Shown here: piece after piece, positions 1 through 64,000 of the stretch
Layout: every line of letters starts with the position of its first letter
How positions within the stretch are numbered: the first letter of the stretch is position 1
DNA from: Raillietiella orientalis
Lineage: Eukaryota
Assembly (NCBI GenBank): GCA_036172245.1
Contig: JAYWIR010000024.1
Span: 558,001-622,000 of the forward strand
Reading direction: 5' to 3'
DNA: 64,000 nt
Notes under the pieces: model-generated
What the model was told of the DNA's origin: nothing
The model's database searches: none
The model's input: only the letters and a program-made list of their open reading frames with translations
Program-made: the position numbers and the translations under genes

Positions 1-118
1 TTTTATAGCATTTGAACCGGATGCACCGAACTGTTCTCAGGAGAGAGTTTGCGCAAGTTGGGTTATCTTCTGCTGGACTAAAGTTGAACAGTATTGGGCA
101 ACCCGAATGGTACTATCC

Positions 119-430
119 TCATACTTGTTGGAGATCTGTATTGCAGCTCATGCGACATAGCCCTGATCCAATAAATTGTGGGACGGATTCTGATAGTTTC
201 CAAAATGTTTCCAGAGTCATTGTATACAAATCAAGATGTTCGGTTTCTATGAGGAATCCTTTCGTCTGAGTCACGGGTGGCAACGTTGCAATGCTCTCGA
301 ATTCCTTTTTCAAAGTCGTGACGTATCCCATCGCATAAACTATGAGAATGAACAAGATTCTTTTTTCCTGCCTCTGAACATGAAATAGAGATACTTCCAA
401 AAGGGATAAGCCTATCGTTTGCAACACTTT
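119..430 (-). pseudogene. Possible IR-like M2-M3 fragment or exon of a neighbouring gene
   Basis: GLSLLEVS..RILFILIVYAMGYVTTLKKEFESIATLP resembles the IR M3 region. Confidence 0.25.
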
Positions 431-1779
431 CAGTGCTTGATTTCCCTTTCTTTTTCACTTTTGGTTTACGTCTTCAAACTGAAGATATCTATCTCCTCCC
501 TTGCAGATTGCACACATTAGTTGACAGCTGCCAGCCACGGATAACTAGAAACTTTATTTATTATTAAATAAGTCCTCTGATTGAAAAAAAAAAAAAAAAG
601 CATTTAAAATTTCTGAATGTCCTATCCAAGTGTAATTAACTTGTGATCTCAATTGCACTCTGATAGCCCTGCTAGCTCCTATAAACAAGGCCTATAACTC
701 TGGAACCTTAATGTGCATCTTATCTTTACTAAGGAAAAGTTTTCAATTGAAAAAGGCACACTGGAAATTTATCGAGATCCGATGTCCAGTGCTCCAAGGG
801 AGTCATGGTTTACAGCCTCGTTTCCAGAGTGTGCGTTGCTTATTTCAAGCAGAATGAGTAGCTGCTCTCATTGTGTTGCTTAACAACGTACACAGAACGG
901 CGGTTCTCTCGGGGGGTTTGATACCCTCAAAGATTGAATCCCGGATTCGAATCTTCCAATCCTTTACTTTGCAGTGCCGAGACATGGAAGACCTGAGCAG
1001 GTCTCTGATGCTCGAATTTCCTTTCCCGTTGCGCCTCAGCTCAGCTCCAGACCGAATGACTTTTGGATTGCATGGGGGCGAAAAGCCTGAAGGAAAGAGT
1101 AGTGGTGCGACCAGTACGATCTCAGCAAAGTGAAATGCTTGATCCAGGAGCCCTCAGTCTAAAGTGCACGTCTCTTGCACCCATTATGCTTACAAGCCAA
1201 GGGCCGCGAGTTGTCATACCCAACACTGTGGGATGAACTTCCAAAGGCGTCTGCAAACGTTACTTGGGAAAGAAATGGGAACCGGGAGGAGCGCTCGAGG
1301 GTTACGCCCGCTGTCCTGCACTATGATCTTCGGCAAAGAATCCTCAAGACGACCTGTCCCTTTGGATTCCGGTTTGAATCCTGTCAGCTGCTCGCTGGTT
1401 TTCGTAAACGGGAGGCCTTTCTGGCATCGATCCGCCGACTCTCCACACGCTACCGCTTCCCTGTCGAAGGAGAGTTCTTGGTGATCTCAAGATGAGGCAT
1501 CGGAAAGCAATTCCGTCTCGCGATGGCGCGCGTCGGTAATCGTTCTATAAAGAGAATGCGCCCCACGAACCCTGGAAAAGATGCTTATCTTCAAAAATAT
1601 AGTCAACTCGCGAAAATTCTGATCCGCTCACTTGGGATACAAACACAGCTATGATCTGACAACATGGAGCATGCGGAGAGCATACGAAGAACTCAGAAAG
1701 CAAAAACGGAAATTTGGTCTGCTAGGAGATGAAGCGAATGTTTCCCTACTGCTTCTTCTTCGCTTTGCAACGATTTCGC

Positions 1780-2300
1780 ACGTCTTCGTCGCCAGGAGAC
1801 AAGCACCGTTGTTTAGCGATGTGGTCCGAAGTGTTTCCCAAGCTTCGCAATTGAACCCGGAAGACGTGCAAAAATACAATTCCTACCAATTTGAAATCAC
1901 ATTCGAATCCCAAGACACGGGCATCTTCAAGAACGCAAAGCCACCGATGGTTTTCAACCCCGCTCTGCATGTGATCATTCCCAATGCTTGATATGTGCCT
2001 TGGTTCGTCTGGTAGATGATGAAAGAGCGTTTCTTTTCTGTGCGCACGTGATGGTAAAAATCAGCAAAAATTCTTCCGTAACTGAGCGTGAGGTGTCCGG
2101 GGTGCGTGGCGTGTGTGACTCTCATCAAGTATTCTCTCGAACGATCTCGTTGGGAAGTCCGTCCGATCCGTCGACTGCTGAGATCCGGTTGCCTGGTTGT
2201 GGAAGAGCATTCTGTCTTTCGCGAGCATGCAGCCGCACCTGGAGGTGGGGCACAAATCTCGAGAGGCGCCTGGCGCACGATAGCACGCGAGAGCGAAGAG
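1780..2300 (+). mobile_element. Degenerate LINE ORF1-like relic
   Basis: VQKYNSYQFEITFES and IRLPGCGRAFC resemble RRM and pre-knuckle segments of Tx1/L1 ORF1. Confidence 0.3.
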
Positions 2301-2519
2301 GAACATCAGTGTGTGCCAGGAGAAGGAGGGGTTTTCGTGCGCGCTTCAACACTACAAGTTGTTTTTTTTGGGCTCAGAAAACAGTGGAATGCCTTCGTCC
2401 GGAAAAGAAACTGCTCCGAGTTGCAACACGAAAGCGGTTGATCAACATGGAAAGCAGCGCTGCTCGCTCGGTTAAGATCTCGATCCAAGCCACGGAATGG
2501 GTTCACAAATGAAGGGATT

Positions 2520-3955
2520 CATCGCTCCGCGTGTGAAGGTCGGGCAGATCTCAGGCTCCGCAACTTGGCTGCGACGGCCAAGGTTCTCCATCGCAGCTGC
2601 GTCTCTATGCGCTCCAGCGCCAGGAGGCCGATGACGCCGTCACGACGCGGAACGCATGAGTCTTTCCAGGGGTCTCGGGGGTTTCCGTTGCCCCCAAGGG
2701 CGATCCATAGCAAGTCTTTGGTTCGATTTTTCACTTGGGCAGGGACGGGGCAAACAAAAAGTAGCGGGCGCAGAATGAGTTTGGAACGCAAACGCGTTCC
2801 AAACCGCGGTCCGTTCCGGCAAGTGGAACTTGCCATCCAAAGAATGGTCAATCACCAAATCCACCTTTTGAAGACGGCCCGACCAGGCTTCTGTTGGACA
2901 GCAGTCCCCCAACGGAACGCCCAGGTACTGCAAGTATCTGTGCGTGGGGATCCCCAGGTGGATCCAGTCGGGCCGTCCAGACCACGTCGCGCCTACGGGC
3001 ACCACCGACGAGACTTGGCCCTGTTTACCCGGAGTCCGGTGCCGCGAGTCAACAGCTGGAAGAAAGCTTCCAAAGCTGAGGCCGGGGCGTTCGTGGGCAG
3101 CAGGAGCAGGAGATCATCGGTGTAAGCCGATACGGCAGGCGTGCCGGGGCACGAGCTCGGCAGGGTAGCCAGAGTCTCCCTGTACGCTCTCAGCACCAAC
3201 TCCAAGTAAGCGCTAAAGAGCATGGGGCTCAGGCTATCGCCTTGCCTGATCCTGCGCCGCACCGGCACGCCGTACGCGTGTTGTCCCCTAAAAAAAATGC
3301 TCGTCGTCGTGGCGCGCCAGCAGGTGCGCAGGTAAGCCGTTAAGGCGGGCGGGAAGCCCATTCGATCCAGAAGCTCCAGAAGGAGCTCTTGGTCCAGGCA
3401 GTCAAACGCTCTATGCAGATCGGCTGCGATAGCCAGGGCTCCCTTACCCGCCCGGCTGTCCCCTCCCTGCCCACCGGACGCCCTTCAGTTCAAATGTCCG
3501 ACCCTCTGTTTTTCCGTTCCATGTCCCAGCTGCAGGTGGAACCATGTGCTGGCCAGCAAGAGGATGTCTTCCATTCTTCGCCCGGGAACAGCGTAAAGTG
3601 TGCTCCGGGCTAATCATAAAGTCGGCCGGCCAGCCTGCCCGAAACGCACAGCCCCGCAACCAACTGGGTGTCCGTATTCACTATCCTGATCGGACGCCAG
3701 TTCAGCTGCCTGAAGTCTCCCTCCTTGGGGAGCAGTCTCATTCTCGCTGACCGAAACGAGGCGGGAACGTCGCCTTCGTCTCCGATCAGCTGGGTCAATC
3801 GAAGCACCAGGGGCGTCAGCTGTGCCGTGAAGCATCGGAAGAACTCCGCTGGCAGGCCGTTCCTCCCCTGGTGCTTTGCGCCTGTTGAGCCTCCCGATCG
3901 CCGTGATAATCTCACCGGTCGAGAAGGGCTTGTCCAGGCTTCCCCGTTCATCCTC
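2520..3955 (-). mobile_element. L1/Tx1-clade LINE copy A, inverted RT segment (degenerate)
   Basis: KAPG..GLPAEFF, LLPKEGD..NWRPIRIVNTD, RQGDSLSPMLF, SAYTDD, QYLGVPLG, CVPRRDGVIGL; frameshifted. Confidence 0.9.
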
Positions 3956-3959
3956 CCCT

Positions 3960-5093
3960 ATGACCGCGACGCCAGACGTCCCGTTCCGGGAGAGCCCTAG
4001 CGTGAAGGGAGGAGTAGAACCGCTTGACGAGGTGGCGTATCGCGTCCGCAGCCGACTGTTGCCGACCCCGGCTCGATGATCGGCCAGGAGACGGACGTTG
4101 GGGGTCCTCGCGTAAGGATGGGCGTGCAAATACGCCCTTTCGTTACGGACCCCCCCTCCGAATCCGGGATGCCCTTCCTGAGGAGGGCTCTTCAGAACAG
4201 CCGGAAGCCGGGGTGGCAAGTTTCCTGCCGGATCGCAGGCAGAGAAGTTGATCAGCGGCAGGACCATGGGAGAGCTTGCAGACGCTACGACCCCGAGCAT
4301 CCAGCCGAGAGGACTGAGGAAATGGGGCGAGCTGCTCGGCATCCAGACGGATGACCTGAAGTGGCCCCCGGTTCTGATTGGATCCAGGATTCCTCCCCTG
4401 AAGTGGCAAGAATCGGCGCTGCTGCTGTTGCATTGGGGGTTACCCTGCAACGCGCGCCGCTTCCACTGGACGCGGAGGAGAGTAAAGCCTGAGTGTGCCA
4501 GGTGCAGGGAACGGGAATGCCTCCCGCACCTGATAGTCGACTGTCCTGCCCTCCTGTCCCCTTTGGGAACATTTTGGGAGGACCCTCGGGCTCCCGGTGG
4601 GCAGCCAGCCCAGAGACATTTTACGACTTCTGTTCGTGCGAGACGCCCTGAAGCCCTCCGCAGCCCTTGCAGCACTTTGCTGCATCCGGGGCATCGTGGC
4701 GGCATGGAGTGATGCCCAGGACGAAGATGTTGATTCCAACGAGATGGAAGTCATCCCCTATGCAGTTCGCTTCATGCAGAGAGCTGCCGGATGGCCCCAG
4801 CTGGGAAGAATGAAGGAGGACCTCGAGGGCATCCTGCAAAGGATGGGCCCTCCCCGTAGTGGAATGTGATCCTTTCCCGGCCCTCCAAACTCTTTTTGTT
4901 TTTTTTTCTCAATTTTATTTTTATTTTTGTTTTCTCTCCCATCCCCTTCCACTGCCGAGGAGAGTCAACTAGGCTGCGTCCCGGTGTCCCGGCAAGTCCG
5001 TTAGTTGCGTGGCCGTTAGTGGGGCCTTGTACCACGTTTTTTTGTATTGACCATGCAAGAGGTTTTAAATAAACGTCCCGGCGTATCCGGGTG
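3960..5093 (+). mobile_element. LINE copy A, 3' segment with zinc knuckle and 3' UTR
   Basis: CARCRERECLPHLIVDC; ALCCIRGIVAAW; T-rich UTR; AATAAA 5068; CCCGG-N5-CCGGG-TG end. Confidence 0.88.
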
Positions 5094-5599
5094 GCATCTC
5101 CGAATCCGGGGGCAGGCGGTGCACGTTTGGAAGGTGCTGGCCCGGGAGGGATGACTATTTTCGTGCGACTGTCGTCCTTAAGAAGTCTGCCCATTCCTTG
5201 AGAAGACAAGAAGTGTCGAATTCTTCCCCATCACTCTTCGTTCCTGGATGTGATGCGGTGGCATTTGGTTTCCCGGTTGCCGGAGTCGCAGCAAGCAACG
5301 AGTGTGAACCCTGTTTCGACCGGATGCAACGCAAACGGATGCAATTCTCCTGCCTGTTACCTTCGGAGACGGAAGCGTCCGAGGTGGTTCCCCACCATCT
5401 TCCGTAATGCCCGGAACGCCTTGCACGTACACGCTATCCGCGTCTCTTTTTCTTTCCTTCCTGGAAGTGAGCACGGACGAACCGTCTGGAAGTGTGTGTG
5501 CCTACGCTTGGCAGCCCGCGTCGAAACGGGCCCTGGCCCTCCCTCTCCCTGCGCCCTGGGCGTACCCGGGTGGCTAACCCCTCCCTCTCTCTGCCTGTC

Positions 5600-5828
5600 T
5601 GCGAAGGGAACTCATTCCTTACTCTCCCCGGAGAGACTGCCCGCAGGGGGCCACCCGTTGCTTGGCGTCGGTCGTTTCCGTTCCTTCGCACCTGCAAAAG
5701 TGTGGTGCGACGCGCGCAGGCTGCAGCCACACCGCCGCCAACGCAAGCTGAAGCAAAAGGGTGGTGAGGTTTGAACCCGCACCCACGATTTCCGCGTCGC
5801 GTGCACGAGCCAAACCACCACCGTCAAT
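5600..5828 (-). mobile_element. tRNA-derived SINE-like relic: two tandem tRNA-like units plus a short body match
   Basis: Unit 1 has B-box GGTTCAAACC (5768-5777). Unit 2 GTTGGCGGCGGTGTGGCTGCAG matches the heads at 41119, 53369 and 57392. CAGTCTCTCCGGGGAGAGTAAGGAA matches 57897 onward. Confidence 0.55.
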
Positions 5829-6054
5829 GTGTACTTACAAGTTGCGTGCGCGCCCCCTTATATGGCTCGCGCAACGCTCTTTCCGCACTGCGAACGGGGC
5901 GCGTGAGTCTTTCGACCAAAGGAACAACAAGGTGACTCATTCATCGCCTCCGGCCGGAACCCCATCGGGGAGAGTTCTGCCAGGTCGAACCGCAACGAAA
6001 AGAACGGCGGCCAACCGCCTCACATGCAAAAATCCGTTCCGCTACCTGCAGTCC

Positions 6055-6195
6055 ATGTGTTGTCGAATAGGAAGCAGACATGCCGAGCTCATCTGCAGAA
6101 GTAGGGAGAGGAGCATTTTCATGGGAGGATTCGATGGAGCAGGCAAAACTACCATTTCGCATAGGTTTTGAGTCATACCTACAATCGAAGTGTGC
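6055..6195 (+). pseudogene. Arf/ARL1-like small GTPase N-terminal fragment
   Basis: SRERSIFMGGFDGAGKTTISHRF*VIPTI versus the Arf-family motif REMRIL.LGLDGAGKTTILYRL....TIPTI; stop codon and deletion. Confidence 0.6.
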
Positions 6196-7623
6196 GAATC
6201 GACACGACTGGAAGACTTTGACTGGCACGTGTGTTCACGTTGACAGCTGACCTGGCACACAGGATTGCACCATGCTATCGCTTTCGTTCACTCTTATAAG
6301 GCTCTGCACTTCATTACTAAAATATTAAAAATGGAACACATGTGCCATGTGATTGAAAACACCCACGAAAAAGCCTCGAAAGCTATCTCGCCGTAAAATC
6401 GGGAAGCAAAAAGCCCATATGCCGAACGAGCTAAGCTCGCGGGGTGCTGCCGAGCGACCGGCGACATCCGCTAACACTGGAAGACGAGCCAACTAGATGA
6501 CCAGACTGCGTCGCACGGGCACAGCTTAGTTGCAGCACTTATTGGAGCATCGTTTCCGTTGCTTTCGTATCCACGGCTTCCCCTTCAAGGCATGGAGATG
6601 TCAATCCTCTTGTAGCTGCGCAGCTACGACGCGCACGCACAGTCCAGCTACGAGAACGAACTTCTTCCACCAGGTACGCCGGGGCGTTTACTTAAAGACA
6701 ACGCAAACATTTACCGTTTGTGTGGTTGGACCAGGAGTCCAGCCACTTCCTTTTCGTGTGGTGGGCTACTAGAACGAAGGGCATCACTCTGGGCAACACA
6801 TTTCTATCGCCACCTGCACCGGCATGGGTTCAGGAGCAGTCCTTCGACCCATCGTAATTTTGCTTGGAAAGACGCCAGAATGCATCTCGAGTTACGAATG
6901 CTGGGCCATCTACATATCCTATGGTGAAACGCGAGATTGCCAAGGCACGTCGAAATTCGGATGTTCCGGACAGAATTGGCATTCGGGTGCGCAACGCCAA
7001 ATCGCTTGAAAGCGAAGGACTTGCCGAGAGCATGCCGAACTTTCATCCTAGGAGTCGACTTGTCCCATTACCGAGGACAGTGGGAATTTTGCTGACTTTG
7101 CTGAGAATCGGCCGGGGATGCGGAAACGTGTGAGCGCACCTTTCACTCCCGAGTTTTTTTTTTTGTAATGCGCGCTGATCACTGTATGCCCCCAAACGTA
7201 ATGCTTTTCCTGGTCGGATATGTCAAGCAAACGTCTGAACATCATCCGTTTACGAGGAAACTTCAGGGAACTTGAAAGGTATCCAGAAGGGGAAGGCATT
7301 GGAAGAAGTCTGCAAACGTCTCCATGGTGCCCTGAACACTGGAAAAAGGATCATTGGAACGGGCCCTAAAGTTTCTTAATTATTCACGAAAAATCCAAAT
7401 TCGAGTAGAGCATTTATTTATTTATTTTTACTTTTTTTTATTCCATTTTGTTTTTTTTGTGAGCAAGAGCATCCCTGTATTGGAGGCCCATCCACGTGGG
7501 TCAGTCAGCATGCCCCCATTTGCAGTACTGTTTTAGCAGGTATTTGTGTTCAAGTATGTCTTACATTGAGGGCACTGGTATCTAAAGGCCTCGTGGATGT
7601 CCATGAAAGGAGAGTCATGTTTG

Positions 7624-8560
7624 TCACCCGGATTTGCCCGGGCATTTATTATAAAAAATTATAATGAAAGTCGTTAATTACATTTCTGTGGTAGAACACT
7701 TGGTTGCTCCCACGCGCAAGGAAGTCGCCAAAAACTGGTACGCAGACCGCTGAGGTCCGCTCTAGCGGCGAAAGGGAGGGAAAACTACAAAAAACAGACA
7801 AACAAACAAAAAAGAGGACAAATGGGCGGTGGGTAAGTTCCTTGGGGGAGAAGGCGTGAGGAAGGGATCATCACTACTCGCCAGGACACGTTTTCTGCTT
7901 CCTGTTCAGGATGTTGACGAATTCTGTTACTTTGTTGCTGTTGGGGCTATCGGGAAGCGGTCTCAAGAAGATTCCCGCCCAGTGGATGGCATCCCTGCTA
8001 TTTTGGGCTCTTCTTGCGTTCCGGGTTGCCACGATTCCGCGAACACAGCAGAGAGCTGCTAGACTTGATGCTGCAGGCAGGGTGTCACGAATGAGGAGGC
8101 GCCGAAAAATGTTTTTGGGGTCGCCTGACGGGATTTCGCGGATCAACGGGAGTCGATCCCACAGGGCTCGGAGGGCGACAGCCTATCAATAAGTGCCGGA
8201 AGTTCTCCTTCTCTCCGCAACTTTCGTAGTTGACATCCACGCTTCCCCACGCTGTCCAATGATGGAGGCGGTCTGTGCATGGAGTTCCCCGATGCAAGAT
8301 TAGCAGCGCCGCCTTTTGCCACTGTCCCAACACGCTGGGGGCCACTTGACCTCCTCCGGAGGTATCGTGAGCAGCTCGCCCCAGGTTAGCAGTCCTTTTG
8401 ACGGGACACTCGGCATCGCAGCGTCCGCTAACTGCCGAGTTGTCCACGCGTGTAAAAGTTTTTTGCTGCTTGGATGAGGCAGGACATTCCCCACTTTGCC
8501 GGCTGATTGCTGTCCCGGGCGTTTTCGAGGGAGGCGAATCACGCAGGGCACATTGGTGTG
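7624..8560 (-). mobile_element. LINE copy B, 5'-truncated 3' end
   Basis: KKLLHAWTTRQLADAAMPSVP.KGLLTWGELL.IPPEEVKWPP, ALCCVRGIVA; AATAAATGCCCGGGCAAATCCGGGTGA end. Confidence 0.87.
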
Positions 8561-9371
8561 TCATGATCAATATGTTCTGAATTTCTGTTGACATATAAAG
8601 TGTTCTGCCTACCGATCTTGGCATCATGCTCCATGGTTTCAGTAATGGTAGAGGCAAAACAACCGTTCGGTTCAAATCGGAAAATGAGTAGCGCGGAGGA
8701 CGGGTTTGTCCGATTTGCGGCAGACGCGGCGCACCATCAACCGACCAAAAGGGTCGAGACGTCGAGAAAGTGTTCCTGCGATTGAGAAGAAATGCTGTTC
8801 ATCTCGTGGTTTATACCGCTGAAGCCACACAGAATGGTGAAATAAACATGAAACCTTGGAAATAAGAGTGCAGATAAGAGTCTGGTGATGTTGTCCAAGC
8901 GTTGAGTGACATAAATACCACCTACCTTCTCGTCGTGTCTGTTTTCTGGCTCCCTCCAAGGCAGTAGGCAAGAGAGAGTTTTCTGACCACAATTACACCA
9001 TCCGGTGCAATAGAGGTCGAGCACTTGATTTCAGGGTTAGCACTGGTGATGGGAAGCACTGCGCGTCTAATCGCAGGAGGTCACCACAAAGCCGAAATTT
9101 GTGCATCGAAGACTCCCCATCCCACGGCAGCCGAGGCAGCTCAGCCGCCGGCACTTACCAAGACGAAGGCGACGCTGTTTCCTACCGCCGCGCGCGCAGG
9201 CGCAACGCCCCTCACGGATGTTAGAGAAGCTGTGCATGCGAGCACGGGCGCTGCAGAAGTGCCCCAAACGGGTGGAAACCTGCCGCACTTCCTGGTGACC
9301 ATCCGCCGGACAGGGCGAGGAACCCACCATAGTCTTCCCAGCAGTAATGCGGTGAGTCGCTTCCTCTTATT

Positions 9372-10651
9372 GGTTCAGCGTAGCCTGTTGGAATGTCAAC
9401 GGTCTGCGCGACGATTGGGAGCGCAGCGTGGATGCTCTGTGCCGGTTCGCCTCCGCACTCATGCAGGAGATTCACAACATCCGATGATCCCTTGGTTTCC
9501 GAGCTCGGGCAGTGAGCAGGCGAGGATGGCTCCGCACGATCGTGTGATGTGTTCCTCGTGCATCGCAGGATGGCGGGAGCGGTACGACACGTTCGGTCCG
9601 AAGAGGGTGGGCGAGTGGACCAACTTGTTCTCAAGTGGGCAGACTCAATTGATCTCGATAGTGGCGAACGTCTACGAGCTAAGCGGTTTCCATTAGCGCT
9701 GCAAAAGAATGGGCTTCTTTGGCGTGCCGAAAGTCAATTACTCGCGATCTCCAGAGTCAGGGTGGCGCACCTCTTTGTAGGGGACTTCAACGTTCACCTA
9801 CTTTCCTAAAAAGAGCACTCGACAGCCTACTGCCAGCGAGGTGGGAAGTGACCTGCGTAATACGAAACACGAAGAAACATGCGTTGACAACTCGGGAGCT
9901 GGCGGACGTCGTGACCTCGAGTGTCCCACCCAAAGGACTGCTACGCTAAGGAGAACTACTACAAATTCCTCTGAACAAGGTGAAGTGGCTCCCAGCGTCT
10001 TGGACTAGTGCTACCCTCCCCCTAAAGTGGCTGGAGTCGGCGATCCTGCTGGTGTGCTGGAGCCTCCCATGCAGCGCTCGCTGACACCATTGGACCCGAG
10101 AGACGACGAGCCTCAACTGCAACAGGTACGGCGGAGAGTCCCTCCTGCACTGCCCATGGAATGTGCTGCCCTCCGTCCTTGTGGCAGCTCTTTGCCGCGT
10201 CCCTGCGGATCCTCTAGGAAAAACCCCAGAGGCGTTCTTAAGCGTCTCTTCCTTCGCTAGGCCCTCACGCCGGCCGCATCCCTAGCAGCAATGTGCTGCC
10301 TACAAGGGATCGTGGCTGCTGCATGGAGGAGGCCAGAACGACAGGGACGACATGTATTTCGCGGTCCTCTTTTTGAGGATAGCGTCAAGATGGCTCCATC
10401 TGGGAATCATGAAACAGGAACTTGCCGGCATCCTAGCACGGCAGCAGAGGACGCCCTCCAACAGCCTGTGATCCTTTTCAGAGCGCCCAAAGTATTTCAT
10501 TTATTTTCATTCTGTCCTTTTTGTTTGTCCCTCTGCTGCCGAGGCATTCCTGGCAGGTTCCCCCCCGTGACGTGGCAGGGCCGAGCGTCCTGCCACTGAT
10601 TTGTATGTTTATTTTTTTTTTTTACAAAGAAACCCCCCGGTGCAACCGGGT
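9372..10651 (+). mobile_element. LINE copy C, internally deleted (APE N-half joined to ORF2 C-terminus and 3' UTR)
   Basis: FSVACWNVNGL..MQEIH, VANVY, LFVGDFN, then directly LKRAL...RWEVTCVI; CCCGG-N5-CCGGG end. Confidence 0.82.
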
Positions 10652-11249
10652 AACGCGTCCTGGAAAGCGTCTTGAACTACGCAGCAGCGCGCCGGATGTT
10701 CCTCGTGGACAAAGGTTACCAGGGTATTCCAATGGTTAGCCTTTGAGCGCTATGGACGCCTATATGCGTCTGGTAAATCTTTTACTAAGTCACACTATCC
10801 AAGTTTGAGGTGGACGACGCATACACTTAAGTTCTTATAATTCCCTTAGCAACGACAGTAAACAAAATTCTATTTATATCGGCTCACCATTCTCGTTTTT
10901 TCTCAAGGTTGTATATAACTTATTAAATTGATTTTCATCTTTGTGATATCTTAAAAATGTGAATAAATTGTTGATCGATTCAAATTATAATTATATTTTA
11001 AAAAGCTTGTAATATAATTATAATATATTAATTTTCAAATGAATACTATATGTTTGAAAAGAAGGAAAATATTCTATTCATTATGGTGTAAATAAACAAT
11101 TATAATAGTAACCTTAATCAGCACTTTCTATAGTCCATCGGTAACTCTATAGAGCACGCGGTAAGAGAAAAAGCACTTCTTCCACAGAGATCGCAGCTGC
11201 GACTCGCGTGCCATCAGCACAGAACGTTTAAATCTGATGAGCTCAGCAC

Positions 11250-11990
11250 CCACGGGTTAAACACCTCAAATACGTAGGTGTCCCACTGGGAGACTTCCCG
11301 TCCAGGGAAGTCTGTTCCGATTGTCTCGACAGGATGGAAATGGCTCTGGTCCCATTTCCGGATGGCAGATTCCTGCTTCCGGAACGGGCTTTCATATGGA
11401 ACACCATCAGAGCTCCCCTCCTCCATCTCCTCCTCTCTGAAACCATTCCTCCCGCGGAAGCGAGACGTCGACCCCAACATCTCCTTGACAAACTTTTTTG
11501 AGAGGAGGCAAGACTACGTGTACGTCTCAAAGACATTTGTGCACCCAGAGGAGACTCAGGGCTTGGCGCGAAGACGCTGGAAGCCCTGAAGAAACAGTTT
11601 CTGTTCCTCAGGCTACACCTCATCGTCTCTCACTGGAACGAACACCAACATCAGCCCGCCAAGCAAATATGTGCATGCATGAGAGACAGAGGAGGCCAGC
11701 TGGCAGTAGGAGTACCTTGGCTTCCCACTCATAAAGCTCTGCACACTGCTGAGGAGGTGGCAATGGATTTCCTGCAGACCTCTGAATTACAGGTTTTGGA
11801 TCCAGGAATCTTTGAACATGTGGCTTTATCTGAAGGGAATCCACGCAAGTATGCATAGCTCTCCCACATCTACCCGCAACAAACAGCTGGCTTTCATGGT
11901 AGAAGACTCAAACATTAGGGAAAAACTCCAGAAAACTCGCTTGGCAGCCTTCTGGAATGACTCCCGAGAACGGAGTAACGGTGACCAGGA
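11250..11990 (+). mobile_element. Second L1/Tx1 family, RT thumb region
   Basis: KHLKYVGVPLG..DGRFLLPERAFIWN..RVRLKDICAPRGDSGLG. Confidence 0.8.
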
Positions 11991-11994
11991 TTGC

Positions 11995-13160
11995 CCCCAG
12001 TCCGACCAGCGAAGGGGTGAATTTATTTAACAACAACAGGGGTACAATTACAACAGTATCAACCGCTCGCACTCATTCGGTTACATTCTATCTGTGGATT
12101 CTCAGAGTTTGCTGTGACGCGTAGTGTCCTTTTTGGATGCACCGTCTGAGTTGTTTCCTTTGGAGAGGATCACTGGGAGTGCTGGAGGGCAGTTCACTAG
12201 CTTGGGCCACTTCCACTATCTTCAGGATGTAGCGGTACGTCCAGGCGGGTATTTTGCCGCAGTTCCTGATCCCTATCTCTCGTCTGATCAATCCTTGTAA
12301 TAAGTTGATTGTCTCTAGCTACCGTATTTCTAATCTTTGCCCTTCTTATCACGATGCTCGTGATGAAGAGGGAGGTGGTGGCCCGAACCATGGGATTGTA
12401 TCATGGAACATTGCCGCTAAAATATCTGCTCTTGTGGTCCTCTGCAGGCCAACACCGTCTTCAGCGTGCTCCAGTCCTTGCGCAGCGTCGGGCACAGATG
12501 ACGACGTGGAGTTGGGTGTCCCTGCTGCCACACGTCTTGCAGAGTTCATCGACGATGTTTCCTCTCCAGTGTTTTATTCTGCTACCACTTAGGATGCCCC
12601 CTTGGTAAACATGAGGAGGTCATCCTGAATATCTGGTGGTAGATCACTCTTGGAGACTGTAGTTTCAACCGCTTGCAGGCTTACCATCCCGTAGCAAATG
12701 GCAGCCATGGCGACGACGTCTTCTGGGTAGCTGTCCTTCATTGCCTCGCGGATGTTGGTTCTGGTCGTCAGGATCCAAGCGTTGGATGTCTGATGCTTCC
12801 AAAACTGTTACATCTTGCAGGTGTATCTCCCCCTCATGCCTTGCGCATAGCGAAACAGTCGCATCTCGTGAGCGTTGCCACCGATTGCAAACCGTTCGCA
12901 GTCGCGGATGATCATTACTGGCCTCTGGAATATCTACTTCCAGGTCTCCCTAGATACCGGTACAAAATGCTGGATAACCATGGCCAGTTCTTCATTCTAC
13001 AATTCTTTCTTCGATGCACCAGCTTGAAGTGATGGCTCGCCATCAGTGCCTGCTTCCTTTTCCACGTGGAGTCGATGTTGCCCCATTCTCCATGTTTGCC
13101 GGCATCAGGTCTGGGGTTGCCCACCAACTTCGATGGTGACCAAGAAGCTGCTGCGAGATC
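11995..13160 (-). mobile_element. Second L1/Tx1 family, C-terminal zinc knuckle and 3' end
   Basis: RIKHWRGNIVDELCKTCGSRDTQLHVVIC; AATAAA followed by CCCC...GGGGG near 12025-11995. Confidence 0.65.
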
Positions 13161-13164
13161 AATC

Positions 13165-14351
13165 AACCTGCCCCTGGTCTGAGTGCGCAACCATCTCCAC
13201 CTGCATCACTCTCCGGTAATGATGAAGGCTGTTCCAGGGCGTTTATTTTTATTCTTATTTTTTACAAAAAAAGCAACCAGGAGTCGTTGGGGTTTCTCAT
13301 CCCACCAAGTCCGAACATCCACTGGGGGCGCTGCCGAGGTCCACAACATCAGGAGGGGTTAAGGGATTGGAGAAAAAGAAAAACAGTCTGGAAAAATGGG
13401 GAAGGGGAAGGGAAGGGTTCACATCTTGAGAATTGCGGTTCCCTGTATCCTTTGCAGACGAGCTCCTCTTAATAGCTGTGCAGGTGGTTCGGCCTCGCCG
13501 TGGTCCAATGGAACTGGATGGAGAAGAGAGTGGTGGAACACCTCTGTCACGCCGTCCTATCTCGGCGCCGTTCCTGGAGGCGAAGGCTCCGCAACTCCCG
13601 CGCACAGCACTGCGACGGCGGCAGTTGGCGACAGGCATTCCGCACAAAGAGGTTCCTCAAGATGTTTAGTGAGTTGTCCACTGGGGAAGGGAGGGACTCG
13701 GAGAAACGCTACCACAGTGCCCAGAGGGCAGCGCATCTCACTAGCAGGGAGATGGGGGGGAGGGGGAAGTCTTGTTCTCCTTGCACCTAGCACAGTTGAT
13801 GCTGACACTCCCCCTCGTCTGGTGGTGGCGGCGCACGCTGCACGAGAGTGCCCCATGCAACGCCGGCAGCGCCGACTGCTGCCACGATCCATCTGCGGGG
13901 GACGAAGATTCCGGGAGAAGACGCAGAATCGCCCGAAGAAGGCTTCGTAGGTCCAGCAATGCCCTCTTGCTGCAGCTCTGTCATCTCTTCAGGACAGCCA
14001 AGACAGTCAGCAGCCTTCAAGATGGAAAATAAACTGCGAGATCGCAGAAAAAAAGAAGCCATTGGGATGCTGGAAGGCGCGTCAGCTGGCTGACGCTTCC
14101 ATCCTCGCCGCACTACTCAAACCTCCTCCAAGTCCCACCCATTTGGAAGAGGTGCAGTCCACCCGGGGTTTTTGGACATCTCCCTCCTTCTCTCGAAGTG
14201 GCAAGACTCTTGTATTTGGCCTTCACCACTGAACCAGGGGAGGGGTGGGACCCGAACCGTGGCAACTGAGGCGGAAGGGGGAATCTCCCTATACCTGCTT
14301 TCGTTTGCGTGCGTCCCCACGCAGAGCGTTCGGGAACGCTGGACCGCTTCC
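13165..14351. repeat. 1.19-kb duplicate (derived copy) made of two back-to-back LINE fragments
   Basis: Near-identical to 44237-45425; minus-sense 3' end about 13240-13960 and plus-sense fragment about 13985-14351. Confidence 0.95.
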
Positions 14352-14364
14352 GAGACCGCTTCCG

Positions 14365-16130
14365 AGGAAGAAGTGGATGCTTCTTTACTGGAACACCCGA
14401 ACTGCGAGGATGTCGCCACATTTCAAGGACGGTGTGCGCGACCTCGTTCTTCGCGAGGATCTCTATCCCCTCCGCCTTGCTCTCCCCGTCACTTACGAAC
14501 AACTGTGCGTCTAATCCTCTCTCCAGTTCCGGAATCGCTTGGTGGTGTGTGTCGTGGGGGCACACGCTGCACTCATGCTGGATGTTTCGTGTGATACACC
14601 TTCTTTTATCCGGGCTGCACAACCTGTCGATATTTCAGGAAGCGATCTTGACGATCCTATTCGTAGACAAGAAGGAGGCTGGCAGGTTCAATTTGGAGGA
14701 TTTGGTCTTCTTGCGCTTCTGCTTAGATGCTTGCTGTCTCCTAAGTGGAGCGCTTGGTTCTGCAATGTCGCCTTCCGACTCCACGTAGTCCGTGCTTTTT
14801 GCATCAAGGTTGCTGATGTTCATACTCCCGGTGATCTTGCGGCTCGGGAGCATTGCGTGCTCGCCATATCTGGCGCCGTGGCGCCAAACCAGCAAGTTCT
14901 CCATCTTGACGCGGTGTACGTCTCTGGAGACGCCTCGGTTGACGGTGCGCTGGAGTTCACAGGGCAGGCGCAAAGCATCTCCCTGATCCTCGTTTCCGAT
15001 TCCTGGTCGCACGTCCCCTTTCAATGGCTGAAAGTTCCTGTATTTTTACTAGTGCCTCATTCTGAGCGACATCTTCCGCCGATATTTCGGAGCACTGCTG
15101 CAGCTCCTACCTTTTCTCCCTTCTTCCTTGCTTTCTGTCCACTTCGGAGAATTCTGCCATCATGATGGCAGCTTCTTCCGTGAGTGCTTCCTTCCTGCCT
15201 TAATCATTCTGAGGTGTTCGGGGACGGGAGGTAGCCCCTGCATATCTCTCGCCAGTTGGAGTACCTCTCGCATACCCTTTAAGCGTGCCCTGACAGTCTG
15301 CAGAAGCAGAGCAGCTGGGTTACGTTCACGACCTGATAAAGTCACCTTCCTGGCCGCACTGAAAACGACTGGCTCTTGGGCAAACGCCAACCGCATGGCC
15401 AAAGACCGTGATCCCAACGCAGGAAACGGGCTGCCGCTTATATTTTCGCAGGACCTCCTGCAAGTGGACTTCGATGCTGGCCACTCCCGGGACCATCGCA
15501 TCTTCTTCCAGGTTCGTTCGATCGATTTCTTTCCCGGAGAAGAACTTGCCCATGTGGTCTCGAAGTTCCACATGCTTCGCTTCTCCGTATGGAGACAGGT
15601 AATCCCGGAACGCCTGCCTGGAGGAGTAGATGCTCGTCCCCTCCAAGAACACAGTCGTCGTCGAGGATTCACCTATTCCACGTAGCACGAGTCCGTTCAG
15701 GTTGATCTCCCGTTCGACGAGCACGTCGACGAGCCCTTCGTTGTCCGTGTGGCCGGCAAAACCACTCGCACATGGAATGATCGCTTGTATGCGATCTTAG
15801 TCTCTTTGTATAACGCTAGTCAAATGCCCATCACGTTTCCGGGCCCTTCGTAGTGGCCTGGTCACTCACTGCCTTCATCTAGGGTCCCACTTGTATAATA
15901 GATTTATCCTCCCGTTGGTGACCGGATCCTCGGACTTGGTCGCCATGCGTACCCCGTTTGACATGGCGCCCCGGGAAACTTCTGGCTGCCACCGTTGCAC
16001 GCATTACGTTCGTGCCCGACGTGAGGGTCTGGGACGCTGTAACCGACGCCTAAGACGCGGAGGGCATGATTCCCAACGCTGGAGTGGTCCCTTTGCGGTG
16101 GGCGTATGTGACTGGGGACACGCTTTCGTG
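14365..16130 (-). mobile_element. L1/Tx1 5' part: ORF1 (RRM plus CCHC) and APE start
   Basis: TVFLEG..YLSPYGEAKHV, YKRQPVSC....FGH...CP..FQCGQEG; VKIAS*NIDRLCSPDKRR..HDTH..SDGESKAEGIEIL. Confidence 0.75.
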
Positions 16131-16319
16131 TTCCTGGTGCGCAGTCCGCTTGCCGGGAGGGGAAACGCTCACCGCCGTCTTGCACACAATCACGCAGTCA
16201 GTGTGTGCAGCACTGGGGTGTACAGCACAGGGACACTGCAAAGGTTGCCCTTGTAGCTCGTCACTCGATATGTCAGCTGCAATCGCTTCGAAGCCAGCAT
16301 AATAATCATACTATCAAAT

Positions 16320-17200
16320 TTTGGGACGGAAGCATTTCTTGGAATGCTTCCGTGGTGTGCTTCCTGGTGTTTTCTTATGCGTATTTTCTTATGTTCTTGT
16401 GAGTTGGTTTTGGTATTTTAGGTTTGCTATTTGGTTTTTGTTTTCGTTTTACTTTCTATCTTTTACTGGAACTTTGGAGTTTGCTCTCTTTTGTGTCTTT
16501 TGCTTGCACTGCTTTTCCTCACTTTGTGCTGGCATCCTTACATGCTAGGTTTGGAGTTTTCTGGTAGATGGTGGGCTGTTCGATGCCATGTTGTTAGCCG
16601 TTTTCCGGCTTGATCTGGAGTCTCTCCCCACTGTTTGTTCGAACAAATTGCGACAGCCGTGCTTTGCGCGCTTCTGTTCGAGAGCCCTCTTTTACCTTTA
16701 TTTAGTTTCTTTACCTTTAGTGGGTAGTTGGTGGTTCCCCTTTACGGATTAACCGCTACCATATCTTGGCCCTCTGTTTTCATATTCCGATGGTGTGTCT
16801 TCCCTACTTTGTGTAAGGTCCCTCCCGTCTCCTTTCCTGCTACTGTTCCAACCATTTTGTTCCTTTCGCCTGCCTTGTTGGCGAAGTTCTCGATCTATGG
16901 TAGGAGATGAGCACTCTTATTCCATGGCGGCTGTTTCCAGTGAATGTTCTTGTAATGGCTTTCCGAGCTGCTTGGTTTATGTTGTCCAGCAGCGGATTCG
17001 GCCATCTGTTGCTTGTCTGTAAGCAAGTGCTCTTGCTGAAGGTTGTAGTCGGCACCCCCACGGTGGCCAATGGTGGTATCACGCAATTCACGAATGGCGT
17101 CTCCTCGTGAAAGGATCGGTAGGTAGGTAAGTGGCATCGAGGGCAAAGCTGTCTCACGTCCGCAGCTCACGAGCACTGGAAACGTTGCCCCCCCGCCCGT
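16320..17200 (-). mobile_element. Possible further ORF1 relic with an A-rich coding strand
   Basis: RQLCPRCHLP followed by A-rich low-complexity sequence. Confidence 0.25.
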
Positions 17201-17524
17201 TCAACGTAGCAGTGAGGTTGGTGCGAGGACGAAAGTCACGTTCTGATAATGCATGTCATCCGTTGATTTGATTGCGCTTCCCTAGTGTTTCAAAATTAAA
17301 TTCACATTACCATTTACTCGTTCAAAATTTTCATTAATGCACCTCTGTCACGAGTATTTTTAATGAAAGGACTGCCACTAAATTAAATGCTACACTTGGA
17401 GTGTACTTACTTCTTCCACAGAGAACGAAAATGTCCTTTGATTTGTTAATACCTAAAATTCCTACCTGTCCAGTCCTACCTGCGCTCCTGCTGGCTCTTC
17501 GCGCGTTTATTAATATCAGTTTCA

Positions 17525-19524
17525 GCGGCCGACACGTGTACGGCGTGCCGGTTCGACGTGTCATAAGGCAGAGTGACAGACTCAGCTCCCTGCTCTTTAG
17601 CATCTATTTCGAGTTGGTGCTAAGAGCATACAGGGAGACTTTGGCAACCCTGCCGAGCTCGTGTCCCGGTACGCCCGCCGTGTCGGCCTACGCAGACGAT
17701 CTTCTGCTGCTGCTCCCCGGGTCCACCCCGGCTTCCGTTCTCGAGGAGTTCTTCGAGTTGCTACGCCGCGGGACGGGCCTGGAGGTGAACAGGGCGAAGT
17801 CGTCGATCATTCAAATCGTCTCGACATGGGCTGGACGGCCGGACTGGATCCGCTTGGGGATCCCCACGGGCAGGTGCTTTAAGTACCTTGACCTCCGTTG
17901 TGGGACTTCTGCGCCGCAGAAGCCTGGTCCGACCTTCTCCAAAAGTGGAGTTGGCGATCAGCCCGTTTCGTGACGGCAAGTTTTACTTGCAGGAACGGGC
18001 CGCTGTGTGGAACGCTTTTGCGGCCCCCTTCTTTCGCCCCGTACTTTTTGCTTGCCCCGCCCCATCCCAGATCAAGACAAGGACACGGGGCCTCCTACGA
18101 AAAGCCCTGTGGGACGATCAGAGGTCCCGCGTCCGGCATAAAGACTTGTGCGCTCCACGCAGGGACGGTGGACTCGGTCTCCTGACGATGGAGCGCATGG
18201 AGCGACAGCTCCAAATACGCAAACTCGCCCTTCTGGCGAGATACTGGACTACGCCACGGAGCATCCCGGCACGTCTCCTCTCCAATAGAACAACCAGCTG
18301 CAACGGATTGATCTCAATCCTTGTTGCTATGAACTCACCCCAAACCATTGTGGTTTTCAACTGAGCGACGTGGTTGCCCTGGTGAGTGAAAATACCTGGA
18401 TCTCCTGCGTGTTCGCAAACTGGACTACCTGGCTTCAGGAGTCCGTTTCCGCGTGGGCAAAGATCAGAGGCTCCAGCGATGTGGACTTCTGCCGCCGTCG
18501 AGGCAGATACGCTGGCCAGCCCCTGTGGGAGATCGTTTCCAACCGACGGAAACTTATGTGGACTTCCTTCACCCCCTTGCCCCGTGATGCCCTCCCTGAG
18601 AGACGCTAGGGACAGCCAAGAGATGGCATCGTGGGAAGTGTCCTGCCTCATCAGAGGCAGGAAAAAACTCTTGAAGGCGTGGACATCTCGGGAACTAGTG
18701 GACGCTGCAACCCCGAGTGTCCGGCCTAATGGACTTGTGCGCTGGGGCAAGCTGCTCGGCATACCTCCGGAGGAGGTGAAGTGGCCCCAACGCATTGGGA
18801 CAACGGCACCCTCCCTTTGGATTGGCAGTAGACAGCGCTGCTAGTGCTGCATGGGGACTCCTTTGCAGAGCACGCCTCTCTCACTGGACACTCGGAAGTA
18901 TGGATGCCCGTTGTGCATAGTGTAGGGAACGGGAAACTTTCCCCCATCTCCTCATCTCGCCCTCTGCCTCATGTGGGATCGCCTCTCGCCGATTGTGAAC
19001 ATTCCGGTGGGCGACCCAAAAGACATTTTCCGTCGCCTCATGATGCGGGACGCCCTGCCAGCAGCCGCGTGTGTTGCAGTTCTCTGCTGCACACGCGGAA
19101 TCCTGGAGAAGTGCACTGCGTCAAGGAGAGACCGCAGCAGTCGGAATGCCATTCATTGGGCAGTCCTCTCCATGGAGAAGGCTTCCCGATGGCGCCGGTT
19201 AAGGACAATTCTACCGGCATTTGTCCGCATCCGAAACCGGATGCAGAGGCCTTCTCGCGGCGTACTGTGATCCCTTGCCTTCCCTCCCCTTCCCATAAAA
19301 CTTTGTCCCCTCTTGTGTTTTCGTTTTTTGTTCTTTTTTTTCTGGTTTTCCTGCCCCCTTCGCCCGTGTAGAGGAACTCACCGGCCTGCGGGTCGGTAAG
19401 GACAAGTGCGCCAAGACAGTCAGAACCATGTGTTCTGCCTGAAAAAAAATTGCAAAAAGACCATACTTTATTATTAAGTTTCTTGTACAATTTTAATAAT
19501 AAGAGCCCCGGCCTATCCGGGTGA
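17525..19524 (+). mobile_element. LINE copy G, 5'-truncated (RT to 3' end)
   Basis: IRQSDRLSSLLF, SAYADDLLL, KYL, LCAPRRDGGLGL, VLCCTRGI; CCCGGCCTATCCGGGTGAAAAA end. Confidence 0.92.
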
Positions 19525-21372
19525 AAAACCTAAAATTCTGAGTTGTTAGAAAGGTACGAACGTTTGATGTGCTAAGAATCTACGGAAAACGTGAAGGAAA
19601 TGCGATGCGTTGTAATCATTGAAGTTCGAATAAGGAGGTCGAGGAGTTTCATTTGCTAGTGTTCAGGTACCCCATGTACATGGGCAGCATTTTCTGACAT
19701 GCGTTTTGTAAACAGGACTAGAGAATTCTTGTGCACGTTTACACTTGTTGTACAGATGACTTTATTTTTCGCATTTCGAATCAAGAATGGGTTTAGGTGG
19801 AAAAAGTCTTTTGCAGGCTGCCACGGTGGTGGGCACTGCAGCTGTTTGCAAACCTGAACGGGTTGCTCTCCCTACTCTGCAACTCTCGACGTCCATTTCC
19901 ATTCCGGACTCTATCTGGGGGGATTTCCGTCACGCCAGTTGGTTAAAAAGACACTCGGGTGTTGAAGTCACGGGCACGGAAGAGGTAACCTTCAGCGTAG
20001 ACTCGCGAGACTTCGTTGAGTCCGTCCGAGGAAGAAAACGATTTTTACTTTTCTAGTGGTAGATAGGTCGGCTTTCCGTATGGGAGTGCACGGGGTCTGC
20101 ATGAAACCAACCTAGCCATTCATAAGTTCGCAGAGCGATGTAGCGGCACGTGCCACCGTCCATGGTCCATCTTTGGACGGCGAGATCTGAACATGCCTGG
20201 AGCAGGGCTGCAAAGTCGCCATCTGATGTGAGACGCGCAGCGACTCGTCGCTTTCAAGGTTGCTGAGGTGAAGCGACCGTTTCCCTCGGACTCGGATCGT
20301 GGACTTCAGTGTGCGTTACGCTGTCCGAAGCGGCCACGAGGAATACATATCATGCAGAACCAGGGAGGGTAGATGGGTCGTCAAAGACCGGTAGCTCGTC
20401 CCCCCCCCCCCAAAAAAAAAAAATGCGAACCACCCAGTAGGGGGACATGGGGGCGGTCTGCGATGAAGACCACAGGAGCAGACATCTCCGCCAAATCCCT
20501 TAGCACACATCTACTCAACATACTTCCGAGGTATCCCTCGTGCTGCCTGAAAGACGAAGGTCACTAAGGGATGTCCCGTTTTTCCCTGCTGGAAGCGACG
20601 TGCGTGTTCACACACCCCTTCCCGTGCACTGGTAGCTCGTCAAAACCCTTCCAGCGGCAAAGGACCGGGATGGAATCGGGTGCAGCATCAATTGGCGGAA
20701 GTTCCCAGTTGACCAACCGTTGTTCTCAGTTGGGTGCGCAAAGGTTTCCGAAAAGGGAAAGCAGCAAGAACGAAGCGGAAGCGGAAGGAATTTAGAATCC
20801 AAGAAACCCCTACGTGTTGCTCGATAGCATTGAGAAACCTAACCCAATCTGGGGCCGAGACGGGGGTATTGAAGATGGCACGAAAAGACAATTCTAGGGC
20901 GCATCCCCGTGGATAGGCAAATGACCGTGCTGCAGCAGCAGCAGCTTTCCAGAAAGCAAAGGATCCTCTCCTGGACTGACTCTTGAGAACCATCCCCGAA
21001 GTTTGCAAGGGCGGTGCAGCGCCCACCCCTGCGTCCCCTCTTTGGGGAAAAAGGAAATGGCACCGTTCGCACGAAGCTCAACGTCCTCTCCTCGAAAGAG
21101 TTCGTGTCGTCCTCCTCGGAAGAAGGCACGCGATACCCAACCTGCGCGGCCACGGCCAGGGTGCATTCTGGCCGTGGCCGCAGGAAGCACGCCAAGTCAA
21201 CAGTGATTTTTTGTATCGTCCTTGAAACGATTCCAGGAGAAACATCTGAGTATTCGGGAAAGGCGAGGAACCCGAACTAGCTGCAGCTCCACGTACGTGA
21301 TCTGAAGGTGATACGCGTCCCAAGCACAGAACGGCCTTCAAGCGCTGCGGGAAATCTGTCCGGTCCGTGCCG

Positions 21373-21565
21373 TCACAGAGTTGTTGTGACCACTGAATGC
21401 ACACCGTGGACCAGAACTGTCGGGGGAAGACCATCTGACAGTAAGGACAGCATGGAAACGTATTTCTCCGCAACGACGGCTTCCTTGCAGCCACCAGGAG
21501 GGACGGGAAGCTTCAAAAAGACGACAGCCGTGTTTTCACCGTGCTTTCTAATCATCGCGTTGATT
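21373..21565 (-). CDS. SLC12A9: SLC12A9 terminal exon 15 ([23 protein letters not shown]...[18 protein letters not shown])
   Basis: ttccag| acceptor; SLC12A9-type C-terminus; TGA stop. Confidence 0.93.
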
Positions 21566-24500
21566 CTGGAATTGGGGAAATCCATAGTGAAACCAAATGA
21601 ATTTGTAAGTCCAGAGGAGTCCCCGACACGACAACAAAACCGGATATTTTGAGCGAGGGCTCCAAACGACAGAGCTGGAATGAAAAGAGGGGACCGCTCT
21701 GGGATTGAAATCGACGCGCGTGGTCAACGGTTTCATGCACTTCGACTTTTTCGCGACCGATGCCGGAAAAGAAGCACGATCGCATCATGCTTCTTTCCCC
21801 TCCGGCGCCTTAGCACGCTTTTTTTCACACTGTTCTTCCCTGCTACTACGTTGCCATTCACGAATCAGGCCATGGCCATCGTGGTGTGGCAGGACAGTGT
21901 GCCGCGAACCAGTTTCTTCCGAAACTGATGGCCCTCTGAGGAGCCCCCCGGATTGTGGATGCCCGGTATGTTTCGCTTACGAAGCATCCCGGGCGTCCCC
22001 GGCAGCGAAGCCCATCACATCGCCATGGAACACGACACGCTTCACACGGGCTCCCGCACCTCCTGAAATACGGATGGTTGTCGAAGATCGTTCTGGCATC
22101 ACCGTCTCCGTTCAGATGTCGATCGAGCACTTCCACGGCATCATCGATGTAGGTCAACTTCACCAGAGCGTTTATCCTCAGTAGCTTCAGCTTGATACTC
22201 AGCTGATGCATTTTGTTTTCAGAATCAGCATCGTCCGCTCTCAGGCAGAGGAACACCCGAAGAATGGTTTTCTTCTTCCAGCTGTTCACCTAGGGAACAA
22301 AGGGAAGGAAGGAAACATCAGCATGGTTGTCGCAGGCGAATTCCAAACCAAACTTCTTTACCATGTGCAGCACGCAAGCGAGCTGTAAGAGGAATAGGGT
22401 TGCGTTGTCCAAGTTGTTCACGGATTCCGGCTGAAAGATGTCGAGAGGGTAAATGTCGATGTAAAGCAGACCCTTGTTTCTGAAATTAAAATGCACTTCC
22501 GGGCTTACCAAGGGAGGTATGCACGGTTACCTCAGGAATGTCGATTTATCGTAGTTTTCAAAATTTCGGCACACGCAGACGTTCTTCCGGAGAGACAGCA
22601 CATCCGACAGCATTTGCACGTACTCCAGAAAGTCACCTGCGTCTCTGCCTGATGTGATCTTCATGCTGTGCCTAAATGTGAACAGATGTGCATTTCAAAC
22701 TGCAGCGACACAAATCGAACGTCAACGTTGCTGCAGCAACCCGACTGGCTTGCGCAAAGATTCCCGAAAGTTTCTGGTGCTGTTTAAGGGGTGCAAGGGA
22801 TGGTGGAAGCCGAAAGTTAAATCATCGAGTAGAAAACAACGACAAACAAACAGCCACAATCCGCACCACCTTAGGAGAAGGGTGCACTGTGCACAATCGA
22901 AGTCAAAGTTGAAGTGAGATGGCACGAAACGTGGAAACTGCGGGATCACGAAGTCCAAATGAAAGCTCACGAAGGGCGATCGGAGACATTCAGAAGAGCA
23001 GCAATATCATCGATCTGCGTCACTAGCGAAAACAGGAGCAGAAATCACAAGCCAAGAATGGCCTCTTTATGCTGGATGCGATCAGACTGTGCTTAGGAGA
23101 CCGCGATGAATGCACGGAAATGGTTGGTATTCATTTGTCTGTGGCCAAACAATGGACCTCCAGCTGGAGTTTCTGGTCTGGAGCTTCAGCAGCAGCACTT
23201 AAGAAAGCTAAAGTGCTCTTCTGCTGGAGAGGCGGAACGCTCAAGTGCACCTCACGTGATGCTAGCCGGATATAAACACTGACACAATCATGGAGACATC
23301 GCCAGTTATCTTCTCGTGCCATAATTCCCCGGGGATGAAATAATTTGAAACAGCTTTCTATGGAAACAGCCAGATTTGAATCTGAACCAAGTACAAGCGT
23401 TTCCTCTCGGTCCGGAGTGGCACAGGATGTTAATAGAGAGATGTTTCTGGCCAATCAAACTGAGGAAAAGTTGGCTGCGTAAACGCGACACATCGCTCCT
23501 ACTCGGAGTGTTGCTGGCAGACATGGACTGAATGTGTTTGTCACCAAAGGTTTACACGCTGAAGTGAGATGCTTAGTGAGATGGCGAGATGAACGAGTAG
23601 GACCAAATCCTTACAGGCTCTGGTTTGCAATTCTCGCATCAAGGACCGGGGATATGGTCCGTTGTTTCCAAACTGAAATTGGCTTCCCTACGTGGTTCTC
23701 TCGAACGTAGGACTCGTACATAACTTTTAGGTCAGGATTTCCCGATCTTTTGGTCTCACTTTAGGCGTTACCTATGTTCAAGCTCCCATGGATGAACGTG
23801 GAAGAAGCGAAAGGACAAACAAACAAGCAAAAAAAAGCTGAAAAAGGAAGGACTTTCAGAATGTTTTTCTAAGATACAAGAACGGTTGAGGACTAATCCG
23901 ATCCAGATTAGCATTGGTAACCCACGCGGGCTCTTACCATTGCTGAAACCAGAACTTCTAGCTTGGTGCTAAAAATCTTGGCCTCGCGTGCGTTGAAGGA
24001 TGGGTGATAATCCAAATTGACCCGAATGCTCCTAAAGCGCATGGAATTCAAATGCCAAGGCACTCACTCGTGCTGCCATTTAGCCTGCCAATCAACACGC
24101 TATTTGCACAAGGCATCCAATAGGAACAAAGCCTAGGCGAGAAGTAGGGGGTATCCCAGAGAAAGAAACTTTTTCCTGTCAATGTGCCCTTTCTGAACAC
24201 GAAATAAGGACACAATGCCAGGACAAAGAAGCCTCCGTGTATCCCATAGCGAGTATTAACGCGGTCGCCCACAGTGCTGCTCGTAACCAGACCTAACTCC
24301 GCTTTCTGCTGCTGTACGATCTTCACGACATCCGCCTGTACCCGGGGATACCCAAAATCCGCGAACACCGCGGAAAAGTCTGTTACTTGAGGGTCTGCCC
24401 GTGAGTACAATGCCATCGATGAGGCCGGAGACCTTATTCGCGATGTGTGCACACAGACACTGGCGGCCATCACTGCCAAGAGAAACGCGCAAACAAACTG

Positions 24501-27500
24501 AACCCTAATGCCCGTGCTCGCTCTCCCGAAAGGAGGAACCGGGAAAGCAAGGGGTCACACTAACATTCCCGGAAGTTCAACTATTTCCAAGCTCAGAGAT
24601 CGATTCGTCAAGAGAGGCGCACTTGCCTTCACGGCCGGAGCAGAAAAGATGAAACTGGCAGAGCATTGCTTTTAGTAGACAACACCAGCCAAGAGATACA
24701 TCGGCAGACGCAACTCGTGCTAGAGCACACCTTTCAACATATGTCGTTTCGCACCCAAAGCTGCACCCGGGAACCGCCGCGGGACAGCAACCGGAGAGGC
24801 ATGCTGAGATGGGCGTGTAATAGAAGAGTCTGTGCGCCCGCTTCTCGCGATAGTTACCGTTCTTCACGACCGCGGCGCGCGCAAAGAGAAAATCGCGCGG
24901 CGACAAATAGCAGGCCGCGGGTCACGCACTCCTCCCGGTTCTCTTGGACGGGATTTCCCCGCAAGAACTGCGCAAGCTTGAACAGTGGGGTAGCCAACGA
25001 CGTTGTGGTAGCAGGTACCCCGGTGCTCCCACCGAATACAGGTAGTGGCTACCACCGATGTGGATGGACGCCCCACGAGGAAGCAGTGCGTTCCGCGTTC
25101 CCCACCGGGAGCGACTCACGACGGTTAGGCTGATTAGGGCCTCCGCAACTTTTAACATCCGCCGCCTCGGAGAAGACGCCTAGGGGCAAGGGCAATGAGT
25201 TCGCGCTAACGAATTGTGCGCTTTCGCACGCGCCAGCACGATGTTTGCTGAGAAACTCGGCATGCACCACGGAAAGTGTGGACCACTTACTCTGGACAAG
25301 CACCTGTCCAATACTGCAAGGTGACCGAAAGCCCATGTCTATCACCGTCGAACGGAATCGGTGCTCGCGACCGCAAATATGGGAGTGCCGGTAAACCTCT
25401 GGAGCTCCCGCCAGACTGTCTTTGGCGCCAGAACACGGTCGCGCCCTTCCGTGCCACACTCCCGAGACTGGCATCTCAGCCGACTTCAAAATTGGGACCG
25501 AACTGCGAGTTTCCCGGGCTTCTTCGAGCTAACTACCCGGGGAAGCTCACATGACCTCTTCGTTCCCAATGAACACGAAATTCTTGTGCAGGAACAAACT
25601 GCACCCGCTCCGCGGACATACATTGAAAGTGCACCCACTCGGAAATCAACCTATCTTCTGGAAGCCAGAAATTACTTCACGTGTGGGTAGCAAGCGCGTG
25701 AAGTCAGTGTACAATCCGTCTCTTCCATAATCCCCACACTGCTGTGAAACTCCTTTCAAAACAGCCAGTGTATGGCCTGCACTTCGGTTTTTCTTCGCAA
25801 TCGAATGTGCGCTGCTGTTTTTGTCCTCGCGGACGGCCTTCCAGATTCAAAGAACCTCGGGATGTCTCCGCGAACTTCCCTTTAGCAGAAGCTCATATCC
25901 TGCTTTCGTCGCGCACAGGGTAATGTCCTTCCACTCACACTCGTTGTGCATCGAGGGAAAAAATCCTTGCGAGATGAATTTGACTTGGGAGGGAGATCCA
26001 CTGGATTGCGGAACATCAAACCGTTCGTCCCGTATTACAGTCTGAGAGAGTTTGATGAACGCCAAACGCGTTTTGGTTGACCGGTGGAGCTGTACAAGGA
26101 AGATTAGCATACATGCACAGAGTGTGGCTGAATACACATCAAATCATGCGAAAGGACCGTTCTGCTCTGGGAATGAATGCCCTCTTTCCTCAAAGGTAAT
26201 GATGATTCTGGACAAGTCCCATTCGTATTCCGAACGGGGGGAACGGAGGGCAGGCGATCGGTTCTCAATCGTCAGAAACCGCAAATGCGACTGCGGCGCA
26301 CAATTTTGACGGCCACGCAATTTCCGCATTCCGGTGAAACGCATGCATCAGGGATCGTGGAAGATTGCATATTAGGCATTTAAACGAAACGTACAAACCG
26401 GAATCGAAAGAAACTTGGGACGTGAAACGCAAAACGATCGCATTCTGGCACTTCACGACTGTTTCCCCCTACCGCCGGATACTCGACTTCTCGCCTTCAA
26501 GCAACAAATCGTTCTCTTTGAAAAGACATTATTTTGTTCCTTTGAAGAAATGGAGATGCGAGAATTGCCAACAAATGAATTGGCATCGAGAAAAACATTC
26601 CGAATGGCATCAAATTAGAGGTGGCAAAGTCTTCGAGGAGGGATGATGTCCAGCCAGCAAATGTGAGACCATGTGTGGAATCGCACACGCAAACTGCCGC
26701 ATTCCACACAGCAGCATGCACAGAAAAGACTAGTCAATGATTGCGCACGCAGGCTCTAAATCTGGTGGCAATTAAGACCAGGTTATGAAGTATTTTATGA
26801 TTTTTTTCCACCAGGGAAAAGGGCTGTTTTGGTTAATCTATACCAAATTTACTTCGATCCATTGCTAATGGATATAATGAGCAAACTCTTCTGGCAGTGC
26901 TCTTCGTATACAGCTCTGCTGCTCTGTTACAGAAGAATTTTCTCACTGGATGCTGCTGCACTCTGGCGCTTGAGACACATTCGTCGAGAAAATGCATTTC
27001 ACACACGTGAGTACCGTACCAACTCTGGCAGCGTGTCATACGAAGCAATTTTCTATATTGGACTACGCATCTCTAATAGGATATATCGATACCTGTTTAT
27101 GTTGGGAAACCCAAAGATTATGGTGTTTGGTTTCATGGCACCCAGTCCGGAAATTCTTATGAGGTGATGCAACCCTTCTCTCACGCTATTGGCTATGGTT
27201 AGTTCCACGAATGCTTTAACCTGAAAATGATACTTCTATGATAATTGCACATAATAATGGAGAAGTTGAGCAGATTTTTCCGACACGTTCAAGATACGCG
27301 TGTGGGAATGTACACGCTGGGAACAGTACAAGAAATCAAACTTTTGCTAGTCGACTGCTGGCGAAGAAACTCAAACTTGCGTGCATACCAAATCCATGCT
27401 CTTTTGAAAGATCACACGGATTCCATGTAATGTTTTCCTAATTTCCACTAAACTACAGAGAACACGGTTGAATGTATCTTTGGACAGGATGACCGCGTTT

Positions 27501-30500
27501 GCTCGTCACACTTTATTGTACCTCAACTCATCCTATGGCTCATTCGCTTACTTCTTGCTGCCTGCTTTTCTTGCTCTTCCAAGACTTAGAAATGCCCCCC
27601 CTCTAACATACAATAAGGAACCGATCGCTAACGAAGAAACCTTTTTTTTGAAAGGGAAAAAATGTTCAGTGTCAAACGCCAATAAAATCCACATCATATC
27701 CACAATTGATTTTCGTGTAGTATAACATTTGGAAATACTCCTCCCCCCCCCCCCCCCAAAAAAAAAAAAAAAGTTCTCTCCCATTTTAGAATTCATCTGA
27801 TAGTTACGAAAAATAGCACTCTGCAAGCAGCTGTACTACAACGGTATCACTGCATGCCGTACGGAAAACAAACATTTCATAAACTCTTCACAAAGCACGA
27901 TGGACACCCACACACTATGGATTGTGTTTTCAGGTAATTCGGAGCGAATGACCAAAAATACATATCTCGCACACTGGGCAAATGGTCCTGCTCCAAAGGT
28001 CAACGTCAATCTCTCAGTCTCACACATGAAAAATGAACTGGACCCTTCTGCATAAAATCTCGAGCGCTCTTGGCTGACCATGTCCACCTTTGATGCGTAA
28101 AAAAAAATCTCCGCAACGCTCTTAGGTTATTGGACACGCTTCTTTCACTTTTCGTATTTCTCGGCAACGCGCAATGAGTCTTCCTGATGACCTTATCAAT
28201 CGGAATGTGCTTTTTCTCTAACTACAATAACCCATAGTTCTGAAACACCATTGAACTTTCAACTAGGATGCTTCCAAGAGCACCAGCTCTCACCTACCGT
28301 TGTGCTCATGCAACCAGAACACTGTCCAACTATTTGAAAATTTGATCCGGGAATTTTGATCACTTTGCGTGTGTGTGTGTGCCTACCGCAAATAATTTGT
28401 GAACCTCCCTACAAAATCTTTTGATTTATCCTCTGAATTGTGTGAACCGACAACTTTTAATCCTCTCAATTCGAAAGTCGGAACTCTGGTAGCATTCCTG
28501 GAAAAGTTCTACTTTTGGATTACCGGTTTGCTGTTTTTTGGTTTGCCTCATTGGTGCTCGTATAGAATTTGACCTAAAGTAGTAGATTCAAGATACATCC
28601 TGCTAAACATGATCTGTGCAATTCCAAATGCACACAGCTGCCTCTAGACGGATGCTAGAGGAGTCCCTTTGATCACAGCAGGCTGCTCTTCCTAGAACGA
28701 CGACCCGTAAAGATCGATAGATTCAATCGGAATGTAATGCAAACCATGTTTGGGAACGCTGTCACGAAAACAGTTTCCGGAAACCGAACAAGGAGAAGTT
28801 TCCCGGCATGAAACAAATCAAATGCTCAGAAAACTTTCACTTGAAGTTCAAGGTTCTCTGCCGGCAATACAGCCACGCTCTCTTCCCTGTCTGAATTTAT
28901 CACCATGCGTGAAGCACCGTCTCGAACCAATTCGTTTCCGGAGAAGAATTATTGATGGAATCTCCAAACCCTCGCAACGATCTCTGGCTTGCACGACGGT
29001 CGGCATGTCTGCAACGTCTCGCAGCGACTACGGACTGTTTTCCATCTGGGTTCCCTACCGCTTTCTCCCCATGGCTATACGCAAGCAAGGATAAGATGAT
29101 GACATCACATCTCTATGATTATAAAAGTTCGAGGAGCTTTCCCAGTAACCTGTTTCCAGAATGAGCCTGCTATTCGGTCTCAACTCTCTAAATCTTTTTT
29201 GATGAATCATGAGTTTGTGAAGACCAGCGGGCACACCTTATGCAGGGGGCTATAGGATGAAGAGCACAGTTTTTCCGAAAGCATTTGAAAATAAGAAACA
29301 AATAAGAAACCGTGATGAAAGAGACGTTGAAAAAGCGGACTCCTATTAAGATACATTCATCACGAAACGCATCTGCAATTAGATGAACACTCATTACATG
29401 CTTTTCAGCAAATTGGCTGCATAATTCAATTTGATCCCTGGAGTTCTTTTTTCTTCTTCTTCTTCAAAAAAAAATGTACAGCCCCGGTCTGTCCCCCTAT
29501 TTATCGCATTTTGTACTTCCACTAAACTTCAAATGAATTAACGAAGGCAAATTTATTCTAGTTCGCTTTGTTCGCATACAATCTAATAATACAAATGCAA
29601 GGAACTGGAAAATAACAAAGCAGGTCACTAACCTTCAGGTGGTCAATCACAGAAATCCACTTCGGATAGTCTGAAGCTAGTGGATCTCCATCATCAAGAG
29701 ATTCTACGCTTCCCAACTTTACATGTCCTAACACAAACAGACCACCTGAAACAGAACTACCTTTTTTTTTTTTTTTCAGAAAGCTACCGAAACTGAGAAT
29801 TGCACATCCTCAGACAAAGCTTTTTTCTGTCATTCAATTCTTAGCAACATCCTTCGATGCCAATTTACTGCATAGAAGACTTTTAAAAAAAATGAAGTAT
29901 CACGAAACGAATACTGCAATCACACTACATTTGCAAATGTCAATTACTTTCCAGGTGTTCATAAGCTTCACTCTTTTCAAATGTTCGCATTAATTCAGTA
30001 ATGAGTCTTTTCTTGACAGTTACTTAATTCATCTTACTTTCAGTTCCTATTGAGAATGCTTTGAATTATGAAAAACTTGTTCAACCCAAAAGCGTTTCAG
30101 ATTGCCATTCATTTCTAGAGAAAGAGTCGTAGCTGATTATTCAAAGTAAAATTTATTGATTTTACAAAGTAAAAGATCTTTAGATTCCGTTAAAACAAGC
30201 ACATAGATTTACTGTAAATTAATATTTTTTTTAGAAAAAAAATGTGTATATATATATATATTTACAAGACTTGACTGTTTAAGGAGACATATTTCCCCAG
30301 ATATGGAAATAATAACCACGGTAAAGAGGGCAGTAGGAAAAATAACTGAACATAATTTGAAAACCATGGTAACAATTTCTTGGATCACATAACATGAATA
30401 AAATAAAAAACAAAGAAACAGGAAACACAAAAATAAGGCGAAAAAACAAGACAAGTCACAAATTCACGAAAACTTTCAAAACAGTGTTTGTATTACAACT

Positions 30501-33500
30501 CTTATAAAAACTGTGAAAACACATCATGCATTTCACGAGCACATGAATTCATTAAATATGGAAAAATTATGATGGCCAAAACTTTCACCCTGAGAACATT
30601 AATGATACTTATTCACATGGAATTTGATCAAAACGGATAAACGAAAGCTTACTTTTCTTTAAATCATTCACAAAATTAATAAGGGATTCACTTTCGGTAA
30701 GTTCTGAAATCATAAGAAGCATCTGAGGTCTCCAAAACTTAACGTGATCTTTGCGAGGATCCAGCAACAGCAAATATTTGCGTACCTAAACAAACACACC
30801 AATTAAAGCAATATAGTGAGCAATCGTTACTACTGAAGAAATTTGAACAATCCTGTTAAATTTTACAAAGAGCTATACAAATTCTTATCAAGCAAATGCT
30901 TTTCGATCACTTCCAATTATTTAACTTAAAATGCTAGCACATGACATTGGATGCATAACTAATACTTTATCAACTGCAGCCACTGTTCAGTAATGTTTAT
31001 CTTGGATTCTGTGGCACAATTCAAATTAAAACAGCTTCCTGTATCAGCATTTGTGGCAGGAAAACTATTTTCACAAAAACTTCCTGAAGTTTCACGCAAA
31101 GCATGTCAAACATTTTTAAATTTATTCTTCAATAGTAAATCCACTTTAAAAATCATAAAAAAATGAAACAAAATTTGAAATACGATATTCTGAGAAATTC
31201 TGAACTTATGCTTGAAATTTCACGGCTATCCAATGATATAATAAAGTACCTGATGAAATATCAAGGCCTGACTAATAGAACCCCAATCACTTGGGGGAGA
31301 GCGGAAGTGAATGCCAATAATCAGCAGTAAACAAAGCATGATTGACACAGCAGCATACAAACTGCTAATAATGAACATCATAACACATGATCCCAAAAGG
31401 CCCAAAAGGGCCGTGTGCCATGAAAAATATTTAAAATTGGGCCTGGAAGAAAGCTTTTAGCATTTTTTTTTTTCCGGCAAAACACAAATCATACCTGAAG
31501 TTCGGGGCAGATGATAAATCTAAACACATGCATGCGAAATTAATGGCTAAATATGAAAGCAAAAATAAAACTGAAGTCATTAAAGCAATCACATTGAGAG
31601 ATCCAATTAAAGAAATGAGTTGTACAATTATCCAAGCTGTTAGCACAGCAAATATTGGATTGCCATTTGATGTTTTGAATGCAGATATTGGCTTTAAAAG
31701 AATGCCTATAGAAAGGAAACGAACACATGAATAAAACATAAAATATTTCATATAGCTATCATAGCATAATAAAAAATTCAAAGACAAAAAAGCATTTAAA
31801 GCAATTATGAAAGATATGTGCTTTTTTATGTGATTTTTTGCACGTGCTTTTCTTTTATGCTTCAAAAAAATGCACATAATTCTACGGGGCTAACTCATTA
31901 AAATACTTGGAGAATTTAACTGATTGAGTACTATGGTAGGCTTCACTTTGTGAACCACCACCCATAAAACTACAGATGATTAAAAAATGCTTGCTCATCA
32001 AAAAGTTCAAGCATTGGAATCAAGTCACTACAACTCCTGCTGAGTGAATACATTATTCCAACATATGCATAAAATAAGGCCTGTTAACTGAATCATTCAC
32101 TTAAATGTCAACGACAACCAAAAGTTCCAGAAATGTGAATAATGAATAATTAACGTACATCTTTTCACAGTCTAATAACTCAATAATCTCATAAATAAAG
32201 CCATTACATTAACATTAGATTCATTATTTCAGAATAAAACTCATGTACTATAATAACAAACACAAAGGTATTTGAGAGAATGTTAACAAATTAAAAGAAT
32301 GCTGAGTTCATAATTTGCTATTATGATCTCTTAAGATTAACAAAATTAAAAACTATTTTTGAATGAAGCATCAAAAAAACAAAAAACACATACACAACAA
32401 AGTTACATCTTCACTTTTAAATTCACATTAGCACCAATACTGTTCACACTTTTGAATAATCATGATCATGATGTGGGTTGTATTGAATTGCATCCATAGT
32501 GAAATAAATGCATTAATGAAAGCACGGATTCATTATTTTATATATTTTCATAAACTGCATTTTAGATTATTCAAGACAAAATCTTTATGGTATACAAAAA
32601 ACGAGAATTGCCATTGGACAGTATTATTACCCTTCATTAACAGGCCATCTTACCAAATATTTCATCTCTACTTAGGGCTTCAAGAATTCGACTGGCACCA
32701 ATCAAACAACTTAAACTTGATGAGAAAGTACCCATTATAGCTCCAATAGTTATGAATCCGGGCCAAAGATTTATTCCCAATAAGTATATATAATTATTTT
32801 GCAATAAAAATCGTTCACAGGATCCTGCTGAGAAAATGGATAATAATGTATAAATACTAAATGTGAAGCTCAGTCCAGCTAAGGTTCCTTTCGGTATACT
32901 CATACCAGGATCTTTCAAATCTCCTAAAAATTAACTTAAATAGCATTACAGGTATTTTTAAGTAAATGACAGGCATTGCTTTTTTCGTACTGTTCAATAT
33001 TTTTTTTAATTACCAAACAATAATTAAAAACTATGAATAAGTAAAACACTTACAATTAAAACATTTCTTATTAACGAAAATAAGTAATTAAATATGAACT
33101 ACACGGAAAAAAGAATGACGATTCTATTCTAAAGAACACATTAGCTCACTTAAATCTGAATACAATACACCGAATAACTTCGATATCAAAATTACAAACA
33201 AATACATTCACATAAAAATGAACCCTTGAGTCTGCATGCTTTAGTTAAAGGAATGCAAATATCAAAATAATACTTCCACAGAATAACACGTTTGTCTAAT
33301 CATGCAGTACAGTTATATTATTAAATTATAAGTTGAACATATGGGACATGGAATGTGTTAGAAAAACATCAGTAACTAATTAATAAAGTCTTATACCTGA
33401 TAAATTTGCACCTGCCATTATTCCTGTGACACCACTAAACAAAACACCAAAAACCACAGCAAAATTAACTTCTTTCCCCTCTGATAAATAGTCCACGCTA

Positions 33501-35897
33501 TATGATGGCCATAAGTTTTCTTGAAAAGTTTGCAGTTTTAAACCAGTGTAATTTGCAGTGGCATTCTTTAATGACACTGGATTTGAAAATGGAATGTCTA
33601 CCTTTAAAAAAAAAAAACACACACACACATGCAATACATGCAGATAAGGATTCACAATAAAATGTTTTCATAAATATCCACAAAACACCGAATGTAATTA
33701 TTTAGCAAACTTGTGAAACTTGTCTGGAGCTACTGTCTGTGAGAGAAGTTATTAAACTGTTAGTAAAACCAATTACTAGATTATTAAGACTTGAAAAAGA
33801 TTTTGAGACGAAAAGCAAACTGATATAAATGAACTTTATTTGGTGGTCTGTAGTAAAAGTATGTGTGCATCAAATAATGAATTTGGCCCAATCATCAAAC
33901 AATACAACTAAAGCTGCTCAATTTTTTTTTGCATTCACAAGACAATTAACAGCTCCATATAAAACTGGAAGATACTTTGGACATTAAAAAATTAATGTTC
34001 ATTATTTACTATTTCGTTCAATTCGATGGAAGATGTGCTCACTTTCACAGGCTTTATATTTCATGATGCAATATTATAAAAGATGCATTGCCCATTTGAT
34101 AAATTAGTCCTCCTATGACCAACTTAAACAAAATATATGCCAAAATATAAAACAAAATATATTTAAGTTAATAACTTTTGTATTGAAGAGGTCAGAATTA
34201 ATCATACTAAAACTTGGAACTGACCAAAACTTGAAATTGCACTCAGCAGTACACAGAAAACCTGCTAACTGTTGAATACAATTGAAACACTCAGTTGTGC
34301 ATATTCACATCCTTTTGTTTATGAAATTTATTATCTAATCCTGTAATCTACTTTCCTCTTTAAAATCTTTCTGGGATGGCAAACAGAACAGATACTCAAG
34401 TGTTTACATATCTCAATTCCAATATTAAGAGTATGCAATTCTCTTCCTTTGTTTCTTAGTTAACTAAATCAACTATCTACTTCAGATACTACATAAACTA
34501 AAATAGATAATCATGGTTCTTGCAACACTTCTTGATATTTGTGTTTTGAGGCAAACTGACATGATAATGCTAATACAGTAAAAATGCTGTTGATCTCATG
34601 TTACAGTTTGAAATTCTTTAAGTTTTTCTTAACTCACTTGAAATCTGACTTACTTGAATTACATAATTCTGGGTCCAGATACTAACAAGCACAGAAGATA
34701 TACAAGTTGAAATGATTATAAATATTAACAAACTAGTCTTAGCGAACATGGAAGCTCCAATGATACAAACAACACAATTCACCAGGTTGACACAGGAGCC
34801 ATATAGGTAGCTCCACCACTTGCCAGCTGGAAGAGCACCATCAGCTATGTAACCTAATGAAGGAAAGAATATTACTTGTGGAAAACTAAAACTTTCAAGA
34901 ACAATAAGATATCATGAATATACTTTGCCTTTAGGTCCAAAATTGTCAATAAGGCTTTCAACACATCCAGATATATACAGTGCACTGCTAAATATATTAG
35001 CAATAACAAAGAGAAAGCCAATGCCACCTCCAAATTCTGGCCCTAGAGTTCTACTAATCATGACATAAAGAATTAAGGTGATAAACTAAAGAATCAGTTC
35101 TAGTTTCTTGGTACATAACATAAAATCAATTTAAGTTTTCAGACAAAGTAATTTATAAGAAAGAAATGCACATGGTGTCTGAAATCTCCTCTACCTCATA
35201 CAGCACACTTAAAGGATACAATATACTCCTCCACCTTGCACAGCACCATTAGTGCATATTGCACAAATCGATGATACTGTCAATAATAAGATGGCATACG
35301 CAATAACTAGCAAAAACAGTACTTCCACAAGTCCACCATTTCCAACAAGGAAACCTTCAAACACATTATTTAGATTTTATTATTGCAACTGAATTATAAT
35401 AGAACATTAAAATTGTTGAAACTAATTCTATCATTTCACATCTATTCTGGTATTATTTACTAAATATCCCATTAAGGGCATTTGCGTATGGTTGGCACAT
35501 ACTCTTTCAATAAAAACTCCATGAACGTTAAACGTTAATCTCAAACTCAAAAATGTAAACATTGAGTTTATGCTCATCTTTTGGACTCAAATTTGCAATT
35601 GTAGTGAATACAATTTGTATATTAAATGGCACAATATTTACCGATACGAAGGAACAGCAGTGCTCCAAATATAGACAAAGAAACTGGCACAAAAACTCCA
35701 CTAAATGTACCAAGATTTCTTTTGGGATCTTCTAAATAGCTACCAAAGAAATCATTTTCTACGTCTTTCTGTGAGTTGGTGCTACTTGCAGAAAACAACA
35801 ACGGTTTAGTTTCATCAGACAGGGACTGAATTTTTGAATAATCACTTCCATCACATCTTGACAGACTGGTTTCGGGTCGATCATCCAGATATGACAT
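21373..35897 (-). CDS. SLC12A9: Solute carrier family 12 member 9-like cation-chloride cotransporter, 15 coding exons, 886 aa
   Basis: Exons joined by hand give one open frame of 2661 nt. Family motifs: [100 protein letters not shown] and the C-terminal [15 protein letters not shown] typical of SLC12A9. An in-frame TGA lies 18 nt upstream of the ATG. Confidence 0.95.
22060..22289 (-). CDS. SLC12A9: SLC12A9 exon 14 ([16 protein letters not shown]...LLRINALV)
   Basis: ccctag| acceptor; |gtgcgg donor. Confidence 0.88.
22362..22479 (-). CDS. SLC12A9: SLC12A9 exon 13 ([10 protein letters not shown]...[12 protein letters not shown])
   Basis: tttcag| acceptor; |gtaaag donor. Confidence 0.92.
22531..22671 (-). 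CDS. SLC12A9: SLC12A9 exon 12 (...[22 protein letters not shown])
   Basis: tttag| acceptor; |gtaacc donor; phase 2 matches exon 11. A further small exon in the 4.4-kb intron cannot be excluded. Confidence 0.85.
23020..24480 (-). pseudogene. Possible decayed divergent IR relic inside SLC12A9 intron 11
   Basis: [13 protein letters not shown] (S1-like), [13 protein letters not shown] (M1-like), [18 protein letters not shown] (M4-like) in plausible order and span. Confidence 0.3.
27093..27220 (-). CDS. SLC12A9: SLC12A9 exon 11 (VKAFVELT...[17 protein letters not shown])
   Basis: ttcag| acceptor; |gtatcg donor. Confidence 0.93.
29633..29745 (-). CDS. SLC12A9: SLC12A9 exon 10 (SGLFVLGHV...IDHLK)
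   Basis: ttcag| acceptor; |gttagt donor. Confidence 0.93.
30653..30785 (-). CDS. SLC12A9: SLC12A9 exon 9 ([21 protein letters not shown]...NDLKK)
   Basis: tttag| acceptor; |gtaagc donor. Confidence 0.94.
31250..31442 (-). CDS. SLC12A9: SLC12A9 exon 8 ([11 protein letters not shown]...[12 protein letters not shown])
   Basis: ttccag| acceptor; |gtactt donor; 52-nt upstream intron. Confidence 0.93.
31495..31705 (-). CDS. SLC12A9: SLC12A9 exon 7 (...GSLNVIA...LSSAPNF)
   Basis: ctatag| acceptor; |gtatga donor. Confidence 0.93.
32654..32923 (-). CDS. SLC12A9: SLC12A9 exon 6 ([15 protein letters not shown]...[15 protein letters not shown])
   Basis: ttttag| acceptor; |gtaaga donor. Confidence 0.94.
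33397..33601 (-). CDS. SLC12A9: SLC12A9 exon 5 (...[22 protein letters not shown])
   Basis: tttaaag| acceptor; |gtataa donor; hallmark motif. Confidence 0.93.
34654..34853 (-). CDS. SLC12A9: SLC12A9 exon 4 ([19 protein letters not shown]...GASMFAKTS)
   Basis: cattag| acceptor; |gtaagt donor. Confidence 0.92.
34929..35063 (-). CDS. SLC12A9: SLC12A9 exon 3 ([16 protein letters not shown]...DNFGPK)
   Basis: Conserved SLC12 motif; frame requires acceptor ...ttctttatg| and donor G|gcaaag. Confidence 0.88.
35064..35219 (-). other. U12-type (minor spliceosome) intron, GT...TG termini
   Basis: 5' GTATCCTTT; branch-like CACCTTAAT about 10 nt from the 3' end; no frame-compatible AG. Confidence 0.85.
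35220..35354 (-). CDS. SLC12A9: SLC12A9 exon 2 (GFLVGNGG...[11 protein letters not shown])
   Basis: Acceptor tttgaag|; donor T|gtatccttt (U12 consensus). Confidence 0.92.
35642..35897 (-). CDS. SLC12A9: SLC12A9 coding exon 1 (MSYLDDRP...[24 protein letters not shown])
   Basis: ATG start; donor G|gtaaat, phase 1. Confidence 0.9.
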
Positions 35898-36819
35898 CTT
35901 GTTTGTAAACAGTCAATCACAAACACTAATAACGTGGATGATGACACATGGATGTTTGCGTTCCATTTAGGCTGTGCTTTGAAAAGATCACTCCACTACT
36001 GCTCAAATAGATGTCCATGCACTTGGAAACAGCAGAGCTAAACTGCACCTGTTTCGCCCCGAGTGCACGTAAAAGCAATTAACTTAGGCTTATGATAATT
36101 CAGGTTTACAGATAGGCTTATGGGTCATAAACTTAATCTTCCATTATGTACGTTTAAGATTCTCATTGTATGAGTAACGAAATCAGTTTCATGCACTGCC
36201 TATCTGCCAATTTTTGACCATCATGCTCTCTACATGTTAACTAGATACAATGCTCTTCGAGAGCTTCCCACGGGCAGCCAGACTGCATGAGTTGGACGGG
36301 TTTGTTTGTTTGTTTGTTTTTTGAGAAAGTATTTTCTGTAGAAAGATCGATTTTGGAACAACGAATGTTCACGAATTCGATTCCCAGTTGACCGTGGTTT
36401 TCCCTTTTTAACCGTTACGCATAAAATGCCAACCTCAGCAACAGAAATCGAAAACAGCGCTTGTTTTCATCCTAGGGATGGCCTGACGAGAAAAATTTCT
36501 CTCGAGGGGAATCGCTTTAAGGGAGAACTGCAAAGGGGATGTACGAAAACGATAATTCACGACGAACTCAATCATATCTGCCGCCCTGCATGGAAGTTAA
36601 CGATCTCGTGCCCAAATGTGCAGCTTCCTCTTTGTCTGTGCCGTTTTTTGTTTACGAGCGAACAAAAAATCACCTCCGGATCGCTGTTTCAAGTGACCGC
36701 TTCTAAAATACTTCAGTACTTTTTAAATAAACGAACCCTTAATCACAATTTGCCCTCGTTTACGAATAAAGTTCGTTGTAAGAACCAAGGTGAATTCCGG
36801 GCCACCATTGGATTCAGGA

Positions 36820-36915
36820 CGAATCCCTTGACGTCACACGTATGCAGCCACAACAGGGGGGGGGGGGGGGGGACTTGACGTGAGACGGTCCGTCAAGTTG
36901 TCGAAAATGGCCAGA
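36820..36915. promoter_or_regulatory. Candidate promoter region upstream of SLC12A9
   Basis: CRE TGACGTCA 36829-36836, G17 36856-36872, CRE-like TGACGTGA 36876-36883 inside the ACTTGACG/CGTCAAGT inverted repeat, YY1-like AAAATGGC about 36904; CpG-containing, about 1 kb upstream of the ATG. Confidence 0.35.
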
Positions 36916-37339
36916 GCTGTTGTTTCAAATGCACATCCTGAAGCAGACATTCCGTGTGTAATTTCTTAGGTTTGAGCAGTTCCTGCACGAAAACTCCCTG
37001 CTTCTCCCTTCCTCTTGGCGCTTTCAACTTTCTTTTCTCGGTGTTGTTTTGAAAGCATAATGTACATTAGCATGCACATGGCTTCATGCACGGCAACGGG
37101 GATATCTCATGAGTTCAGTATGAGTCTCTGTGGAAAGTGTGAATTTTTCCGTTTTGCTATGCATCCTATGCATACCAAAGAAGTGTACCTTCATTATGTA
37201 GAAGAGGGTGATGAAATAAATTAAGCAGTGGTATTTGGTCTTGACTGTGCGAAAAGTTTTCAGAAAAACGTTATTTAGCAATTCAAAGTACAAAAGTAAA
37301 TTGAAGTTACGGGAAACATTCACGATGATCTAGTTATGA

Positions 37340-38700
37340 ACTTTTATAGAAAAGCAATGGCTGATACAAGAATAAATGATAAGAGAATCGTGCTGCTAGC
37401 CACGTTGCTCTATCCAATCTTTTAGAATGACGAAGCTCCAAAATTTAATTGTTAGAACAAACCTGACTTTTGGAACGTTACATATCTTCATATATAGGGC
37501 ACACATAATGACAGATAACTGGAAGCAAATGGAGCAAAAAAAAATGCTAAAATATGCTCTCGTTCTTGTAACTTCCTCAACTTCATTTTCATAGATAAAG
37601 CTTCGAGTGACTTTTTGCAAGTGATCGTAAAATTTCGGATCTCCACTCGAGTAGGAATTATTTTAATCTTGCATCTTTTGCAATTGTGTTCAGATGTTTC
37701 TGAATGATAGTTGCAAGCCCTGTTTCTCTTAAAGCACTAACCAGCTTGACTGCAAAAGTATCACATTCCCCGAGAACAAGACATGCCAATTCATTCGTCT
37801 GTTTTCAACGAATTTTCCATGTCCCTCGCCGAATGTAAGAGAAACAACTATCTTCCTCCTGTCTTCTGAGGAAATATTACCCCCTCTTCTGAGAACAGAG
37901 TTCAATCGTTCAAAGAAGAGCTTGCTGCTCAAGAAAAAAAAAAAACTTCGATCATCCTTTGTGTGCGTCAATAAAAAAAGGAACCTTGTTCTTCCGGTAA
38001 CAGGTGAGGAACTGCTCTCTGCCAGCTGCTATTCTCCTTCTTGTTTCCTACAAGTTTTGATGCTTTTTAGAATGTTTACCTCCTGTTAAAATGGATTTCC
38101 TAATGAAATTCGACTACCAATCCGTTCTTTCCAGAAAAAGAAGTTCGTTCCCTGCTTATTAGGTCTTGGCATTATTGCAAACTCTTGGTCGCTCCCTCAA
38201 AAACCACTGGTCACCTCTAACACAGAACCTGTGGTAGAGATTTCGGTCGGAGCTTGAGATCTTGAACTAGTGAAGTTGCCAGATAAACAGGGAAGCGAGT
38301 GATGAATGCTAGATTCCCTGACCTCAAATCTTCCTTTTTATCCTGAAGCAGCAGAATGAAGATGGTGGAAAATTCAAAGTCACATTTTTTCTTTCTACAG
38401 TAAGTCCAAACCTTGGACCTGTGCAACTGAAGATAATGATCATGGAGCTAGGAGGAAGGCGATGCATCCCAATTATGAGCAGAATGATCCATCACCCTGA
38501 AGAACAGGCATGACACGGCGAGTGTATCTCCGTCTCTTAAATCATCAGGGAGTCTCGCTATGAAACCATGGATTTTGACAACTGTGGAAGATAATATCGC
38601 TTTATGGGCCAGAGAATCCCGGGACCATTGCCATCAACTTTACAAGACCAACTCTGCAAGAGTAATCTTCTTTCAAAAGTGCTAAAAAGAAAAAAAAATG
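37340..38700 (-). pseudogene. Possible decayed divergent ionotropic receptor (IR/iGluR-like)
   Basis: Ordered fragments GFIARLP, WIILLIIG (M1-like), IFILLLQ (pore-like), VYLATSL and ILLSFILVSAIAFL* (M4-like), with many stops. Confidence 0.3.
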
Positions 38701-40989
38701 ACATTTCCAGGCACTTTCCTTTCCCTTTGAACCCTGCTTTTGGCCGCTTCAGATTTCCTTGCCAACGGGAGTTTGGAGGACATTATTTGCTGAACCCTGG
38801 CTTCGGTTGCATTATGAGTTGGCTGGTTCCCACGTAATCGAAATCTCTTCCTTTCGCACCAACGCTTCCCGGAGGCGATTCTTTTGAGAAGTTGACGACC
38901 GGGAGAGGCAGAAAAAAAATCTTTGAAAGGTTCCGATACTCTTCACTTCGCCGCTGCTTCCGATCCGCCTCACGCCGCGTGGAGACGCTCTAGCCCACTG
39001 CAACCCATCTGCATCAGTCGGCAACGGTCCGTCCGATGGATCCCTTTCCGTTCTAAGGATCGCTTAATCGATGCCGCGCTTACTGGTACCCGATCAGTTT
39101 CTTTTTCCAGTTCCATCATCCGTTTTGGATATCTGTGCATCTCGAAAAACCGTTCTAAAGACGCATCCCCAAGAGCAGTCTGTAGGACCCTCTCGTGTCT
39201 GATCTCCACGAACACAATGAAGCTTTCCTACCTTTCCGATGACCATGAATCGACCAGAGTTCCATACCCTGTAAAGAGAAGCGCGTGAGGGTCATGTGTT
39301 CTTGGTTTTCTCATGAAAGGTGCTTTCTCGATCCTAAGGGTGCCAAACGAAGACTTAGCTTTCAAAAGAGGAGCCAGTCTCAAAGAAGGAACCGGCATCG
39401 CGTCAACCGAAAGCTTTCCGCAACTGCTACCTCACGCTCAGGATTGTCAAGGATCACCAAGTGCTGCTTACCAATCCCCGCCCTCCTCTTGGCTGAGTGC
39501 TCGTCGGGTTCGCTCCCGGATGCCAGAGAGGGAAAATCGGGAACCCTCGTAGACTACCATGAATGGATTGTCCCGCAACCAGGAATGCGCCGCCAGATAA
39601 AGGGTCTGCATGACGAGAAAGGATTCCTGCCGCATGGTCAACAACCGTACGTGTGTGTATGTGATTTGAGGCTGATTTGCCAAGCAGTTCCGATTTACAT
39701 CTTTCCGATATCAGACTGATGCTCGCATGCAGATGCGAAAGTTATCTCACTCATCACAGAATCGCTACACTTTCCCACTATTTCCTACTTCATGCTGCCA
39801 GAGAGTTTCCTTTTTCGCTGTTGTTGTTCTTGTAAATGGTTCTTTCCAAGGAACACTTTCCAATAAGCAGAAACACCTGCTGCTTGAGGAACGTCTAGCA
39901 ACCCACACAAATGAAGAAATTTTTAACAGAGAGGGGGAAAGACAGAGGACCTTTATTCCCAGGAGAAGAGGAAGCGTGACGCAAATGCGCTTGACCACTT
40001 TCTGTGAGCAAAGCTGCCAGGAGTGGCCATGCTACAAAGAAATTTCATTTCCCTAAAGCAAGGTGGGATCCTTCGAGCCGATAGATGTGCATGTCCTCAC
40101 GAGTGCTTTCTGTGGCTAAAAAAAAAAAAAAAAATGAAATGAAATTTTTGGATTCAGTTGCTCTTGTGCGCTTTGGATGCTGGACAGGGTTAACGGAATT
40201 TCGATTCTACTCTCTCTGGGGGAACAATGAATCCGCTGGAGCGGGCTTGTCTTGGAGAGATGCGCTGAGCAGATGCTCCCGTTCCTGATTTTCGCCATCC
40301 GTCCACCCATTCTGACCAGTCTGCGCACGGATTGCACTGACGGGATGGCATGAAAGAAGAGAAAGGCGAGACATCTCGACGTACTTCTCCAGGAACGCTA
40401 CCTACTATCGTCGCGCAGAGTGCTCCTGGCAAATCTGGCCTCGTCTCTCGAGGGAAGGAAGCAGCGTCCCTACACGAGGCGCACGCCGCACCCAATCGAA
40501 AGCAAGGCGGCTGCCTTCAGGAAGGCACGTGACTGAGTGGAGTTCTGTTGGGTGGCATACCATGTACCCCCGCTGATGTGTTGATCTGCGTTTAGCGCTT
40601 TCTGGAGATTCTCGTGATGCTGCCTCGCAAGCAGGACACAAAAACCTCTCTTTGGAATTTCATCCTGTCGGGTGAGCCAGAGGGAGGAACCCTAAAGTGA
40701 CAGAGGACCCACTTATAATGTAGTCGTCGCTGCTGGCGCTTGAACGAACGCCGTTTATCCCTTAGCAGCAGTTCCAATAAAACGAGCGCGATTGTATGGG
40801 CTAGAAGTGGCCACTCGGGCTGAGCGCGAGACTTCGCTGTCCCGATTCGCAGAGCCCATGGAATCCTTCAGCCGGGAAGGATGCTGCGTTCAGCCTGAAA
40901 ATTGGCTGCCTCCACATAGAAGTGGACGCTGATTTGAAATCAGCAACTGAATCTTCAAGGAATGAGGAAGCTGAGTTCCGGATGAGTGC

Positions 40990-41670
40990 TCCGAAAGGGA
41001 AAGGTAGTTCTCGGCAATGGTGAAGGAGGAAAATAAGGAGCCAGTTCAGTCACAAGAGGCTTTCCAGACCAGATTGTGGGAAGCCGCAGTTCCTTGAGCC
41101 ACCAGAAATACAGCCTGAGTTGGCGGACGCATGGCTGCGATCTCCTCACGTGGTACCACGTGCTGCGGGTTTGAATCACTCCCGGGGAAGGACCCATGCT
41201 GGGGGGTGCGTCGTGTGTTTCGAGTTCCCCCCCCTCCCCCCCTGCAGGATGATGCTAGCCGACCAATAGGCCTCCGGCGTCATCCTGAGGTGCGGGACTC
41301 CAGTCTCGGGTGCGGTACCAGTGGAAGCCGGATGCCCCCCGGTGACTGGCTGGGATTGGAAGTTGACCCTCCGGGTCCTTCCAGGAATCAAGGAGCCGTC
41401 TCCCCTTGAGCCCTTCGGTTGAGGTGCCCTGCGGTTGTGCAAATAGATCCTCCCCCCGCCTCGGGGGGCACCCTTCATCGGGTACAATGGAGTGGGTTGA
41501 TACCCCCTTCAGAGAGGTTGCCTCTCCAGGGTGTAAGAAGCGCTCTGCTCCCTTCAAGAGGTGGACCCTCTAGAGGAAATCGGAAGCGTCTCTTTGGGGC
41601 TCTCTTCAGAGGAGGAAACAAGGAGCGGATCCTTTGCGGGTTCTCTTCGGTCGAGAAATCCAGGAGCGCC
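40990..41670 (+). mobile_element. tRNA-headed SINE-like unit joined to LINE copy H
   Basis: GTTGGCGGACGCATGGCTGCG...GGTTTGAATC head; about 500-bp body homologous to 57460-57880. Confidence 0.6.
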
Positions 41671-43095
41671 TTGTAGAGCAGTGAAAGCTCCCGAGTCCAG
41701 CTGAAGGAGTTGCGTGCTTCGCATCGGGACGGCGGTCTCGACCTCCTAGAGCTGGAGCGGATGGTCATCCAGCTGCAACGGAGAACGATGGACATCGCTG
41801 AGAAGTACGGAAGTGCCCTTGGTGTGTTCCTGCGCGTCCCCTCGCCAGCCACCGTGTATCTCACACGGAAGACTTGTCACCTGCCTTTTGTGCTCCGGCC
41901 GGAAGGTGAGAAGATGCAGTCTCCTTCTCGGACGCATGTCCAGCTTGGAGAACGACTGGATGGTCTGTTGCCTCGCCAACTCCAGCGCCTGACTGGAAGA
42001 AACAGCTGGCGTATGGGCGGAGTTGAGCGAGCCCAGCTCAGAAGAATGGAACTGTCTGCGACTCGGCATCTGCACCCGATGTTCGCTGCGGAAGATCCTC
42101 GAGGATTCCAGCATGAACTCATGGGCGGAGCAGACCCCCTCGCGGCATCGATGTCCTCCCTGAAGAGGGCACTTGGCAGCAGCCAAACGCCGAGATGGGA
42201 TGTCTCCTGCGAGATCACAGACAGGAAGAAGTTGATCAATGGATGGACCATGGGGCAGCTGGCGGATGCTGCGACCCCGAATGCCTTTCTACGAGGATTA
42301 CAGTGCTGAGGCGAGCTGCTCGGAATTCTTACTGGAGATCTGGAGTGGCCCCCAGTGCTCAAGAACAGCAATGCCCTCCCTCTGGAGTGGCGGGAGTTGG
42401 CACTTCTGCTATTGCTCTGGGGTTTTCCCTGCAACGCACGCCGACACCACGGGACGCTGGGGAGAGAGAACCCGGACTGTCGCTGGCACGGGGAACGGGA
42501 ATTCCTCCCGCACCTGCTTGTGGACTGTGTTGCCCGCCCCCTATGGAACGTTTCGGAACGACCTTCCGAGTCCTAGTTGGCAACCCGATCCGGAGCTGCT
42601 GTTGGCAACCCGCAGGAAGAGAAGTCGGAAAACATCTCCTCTTCATGTAGAACTCTTTGCAGTCAGCCGCAGCCTTAGCAGTGCTTTGCTGCATCCGCGG
42701 AATTGCGGCAGCCTGGAGAGAAGCCGCTGAAGGAAGAAACGGGAGGGACACCCTCCAGTCTGCAGTTCGCTTTCTGAAGATAGGGGCCAGATGGTTCCAC
42801 CTCGGACTTATCCGGACAGAATTTGCCAGCATCCTGAACAGGATGCCGAGGATGCCTGGCAGCGTACCATGATCCCTTCCTCGATTTCACTCCTTCCAGT
42901 GTATAATTTCTTCTCCCCCGTTTTGTTTGTTTATTTTTTGTTCTTGTTTTCCCTTCCTCCACGCTGTCAAAGCGGACCTCGCCTGTCACTGGCCACTGGT
43001 CCTCAACAGGTTCAATGCGCGTGGGGTAGAACCGACGGTTCTACCACATGTATTTTTATTACCCAAGTAATAAATGCCCCTGCATAACCGGGTGA
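41670..43095 (+). mobile_element. LINE copy H, 3' part
   Basis: SRVQLKELRASHRDGGLDL, LPLEWRELALLLLLWGFPCNARRHH, VLCCIRGIAAAW; AATAAA...CCGGGTGA end. Confidence 0.88.
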
Positions 43096-44236
43096 TAATT
43101 ATTCCAGAAAAGCGTGTCTCTCAGTACACAGAATTTATGGCAGAATCTGTTCTCACTCGAAGAGGAAGAATGAAACGGATGGTAGCGTAGACTGATAGAG
43201 GATTGGCTGACTTGCATCAGTAAGTAACAGCAGACGTTGTGTTCGGGATTTCTTTGAAAGCAACCAGACCTCACAAATATGGCACCACTTGGGAGTATTC
43301 AGCAAAAAGGTCTACATGATCTGATGTATGACTCTTGCAAGCACGCGCTAAATCCGTAGCACCTCACAAAAGATACGATGACGGTTCCAGGCGAAGACTG
43401 CATTGCGGCATCTCCCTCGCCCTCGGGACCACGACTTTTACTTGTTAATGAACTGCTGACGATTATGGTTCCTCTGGGTGGTACAACTGATCCTCTTGCT
43501 TCGAGATGCTGCTCAGAAGGAGGAGGAATGCGATCGTTTAAGGAAGGAGTAGCCTGTGTCTCGAGAATGAATTCGGTGGCTTCCTCGTCAACAGCTCCAG
43601 TGCGATGCAGCTGCATGCGTTTCCCCTTGCATATCCTGAGAAGACTCGGAAATCTTTCCTTGAATACCTCTCCGTGAGTCTGTGTTAATTCCAGTGATGC
43701 GGCCTCACGAACAGTATCAATAGCCAAAACAAACTGCAGAGCAGTTTGTGTGCATCTTTGCTTGGAAATCATGATGCCTGCGGCAGCAGGGCATGCAATA
43801 ATTTCATTCATTACAGTTCTTTCCATGAAAACTGTTATGTTGCGGTGCAGAATAAATGGCAGAGCCAGAGCTGGAAAGATAAAAAGGAAAAGAAACATTG
43901 GAACCTTCCGCTTTCCCTCCCACTCTCAGAAGAAACCCAAGCCAGGCGCCCACGCCGTCGATCGCAATCCGTCGCCCACAGGGACCCGGACGAACGGCGA
44001 TGCTATCGGAGCACTGGAAAATCGCGAGAACGCTGCCGGTGTCATCCAATGCAGCAGGGACAAACCTACTAGGCGCAGGGGTGCTGGAAGACCTTCCCGA
44101 GAGTTTTGCGAGTGTCCGGGAGGCGACGAGACACCTTTTTAAAATGCTATTACCGATGCAGACACGGGTGTTGATTGAGACATGCGTACGGAGAGACATG
44201 TACTGTACAGAGACGTTTTCAAGCTGCGCGCGAATT

Positions 44237-45800
44237 AACCTGCCCCTGGTCTGAGTGCGCAACCATCTCCACCTGCATCACTCTCCGGTAATGATGAATA
44301 CTGTTCCAGGGCGTTTATTTTTATTCTTATTTTTTACAAAAAAAGCAACCAGGAGTCGTTGGGGTTTCTCATCCCACCAAGTCCGAACATCCACTGGGGG
44401 CGCTGCCGAGGTCCACAACATCAGGAGGGGTTGAGGGATTGGAGAAAAAGAAGAACAGTCTGGAAAAATGGGGGAGGGGAAGGGAAGGGTTCACATCTTG
44501 AGAATTGCGGTTCCCTGCATCCTTTGCAGGCGAGCTCCTCTTAATAGCTGTGCAGGTGGTTCGGCCTCGCCGTGGTCCAATGGAACTGGATGGAGAAGAG
44601 AGTGGTGGAACACCTCTGTCACGCCGTCCTATCTCGGCGCCGTTCCTGGAGGCGAAGGCTCCGCGTAGGCAGCACAGCACTGCGACGGCGGCAGTTGGCG
44701 ACAGGCATTCCGCACAAAGAGGTTCCTCAAGATGTTTAGTGAGTTGTCCACTGGGGAAGGGAGGGACTCGGAGAAACGCTACCACAGTGCCCAGAGGGCA
44801 GCGCATCTCACTAGCAGGGAGATGGGGGGGAGGGGGAAGTCTTGTTCTCCTTGCACCTAGCACAGTTGATGCTGACACTCCCCCTCGTCTGGTGGTGGCG
44901 GCGCACGCTGCACGAGAGTGCCCCATGCAACGCCGGCAGCGCCGACTGCTGCCACGATCCATCTGCGGGGGGCGAAGATTCCGGGAGAAGACGCAGAATC
45001 GCCCGAAGAAGGCTTCGTAGGTCCAGCAATGCCCTCTTGCTGCAGCTCTGTCATCTCTTCAGGACAGCCAAGACAGTCAGCAGCCTTCAAGATGGAAAAT
45101 AAACTGCGAGATCGCAGAAAAAAAGAAGCCATTGGGATGCTGGAAGGCGCGTCAGCTGGCTGACGCTTCCATCCTCGCCACACTACTCAAACCTCCTCCA
45201 AGTCCCACCCATTTGGAAGAGGTGCAGTCCACCCGGGGTTTTTGGACACCTCCCTCCTTCTCTCGAAGTGGCAAGACTCCCGTATTTGGCCTTCACCACT
45301 GAACCAGGGGAGGGGTGGGACCCGAACCGTGGCAACTGAGACGGAAGGGGGAATCTCCCTCCCTATACCTGCTTTCCTTTGCGTACGTCCCCACGCAGAG
45401 CGTTCGGGAACGTTGGACCGCTTCCCCGGACTCACCGAGAGATGATGCGAGAAGCGTGCCGAGAGGCCTCTTCGCTCGCAACGGAGTCGCTTGCGGCGAC
45501 GATCGCAGCCTTGTGCTGCTCAGGCGGCGTCGTGGTGGCGGAAAGCTAGCTACGACGTCCACGGAGGCCGGACGAACAGACACGCCTTTCCGTTGGCGAT
45601 CTCCGTTTCGAGAATGGCCGAGAGATGGTCACATGTCTCTCGGCAGAAGAAGGAATGCGCCGTCATCCTGCAAAAGGTGTAGAGGACGCGGGAAATTGCA
45701 GTGCGACCCCGTCCCTTGCCCTTCCAGCATTTGTTGTTGGATATTCACTTATTTTTGTTTCTCTCCCTTTCTTCTCACTTCTCCGCATGTGAAGATATTC
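44237..45800. repeat. Donor locus of the 1.19-kb duplication; the plus-sense LINE fragment continues to the ORF2 C-terminus
   Basis: 44237-45425 matches 13165-14351; 45430-45780 continues AALCCSGGVV..ECAVILQKV* and a T-rich UTR. Confidence 0.85.
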
Positions 45801-46449
45801 CGGCAAACTGACCCTGAGCAGGGACTCGCTCCGGAAATTGTCCTCCCTCTGCCGAATAACGGCTTTTTCTTTTCATCTCCGTTGCTTGTATTGTGAACAC
45901 TGCTGTGAAAGAATGCTGTGAACATCCTTTTGCAACAAACGCCCCGGTGTGACCTGCTGAAAATACACGCGACGGCTGCTGAGATGTTTATTGGCGCAGA
46001 GAGCCAAGCGGCGCGCAGGTAGTGCAACAAAGTGGGCAGGAGGCATTGGCCATTGCAGTGGCTCCAGAAGCAGCCCCTGGTTGGCGCAGCCGAAAGGTTG
46101 CGTTGGTTGGCAACGGCTGCCGGGACACTCGACTTGTCCTTTCCGATGCAGGTCACCTTTCTGTGGCCAGACGGCGCTGCGGTGGGCAGCCGAGCCACAC
46201 AAACTGAAGTATTTTGCGGCGCCCTTACGGTTCAGCTGAAAGGTGCAGGACTGCGCCCAGAGGAAGTTCGTCTCCATGCTTCCAGTAGTAAACCTCCTGA
46301 ACTCTGACCCGCCCCTGAGGCGGCTTTCAAGTTTGCACCGGATTTTTTCCTGTTCTTTCTGGTCGCCAAATCGATCGAATCACCCGAGCGAACCAGAAGA
46401 TTGAAAAGTTCCAGAAGTTATAAGACTGGTAACTGCCTGTAGAGACAGC

Positions 46450-49400
46450 ATGAAGGCCTTCCTTCTCCTCATGACGAGGAATCACGGAATCTTGGGATTT
46501 CGCCTTCTGTTGCCTCGTAATCGCCCAAAGAGTCCTGGGCACACTCCAGAAACAGTGGGGAGCGAGAAGGGAGTGGAATTGCCTGCAGCGCGGAAGAGGA
46601 GCCGAAACTTTAAGCTGTGGAGGTCGACGCGGCTGACCCACGAGGCCACACCAGGGTACGTTGCGCAAAGTCCTCTACCAGGGAGCGTCGGGATCTACTG
46701 GGAAGATTTCGAGGATGCCGGCGCCTCCACCCTCCATCTCCGCGTCACGAGCACGCCGCCATCTTGTTGATGCAGATCCGGGAGCCCCTCCCCGGAGAGG
46801 GTTGCGTCACCACGCTACAACAGGAGTGGAGGATCCCAAAGGAATATCCCTACAGAGCAGTCATGGACGCCCTCCCGCGCTCGTGAGCTTCGGGGATGCA
46901 CAGGACACTGAGGCAAGGCCGGACCCGCATCATGGGGATCGCTCCAACCGTGACCTCTCCCCAGAAACCACTAGGCGGAGGCTCCTCGCGTAGGGTCCAC
47001 GCCAGCGGGCGATACCTGGACCGGTGGTGCTGCCGTCGCAGCTCGCGTGAAGATGGACGAGGTCCAGCTGAGCGCTCGAGGCCGCGTTCGAGACGAGAGG
47101 GCACACAGCCGGCGACCTCCTGCCTGGTCCGAGTCCTTCCTGAACGAACAGGGCGGGCTGCCCCTGTCGGCAAGGTGCGCGGCGGAAAGCCCGTCCTTCT
47201 CGAACTTTTCGGTGACCCTGCCGAGAGCAGACGCGTGCCAGAACTCCCGTACTCCTCGAGGAGCTTCCCCCATCGGAACGGGAGGGAGAGACAAGGCTGG
47301 ACTTGCATCGTGGGTCCTCCTTAGGACCCACTAGATGGAAGGCCTTTTCCTGTCGCACCGACTGTTCAGCCACCTCGTGCCACCTGCAAGAACAGCGGCA
47401 GCCCCAGCACGGAAGGCTGGGACGGGTCAAAGGGAAGTCCGTCGAGTCGGTTGCCGACGCACTATCCCCTTCCTTCCACGCGTCTCCGACTGACGCAGGA
47501 GTCACCCCCTTCCTCTCCCTCTTCGAGCATCGGGATCACCGAGCTGTCTGGTCAGGGTCCCTGCCACGCGGAGCCACCTGCTCGCCGCTCCCTTCGCCGT
47601 GCGGGAGACTTCCCTTTGCCGCTGCGCGCCTCTAGGGACGGACCTTTGGTGGGTCCTGCTGGAGGTCGCCGCTTCACGGCAGAGTCACTGCGCGCTTCCG
47701 CTGTCGAAGGGAATGAGCAGAGGGATGGACTTCTGCCGCTCCTGGCCGATCCCTCGGCGCACGCGCGGGGAGGAGGAAGCTCGAACGTCTATCTGGAAGG
47801 ATGACCCGCTCTTCTCTTCGCCCCGGGACAGCGTACTTCTGTCCACCCTCCTGGTGCAAACCGGAAACAACGCGGGGACGGTGAGGTTGGCACTCGCGAG
47901 TCAGCAACTCCAGCCGGCGGGGTGATCCCGCTTTCCCGAGGTCACCTACCGCGGCGAAAGACGGGAGACTGCAGGGGCGCCTCTACCTCCTGGTCCTAGC
48001 GTTCTCCAGATCCCACTGCAGTCGCTACCGAGAAGGCACATGAGACACAGGGGGACCCGGAAAGCGGAGAGGCAAGACGTCACCGGGAGACCGCATCCGA
48101 AGGGTCCGTGGCGCCTTCCTTTCCTTTCCGACAGGCCCGGAGCTTCCGCGTCCCAGGAGGGACGCTCGCAAGAACTCGGCAGTCTTGACAGGGAAGAAGG
48201 CATACCTTCCGGCTGCAGAGGGAGGGTCCGTTCGCGGAAGCAGGCAGGCGTGGGTTCAGAGGACGAGAGAAGCAAGGGCAGGATGCCACGCGAGGCACAT
48301 CGCTAAGTCCCGCTGCCCTGCTTTTGCACCAAGAGTTCCGCCAGAAGCAACACTTCCATCCCAGCTGAGAAGAAGGGATAGCTGCAGCACTTGCTGGAAT
48401 CTTCGAACTCTGGGAAATCACCTCCTTCTCAAAGCTATCTCCGCAGCCTGAGCGCGCCCTCCCCCGGACGGCCACCTGGGCGTCTTCCTCGCTCAGCCAG
48501 TCAGCGAGCTTTCCTCGGCGTCATCAAGACGTGGTTGCGCGCTCTTGCATTCCCCCGCTACCCCGCCATCTTCATCCCGTCCTCCTCCCCCTAGGTCCGC
48601 TCACTATGGTCCACCCACCCTCCTGATTGGAAGAGTCTCTCTTTCACCGACCGACGGCGCTTGAGAGCGTTCGTCAGGAAAGAGATTCCCCGGTCGGTCT
48701 CCGATGTCTGTCCCCACCCTCCTGTGACAACAACCGGTCAAGAGGACAACTTTCCTAAGTCTGCGGTTTGGTTCCAGGAGCGATCTCCCGGAAGGGGTAG
48801 GCATGCAGCGCGCACGCAGAGGACCTCGCGCGCGCTCCGGTCAGCAGAGGCCAGGCACTGATGATGCTGCCACCCTGGTGGCAACGGAGTGCACATCCCG
48901 CTCCTAGACTACATCTAGCAGGGATTCCGCTCTTGTGAATGGCTGGACATCTCGAGGCGTGCTCTTCCCTTTCCCTCTCCTCCTTCCGGGGATGGGAGAT
49001 CACGAATCCTTCTCTTCCTTACCTGTTGTCTAGGCTGCGGGAGGCCTTGCAGGCCAAGACGGGGACGAGAGATGGCGGTTTGTCCGACTGGCCTTGGGCG
49101 AGTGTGCACCATCAGAGCAGGTCTCGCCTGCTTAGATCAGGGGGGCCGATCGACCTGAGCGCGCCCCTGGGTCATAAAAAAAACCTCTGCCTCCTCCTCT
49201 TCCTTCCTGCTTCACTCTCTCTCCGCTCAAGAGCCAGAGGACGGCGCCTGCGCTCCGGTGAGGGAGATGGGCCTAGGGAGGTTTGTTGCCCGCAGGAGGA
49301 CAGAGGAAGGAGAAAACCAGGGAGAGCTGCCCACACAGATCCAGCCTACCTGGAAGCGAGAACCAACCTCTGAAGCAGCGCTGCAGGAGCCACCGTTCCG

Positions 49401-49830
49401 CCATCTTGGAGTTATTTCGAGGATGAGCGCACGGAAGCGCCTTGAGAACCTCAGCGCCGCGTAGGGGCGCCTTCTTCGAACGTCCCCAGAAAACCCCGCA
49501 TGTCTCCGGATGCGGATTGCAGAACCCATTGCTTTCTTCCCTCAGTGCATGCTCGCCACCGTGCCAAGAGAGCAAGAATCTCTCCTTCTTCCCCCGTAAT
49601 CGCACCTCTCTCGCCTTCCCTTTCTCCTTTCCCTTCCTCCCCCAGCCCAAGCTCCGAGGGACGAACGTCGGATCGTCCCAAGCTCTTGCGACATCCGAAC
49701 CGGAGCAACGCTGAGAAAGGAGGGATCTACCCGGGCCTTCCTCCAAGGGATCGCTCGAAAAATGGGTTCGCCGGAGTCCCCTACGAATGCCCCATCAGGA
49801 AGAGGTAGCCCGGCGCAGCGCTCTTTTCTT
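46450..49830 (+). mobile_element. LINE 5' part relic (ORF1, APE, linker to RT start)
   Basis: CWNLRTLGN (48382-48420), SR-LDYI (about 48895), PI-QEEVAR (about 49790); ORF1-like DSVLLSTLLVQ also seen near 62825. Confidence 0.55.
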
Positions 49831-49999
49831 CCACCGGTGCTCAGGCTCTCCCAGCCGAGACGCTGCCAGGAGTCTCACTCTGGCCGGGTTTCGCGGTCGC
49901 CCTCTCAGACTGCCCGAGGGTGAGGTCGCTTCTGCAGCGGCGCGCGACAAGACTGGCGGGTCACCCGGGAGAACGGAAGTAAGCAGTGTGGCCGGGCGT

Positions 50000-52170
50000 C
50001 CACCCTCCTGGGGTCCCCACCCTGTAGGGCTCCTTAACCCTTCCGGGAACACCGCCTCCTTGTCGCGAAGGCAGGCGGCGGCCCGAATTCGTCGGGTGCC
50101 CTGCTGCCGCCGGCTGCTTCCAAGAGGTCAGCGGCTTCCCAGGCTCCCCTGCGCTCGAAGACACGCCCGGTGGTGACCCCGAGGCGCAGATCGCTCATCG
50201 AAAGAGGACGACGGGTGCGGGGAGGAGGAAGGAGGGAACCGTCCAGTCGCCTCGCCTCCCTCGGGGAACCGGGTGCTCTCGTAGGGACAGAAGGGAAAGG
50301 GGAGAGACGCGACCCGCCCCCTTCCTGAACTCCGGGCGGGTGCGGATCCTGGCTCACCACGGGCATCCTCCTCAGAGGAGACAACTCTTTCGGACGAGCT
50401 GCGAAGCCTCGGGTGGTCGAGGCGCGCCCGACTGCGCTCTCCCGGTAGCCACGGGCAGCAGGGCAGGTGGCACGACCGGTGGCAGTCGGGCTCCGCCTCC
50501 CAATGGAGCGACCGCGGCACGTGTGCGCCCCCGCGCTCTTCCGGAAAGGGCCGTTCATGCCGGTTCGCGCGCGGGACTTCCCGACGTCGCGGAACGGCGC
50601 CGGGAAGTCCCGTCGCGTGTCTGCGGGCGAGGGGAGGACGGCAACCAGAGTTTTCGCCTCCGCCGTCGGCACGGATCGTGGCTCCCAAAGGGAATCTTTC
50701 GGGGAGGGGCAACTCACAAAGCGCCTAGTGCGCACCTTTCCCCCTTTCCCCTTGGTGGATGTCCCCGGAAGCCTGTCCGGTAGACCCAGAGAGAATTTCC
50801 AAGAGAGAGGTCACAGAAGTCGGAGGAAAGCTGACGGCGACGCGTTTCCGCGCTCTCCTGCTGGCGGGTTGCCAAGTCCGCAAGATCCGCGAGAGAGGGC
50901 GCGACTGCATCCTGGGTGTGGAGGAGGAGGAGGTCTGTGGTCAGCTCCGCTCTACCGTTCTTGAGCGGCGGCGTTGCCGCGAGACGGGTCCCTCCTGGCG
51001 TGGCTCGTCTCTCCGCACGAAGGCGGCTCGCGCCTTTACGGAAGCGGAAGTGGATTGCGCCTCGAAAGACGGACGGAAGCCCCACCGCCGGCTTCCGGAC
51101 AGCTTCCCGGATGTGCTGTTCTTCTTCGAGCCACTGGATCGTCTCCAAGAGACCTGATGCTCCGGAGGCAGAAAGTGGGGAGGAGAGAGGTGTTCTTGCA
51201 GCCATCAGCCATCCTGACTTTGACCTTGGACCGCTCCCCTCCTCCTCGCGCTTCCGGGAGGAAAGGTGGCGTCTCGCGGTGCGCCGCCGCCAATGGACAT
51301 CCGGGCGGCTCCTCACGCTGGGAAGAGCATGAACCGAGTGCGCGGGAGGTGCTCGGGTGCGGATAGGGTTTTTCTGGCGTACCCTCGGCCATTGCAGCGA
51401 ATCTAGTTCGATGACCGGTAGGCATCATGAAGTGGCAGCATCCCGGATCGGACAGGCCGCCCGAAAACCGGCGTCTACCGGAAGGTCCTGACCGTACTCG
51501 GGGCTCTGAGACGAGGGTCGCGCTATCGCACCAAGCCGCAGAGGGATGGGCCTTCGAGGACTCCGCAGCAGCCACGGAGGATCCGGGAATCTCGTGGCTC
51601 CGACTGCTGCTGTCCTTCCAACTGGCCAGACCACATTCGGAGGGATCCACCTAGGGAAAGGTGAGGGGCCGAAGGTGAAGAGGAACAAAGGAGAGGAGAG
51701 TCGGGACACTCGCAGCGCCGAGGCTCTTCTGCCTGCTCGAAGTTAGGCAGACGCTGCGCCTGCGCGAAGATGCTCCAAGAAGATCGAGGGAAGAAACGCC
51801 ATCCTCTGCGTCTTCTGTGCGCCCAGGGAATCACTTCCGGCGCCAAGTCGCAGCCTCCGACAGCCTGACCGTGTTCTCGTCCAAGGACCCGTCGTGGGAA
51901 TGGGCAGCCGCCCCTCTTTCCCTGGAGTCGACCGGGAGTCTCTATCCTACCGGTTGACCTGGATAGCACGAGGATCTCCTCTGAAGAGAACATAGAAGGG
52001 ACGCTTCCCAATTTTCCCTGAAGGGTCGCTCCCGAAGGAAGCAGCGCGCTTCTTGCACTCTGGAGAAGCAACCTCCCGAGGAGGGTATCAACCAGGTCCA
52101 TAGTATCCGATGGTATCCTCCCCCCCCCCCCCCTCCCCGAGGGTTCGGGAGGCTCCATTTTCACGACCGG
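50000..52170 (-). mobile_element. LINE ORF1-like relic
   Basis: GSVPSMFSSEEILVLSRSTGRIE (RRM-like) and AQAQRLPNFEQ (eroded knuckle); GC-rich and frameshifted. Confidence 0.35.
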
Positions 52171-52372
52171 ACGAGAATCGCGAAAGGAACTGAATTCTTA
52201 ATTCCTGGAAGAATTCCGGAGGGTCAACTTCCAATCCCATCCAGTTAACGGAGGCATCCGGTTTCCAGCTCTCACCAGTGCTGCACCCGAAGTCTACAGG
52301 CCAGCCAGCTTCATCTCGCGGGGGAACTCGAAACTCACTACATCCTCCGTTCTCAGAGTCGATGTTTTATTT

Positions 52373-53260
52373 TCACCCGGTCGTTTATTGTAGCAAAAAA
52401 AAAATAATACAGAAAAAACGGTCACATAAAATATAAAAAGATTTCTTCCTTTGTGGTGGTTTCGCAGCAGCAGCAGTGCGAAGGGAAATGCTTCGGAGGC
52501 GCTGCTTCTCGTGAGCAGCTCCCCCGGTGAGGTCCACACGGGAGAAATGGGGAAAGGGGTAAAAGAAAAACAAAAGTCTAGTGTATTGGGGTGGGGAAGG
52601 GGAAGTCAGGGATCACAAATTTCTTCCTGGAGTCCTCAGCATCCTCTAGAGGATGTGGGCAAGTTCCTCCTTCCGCTGGCAGAGATGCGGTCATTTTGTC
52701 GCCTTCCCCATGAAGGAGCAGGCGATTGGGATGACCTCTCCGTTCGGCGCGGCTTCTCGCCGCCACGATTCCACAAAAGCAGCAGTGCACAAGGCCGCAA
52801 GGGAAGCTGAAAGCGGCATCCAGTCGCGCGCGAAGAGGCACCGCAAGACCTCTCTGCTGTTGCCCACCGAGAGTGGGAGGGCCTCAGCGAAGCGTTCCCG
52901 GACACCCAGGAGGGCAGCACCATAATCCAAAACAGGGGCGGGAAAATGTTCTGTTCCCCGCACTTGGTACAGTCCGGGGCCTCGTCCACTGGTGGACTCT
53001 TGGGTTGCATGGGATCGACCAGAGCAACAACTGCAATGCCGAGTTCCGCCACTTCAGGGGAAGCATGTGGCTGCCCACAAACACTGGGAGAGTCTCTGCC
53101 CCTGCTAAGAGAATGTCCATAAGCTCCGCCTAGCGAAGAATACCTATGGGGAGGATGGAGGGGATGCATGGTGCAACCAGTTGACGAGCCGTCCAGCATC
53201 CCAGCTGCTTCTTCTTTCTCGCGATCTCGAAGCATACTTCCCATCCTGCGAGGCCATCAC
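52373..53260 (-). mobile_element. LINE copy I, 3' part
   Basis: GWEVCFEIARKKKQLGCWTARQL, LPLKWRNSALQLLLWSIPCNPRVHQWT; AATAAACGACCGGGTGAAAAT end. Confidence 0.85.
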
Positions 53261-53299
53261 TATGCCCACTTTGTGCTGAGCGTGTCTGCAACGTAGATC

Positions 53300-53369
53300 C
53301 ACCACGTAGGGATTCGAACCCACAACCCTCGGTGCCACGCGCGGAGAGCGCAACCACGCGGCTGCCAGC
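53300..53369 (-). mobile_element. tRNA-like SINE head directly upstream of LINE copy I
   Basis: GCTGGCAGCCGCGTGGTTGCG...CGTGGCACCGAG...GGTTCGAATCC. Confidence 0.65.
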
Positions 53370-53479
53370 GCGGGCGGGAAGACTACTCGAAGGAGACCAC
53401 TTCGTTCCAAAGCGCAGCGGACCGGACGCACCTGACCTTCTTCATCCCATCTGTGAGCTGATAAGGAGAAGGATCTGGC

Positions 53480-53900
53480 TAAGACGCAAATGGGCATAAC
53501 CCAGAAAACCCGGAGAAGGGGCCGGAAGATGTGGAAACGCCTAGAGGCAATGCTTCGGCACTCGCTCTGCAGCATCTGGAGCTCCGGAAGCCACGAAGAA
53601 GGAGGGTTCGGCGGAAGTGGCAGGGCGCGCTCAGACACCGAGAAAAGGAGCGTCCTCGACGCTGGCCCATAGGAGAACAAGCGAAGCACCTGGAGAAGGG
53701 AGATGATGGTACCTCCCAGCATCTGACGCTCTTGCGACTCGTCCTGCAAGCATCCGTGGCAGCGACGAGCAAGGCATCCCCGAGAGTCCCAGCCTCCTCC
53801 TTCCAACGACCGGGAGGAGGAGACAACCTCGCCTCGCGTTCGCGGAGCGGTCATTCTCGGCGGCAGCGATCCTCGACGGCACGGTCGGGAGCCACGTGAC
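53480..53900 (+). mobile_element. LINE APE-RT linker relic
   Basis: KWQGALRHREK...IGEQAKHL resembles the L1 GA..RSR......GE..T..F linker. Confidence 0.35.
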
Positions 53901-54179
53901 AGGTCGGAACCGGACCGACGAGCCACGCGCGGGGATCACGAAGCAGGAAGAGGTCGAGAAGATGCGTGGGAACACCTCTTTCCCCATCCCGTTCCCCCCA
54001 TCCTTCTCGCGGCGAACTTGAAAAACGAAATCCTGCTGCTTTGCTGCCGCCGTCGGCGAGCTGGGCGAATACTCGACAGGCGCGCGCACGATTCCTGCAG
54101 GCCATCTCACTGTAGCGAGGCTTTGTCGGATGCTGGGGATCCTGCCGTTCGAAACCTCCTTCCCAATGACCGGAGCACA

Positions 54180-54430
54180 ATCGCTCTTCGCCTCCGCCTC
54201 CTCTTCCTCCTCCTCATCGTCGTCGTCGTCATCGTTATCATAGTAGTCGTAGTCGTAGTTGTAGTCATCATCGTGATCCTCATTGGCGTCAGCGTCAGTG
54301 TCGTACTGGTAGTAGTCGTCATCGCGATTATCATCGTCGTCGTTTTGTTGTCATCAGTGTCATCGTCATCAGCGTCGTCGTCGTAGTCGTAGTCGTAGTC
54401 ATTATCGTCATCATCGTCGCCGTCGCCATC
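54180..54430. repeat. Degenerate trinucleotide repeat (GTC/ATC/GTA)n
   Basis: Visible period-3 low complexity. Confidence 0.9.
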
Positions 54431-55422
54431 CCATCTTCAGTTTGCAAAGGTTCCTCGGAAGCTCTCTTCCTCTCTAAGCAACGCGAATTGCACGTGCGAG
54501 TGACGTAACGCCATCGCCGATGGAGACGACCGGGGAGGCATCGGAATTTCCGCCCTGAAGCGGCCACCGGACGCATATCTCTCGCGCGCGTTTCCGGTCT
54601 TTCTCCTGCAAGGTTACTTCCCTCCCCATTACTCCCGCTCCCAGCACGAGGTGGAAGATCGGTAGCTTTCCAGCTCGTCCCGTGTGGGTACGGAAGCGCG
54701 CACGAAGCATCCGGCCGTTCCGGGTCCACCAGGAAAGAAGGAGCAGGAGGCCTCCGGAAGGATCGTGCGTCCCTGCATCCCGCCTGAGAGTCGACGGCGG
54801 TAGCCGCTCTTCCTCGGTGGCGGGTTCGCTCTCGGAGAGTAGGAGCAGCACCCCGCAAAGATCCCGCTCATCCCTGAGCGCAAAAAGATGTCCCCAAGAA
54901 CCAGTCTCCGTGGAGTAAGCAGAGTGTAAATCCCCCTCCTCCCCTTCCCGGAGCATCTCTTCTCCCACCCCTTTCCACGGAGATACTGCGCACAGCAGTG
55001 GTTCTGTCCCGCGGCAGCGACCACTTCTAGTGAGAGCGACGTGCCCAGCAAAAGGTGCCAACCGCTGCTTCCTCTCCAGCGAGAAACGGGGAACCGGCCA
55101 GGGAGGATGGAAGGGGTTTGACCCAGGTGACGATAGGAAGTCGCCGTCGCGAACTCGTGGCGAGACGAGTGGCGGGATTTCCATCTGCTCCTTGCACGAG
55201 GAGCGGAGGCATTCTTCCCTCGTTCGTCTCCCCCTCCGGACGGCGAGGTCCACCCGGCTCCATACCCCCTGCCCCCCCGCGTATGAAGGGACCCTCCGTA
55301 AGGTAAGGGGCGTTAGTCCGAGAGCGACCTTCTGGCTGACCCGGCAAGAGAACTGGCGGGGCAGCGGAAAAGCGTGACCGTACTTTTCGAACTCGTCTTT
55401 TCGATTCGGAACGCTTCCGCCG

Positions 55423-55444
55423 GCGCGCGCGCGCGCGCGCGCGC
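55423..55444. repeat. (GC)11 microsatellite
   Basis: Perfect alternating GC run. Confidence 0.95.
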
Positions 55445-56624
55445 CGCCGTAATGAATTCCACGCCACCTCCGTGACCCGCCCGCTGACCTCAGTACGAGC
55501 GACTTCTCACGTCGATAATCGGGAGCTACCGAACACGTCCGCGCCTCGGGGGGAGAAACCTCTCAGCTGCTGAACGCTCAAGCGCTGCACGCACCTCACC
55601 AATGCGTCCTGGAAGGGCAAACTTGATTCGCTCTTCGGTCGCTCCGTTACCGCGAGGAAGGGTAGCTTGCCCTTCCCAGAGGCTTCCTCAGAGCTCCAGC
55701 ACCTCGAAGGAGAGACGCAGAAACGGGTACGCGCCCTCTCGAGCTTTTCAACACGCCCTCTGGAACCACCAAAGCGTTCAGAGAGTCCCGGAGAAATTCC
55801 CAGGTTCAGGAGAAGGCGATCCTCCGAGACTCTCCCACAGAAAGGGAATTCAAGCCGTGTGGACGCTGGCCGCTCGCCCTTAAAGGCGGTTCGGAAGGCG
55901 CCCCAGAGATGCAGCGATGAGGCCGCATCACGCCTATAGCGAGCAGGGCCCTTCTACCGCCACTCACCTGGGGTGTCCTGGGAAGCGGAAAGAGGAGACC
56001 CTCGGCTCCCCGACAGCCGGAGCGACCTGCTCTGTAACGTCACCTTGCAGGAGCTGGCTGCTTGTGAGCCCCGTGCAGAGACGCTGCGGCCTACACGGCC
56101 GCTGCCAGCGCGGAAATTCCCATGGTGAGCAAAGGGAGAAGGCGTGGCGCGCGCGCATGCGTCACCGTGCGAACTCGCACTGCCCTCCGGTGGAAATCCC
56201 AACCCACAGGTCGTGTCTCTTGGAAACAAAGGGAGATGGATGACCTGTGTGGGCCCCTTTCTCTTCCTTCGCCGTCATGGCTTCCTTGGGAAATGGCTGC
56301 TTTTCCTTGAGATAATCGATTTCGGTCCACTGGCGTCGCATTATGCAAGCCGACCATCCTTGATCATTCCGCCTTACAGGAAGATGCCCGCGGGAAATTC
56401 TCACCCGGTATGCCCTGTCTCCCGAAGATTCCAACATTCCGCCCAGCCTAGTCGTTTCCTCCTTCCTCATCGAGAACTCCATCTGTGAGACCTGCAGTTC
56501 TTCCAGACTTGCACTTCCCCGGGAGGAGAACTCGCTCATCTTCTCGAGACTCTCCCAGCTACTTCTGATGACTCGCTGCAGTGTGAGAGGATGTGGACCA
56601 AGCCACCCGGTGACCTCATCTAAG

Positions 56625-56782
56625 GGGAGGCTTCTTCCTCCTTTTTTCTCTTCTTCCTCCTTCCTCCTCACCCTTTTCCTCCTCCTCTTCCTCCCTTCCT
56701 CCTCCTTCCACCACTTTCCTTCCCCTAGTACTACTTTCCTCTTCCTCCTCCTCCTACTTCCCTCCTCCTCCCTTCCCACTTC
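56625..56782. repeat. Polypyrimidine (CTC/CTT)n tract
   Basis: Visible low complexity. Confidence 0.85.
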
Positions 56783-57229
56783 GTCCAAGCAGCCCAAGGA
56801 ACTGAAGTACCGATCAAACTTGATTAGACCCGCTGGCTGCGGAAGCGGACCAACCATCCCACAGAGCTCCCTGGAGGCATCGAAACCTCCACGTCGTTCG
56901 CCGGACGCTCGAAACCTGCCCATCGCAGAAGGATTCCATCCGCCGCACTCTGCCATCCCGGGTTGTCTTTTCCAACGCCGGCTAGCAGCTCTTCACTCTC
57001 TGAAACTCAGCAAGTTCCCCTCCGCGGCGAACTCACCGAGGAAGGAGCAATTTCTCCCCCTCCTCTCCCCCCCTGGAAGGAGGTTCCGCCATCCTTCCCG
57101 TCTCGACCTCTGGTAACTCCAAAAGAGAGAGTGATCGTCACGCCTTTGGGCAAAGGTCGAACGCAAATGCACCTCTGAGCGACTACCGGTCTCGAAGCGC
57201 TGCCATACTTCGGGTGACCTCGCGCCTCT

Positions 57230-58180
57230 CCCGAAAGGGAACCTCTCTCTCCGCGTGCCCGATGCGCACCCTCAGAGGAACTGCGTACCTCGGTCTCGCG
57301 ACCGAGGAGCAGATGGTGCAAGTGGAATCCTCCCCCGATCTTGTCAGCGTCGAAGAGCCGCGCGGTTCATCCGAGATTCTGGATCTTCGCAGTTGGCGGC
57401 CATGTGGTTGCAGTCTCCGCTCGTGGCACCGAGAGCTGAGGGTTCGAATCCCCGCGTGGAGGATCGACGACGAGAATGGGTGTGTATGTCGTGGGTTCGG
57501 AGTTCCACCGACTGATTACCCTGATTGGCCTGTAGGCTTTGGGTGCGGCACTAGGGGAAGCCGGATATTGTCCCCATTGACTGATCACGATTGGAAGTTC
57601 ACCTTCCGGGGTCCCTCCAGGACATCAAGGAGCCGTTCCCCTTCAGTTGGGAAAAAACGGAGCCACCCTCTCGAAGAAAGGGACCCTCTCCATCGCGTAC
57701 CATGGAGCTGTTTGATACTCCCCATCGGTGGGTTACCTCTCCAGAGTGTGGAAGCACGATACTCCCTTCGGGCGCGACCCTTTAGGGAAAACTGGCAAGC
57801 GTTCATTCGGGCTTCTCTTCAGAGGAGGAAAGAAGTAGCGAATCCCTTACGGGTTCCCTCCGGAGAAGAAATTCAGGAACGGCTTTCACAAACCGGACAG
57901 TCCTTCCGGAGAGAATAAGGAAGAGGCTCTCTTCAGGGTTCCCTCCCGAGTGAGAGGAACGGACGTTTCTCCAAAACCTTTCCTGGATATCTAGGGTGGT
58001 TCCTCCTGGTTTTACTTCCTAACTTGAAGAGTTAACACGCACTTCCCGGTGGCGTGGAACAGCCTTCAAGATTTTCGTGGCCACCCCCCTAAAGAGTCGA
58101 ACGGTTCTTCAGCACCCCATGGCAACCAAAAAGAAAAAATCTGGAGGGAAAGCAGCGAAAGCGGAAGAATCCCCAAAAAG
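57230..58180 (+). mobile_element. Dimeric tRNA-headed SINE-like unit (longest copy) joined to LINE copy J
   Basis: Unit 1 A-box TGGTGCAAGTGG 57314 and GGTTCATCC; unit 2 with perfect B-box GGTTCGAATCC 57441-57451; body matches 41190-41670. Confidence 0.65.
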
Positions 58181-58189
58181 GATTCCCAT

Positions 58190-59655
58190 GATCCTAGGGC
58201 ATCCTAGACTTTTTGTTTGTTCCGCCCCTCCCGACATCAAGGGAAGGACCGAGGAGAAAGAAAAAGGGCTTCTTAGAAAATCCCTGTGGGTCCAGAGTCC
58301 AACTCAAAGACTCGTGTGCTCCGCGTAAGGATGGTGGACTGGGCCTCCTTACGATGGAGAGGATGGAGCATTCAGCTCCCATTCGGAAGACTCGCCCTCG
58401 TGGCGAGATTATGGACCACACACTAACGCGTCTCCTCGCGAAGAGTGCAACCGACCGCGAGGTACTCGCATCCCTCCTCGTCGCTCGCGAGAGATTACTG
58501 AGGTGTTGCGGACGTCTCTCATTCCGCCAGGTTGTTGTCCTGGTGAAGAGGAACACCCGGATCTCTGCCTCCCCACAAACTGCACTGCCTGGCTCCAGGA
58601 GTCGGTCTTCGCCTGAGGGAGGATCCACGGCGCGAGCGAGGCGCTGTGGTGCGCCAGTCTGCAGCGGGGCGTCAATACTCTCAAGTCGATTGAGGAGATC
58701 GTCCTCAACCCACAGAAGATACGGTGGGCCTCGTCTACTCCCTTGCCCAGTGCTCCTCTCCCTGAGCGACGCAAGGGACAGCATAATCCTGGCAAGGTTG
58801 GAAGTGACGTGATGCATAGCAGCAAAACAAAACTCTTGAGGGTGTGGACAACTCGGGAGGTGATGGACGCTGCAACCCCGAGTGTCCCACCCCACGGAAT
58901 TGTACTCTGGATAGAGCTGTTCGATATCCCTCCAGAGGAGGTAAGGTAACCCCCAGCGTGCTGGAACAGTAGCACCCTCCCCCTCAAGTGGCAGGACTTG
59001 GCGTTGTTGGTCTTGCATTGGGAAATTCCGTGCAAAGCGCGCCTTAACCACTGGACACGGGGAGCACGGACACTAACTGCGACACATGCGAGAAGAAGGA
59101 GATCCTCCTGCACCTGCTGTTAGACTGTGCTGCTTCTGACCCCGTTGGAATCGCCTCGTGCCGATCATAGGAACCCCGGCCGGAGGCCCAGGGACATTTT
59201 CAGACACCTCTTCGCGCGTGCCGCTCCGCCGCCGCCAGCCGCTTTCCTAGCAGTTCTCTTCTGCGTCCACGGAATCATAGCAGCCTGGAACGCCAGAAGA
59301 GGCCGGAATAACAGAGACGCCACTCACCTGGCACGGATCTTCTTGAAGAGCGCCTCGAGATGGTCTTCATCTGGGCGAGACACGAACGGAACTTGCCAGC
59401 ATCCTGAACAGGATGCTGGCAGCATGCCGTGATCCCTTCTTCGATTCCCCCCCTCTCCGTGTACAATTTCTCCTCCTCTGTTTTGTTTGTAATTTTTTTG
59501 GTTTTTATGTTCCCTTCCCCCACGCTGCCGGAGCGGACCTCGCCGGTCTGAGCATCGGCATTCGGCGGTTCATTGTGTGTGGTAGAATCAACAACTCGAC
59601 CACGCAGATGCATTTTTATTGCTTCATGTAATTAATGCCCTGGCATAACCAAGGG
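58190..59655 (+). mobile_element. LINE copy J, 3' part
   Basis: LFVCSAP..GLLRKSLW, SRVQLKDSCAPRKDGGLGLLTMERM, LPLKWQD, VLFCVHGIIAAW; conserved 3' UTR. Confidence 0.88.
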
Positions 59656-60759
59656 ATCATCATATCATCATCCTTGCGCATTCTGCTGCAACAGCAACCC
59701 TAGCTACCACTCTTCGCGTGGTGAGAACTTTCGCGAAACGAAAAGAGTCTGGTCCTCGTGTAAGAGAGGAGGGAGAGGCGCACGAGAATGGGAAAACGAG
59801 GGCAGCATCTTGTTCTGCCCCAACCAATCTCCCCAGCGGGCAGAAGTTCCAAAGACCCACCAAAGGTTCGCCTCAAAGGAACCAGATGCGCTCCTTCAGA
59901 TCTGTCTCCGAAGGGTCTTCCCGAAAGGAACACCGGAAGTTCCCTCGAGACGATTCTTTCGCCCGACGCTGCGTTCTGTTTGACCTGCGCTTTGGGCGTG
60001 CTGAACGGAAGCTGAGCTCCCTCCGGCGCGCTGAAGAGGACGGTCGAATGTTTGCTCTCTGCCACGTCGCTCTGCTCGAGAGAACGCGGACGTCGGCGGC
60101 ATTGGAACCGCTGGCCGAAACCATGGTAACCGCATACTCGCTGGTGTTGAGCGCAAACAAAAGTCGAGGTTTTCCCAGAGATCGCGAGGTGCACTGCGGT
60201 GTCCCACAGATCTGCTGACGTCACTTCTCCCGTCGAGCGACACCAGCAGGGAGTGAGAGGAAGAGCAGCAAAGTCCCGCCTGAGCGCCTGGCAGCTTGGC
60301 TGCTGGTTCCAAACTCTTACGTCCTTCTTACGTCCCGTCCACGCCTGGCCGTGACCTCGGGACGAGCGTCAGAAGGCCATGAGACTCGACGAGAATTCAG
60401 GACGCCTCCGGCCCAGATGCCCGGCTGACACTTCTCCGTCGCCTCCTTCGGAGAAGTCCCCTTCGAGCTCCATCTCTTCACCGGAACGTCGGGAAAGAGG
60501 ACCGGTTTGCGTCCATGTCGAAAGGCGAGCCATCTGCTGCTGCTGCCGCTGCTGCTTCGCCGATAGACTTGCGTGTCTGTTCGGAAGAAGCGTAATTCGC
60601 CAGAAACCTGAAGCGGAGCTTCGAAATCCTCCACTCTCCCTCCTTACCTTCCCCAATAGCAAGCAGCCGGCGAACTTCGTGTCTTCCGAGGCACTCAGGG
60701 AACCAGAAAACGAACGACAAAATTGAAAGGAAAAAAAAGCTGAAAGGAGAGCAGCGGGA

Positions 60760-63700
60760 TAGAAGAACCGCGGGTGGGAGGGCGCGCGTGGAGTCATCTC
60801 GGCAACGAGAAGCCACCAAACGGCCGCCCGAGTGCGTGCGCACACGAAAAGAACTCGGGAAACGCGGGACTCGGAGCTCTGGAAGGCCGCGGAGCCCGGC
60901 TTGCCACGGGCACCTCCTTCCAGCTTTTTTTTTTTCGGTTTTTTTCGTTGGTTTTTTGTTCGCTGAGTGCCCTGGAACCGCTCCTCTCCTAGGGGCATAG
61001 GAGAGGCTGGACGATGCCGCCACATGGAGGCTCACAAGGCACTTTCAGGATTGTCCATGCCGCTTGAGGGCGCGTGTGGCTCTGTCAGGGGGGAAAAGTC
61101 AGAAGGGACCACCCTACTTATTCAGGAAGACTCCGAAGGTACAAGACCTCCCCCGTCCGCGGTCTTAGGGAAGCAGGGGATCCTCCCGCGCACCAACGGT
61201 GTCCGGCAACAGCGCTCGCAGGTCTCCCCTTCCTGCCCAAAGACCCCTCTTCTCCGGCTCGGCCCATCGTTGTCCCGGAAGCGGGTGCTGCAGAGCTCGG
61301 AGGGCAGGGGGACCTCAGGGTGTCGATGAGCCCGGAGGAGGGCGGCCGCTCTGGTGGGGAGGCGGCATCCTCCTCCTCGCGCTCGAGGCACCAGGGAAAG
61401 TCAGCTCGCCCGGCAGGGGGCAGTCGGGGCCCCCGCGTCGCGCCCTCGCCTTCGCTGTCTCCCGCCCCGTCCTTGGAGAAGGAGGTCCTTTCGCCTCTCC
61501 GCCACGCGCCCCTGCAGGCTTTGGGGCGCTGCTGGCTTTGTTTCGGGTCGATCTCAGGACCGGCCCGCGTGCCTGCGTGGGCAACAGCGGCGCCGCTGCC
61601 ACGGCGGAGCCAAGTTCCCCCCCCCCCTCCTTCCCCGATTGCAGTCTGCCGCGACGAGACGTCTCGCCTTGATGACGTCACCCGCCGCTGAGAACTTTCC
61701 GACTCTCGGCGGACCGCCCGTGCGTGCCGGTCTGGCGTTTTTTCTTCCGCTCCTCTCTCCTTCGAGGGGAGATCGAGAGATGCTTCATGCGCCGAGAAGC
61801 CGCCTTCCGGGGCTGGCGAGCCCCGGAAGGGTCAGTCGCGATACCCTCGAACCCGGGCACCCCTGGCGCGCGCCTTGCCCTCTTTTCCTCCTCCTCTGCT
61901 TCTCCTCTTCATGAACAGCGATGATGGGGAAGAGGCGACGACATCCCTGCCGCAGACATGGGCGATCAGAAATCCCGGATGGACGCCCTCCCCTTCCCCT
62001 CCCCCCTTCCTCTCTGCTTGCGCTTGCGAAGACGCTGAGTGGCTCCCCACCCTCACGCAAGAAATATCTCCGTCCGAGGGAGCTACCGGTTTCGCGTTCC
62101 CCTCCCTCTCTCCCTCACCCTTAGGAGGCCACCCCAGATGTCCCCTCCACGCGTCGACTGTTGCAGGACATCCTCTGCCCTCGGGGAATTCCCTCCCGAG
62201 GTCTGCTCTCTCTCTTTGGGAACCCACTCACCCCGCTTCACGGAGGAGCTGCTCGCGGCACTCCTTCCGGGCGCCCAGGCCAGCCCGGAAGGGTCGCAAC
62301 TCGCGGGTCCTCCCTCGCTTCCCTCTCGGACCGGGATTGTTTCCCTTACTCAGTCATATCCTTTCTCCTTCTCCCTACAGCCTCCCTCCGCGCCGATTTT
62401 GAAATGGATGGAACCATTGCTCCGTTCTTTGGGTCCCGGAAGCGCTGGAGGTAGGAGCAGGAACGCCGGTATAACGAGTGACGGTGGCGCGCGCTCCGTG
62501 CCTTGCGGACAAGCTCCATTCGCCTTCAACTCGCTCTTTCTGACAACATGCAGGAAGAGCGAGTTCTCCCGAGGACAACTCGCAGCTCGCGCGCTGCGGC
62601 GGGTTCCGCACGTCCGCCGCACGCGGAAAAGGTGCAAGGGAGTCCCATGTTTCCTTGGACCCAGCAAAGGGAGGCGCTCCGGTGGACTCTCACAGAAATG
62701 GACGCGTCGCCAATCAGGGAACTCCCCGAGTCTCCTAACAGACGGAGATGAGAAAGTTCGGACGCTTCCCGGAAGATGTCATCAATGAGCTCAAGAGGTC
62801 CGCATGCCGTGCCCGGAACCGGTTCTCTGTACTCCCATCCACTCTCCTCATCCACTCACCCACCCGGAGGAGAAAACGGCGAACTTTGTGCCCTCACCCT
62901 CATGACGTCAATGACGCCCTTCCACTGTCTGGAGATCCATCCCAGTAATTTTTACCCCTGCCCTCGCATCCCTTCTTCAACGCCCCGCAGCTTGCTGCTG
63001 CTAGAGGGCAGGAGGAAGGAGCGGGTGGCCGTTCTGCTCCGGGACAGAACTACCGGAAGGAGGGACTCGATCGGAAAGATCTGAGAGCGCTGGCCTCCAG
63101 GATCTTCTTTCCCGTAGCTGGGGAAATGGAGCAAGAGGGAGGAAGGAGAGGGAAGACGCAGCTACACCCCGGAAGGTGGATGTGTCATTTGGAGAAGAAG
63201 CTGATGACGAGAGAGTCGACTTTCCAGTTCGCCTCACTCCGGCGAGGGGAACCTCTGACAGCTGCTGATCTAGCGGTCGAGGGGACCACGGAGTCAAGAA
63301 GTCTGGGACAAACAGCCGGGGCTCCTTCGATCCTGCTCCCTTGACTCGTACCGAGATGAACAGGGTAGCTCGATGCACCTTTTTCGCCTCATTTACACAT
63401 TTCATCTAGCAGTCTTTCTTCCCACTTCCACTCCCGGCAGCCCGCAGTGGTCGCTCCCGCGTGAGCATGCGATGAACACGAGCACGCGTGTGACCCCAGG
63501 CGCTACTTCACAGCTAGCACGCGCGCGCATGAGCGGCTGGAGCTTCCCACTGTATGCGGTGCTCCACGGAAGGAGGAGAGCAGTGGAGCGTGGGGGATGG
63601 GTCTCCAGCGCGCAGCCGAAAGAGAAAGTGCGCATCCATGCAAGGAAGAAAACCCCGAAAGCAAGATGTGAGGTTTTCTCCGTTCAATCTGCATACGCAG

Positions 63701-63850
63701 ACTTCTCCCTGGACTCCGCCCCAGGTGTGTCTCTGCAAACGAGCTACTTCGTTCCTCGCCGGCCAACGTCTGTTTTTTTTTTTCTTTTTCTTTCCCTTCT
63801 ATTTCTGGCCGGCGATTTCAACACCAAGGTCAGCAGACGGCCCGTCGCCG
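60760..63850 (+). mobile_element. LINE 5' part relic (5' UTR, ORF1, APE)
   Basis: 5' segment resembles 55380-55500 (minus); FSVLPSTLLIH matches the segment near 47830; LAGDFN near 63805. Confidence 0.45.
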
Positions 63851-64000
63851 TGTCGCAAGCAGCATCCTCCATACACACACACACACACACATACGTGCAC
63901 ACGGTTCCACTATCTGAATAAGGAGCAACCAGACGGCGAACCTTCACAAGTGCTCAAGAGGCGAAGGAGACGAGACTTCTACCCTGGTACTAAGGATATC

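Follow-up and report, generated by a model that had tools for sequence, protein, structure and literature searches.

Background

The usual arrangement is that a SINE and its partner LINE have a short terminal tail in common. SINEs with LINE-derived tails or bodies, as well as bipartite LINE derivatives, are on record (Kojima 2018, PMC5786205). Chimeras may also arise by template switching of a LINE; described cases are the WEIRD/Mg-SINE/MGL chimeras of Magnaporthe, including double jumps at preferred sites (PMC2104539), and the U6/L1 and Alu/L1 chimeric retrocopies (bioRxiv 10.1101/2025.02.02.635956). Finally, Tx1-type LINEs can prefer another transposon as a landing site, the examples in Kojima 2015 (PMC4494074) being Tx1-Mar LINEs and SINEU in the crocodilian Mariner-N4_AMi, and the criterion given there being that more than 20% of the copies are flanked by one target. 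In the window analyzed here (the whole 64-kb stretch of DNA, numbered from its first letter), two kinds of old retroelement adjoin, a SINE-like repeat and 3′ fragments of L1-like LINEs. For the explanation as a whole, i.e., separate elements with the LINEs arriving independently, we estimate a probability of roughly 0.7.

Results and discussion

The first element would be a non-coding, SINE-like repeat of ~0.8 kb composed of a head with a B box, a body of ~500 nt and an A-rich 3′ tract, to which a short LINE-like terminal hairpin possibly also belongs. The sequence-only reading had proposed a recurrent head with a ~500-nt body not derived from the LINE, and this was confirmed by blastn and nhmmer at 41, 57, and 53 kb, while the copy at 5.7 kb is weak. 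The strong copies are c41 (41101–41677, +; nhmmer against c57, profile match 41101–41687), c57 (57384–58174, +; nhmmer, alignments, profile), which is apparently full length with an A-rich tract reaching 58139 and a 3′ end within 58139–58186, and c53 at 53/52 kb (–), which is in two parts. The decayed fourth copy (c5, 5603–5752, –) consists of a head (5752–5685) recovered at E 3e-4 by a profile built without it, and of a weak match to the later part of the repeat (5643–5603, E 0.16; alignments). All copies in this single 64-kb window are ~30% diverged. The heads at 57394–57469 and 53367–53292 (–) match at 83% (nhmmer E 6.4e-10), and 41116–41677 of c41 aligns to 57389–57890 of c57 (nhmmer E 5.7e-52). 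A perfect B box, GGTTCGAATCC, is present at 57441–57451 (+) and 53320–53310 (–), and the aligned place in c41 (41168–41178) holds the degenerate GGTTTGAATCA. The body of the repeat had no match to any LINE piece in the window. Beyond the equivalent of position 57890, where c41 stops, c57 extends for another ~250 nt, and its A-rich 3′ part (57970–58148) recurs without any LINE at 61137–60916 (–; nhmmer E 2.3e-7); this 3′ part had escaped the sequence-only reading. The 3′ end of this LINE-free fragment (60895–61144, –; nhmmer, alignment, motif scan) is a LINE-type terminal hairpin, GCCCGTGGCAAGCCGGG (60911–60895; alignment test 15/5000), found in only one of the two copies that retain the SINE 3′ end.

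The heads had been described as tRNA-like and dimeric. Their likeness to a tRNA is confined to the B box, and a tRNA origin is not confirmed: ARAGORN called 0 tRNA genes, Rfam returned no tRNA, not even for the 57-kb and 53-kb heads at a cutoff of E ≤ 10, and the heads showed no cloverleaf and folded no better than shuffles. Nor was the second A/B-box unit recovered, as the stretches upstream of the heads match only themselves in searches at E ≤ 10 and the four-way head alignment has no conservation upstream of GTTGGCGG.

The second element would be L1-like LINEs of two lineages or more, present as 5′-truncated 3′ fragments. Tblastn and a LINE profile show that the window is rich in LINE debris, with nine independent LINE 3′ fragments, of which three join a same-strand SINE copy, one each at c41, c57, and c53. 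As had been noted earlier, the same-strand LINE parts at 41 and 57 kb both begin shortly upstream of the GGLGL motif and continue to the LINE terminus. The fragment joined to c41 (41665–43098, +) was delimited by tblastn (P0001 aa 474–592 at 41692–42043), alignment, the LINE profile (42142–43098), and the terminus motif AATAAATGCCCnnGCAnAwCCGGGTGA at 43069–43095. The one downstream of c57 (58206–59665, +, ~1.46 kb) reaches the LINE terminus at ~59665 and was delimited by blastn (58208–59058 against 18043–18891), tblastn, alignment, and the LINE profile (58743–59658). The third (52364–53284, –, ~0.9 kb; tblastn, LINE profile 53266–52372 at E 6.7e-188) ends with CCGGGTGA and a 9-nt A-rich tail.

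The 53-kb LINE is a nested insertion with a 13-nt target duplication, and it lies ~80 nt into the repeat. The left part of c53 (53285–53382, –; blastn, nhmmer, profile) carries the head and ends with the left target copy ATCTACGTTGCAGA (53298–53285); the right part (51976–52363, –; blastn/nhmmer against c41 and c57, alignment) opens with the right target copy ATCGACTCTGAGA (52363–52351), and the SINE body restarts directly after the LINE 3′ end, at 52350–51976 (–). Thirteen nucleotides of the repeat thus occur on both sides of the LINE, in three uninterrupted copies both flanks align to one and the same stretch of 13 nt (ATCGACGACGAGA in c57), and the insertion site is also uninterrupted in c5. 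Compared with each other, the two 13-nt copies match at chance level (2439/5000); they are too decayed for a mutual match, so the case rests on the alignment to intact copies. The contact between this head and the LINE 3′ part had been seen correctly by the sequence-only reading, but the body resuming past the LINE had been missed; a SINE body continuing after the LINE 3′ end was what it had named in advance as evidence against its own proposal, and here that body is found, with a duplicated target.

The 57-kb LINE is, with good support, an insertion of its own behind the repeat. Here the repeat passes through its own A-rich tract and the LINE begins 66 nt further on, flanked at exactly its two ends by a 19-nt target site duplication, CATGATCCTAGGGCATCCT (58187–58205, +) and CATCATCCTTGCGCATTCT (59666–59684, +), with 15 of the 19 positions identical. 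The score of this alignment was equalled by 4/5000 random 25-mer pairs, and again by 4/5000 when the test was repeated. A duplication around the whole unit of head and LINE had also been suggested as a check; a second candidate around the c57 unit is above chance (98/5000; 112/5000 on the repeat test), though weaker than the LINE-only one, and the c41 unit has a candidate at 343/5000.

Each of the three junctions falls at a different SINE position, and site-specific targeting is thus unsupported within this window. Those at 41 and 57 kb differ by ~250 nt in the SINE and by ~60–90 nt in the LINE, which starts at around coordinate 18100–18125 of L17 in c41 and at 18035–18043 in c57; that the two starts are this close is odd under random truncation and counts against our main explanation. 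In a tree of seven copies based on the shared LINE 3′ ~0.95 kb, the c41 LINE clusters with the SINE-free copy L4 (96/98), the c57 LINE with the SINE-free copies L8 and L17 (92/94), and the c53 LINE stands alone. The AU test rejected a c41+c57 clade (p 0.0058; p 5.7e-11 for the coding part only) and a c41+c57+c53 clade (p 0.0018). Over their final ~300 nt, the LINEs of c41 (42790–43098, +; partitioned identities and trees, sliding identities) and c57 are mutual closest relatives (75% identity overall, up to 85%; support 91/97), hence the two tails have not originated entirely independently. The coding part of the c41 LINE is closest to the LINE at 4.1–5.1 kb, so that this tail is a mosaic.

Among the alternatives, pure chance survives best and deserves perhaps one chance in a few: LINEs and SINEs would simply accumulate in a repeat-rich stretch, with no preference for each other. 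It accords with the scatter of the junctions and lineages, with the density of LINE debris, and with the lack of a common motif evident by eye among the target duplications. Against it, SINE DNA makes up ~3.5% of the window, yet three of the nine LINE 3′ fragments touch it, 3/3 on the same strand (naive binomial ~7e-4, our own estimate), and a further LINE-type terminus (5553–5577, opposite strand) lies ~25 nt from the fourth head. A LINE landing in the repeat had been the fallback of the sequence-only reading; it fits the 53-kb copy and does better than the headline proposal, but the three junctions in this window reveal no fixed target site. The locus resembles the Tx1-Mar case of Kojima 2015 in several respects: a 5′-truncated L1/Tx1-like LINE lies within a different mobile element, its orientation fixed and its target duplicated; SINE and LINE copies follow each other in tandem about a duplicated target; and small-RNA-like heads are joined to LINE sequence. 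It differs in that the target would be a SINE rather than a DNA transposon as in crocodilians, in its several junction positions, and in that the LINE is called L1-like here, with the Tx1 clade as a candidate only; the figure of 3/9 exceeds the 20% of Kojima 2015 only nominally and comes from several lineages.

A template switch, in which the LINE reverse transcriptase jumps to a SINE transcript and copies it to its 5′ end, is improbable overall and concerns mainly the 41-kb copy. A single insertion would then contain, on one strand, the 5′ part of the SINE and after it the 3′ part of the LINE, and a duplication would enclose both. The 5′-complete c41 is indeed fused directly to its LINE within 41665–41689, in a stretch of ~15 nt that by eye resembles both partners; the rest of the SINE could not be traced beyond the LINE, the mosaic tail is what a second jump would yield, and the candidate duplication CCAGAAAT / CCAGAAAA stands exactly at both ends of the unit. 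In these respects, c41 is like the chimeras of Magnaporthe and the U6/L1 and Alu/L1 ones cited above. However, taken alone, the duplication lacks significance (343/5000), the SINE on both sides of the c53 LINE is left unexplained, and c57 is a misfit with its 66-nt spacer between A-rich tract and LINE and its far stronger LINE-only duplication (4 vs. 98/5000). At c41 no LINE-only duplication was detectable (2359/5000 random pairs as high), which counts against our main explanation. For c41 itself, a fusion at a short stretch similar to both partners might stem from a LINE insertion in which the downstream target was lost or from a jump from LINE RNA to SINE RNA, and we consider the odds about even.

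The proposal that we started from, a ~2-kb Pol III-driven SINE family that has 1.4 kb of LINE ORF2 end plus 3′ UTR as its tail and copies as a single unit, is not supported and is now very improbable. The 41-kb and 57-kb copies do have a common order of head, body, and LINE 3′ part on one strand, their LINE starts are close, their last ~300 nt are sisters, and a ~400-nt deletion between short stretches that look similar by eye could have turned a c57-like unit into c41. Nevertheless, the coding parts of the tails belong to different lineages, nearer to SINE-free copies, the junctions differ, a separate duplication flanks the c57 LINE, the c53 LINE is nested with the SINE continuing after it, and the repeat has an A-rich 3′ part of its own that also occurs LINE-free at 61 kb. 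The repeat has the head, body, and 3′ end design of SINEs with LINE-derived tails (Kojima 2018), and in the 61-kb copy the last ~17 nt form a hairpin resembling the LINE terminus, but the hairpin is not constant, the 1.4-kb LINE stretch lies outside the repeat, and the partner would be L1-like and not RTE/Vingi/L2/CR1. A bipartite LINE derivative is likewise very improbable, for although such elements are known and the window holds no full-length LINE 5′ end (the longest copy extends only to P0001 aa 5), the repeat is split by a LINE with target duplication at c53, is not followed by a LINE at 61 kb, bears an A-rich 3′ tract of its own ahead of a c57 LINE that is separately duplicated at its flanks, and is joined to tails of different lineages.

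Conclusions

The LINE pieces and the repeat came in by separate events; what is seen is the ordinary nesting of mobile elements, with no new LINE-tailed SINE. The LINE pieces would not have been copied together with the repeat, and the three contacts would go back to three independent retrotransposition events. We lean slightly towards reading the same-strand contacts as a sign that these LINEs prefer to land at this repeat, and the remaining weight falls to chance nesting in repeat-rich DNA.

Extent of the repeat

The copies of the SINE-like repeat at 41 kb (plus strand; c41) and 57 kb (plus strand; c57) share approximately 560 aligned nt (E 5.7e-52), and their body is, as the sequence-only reading had claimed, distinct from the LINE, with no match to any LINE piece of the window. 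A third body copy, which that reading had missed, was found at 52366-51976(-) (E 1.9e-41) and belongs to the copy at 53/52 kb (minus strand; c53). In c57 the repeat extends about 250 nt past the point where c41 stops, into an A-rich tract ending at 58139, and this 3' part recurs LINE-free at 61137-60916(-) (c61; E 2.3e-7), both copies with a retained 3' part having the A-rich tract. From this recurrence with no LINE behind it, the repeat is concluded to be a ~0.8-kb element that has a 3' end of its own. As the multi-copy SINE profile misplaced the 61-kb fragment, c61 was judged from pairwise results.

The 61-kb copy ends, 13 nt past the A-rich tract, in GCCCGTGGCAAGCCGGG, which fits the LINE terminal hairpin pattern perfectly; in the alignment test for the LINE-type terminal hairpin (GCCCnnnGCAnnCCGGG) at 60911-60895, 15/5000 random window pairs or segments scored as high as the candidate (the same convention is used for all counts out of 5000), and the pattern occurs three times in the whole window vs. 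0.39 expected. At the end of c57 the hairpin was undetectable (3799/5000), and an extension of the SINE beyond the A-rich tract, compared between c57 and c61, was not significant (182 of 1000 random segments were as good). Should the hairpin be part of the repeat, the repeat is an ordinary SINE whose short tail comes from this LINE. Adjoining the 61-kb fragment (61144-60905(-)) is a weak inverted match to the A-rich tail region of the SINE (60684-60749(+); E 0.0073, two-copy profile). No Pfam domains were found in the SINE or its flanks when 185 stop-to-stop frames (≥ 110 aa) were screened window-wide; the matches above Pfam's own cut-off were limited to RVT_1 (two frames) and one SLC12 exon. 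A metagenome scan with the SINE core motif returned one locus (L001), rejected as a chance match because it has no SINE homology at E ≤ 1 and a GC content of 38%.

Head and promoter

The 5' start of the repeat lies a few bases ahead of GTTGGCGG. Self-comparison of the window showed 83% identity between the heads at 57394-57469 and 53367-53292(-), and a weak head at 5752-5685(-), belonging to the decayed copy at 5.7 kb, was recovered at E 3e-4 with a profile built without that copy. Two of the four heads carry a perfect B box (GGTTCGANNCC; 57441-57451 and 53320-53310), and the other two have a degenerate version at the aligned position. Since B-box matches with at most one mismatch are no rarer than chance over the whole window (4 found vs. 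1.48 expected), this evidence weighs by its conserved position.

The head had been described as tRNA-derived and dimeric, i.e., as two tRNA-like units. The second unit could not be confirmed, because the stretches upstream of GTTGGCGG are not conserved: they have no partner at E ≤ 10, and the four-way alignment loses conservation 5' of this point. The tRNA identity was not recovered either, as ARAGORN called 0 genes and Rfam reported neither a tRNA nor another RNA family at the gathering score; for the heads of c57 and c53, a search at E ≤ 10 likewise gave no tRNA, its matches (two and one, respectively) being at chance level. No cloverleaf appeared in the folds of the heads, with z-scores (0.49, 0.42, and -0.20) no better than those of shuffles. 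The B box is the sole tRNA-like feature of the repeat head.

The stretch 5765-5832(-), upstream of the 5.7-kb head, contains a B-box-like GGTTCAAACC that is not conserved in the other copies, together with a 7/7 pairing (GGTGGTG/CACCACC, by eye) at the place of an acceptor stem; its folding is somewhat stronger than that of shuffled sequences (z -1.77), and it received no ARAGORN call.

LINE identity and fragments

The window, GC-rich eukaryotic DNA, is crowded with decayed fragments of L1-like LINEs, and Pfam RVT_1 matches lie at 2996-3484(-) and 17338-17970(+). A 619-aa relative from a protein collection (P0001, 69% identical) matched human L1 ORF2p at E ~1e-39 vs. 7e-17 for R2, and a GGLGL motif is visible in the LINE translations; a reverse transcriptase closest to L1 ORF2p, followed by a GGLGL-type motif, places the LINE in the L1 superclade (L1/Tx1). 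As leads only, the ESM Atlas search with P0001 returned RT clusters exclusively, one of them named after Tx1 (rank 22, score 0.88), and a 33%-identical relative carries PF03372. No LINE 5' part was found within the window.

Nine independent fragments with a preserved LINE 3' region were identified in the window by tblastn and by a profile built on the terminal ~0.95 kb of the LINE: 4148-5095(+) (L4), 8546-7621(-) (L8), 9800-10654(+) (L10), 17338-19527(+) (L17), a head-to-head pair at 44955-44303(-) and 45061-45961(+), and the three that touch c41, c53, and c57. The pair is present twice (counterparts at 13885-13229(-) and 13991-14339(+)), as 13145-14351 and 44221-45425 form a duplication of 97% identity; this 1.2-kb duplication is far younger than the other repeats of the window. 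The LINE terminates in the motif AATAAATGCCCnnGCAnAwCCGGGTGA, followed by about eight A/T-rich bases and no poly(A).

The 5' ends of four of the nine fragments (4148, 8546-8559, 45030, and 53266-53284) cluster within ~40 nt (~18570-18611 in L17), i.e., ~0.95 kb from the LINE 3' end, and two further ones (41665-41689 and 58206) lie within ~90 nt of each other (18035-18125 in L17). The fragments with clustered 5' ends derive from different LINE lineages, and the clusters may reflect a nesting boundary or a preferred site of truncation or template switching. An antisense LINE segment at 2534-4070(-), running from aa 521 down to aa 5 of P0001, abuts the sense 3' segment 4148-5095(+); comparison by way of the 41-kb copy indirectly suggests that both may be of the same lineage, and the arrangement resembles a twin-priming inversion with a gap of ~300 nt, or an antisense nested insertion. 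With the rough boundaries used, no target duplications were found for L8, the L3+L4 block, or the fragment at 45 kb (L45).

Contacts between the repeat and the LINE

At 53 kb the minus strand reads, in order, B-box head, ATCTACGTTGCAGA (53298-53285), a LINE 3' part of ~0.9 kb that terminates in CCGGGTGA plus nine A-rich bases, ATCGACTCTGAGA (52363-52351), and the repeat body down to 51976. In an alignment of the repeat copies around this site (A5), both 13-nt stretches flanking the LINE correspond to one and the same ATCGACGACGAGA in c57, which is uninterrupted, and the heads of c41 and of the 5.7-kb copy are likewise uninterrupted, so that three of the four heads are intact where c53 is broken, ~72-85 nt from the head start. 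The contact is a LINE insertion nested in the repeat and flanked by a target-site duplication. Decay has left the two 13-nt copies without a mutual match beyond chance (2439/5000), and the case for nesting is built on the repeat continuing on both sides of the LINE.

At 57 kb the repeat is complete, and the LINE, 1.46 kb long down to its terminus, begins 66 nt past the A-rich tract (58206). Its two ends are bounded exactly by CATGATCCTAGGGCATCCT and CATCATCCTTGCGCATTCT, identical at 15/19 positions, a match that 4/5000 random 25-mer pairs of the window reached (4/5000 again when the test was repeated); the 57-kb LINE is thus flanked by its own duplication. Another candidate, directly 5' of c57 (TCATCC..ATTCTG), resembles the downstream copy (98 and 112/5000) and shows no likeness to the middle one (2401/5000). 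One possibility is that three copies of one target are present (57367, 58187, and 59666), SINE and LINE having entered the same site in succession. No SINE continuation was found behind the c57 LINE by comparison with the 61-kb tail (212/300).

At 41 kb the repeat breaks off at the equivalent of 57890 and passes without a gap into the LINE; the fusion point lies within 41665-41689, in ~15 nt that by eye resemble both. The missing SINE 3' part was searched for behind the LINE: in local alignment 26/300 shuffles were as good, the two-copy tail profile gave no match, and position-bound alignment gave 55-78/1000 over 90 nt and 645-725/1000 over 160 nt. A LINE-only duplication was undetectable (2359/5000), vs. 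343/5000 for a short whole-unit candidate at the outer ends (CCAGAAAT / CCAGAAAA). This contact may have arisen either by an insertion in which target DNA was lost, or by template switching that produced a chimera.

The LINE tail of c41 is closest to L4 in its coding part (68%), but in its last ~300 nt to c57 (75% identity, up to 85% at 42820-42940; support 91/97), as seen when 42790-43098 was compared with 59383-59665 and 4148-5095. This change of nearest relative makes the tail a mosaic with a breakpoint near 42790-42820, a structure compatible with template jumping or recombination between LINE RNAs and not with a shared chimeric master.

One LINE-tailed SINE family?

The observation behind the proposed ~2-kb SINE family with a 1.4-kb LINE tail is real in its main lines, but the reading of the contacts as LINE-tailed SINEs is unsupported. 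Instead of one common junction, the SINE ends at the equivalents of 57890 in c41 and ~57478 in c53, and at or beyond 58139 (i.e., at least 58139) in c57, while the LINE starts at ~18100-18125, ~18600, and 18035-18043 (L17 coordinates), respectively. In a tree of seven LINE 3' parts the expected single clade of tails was absent: c41 grouped with the SINE-free L4 (96/98), c57 with the SINE-free L8 and L17 (92/94), and c53 stood alone on a long branch. The AU test rejected a c41+c57 clade (p 0.0058; p 5.7e-11 with the coding part alone) as well as a c41+c57+c53 clade (p 0.0018); the grouping tested was the one proposed earlier, and the free tree had been seen before the test. The counter-result comes from the last ~300 nt alone, which group c41 with c57 (91/97). 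Duplications around the whole unit rather than the LINE were also expected, whereas c57 favored the LINE-only duplication (4/5000 vs. 98/5000 for the whole unit) and c53 has SINE on both sides of the LINE. All of this was seen in a single window, and the short duplications are near the detection limit because all copies are ~30% diverged.

Possible landing preference

The repeat is in contact with three of the nine LINE 3' fragments, in each case on the same strand, while it makes up ~3.5% of the window; a naive binomial gives ~7e-4, which is our own estimate and ignores the clustering of the repeats. An L4-like terminus at 5553-5577(+) (11/5000) is found on the strand opposite to the fourth head, at a distance of ~25 nt. 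This terminus is nearly identical to the neighboring LINE end 5078-5095 (GGCGTAyCCGGGTGGC), lies 480 nt further downstream, and may represent a short LINE fragment in tandem. Recurrent insertion at one target nucleotide, by which Tx1L and Tx1-Mar are recognized, was not seen in the window, where one insertion lies behind a B box and the two other contacts are elsewhere.

Other features of the window

The stretch 21376-21723(-) matches the C-terminal Pfam domain of SLC12 cation-chloride cotransporters (E 1.8e-7) and is probably a host-gene exon. Triplet-like direct repeats of the GTC/ATC/GTA type occupy 54201-54424 as seven overlapping 66-nt units; their minus strand would encode an acidic low-complexity stretch and has no Pfam match. 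Between 30000 and 36000 lies an AT-rich island (30-33% GC) amid sequence of 45-65% GC.

Discussion

The contacts between the repeat and the LINE fragments are ordinary nesting and juxtaposition, with a moderate hint of a relationship between LINE and SINE. Comparable arrangements are described in the literature: in the crocodilian Tx1-Mar and SINEU systems, L1/Tx1-like LINEs land in other transposons, tandem insertions surround a duplicated target, and small-RNA heads occur on Tx1 LINEs (PMC4494074). The tandem SINEU-3 copies of that account, explained by successive entry at one site, are similar to the possible triple target at 57 kb. Template switching at preferred sites is reported to yield SINE/LINE chimeras in Magnaporthe (PMC2104539), Alu/L1 chimeras of this type have been described (bioRxiv 10.1101/2025.02.02.635956), and LINE-derived SINE parts have been reviewed (PMC5786205).

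A more far-reaching reading, which we consider rather unlikely, is that the SINE-like repeat and the L1-like LINEs are partners sharing an integration machinery, with the long-branched lineage of the 53-kb type homing to a fixed site ~80 nt into its dependent SINE and leaving same-strand composites genome-wide. If true, the LINE-type hairpin at the SINE 3' end, the possible triple target at 57 kb, the clustered LINE 5' ends, and the mosaic c41 tail would be traces of this partnership, and also of frequent template jumping by the reverse transcriptase.

Under the preferred reading of ordinary nesting and juxtaposition, the 53-kb contact stands as one clean nested case of an L1/Tx1-like LINE landing in a SINE, and the remaining interest is modest. 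None of the papers listed by our literature search mentioned insertion into, or targeting of, a SINE, which is weak evidence that such a target is undescribed; if the landing preference were confirmed genome-wide, the SINE would be a type of LINE target for which we found no description. A false lead is removed: there is no long LINE-tailed SINE here, and repeat libraries should therefore annotate the ~0.8-kb repeat and the LINE separately.
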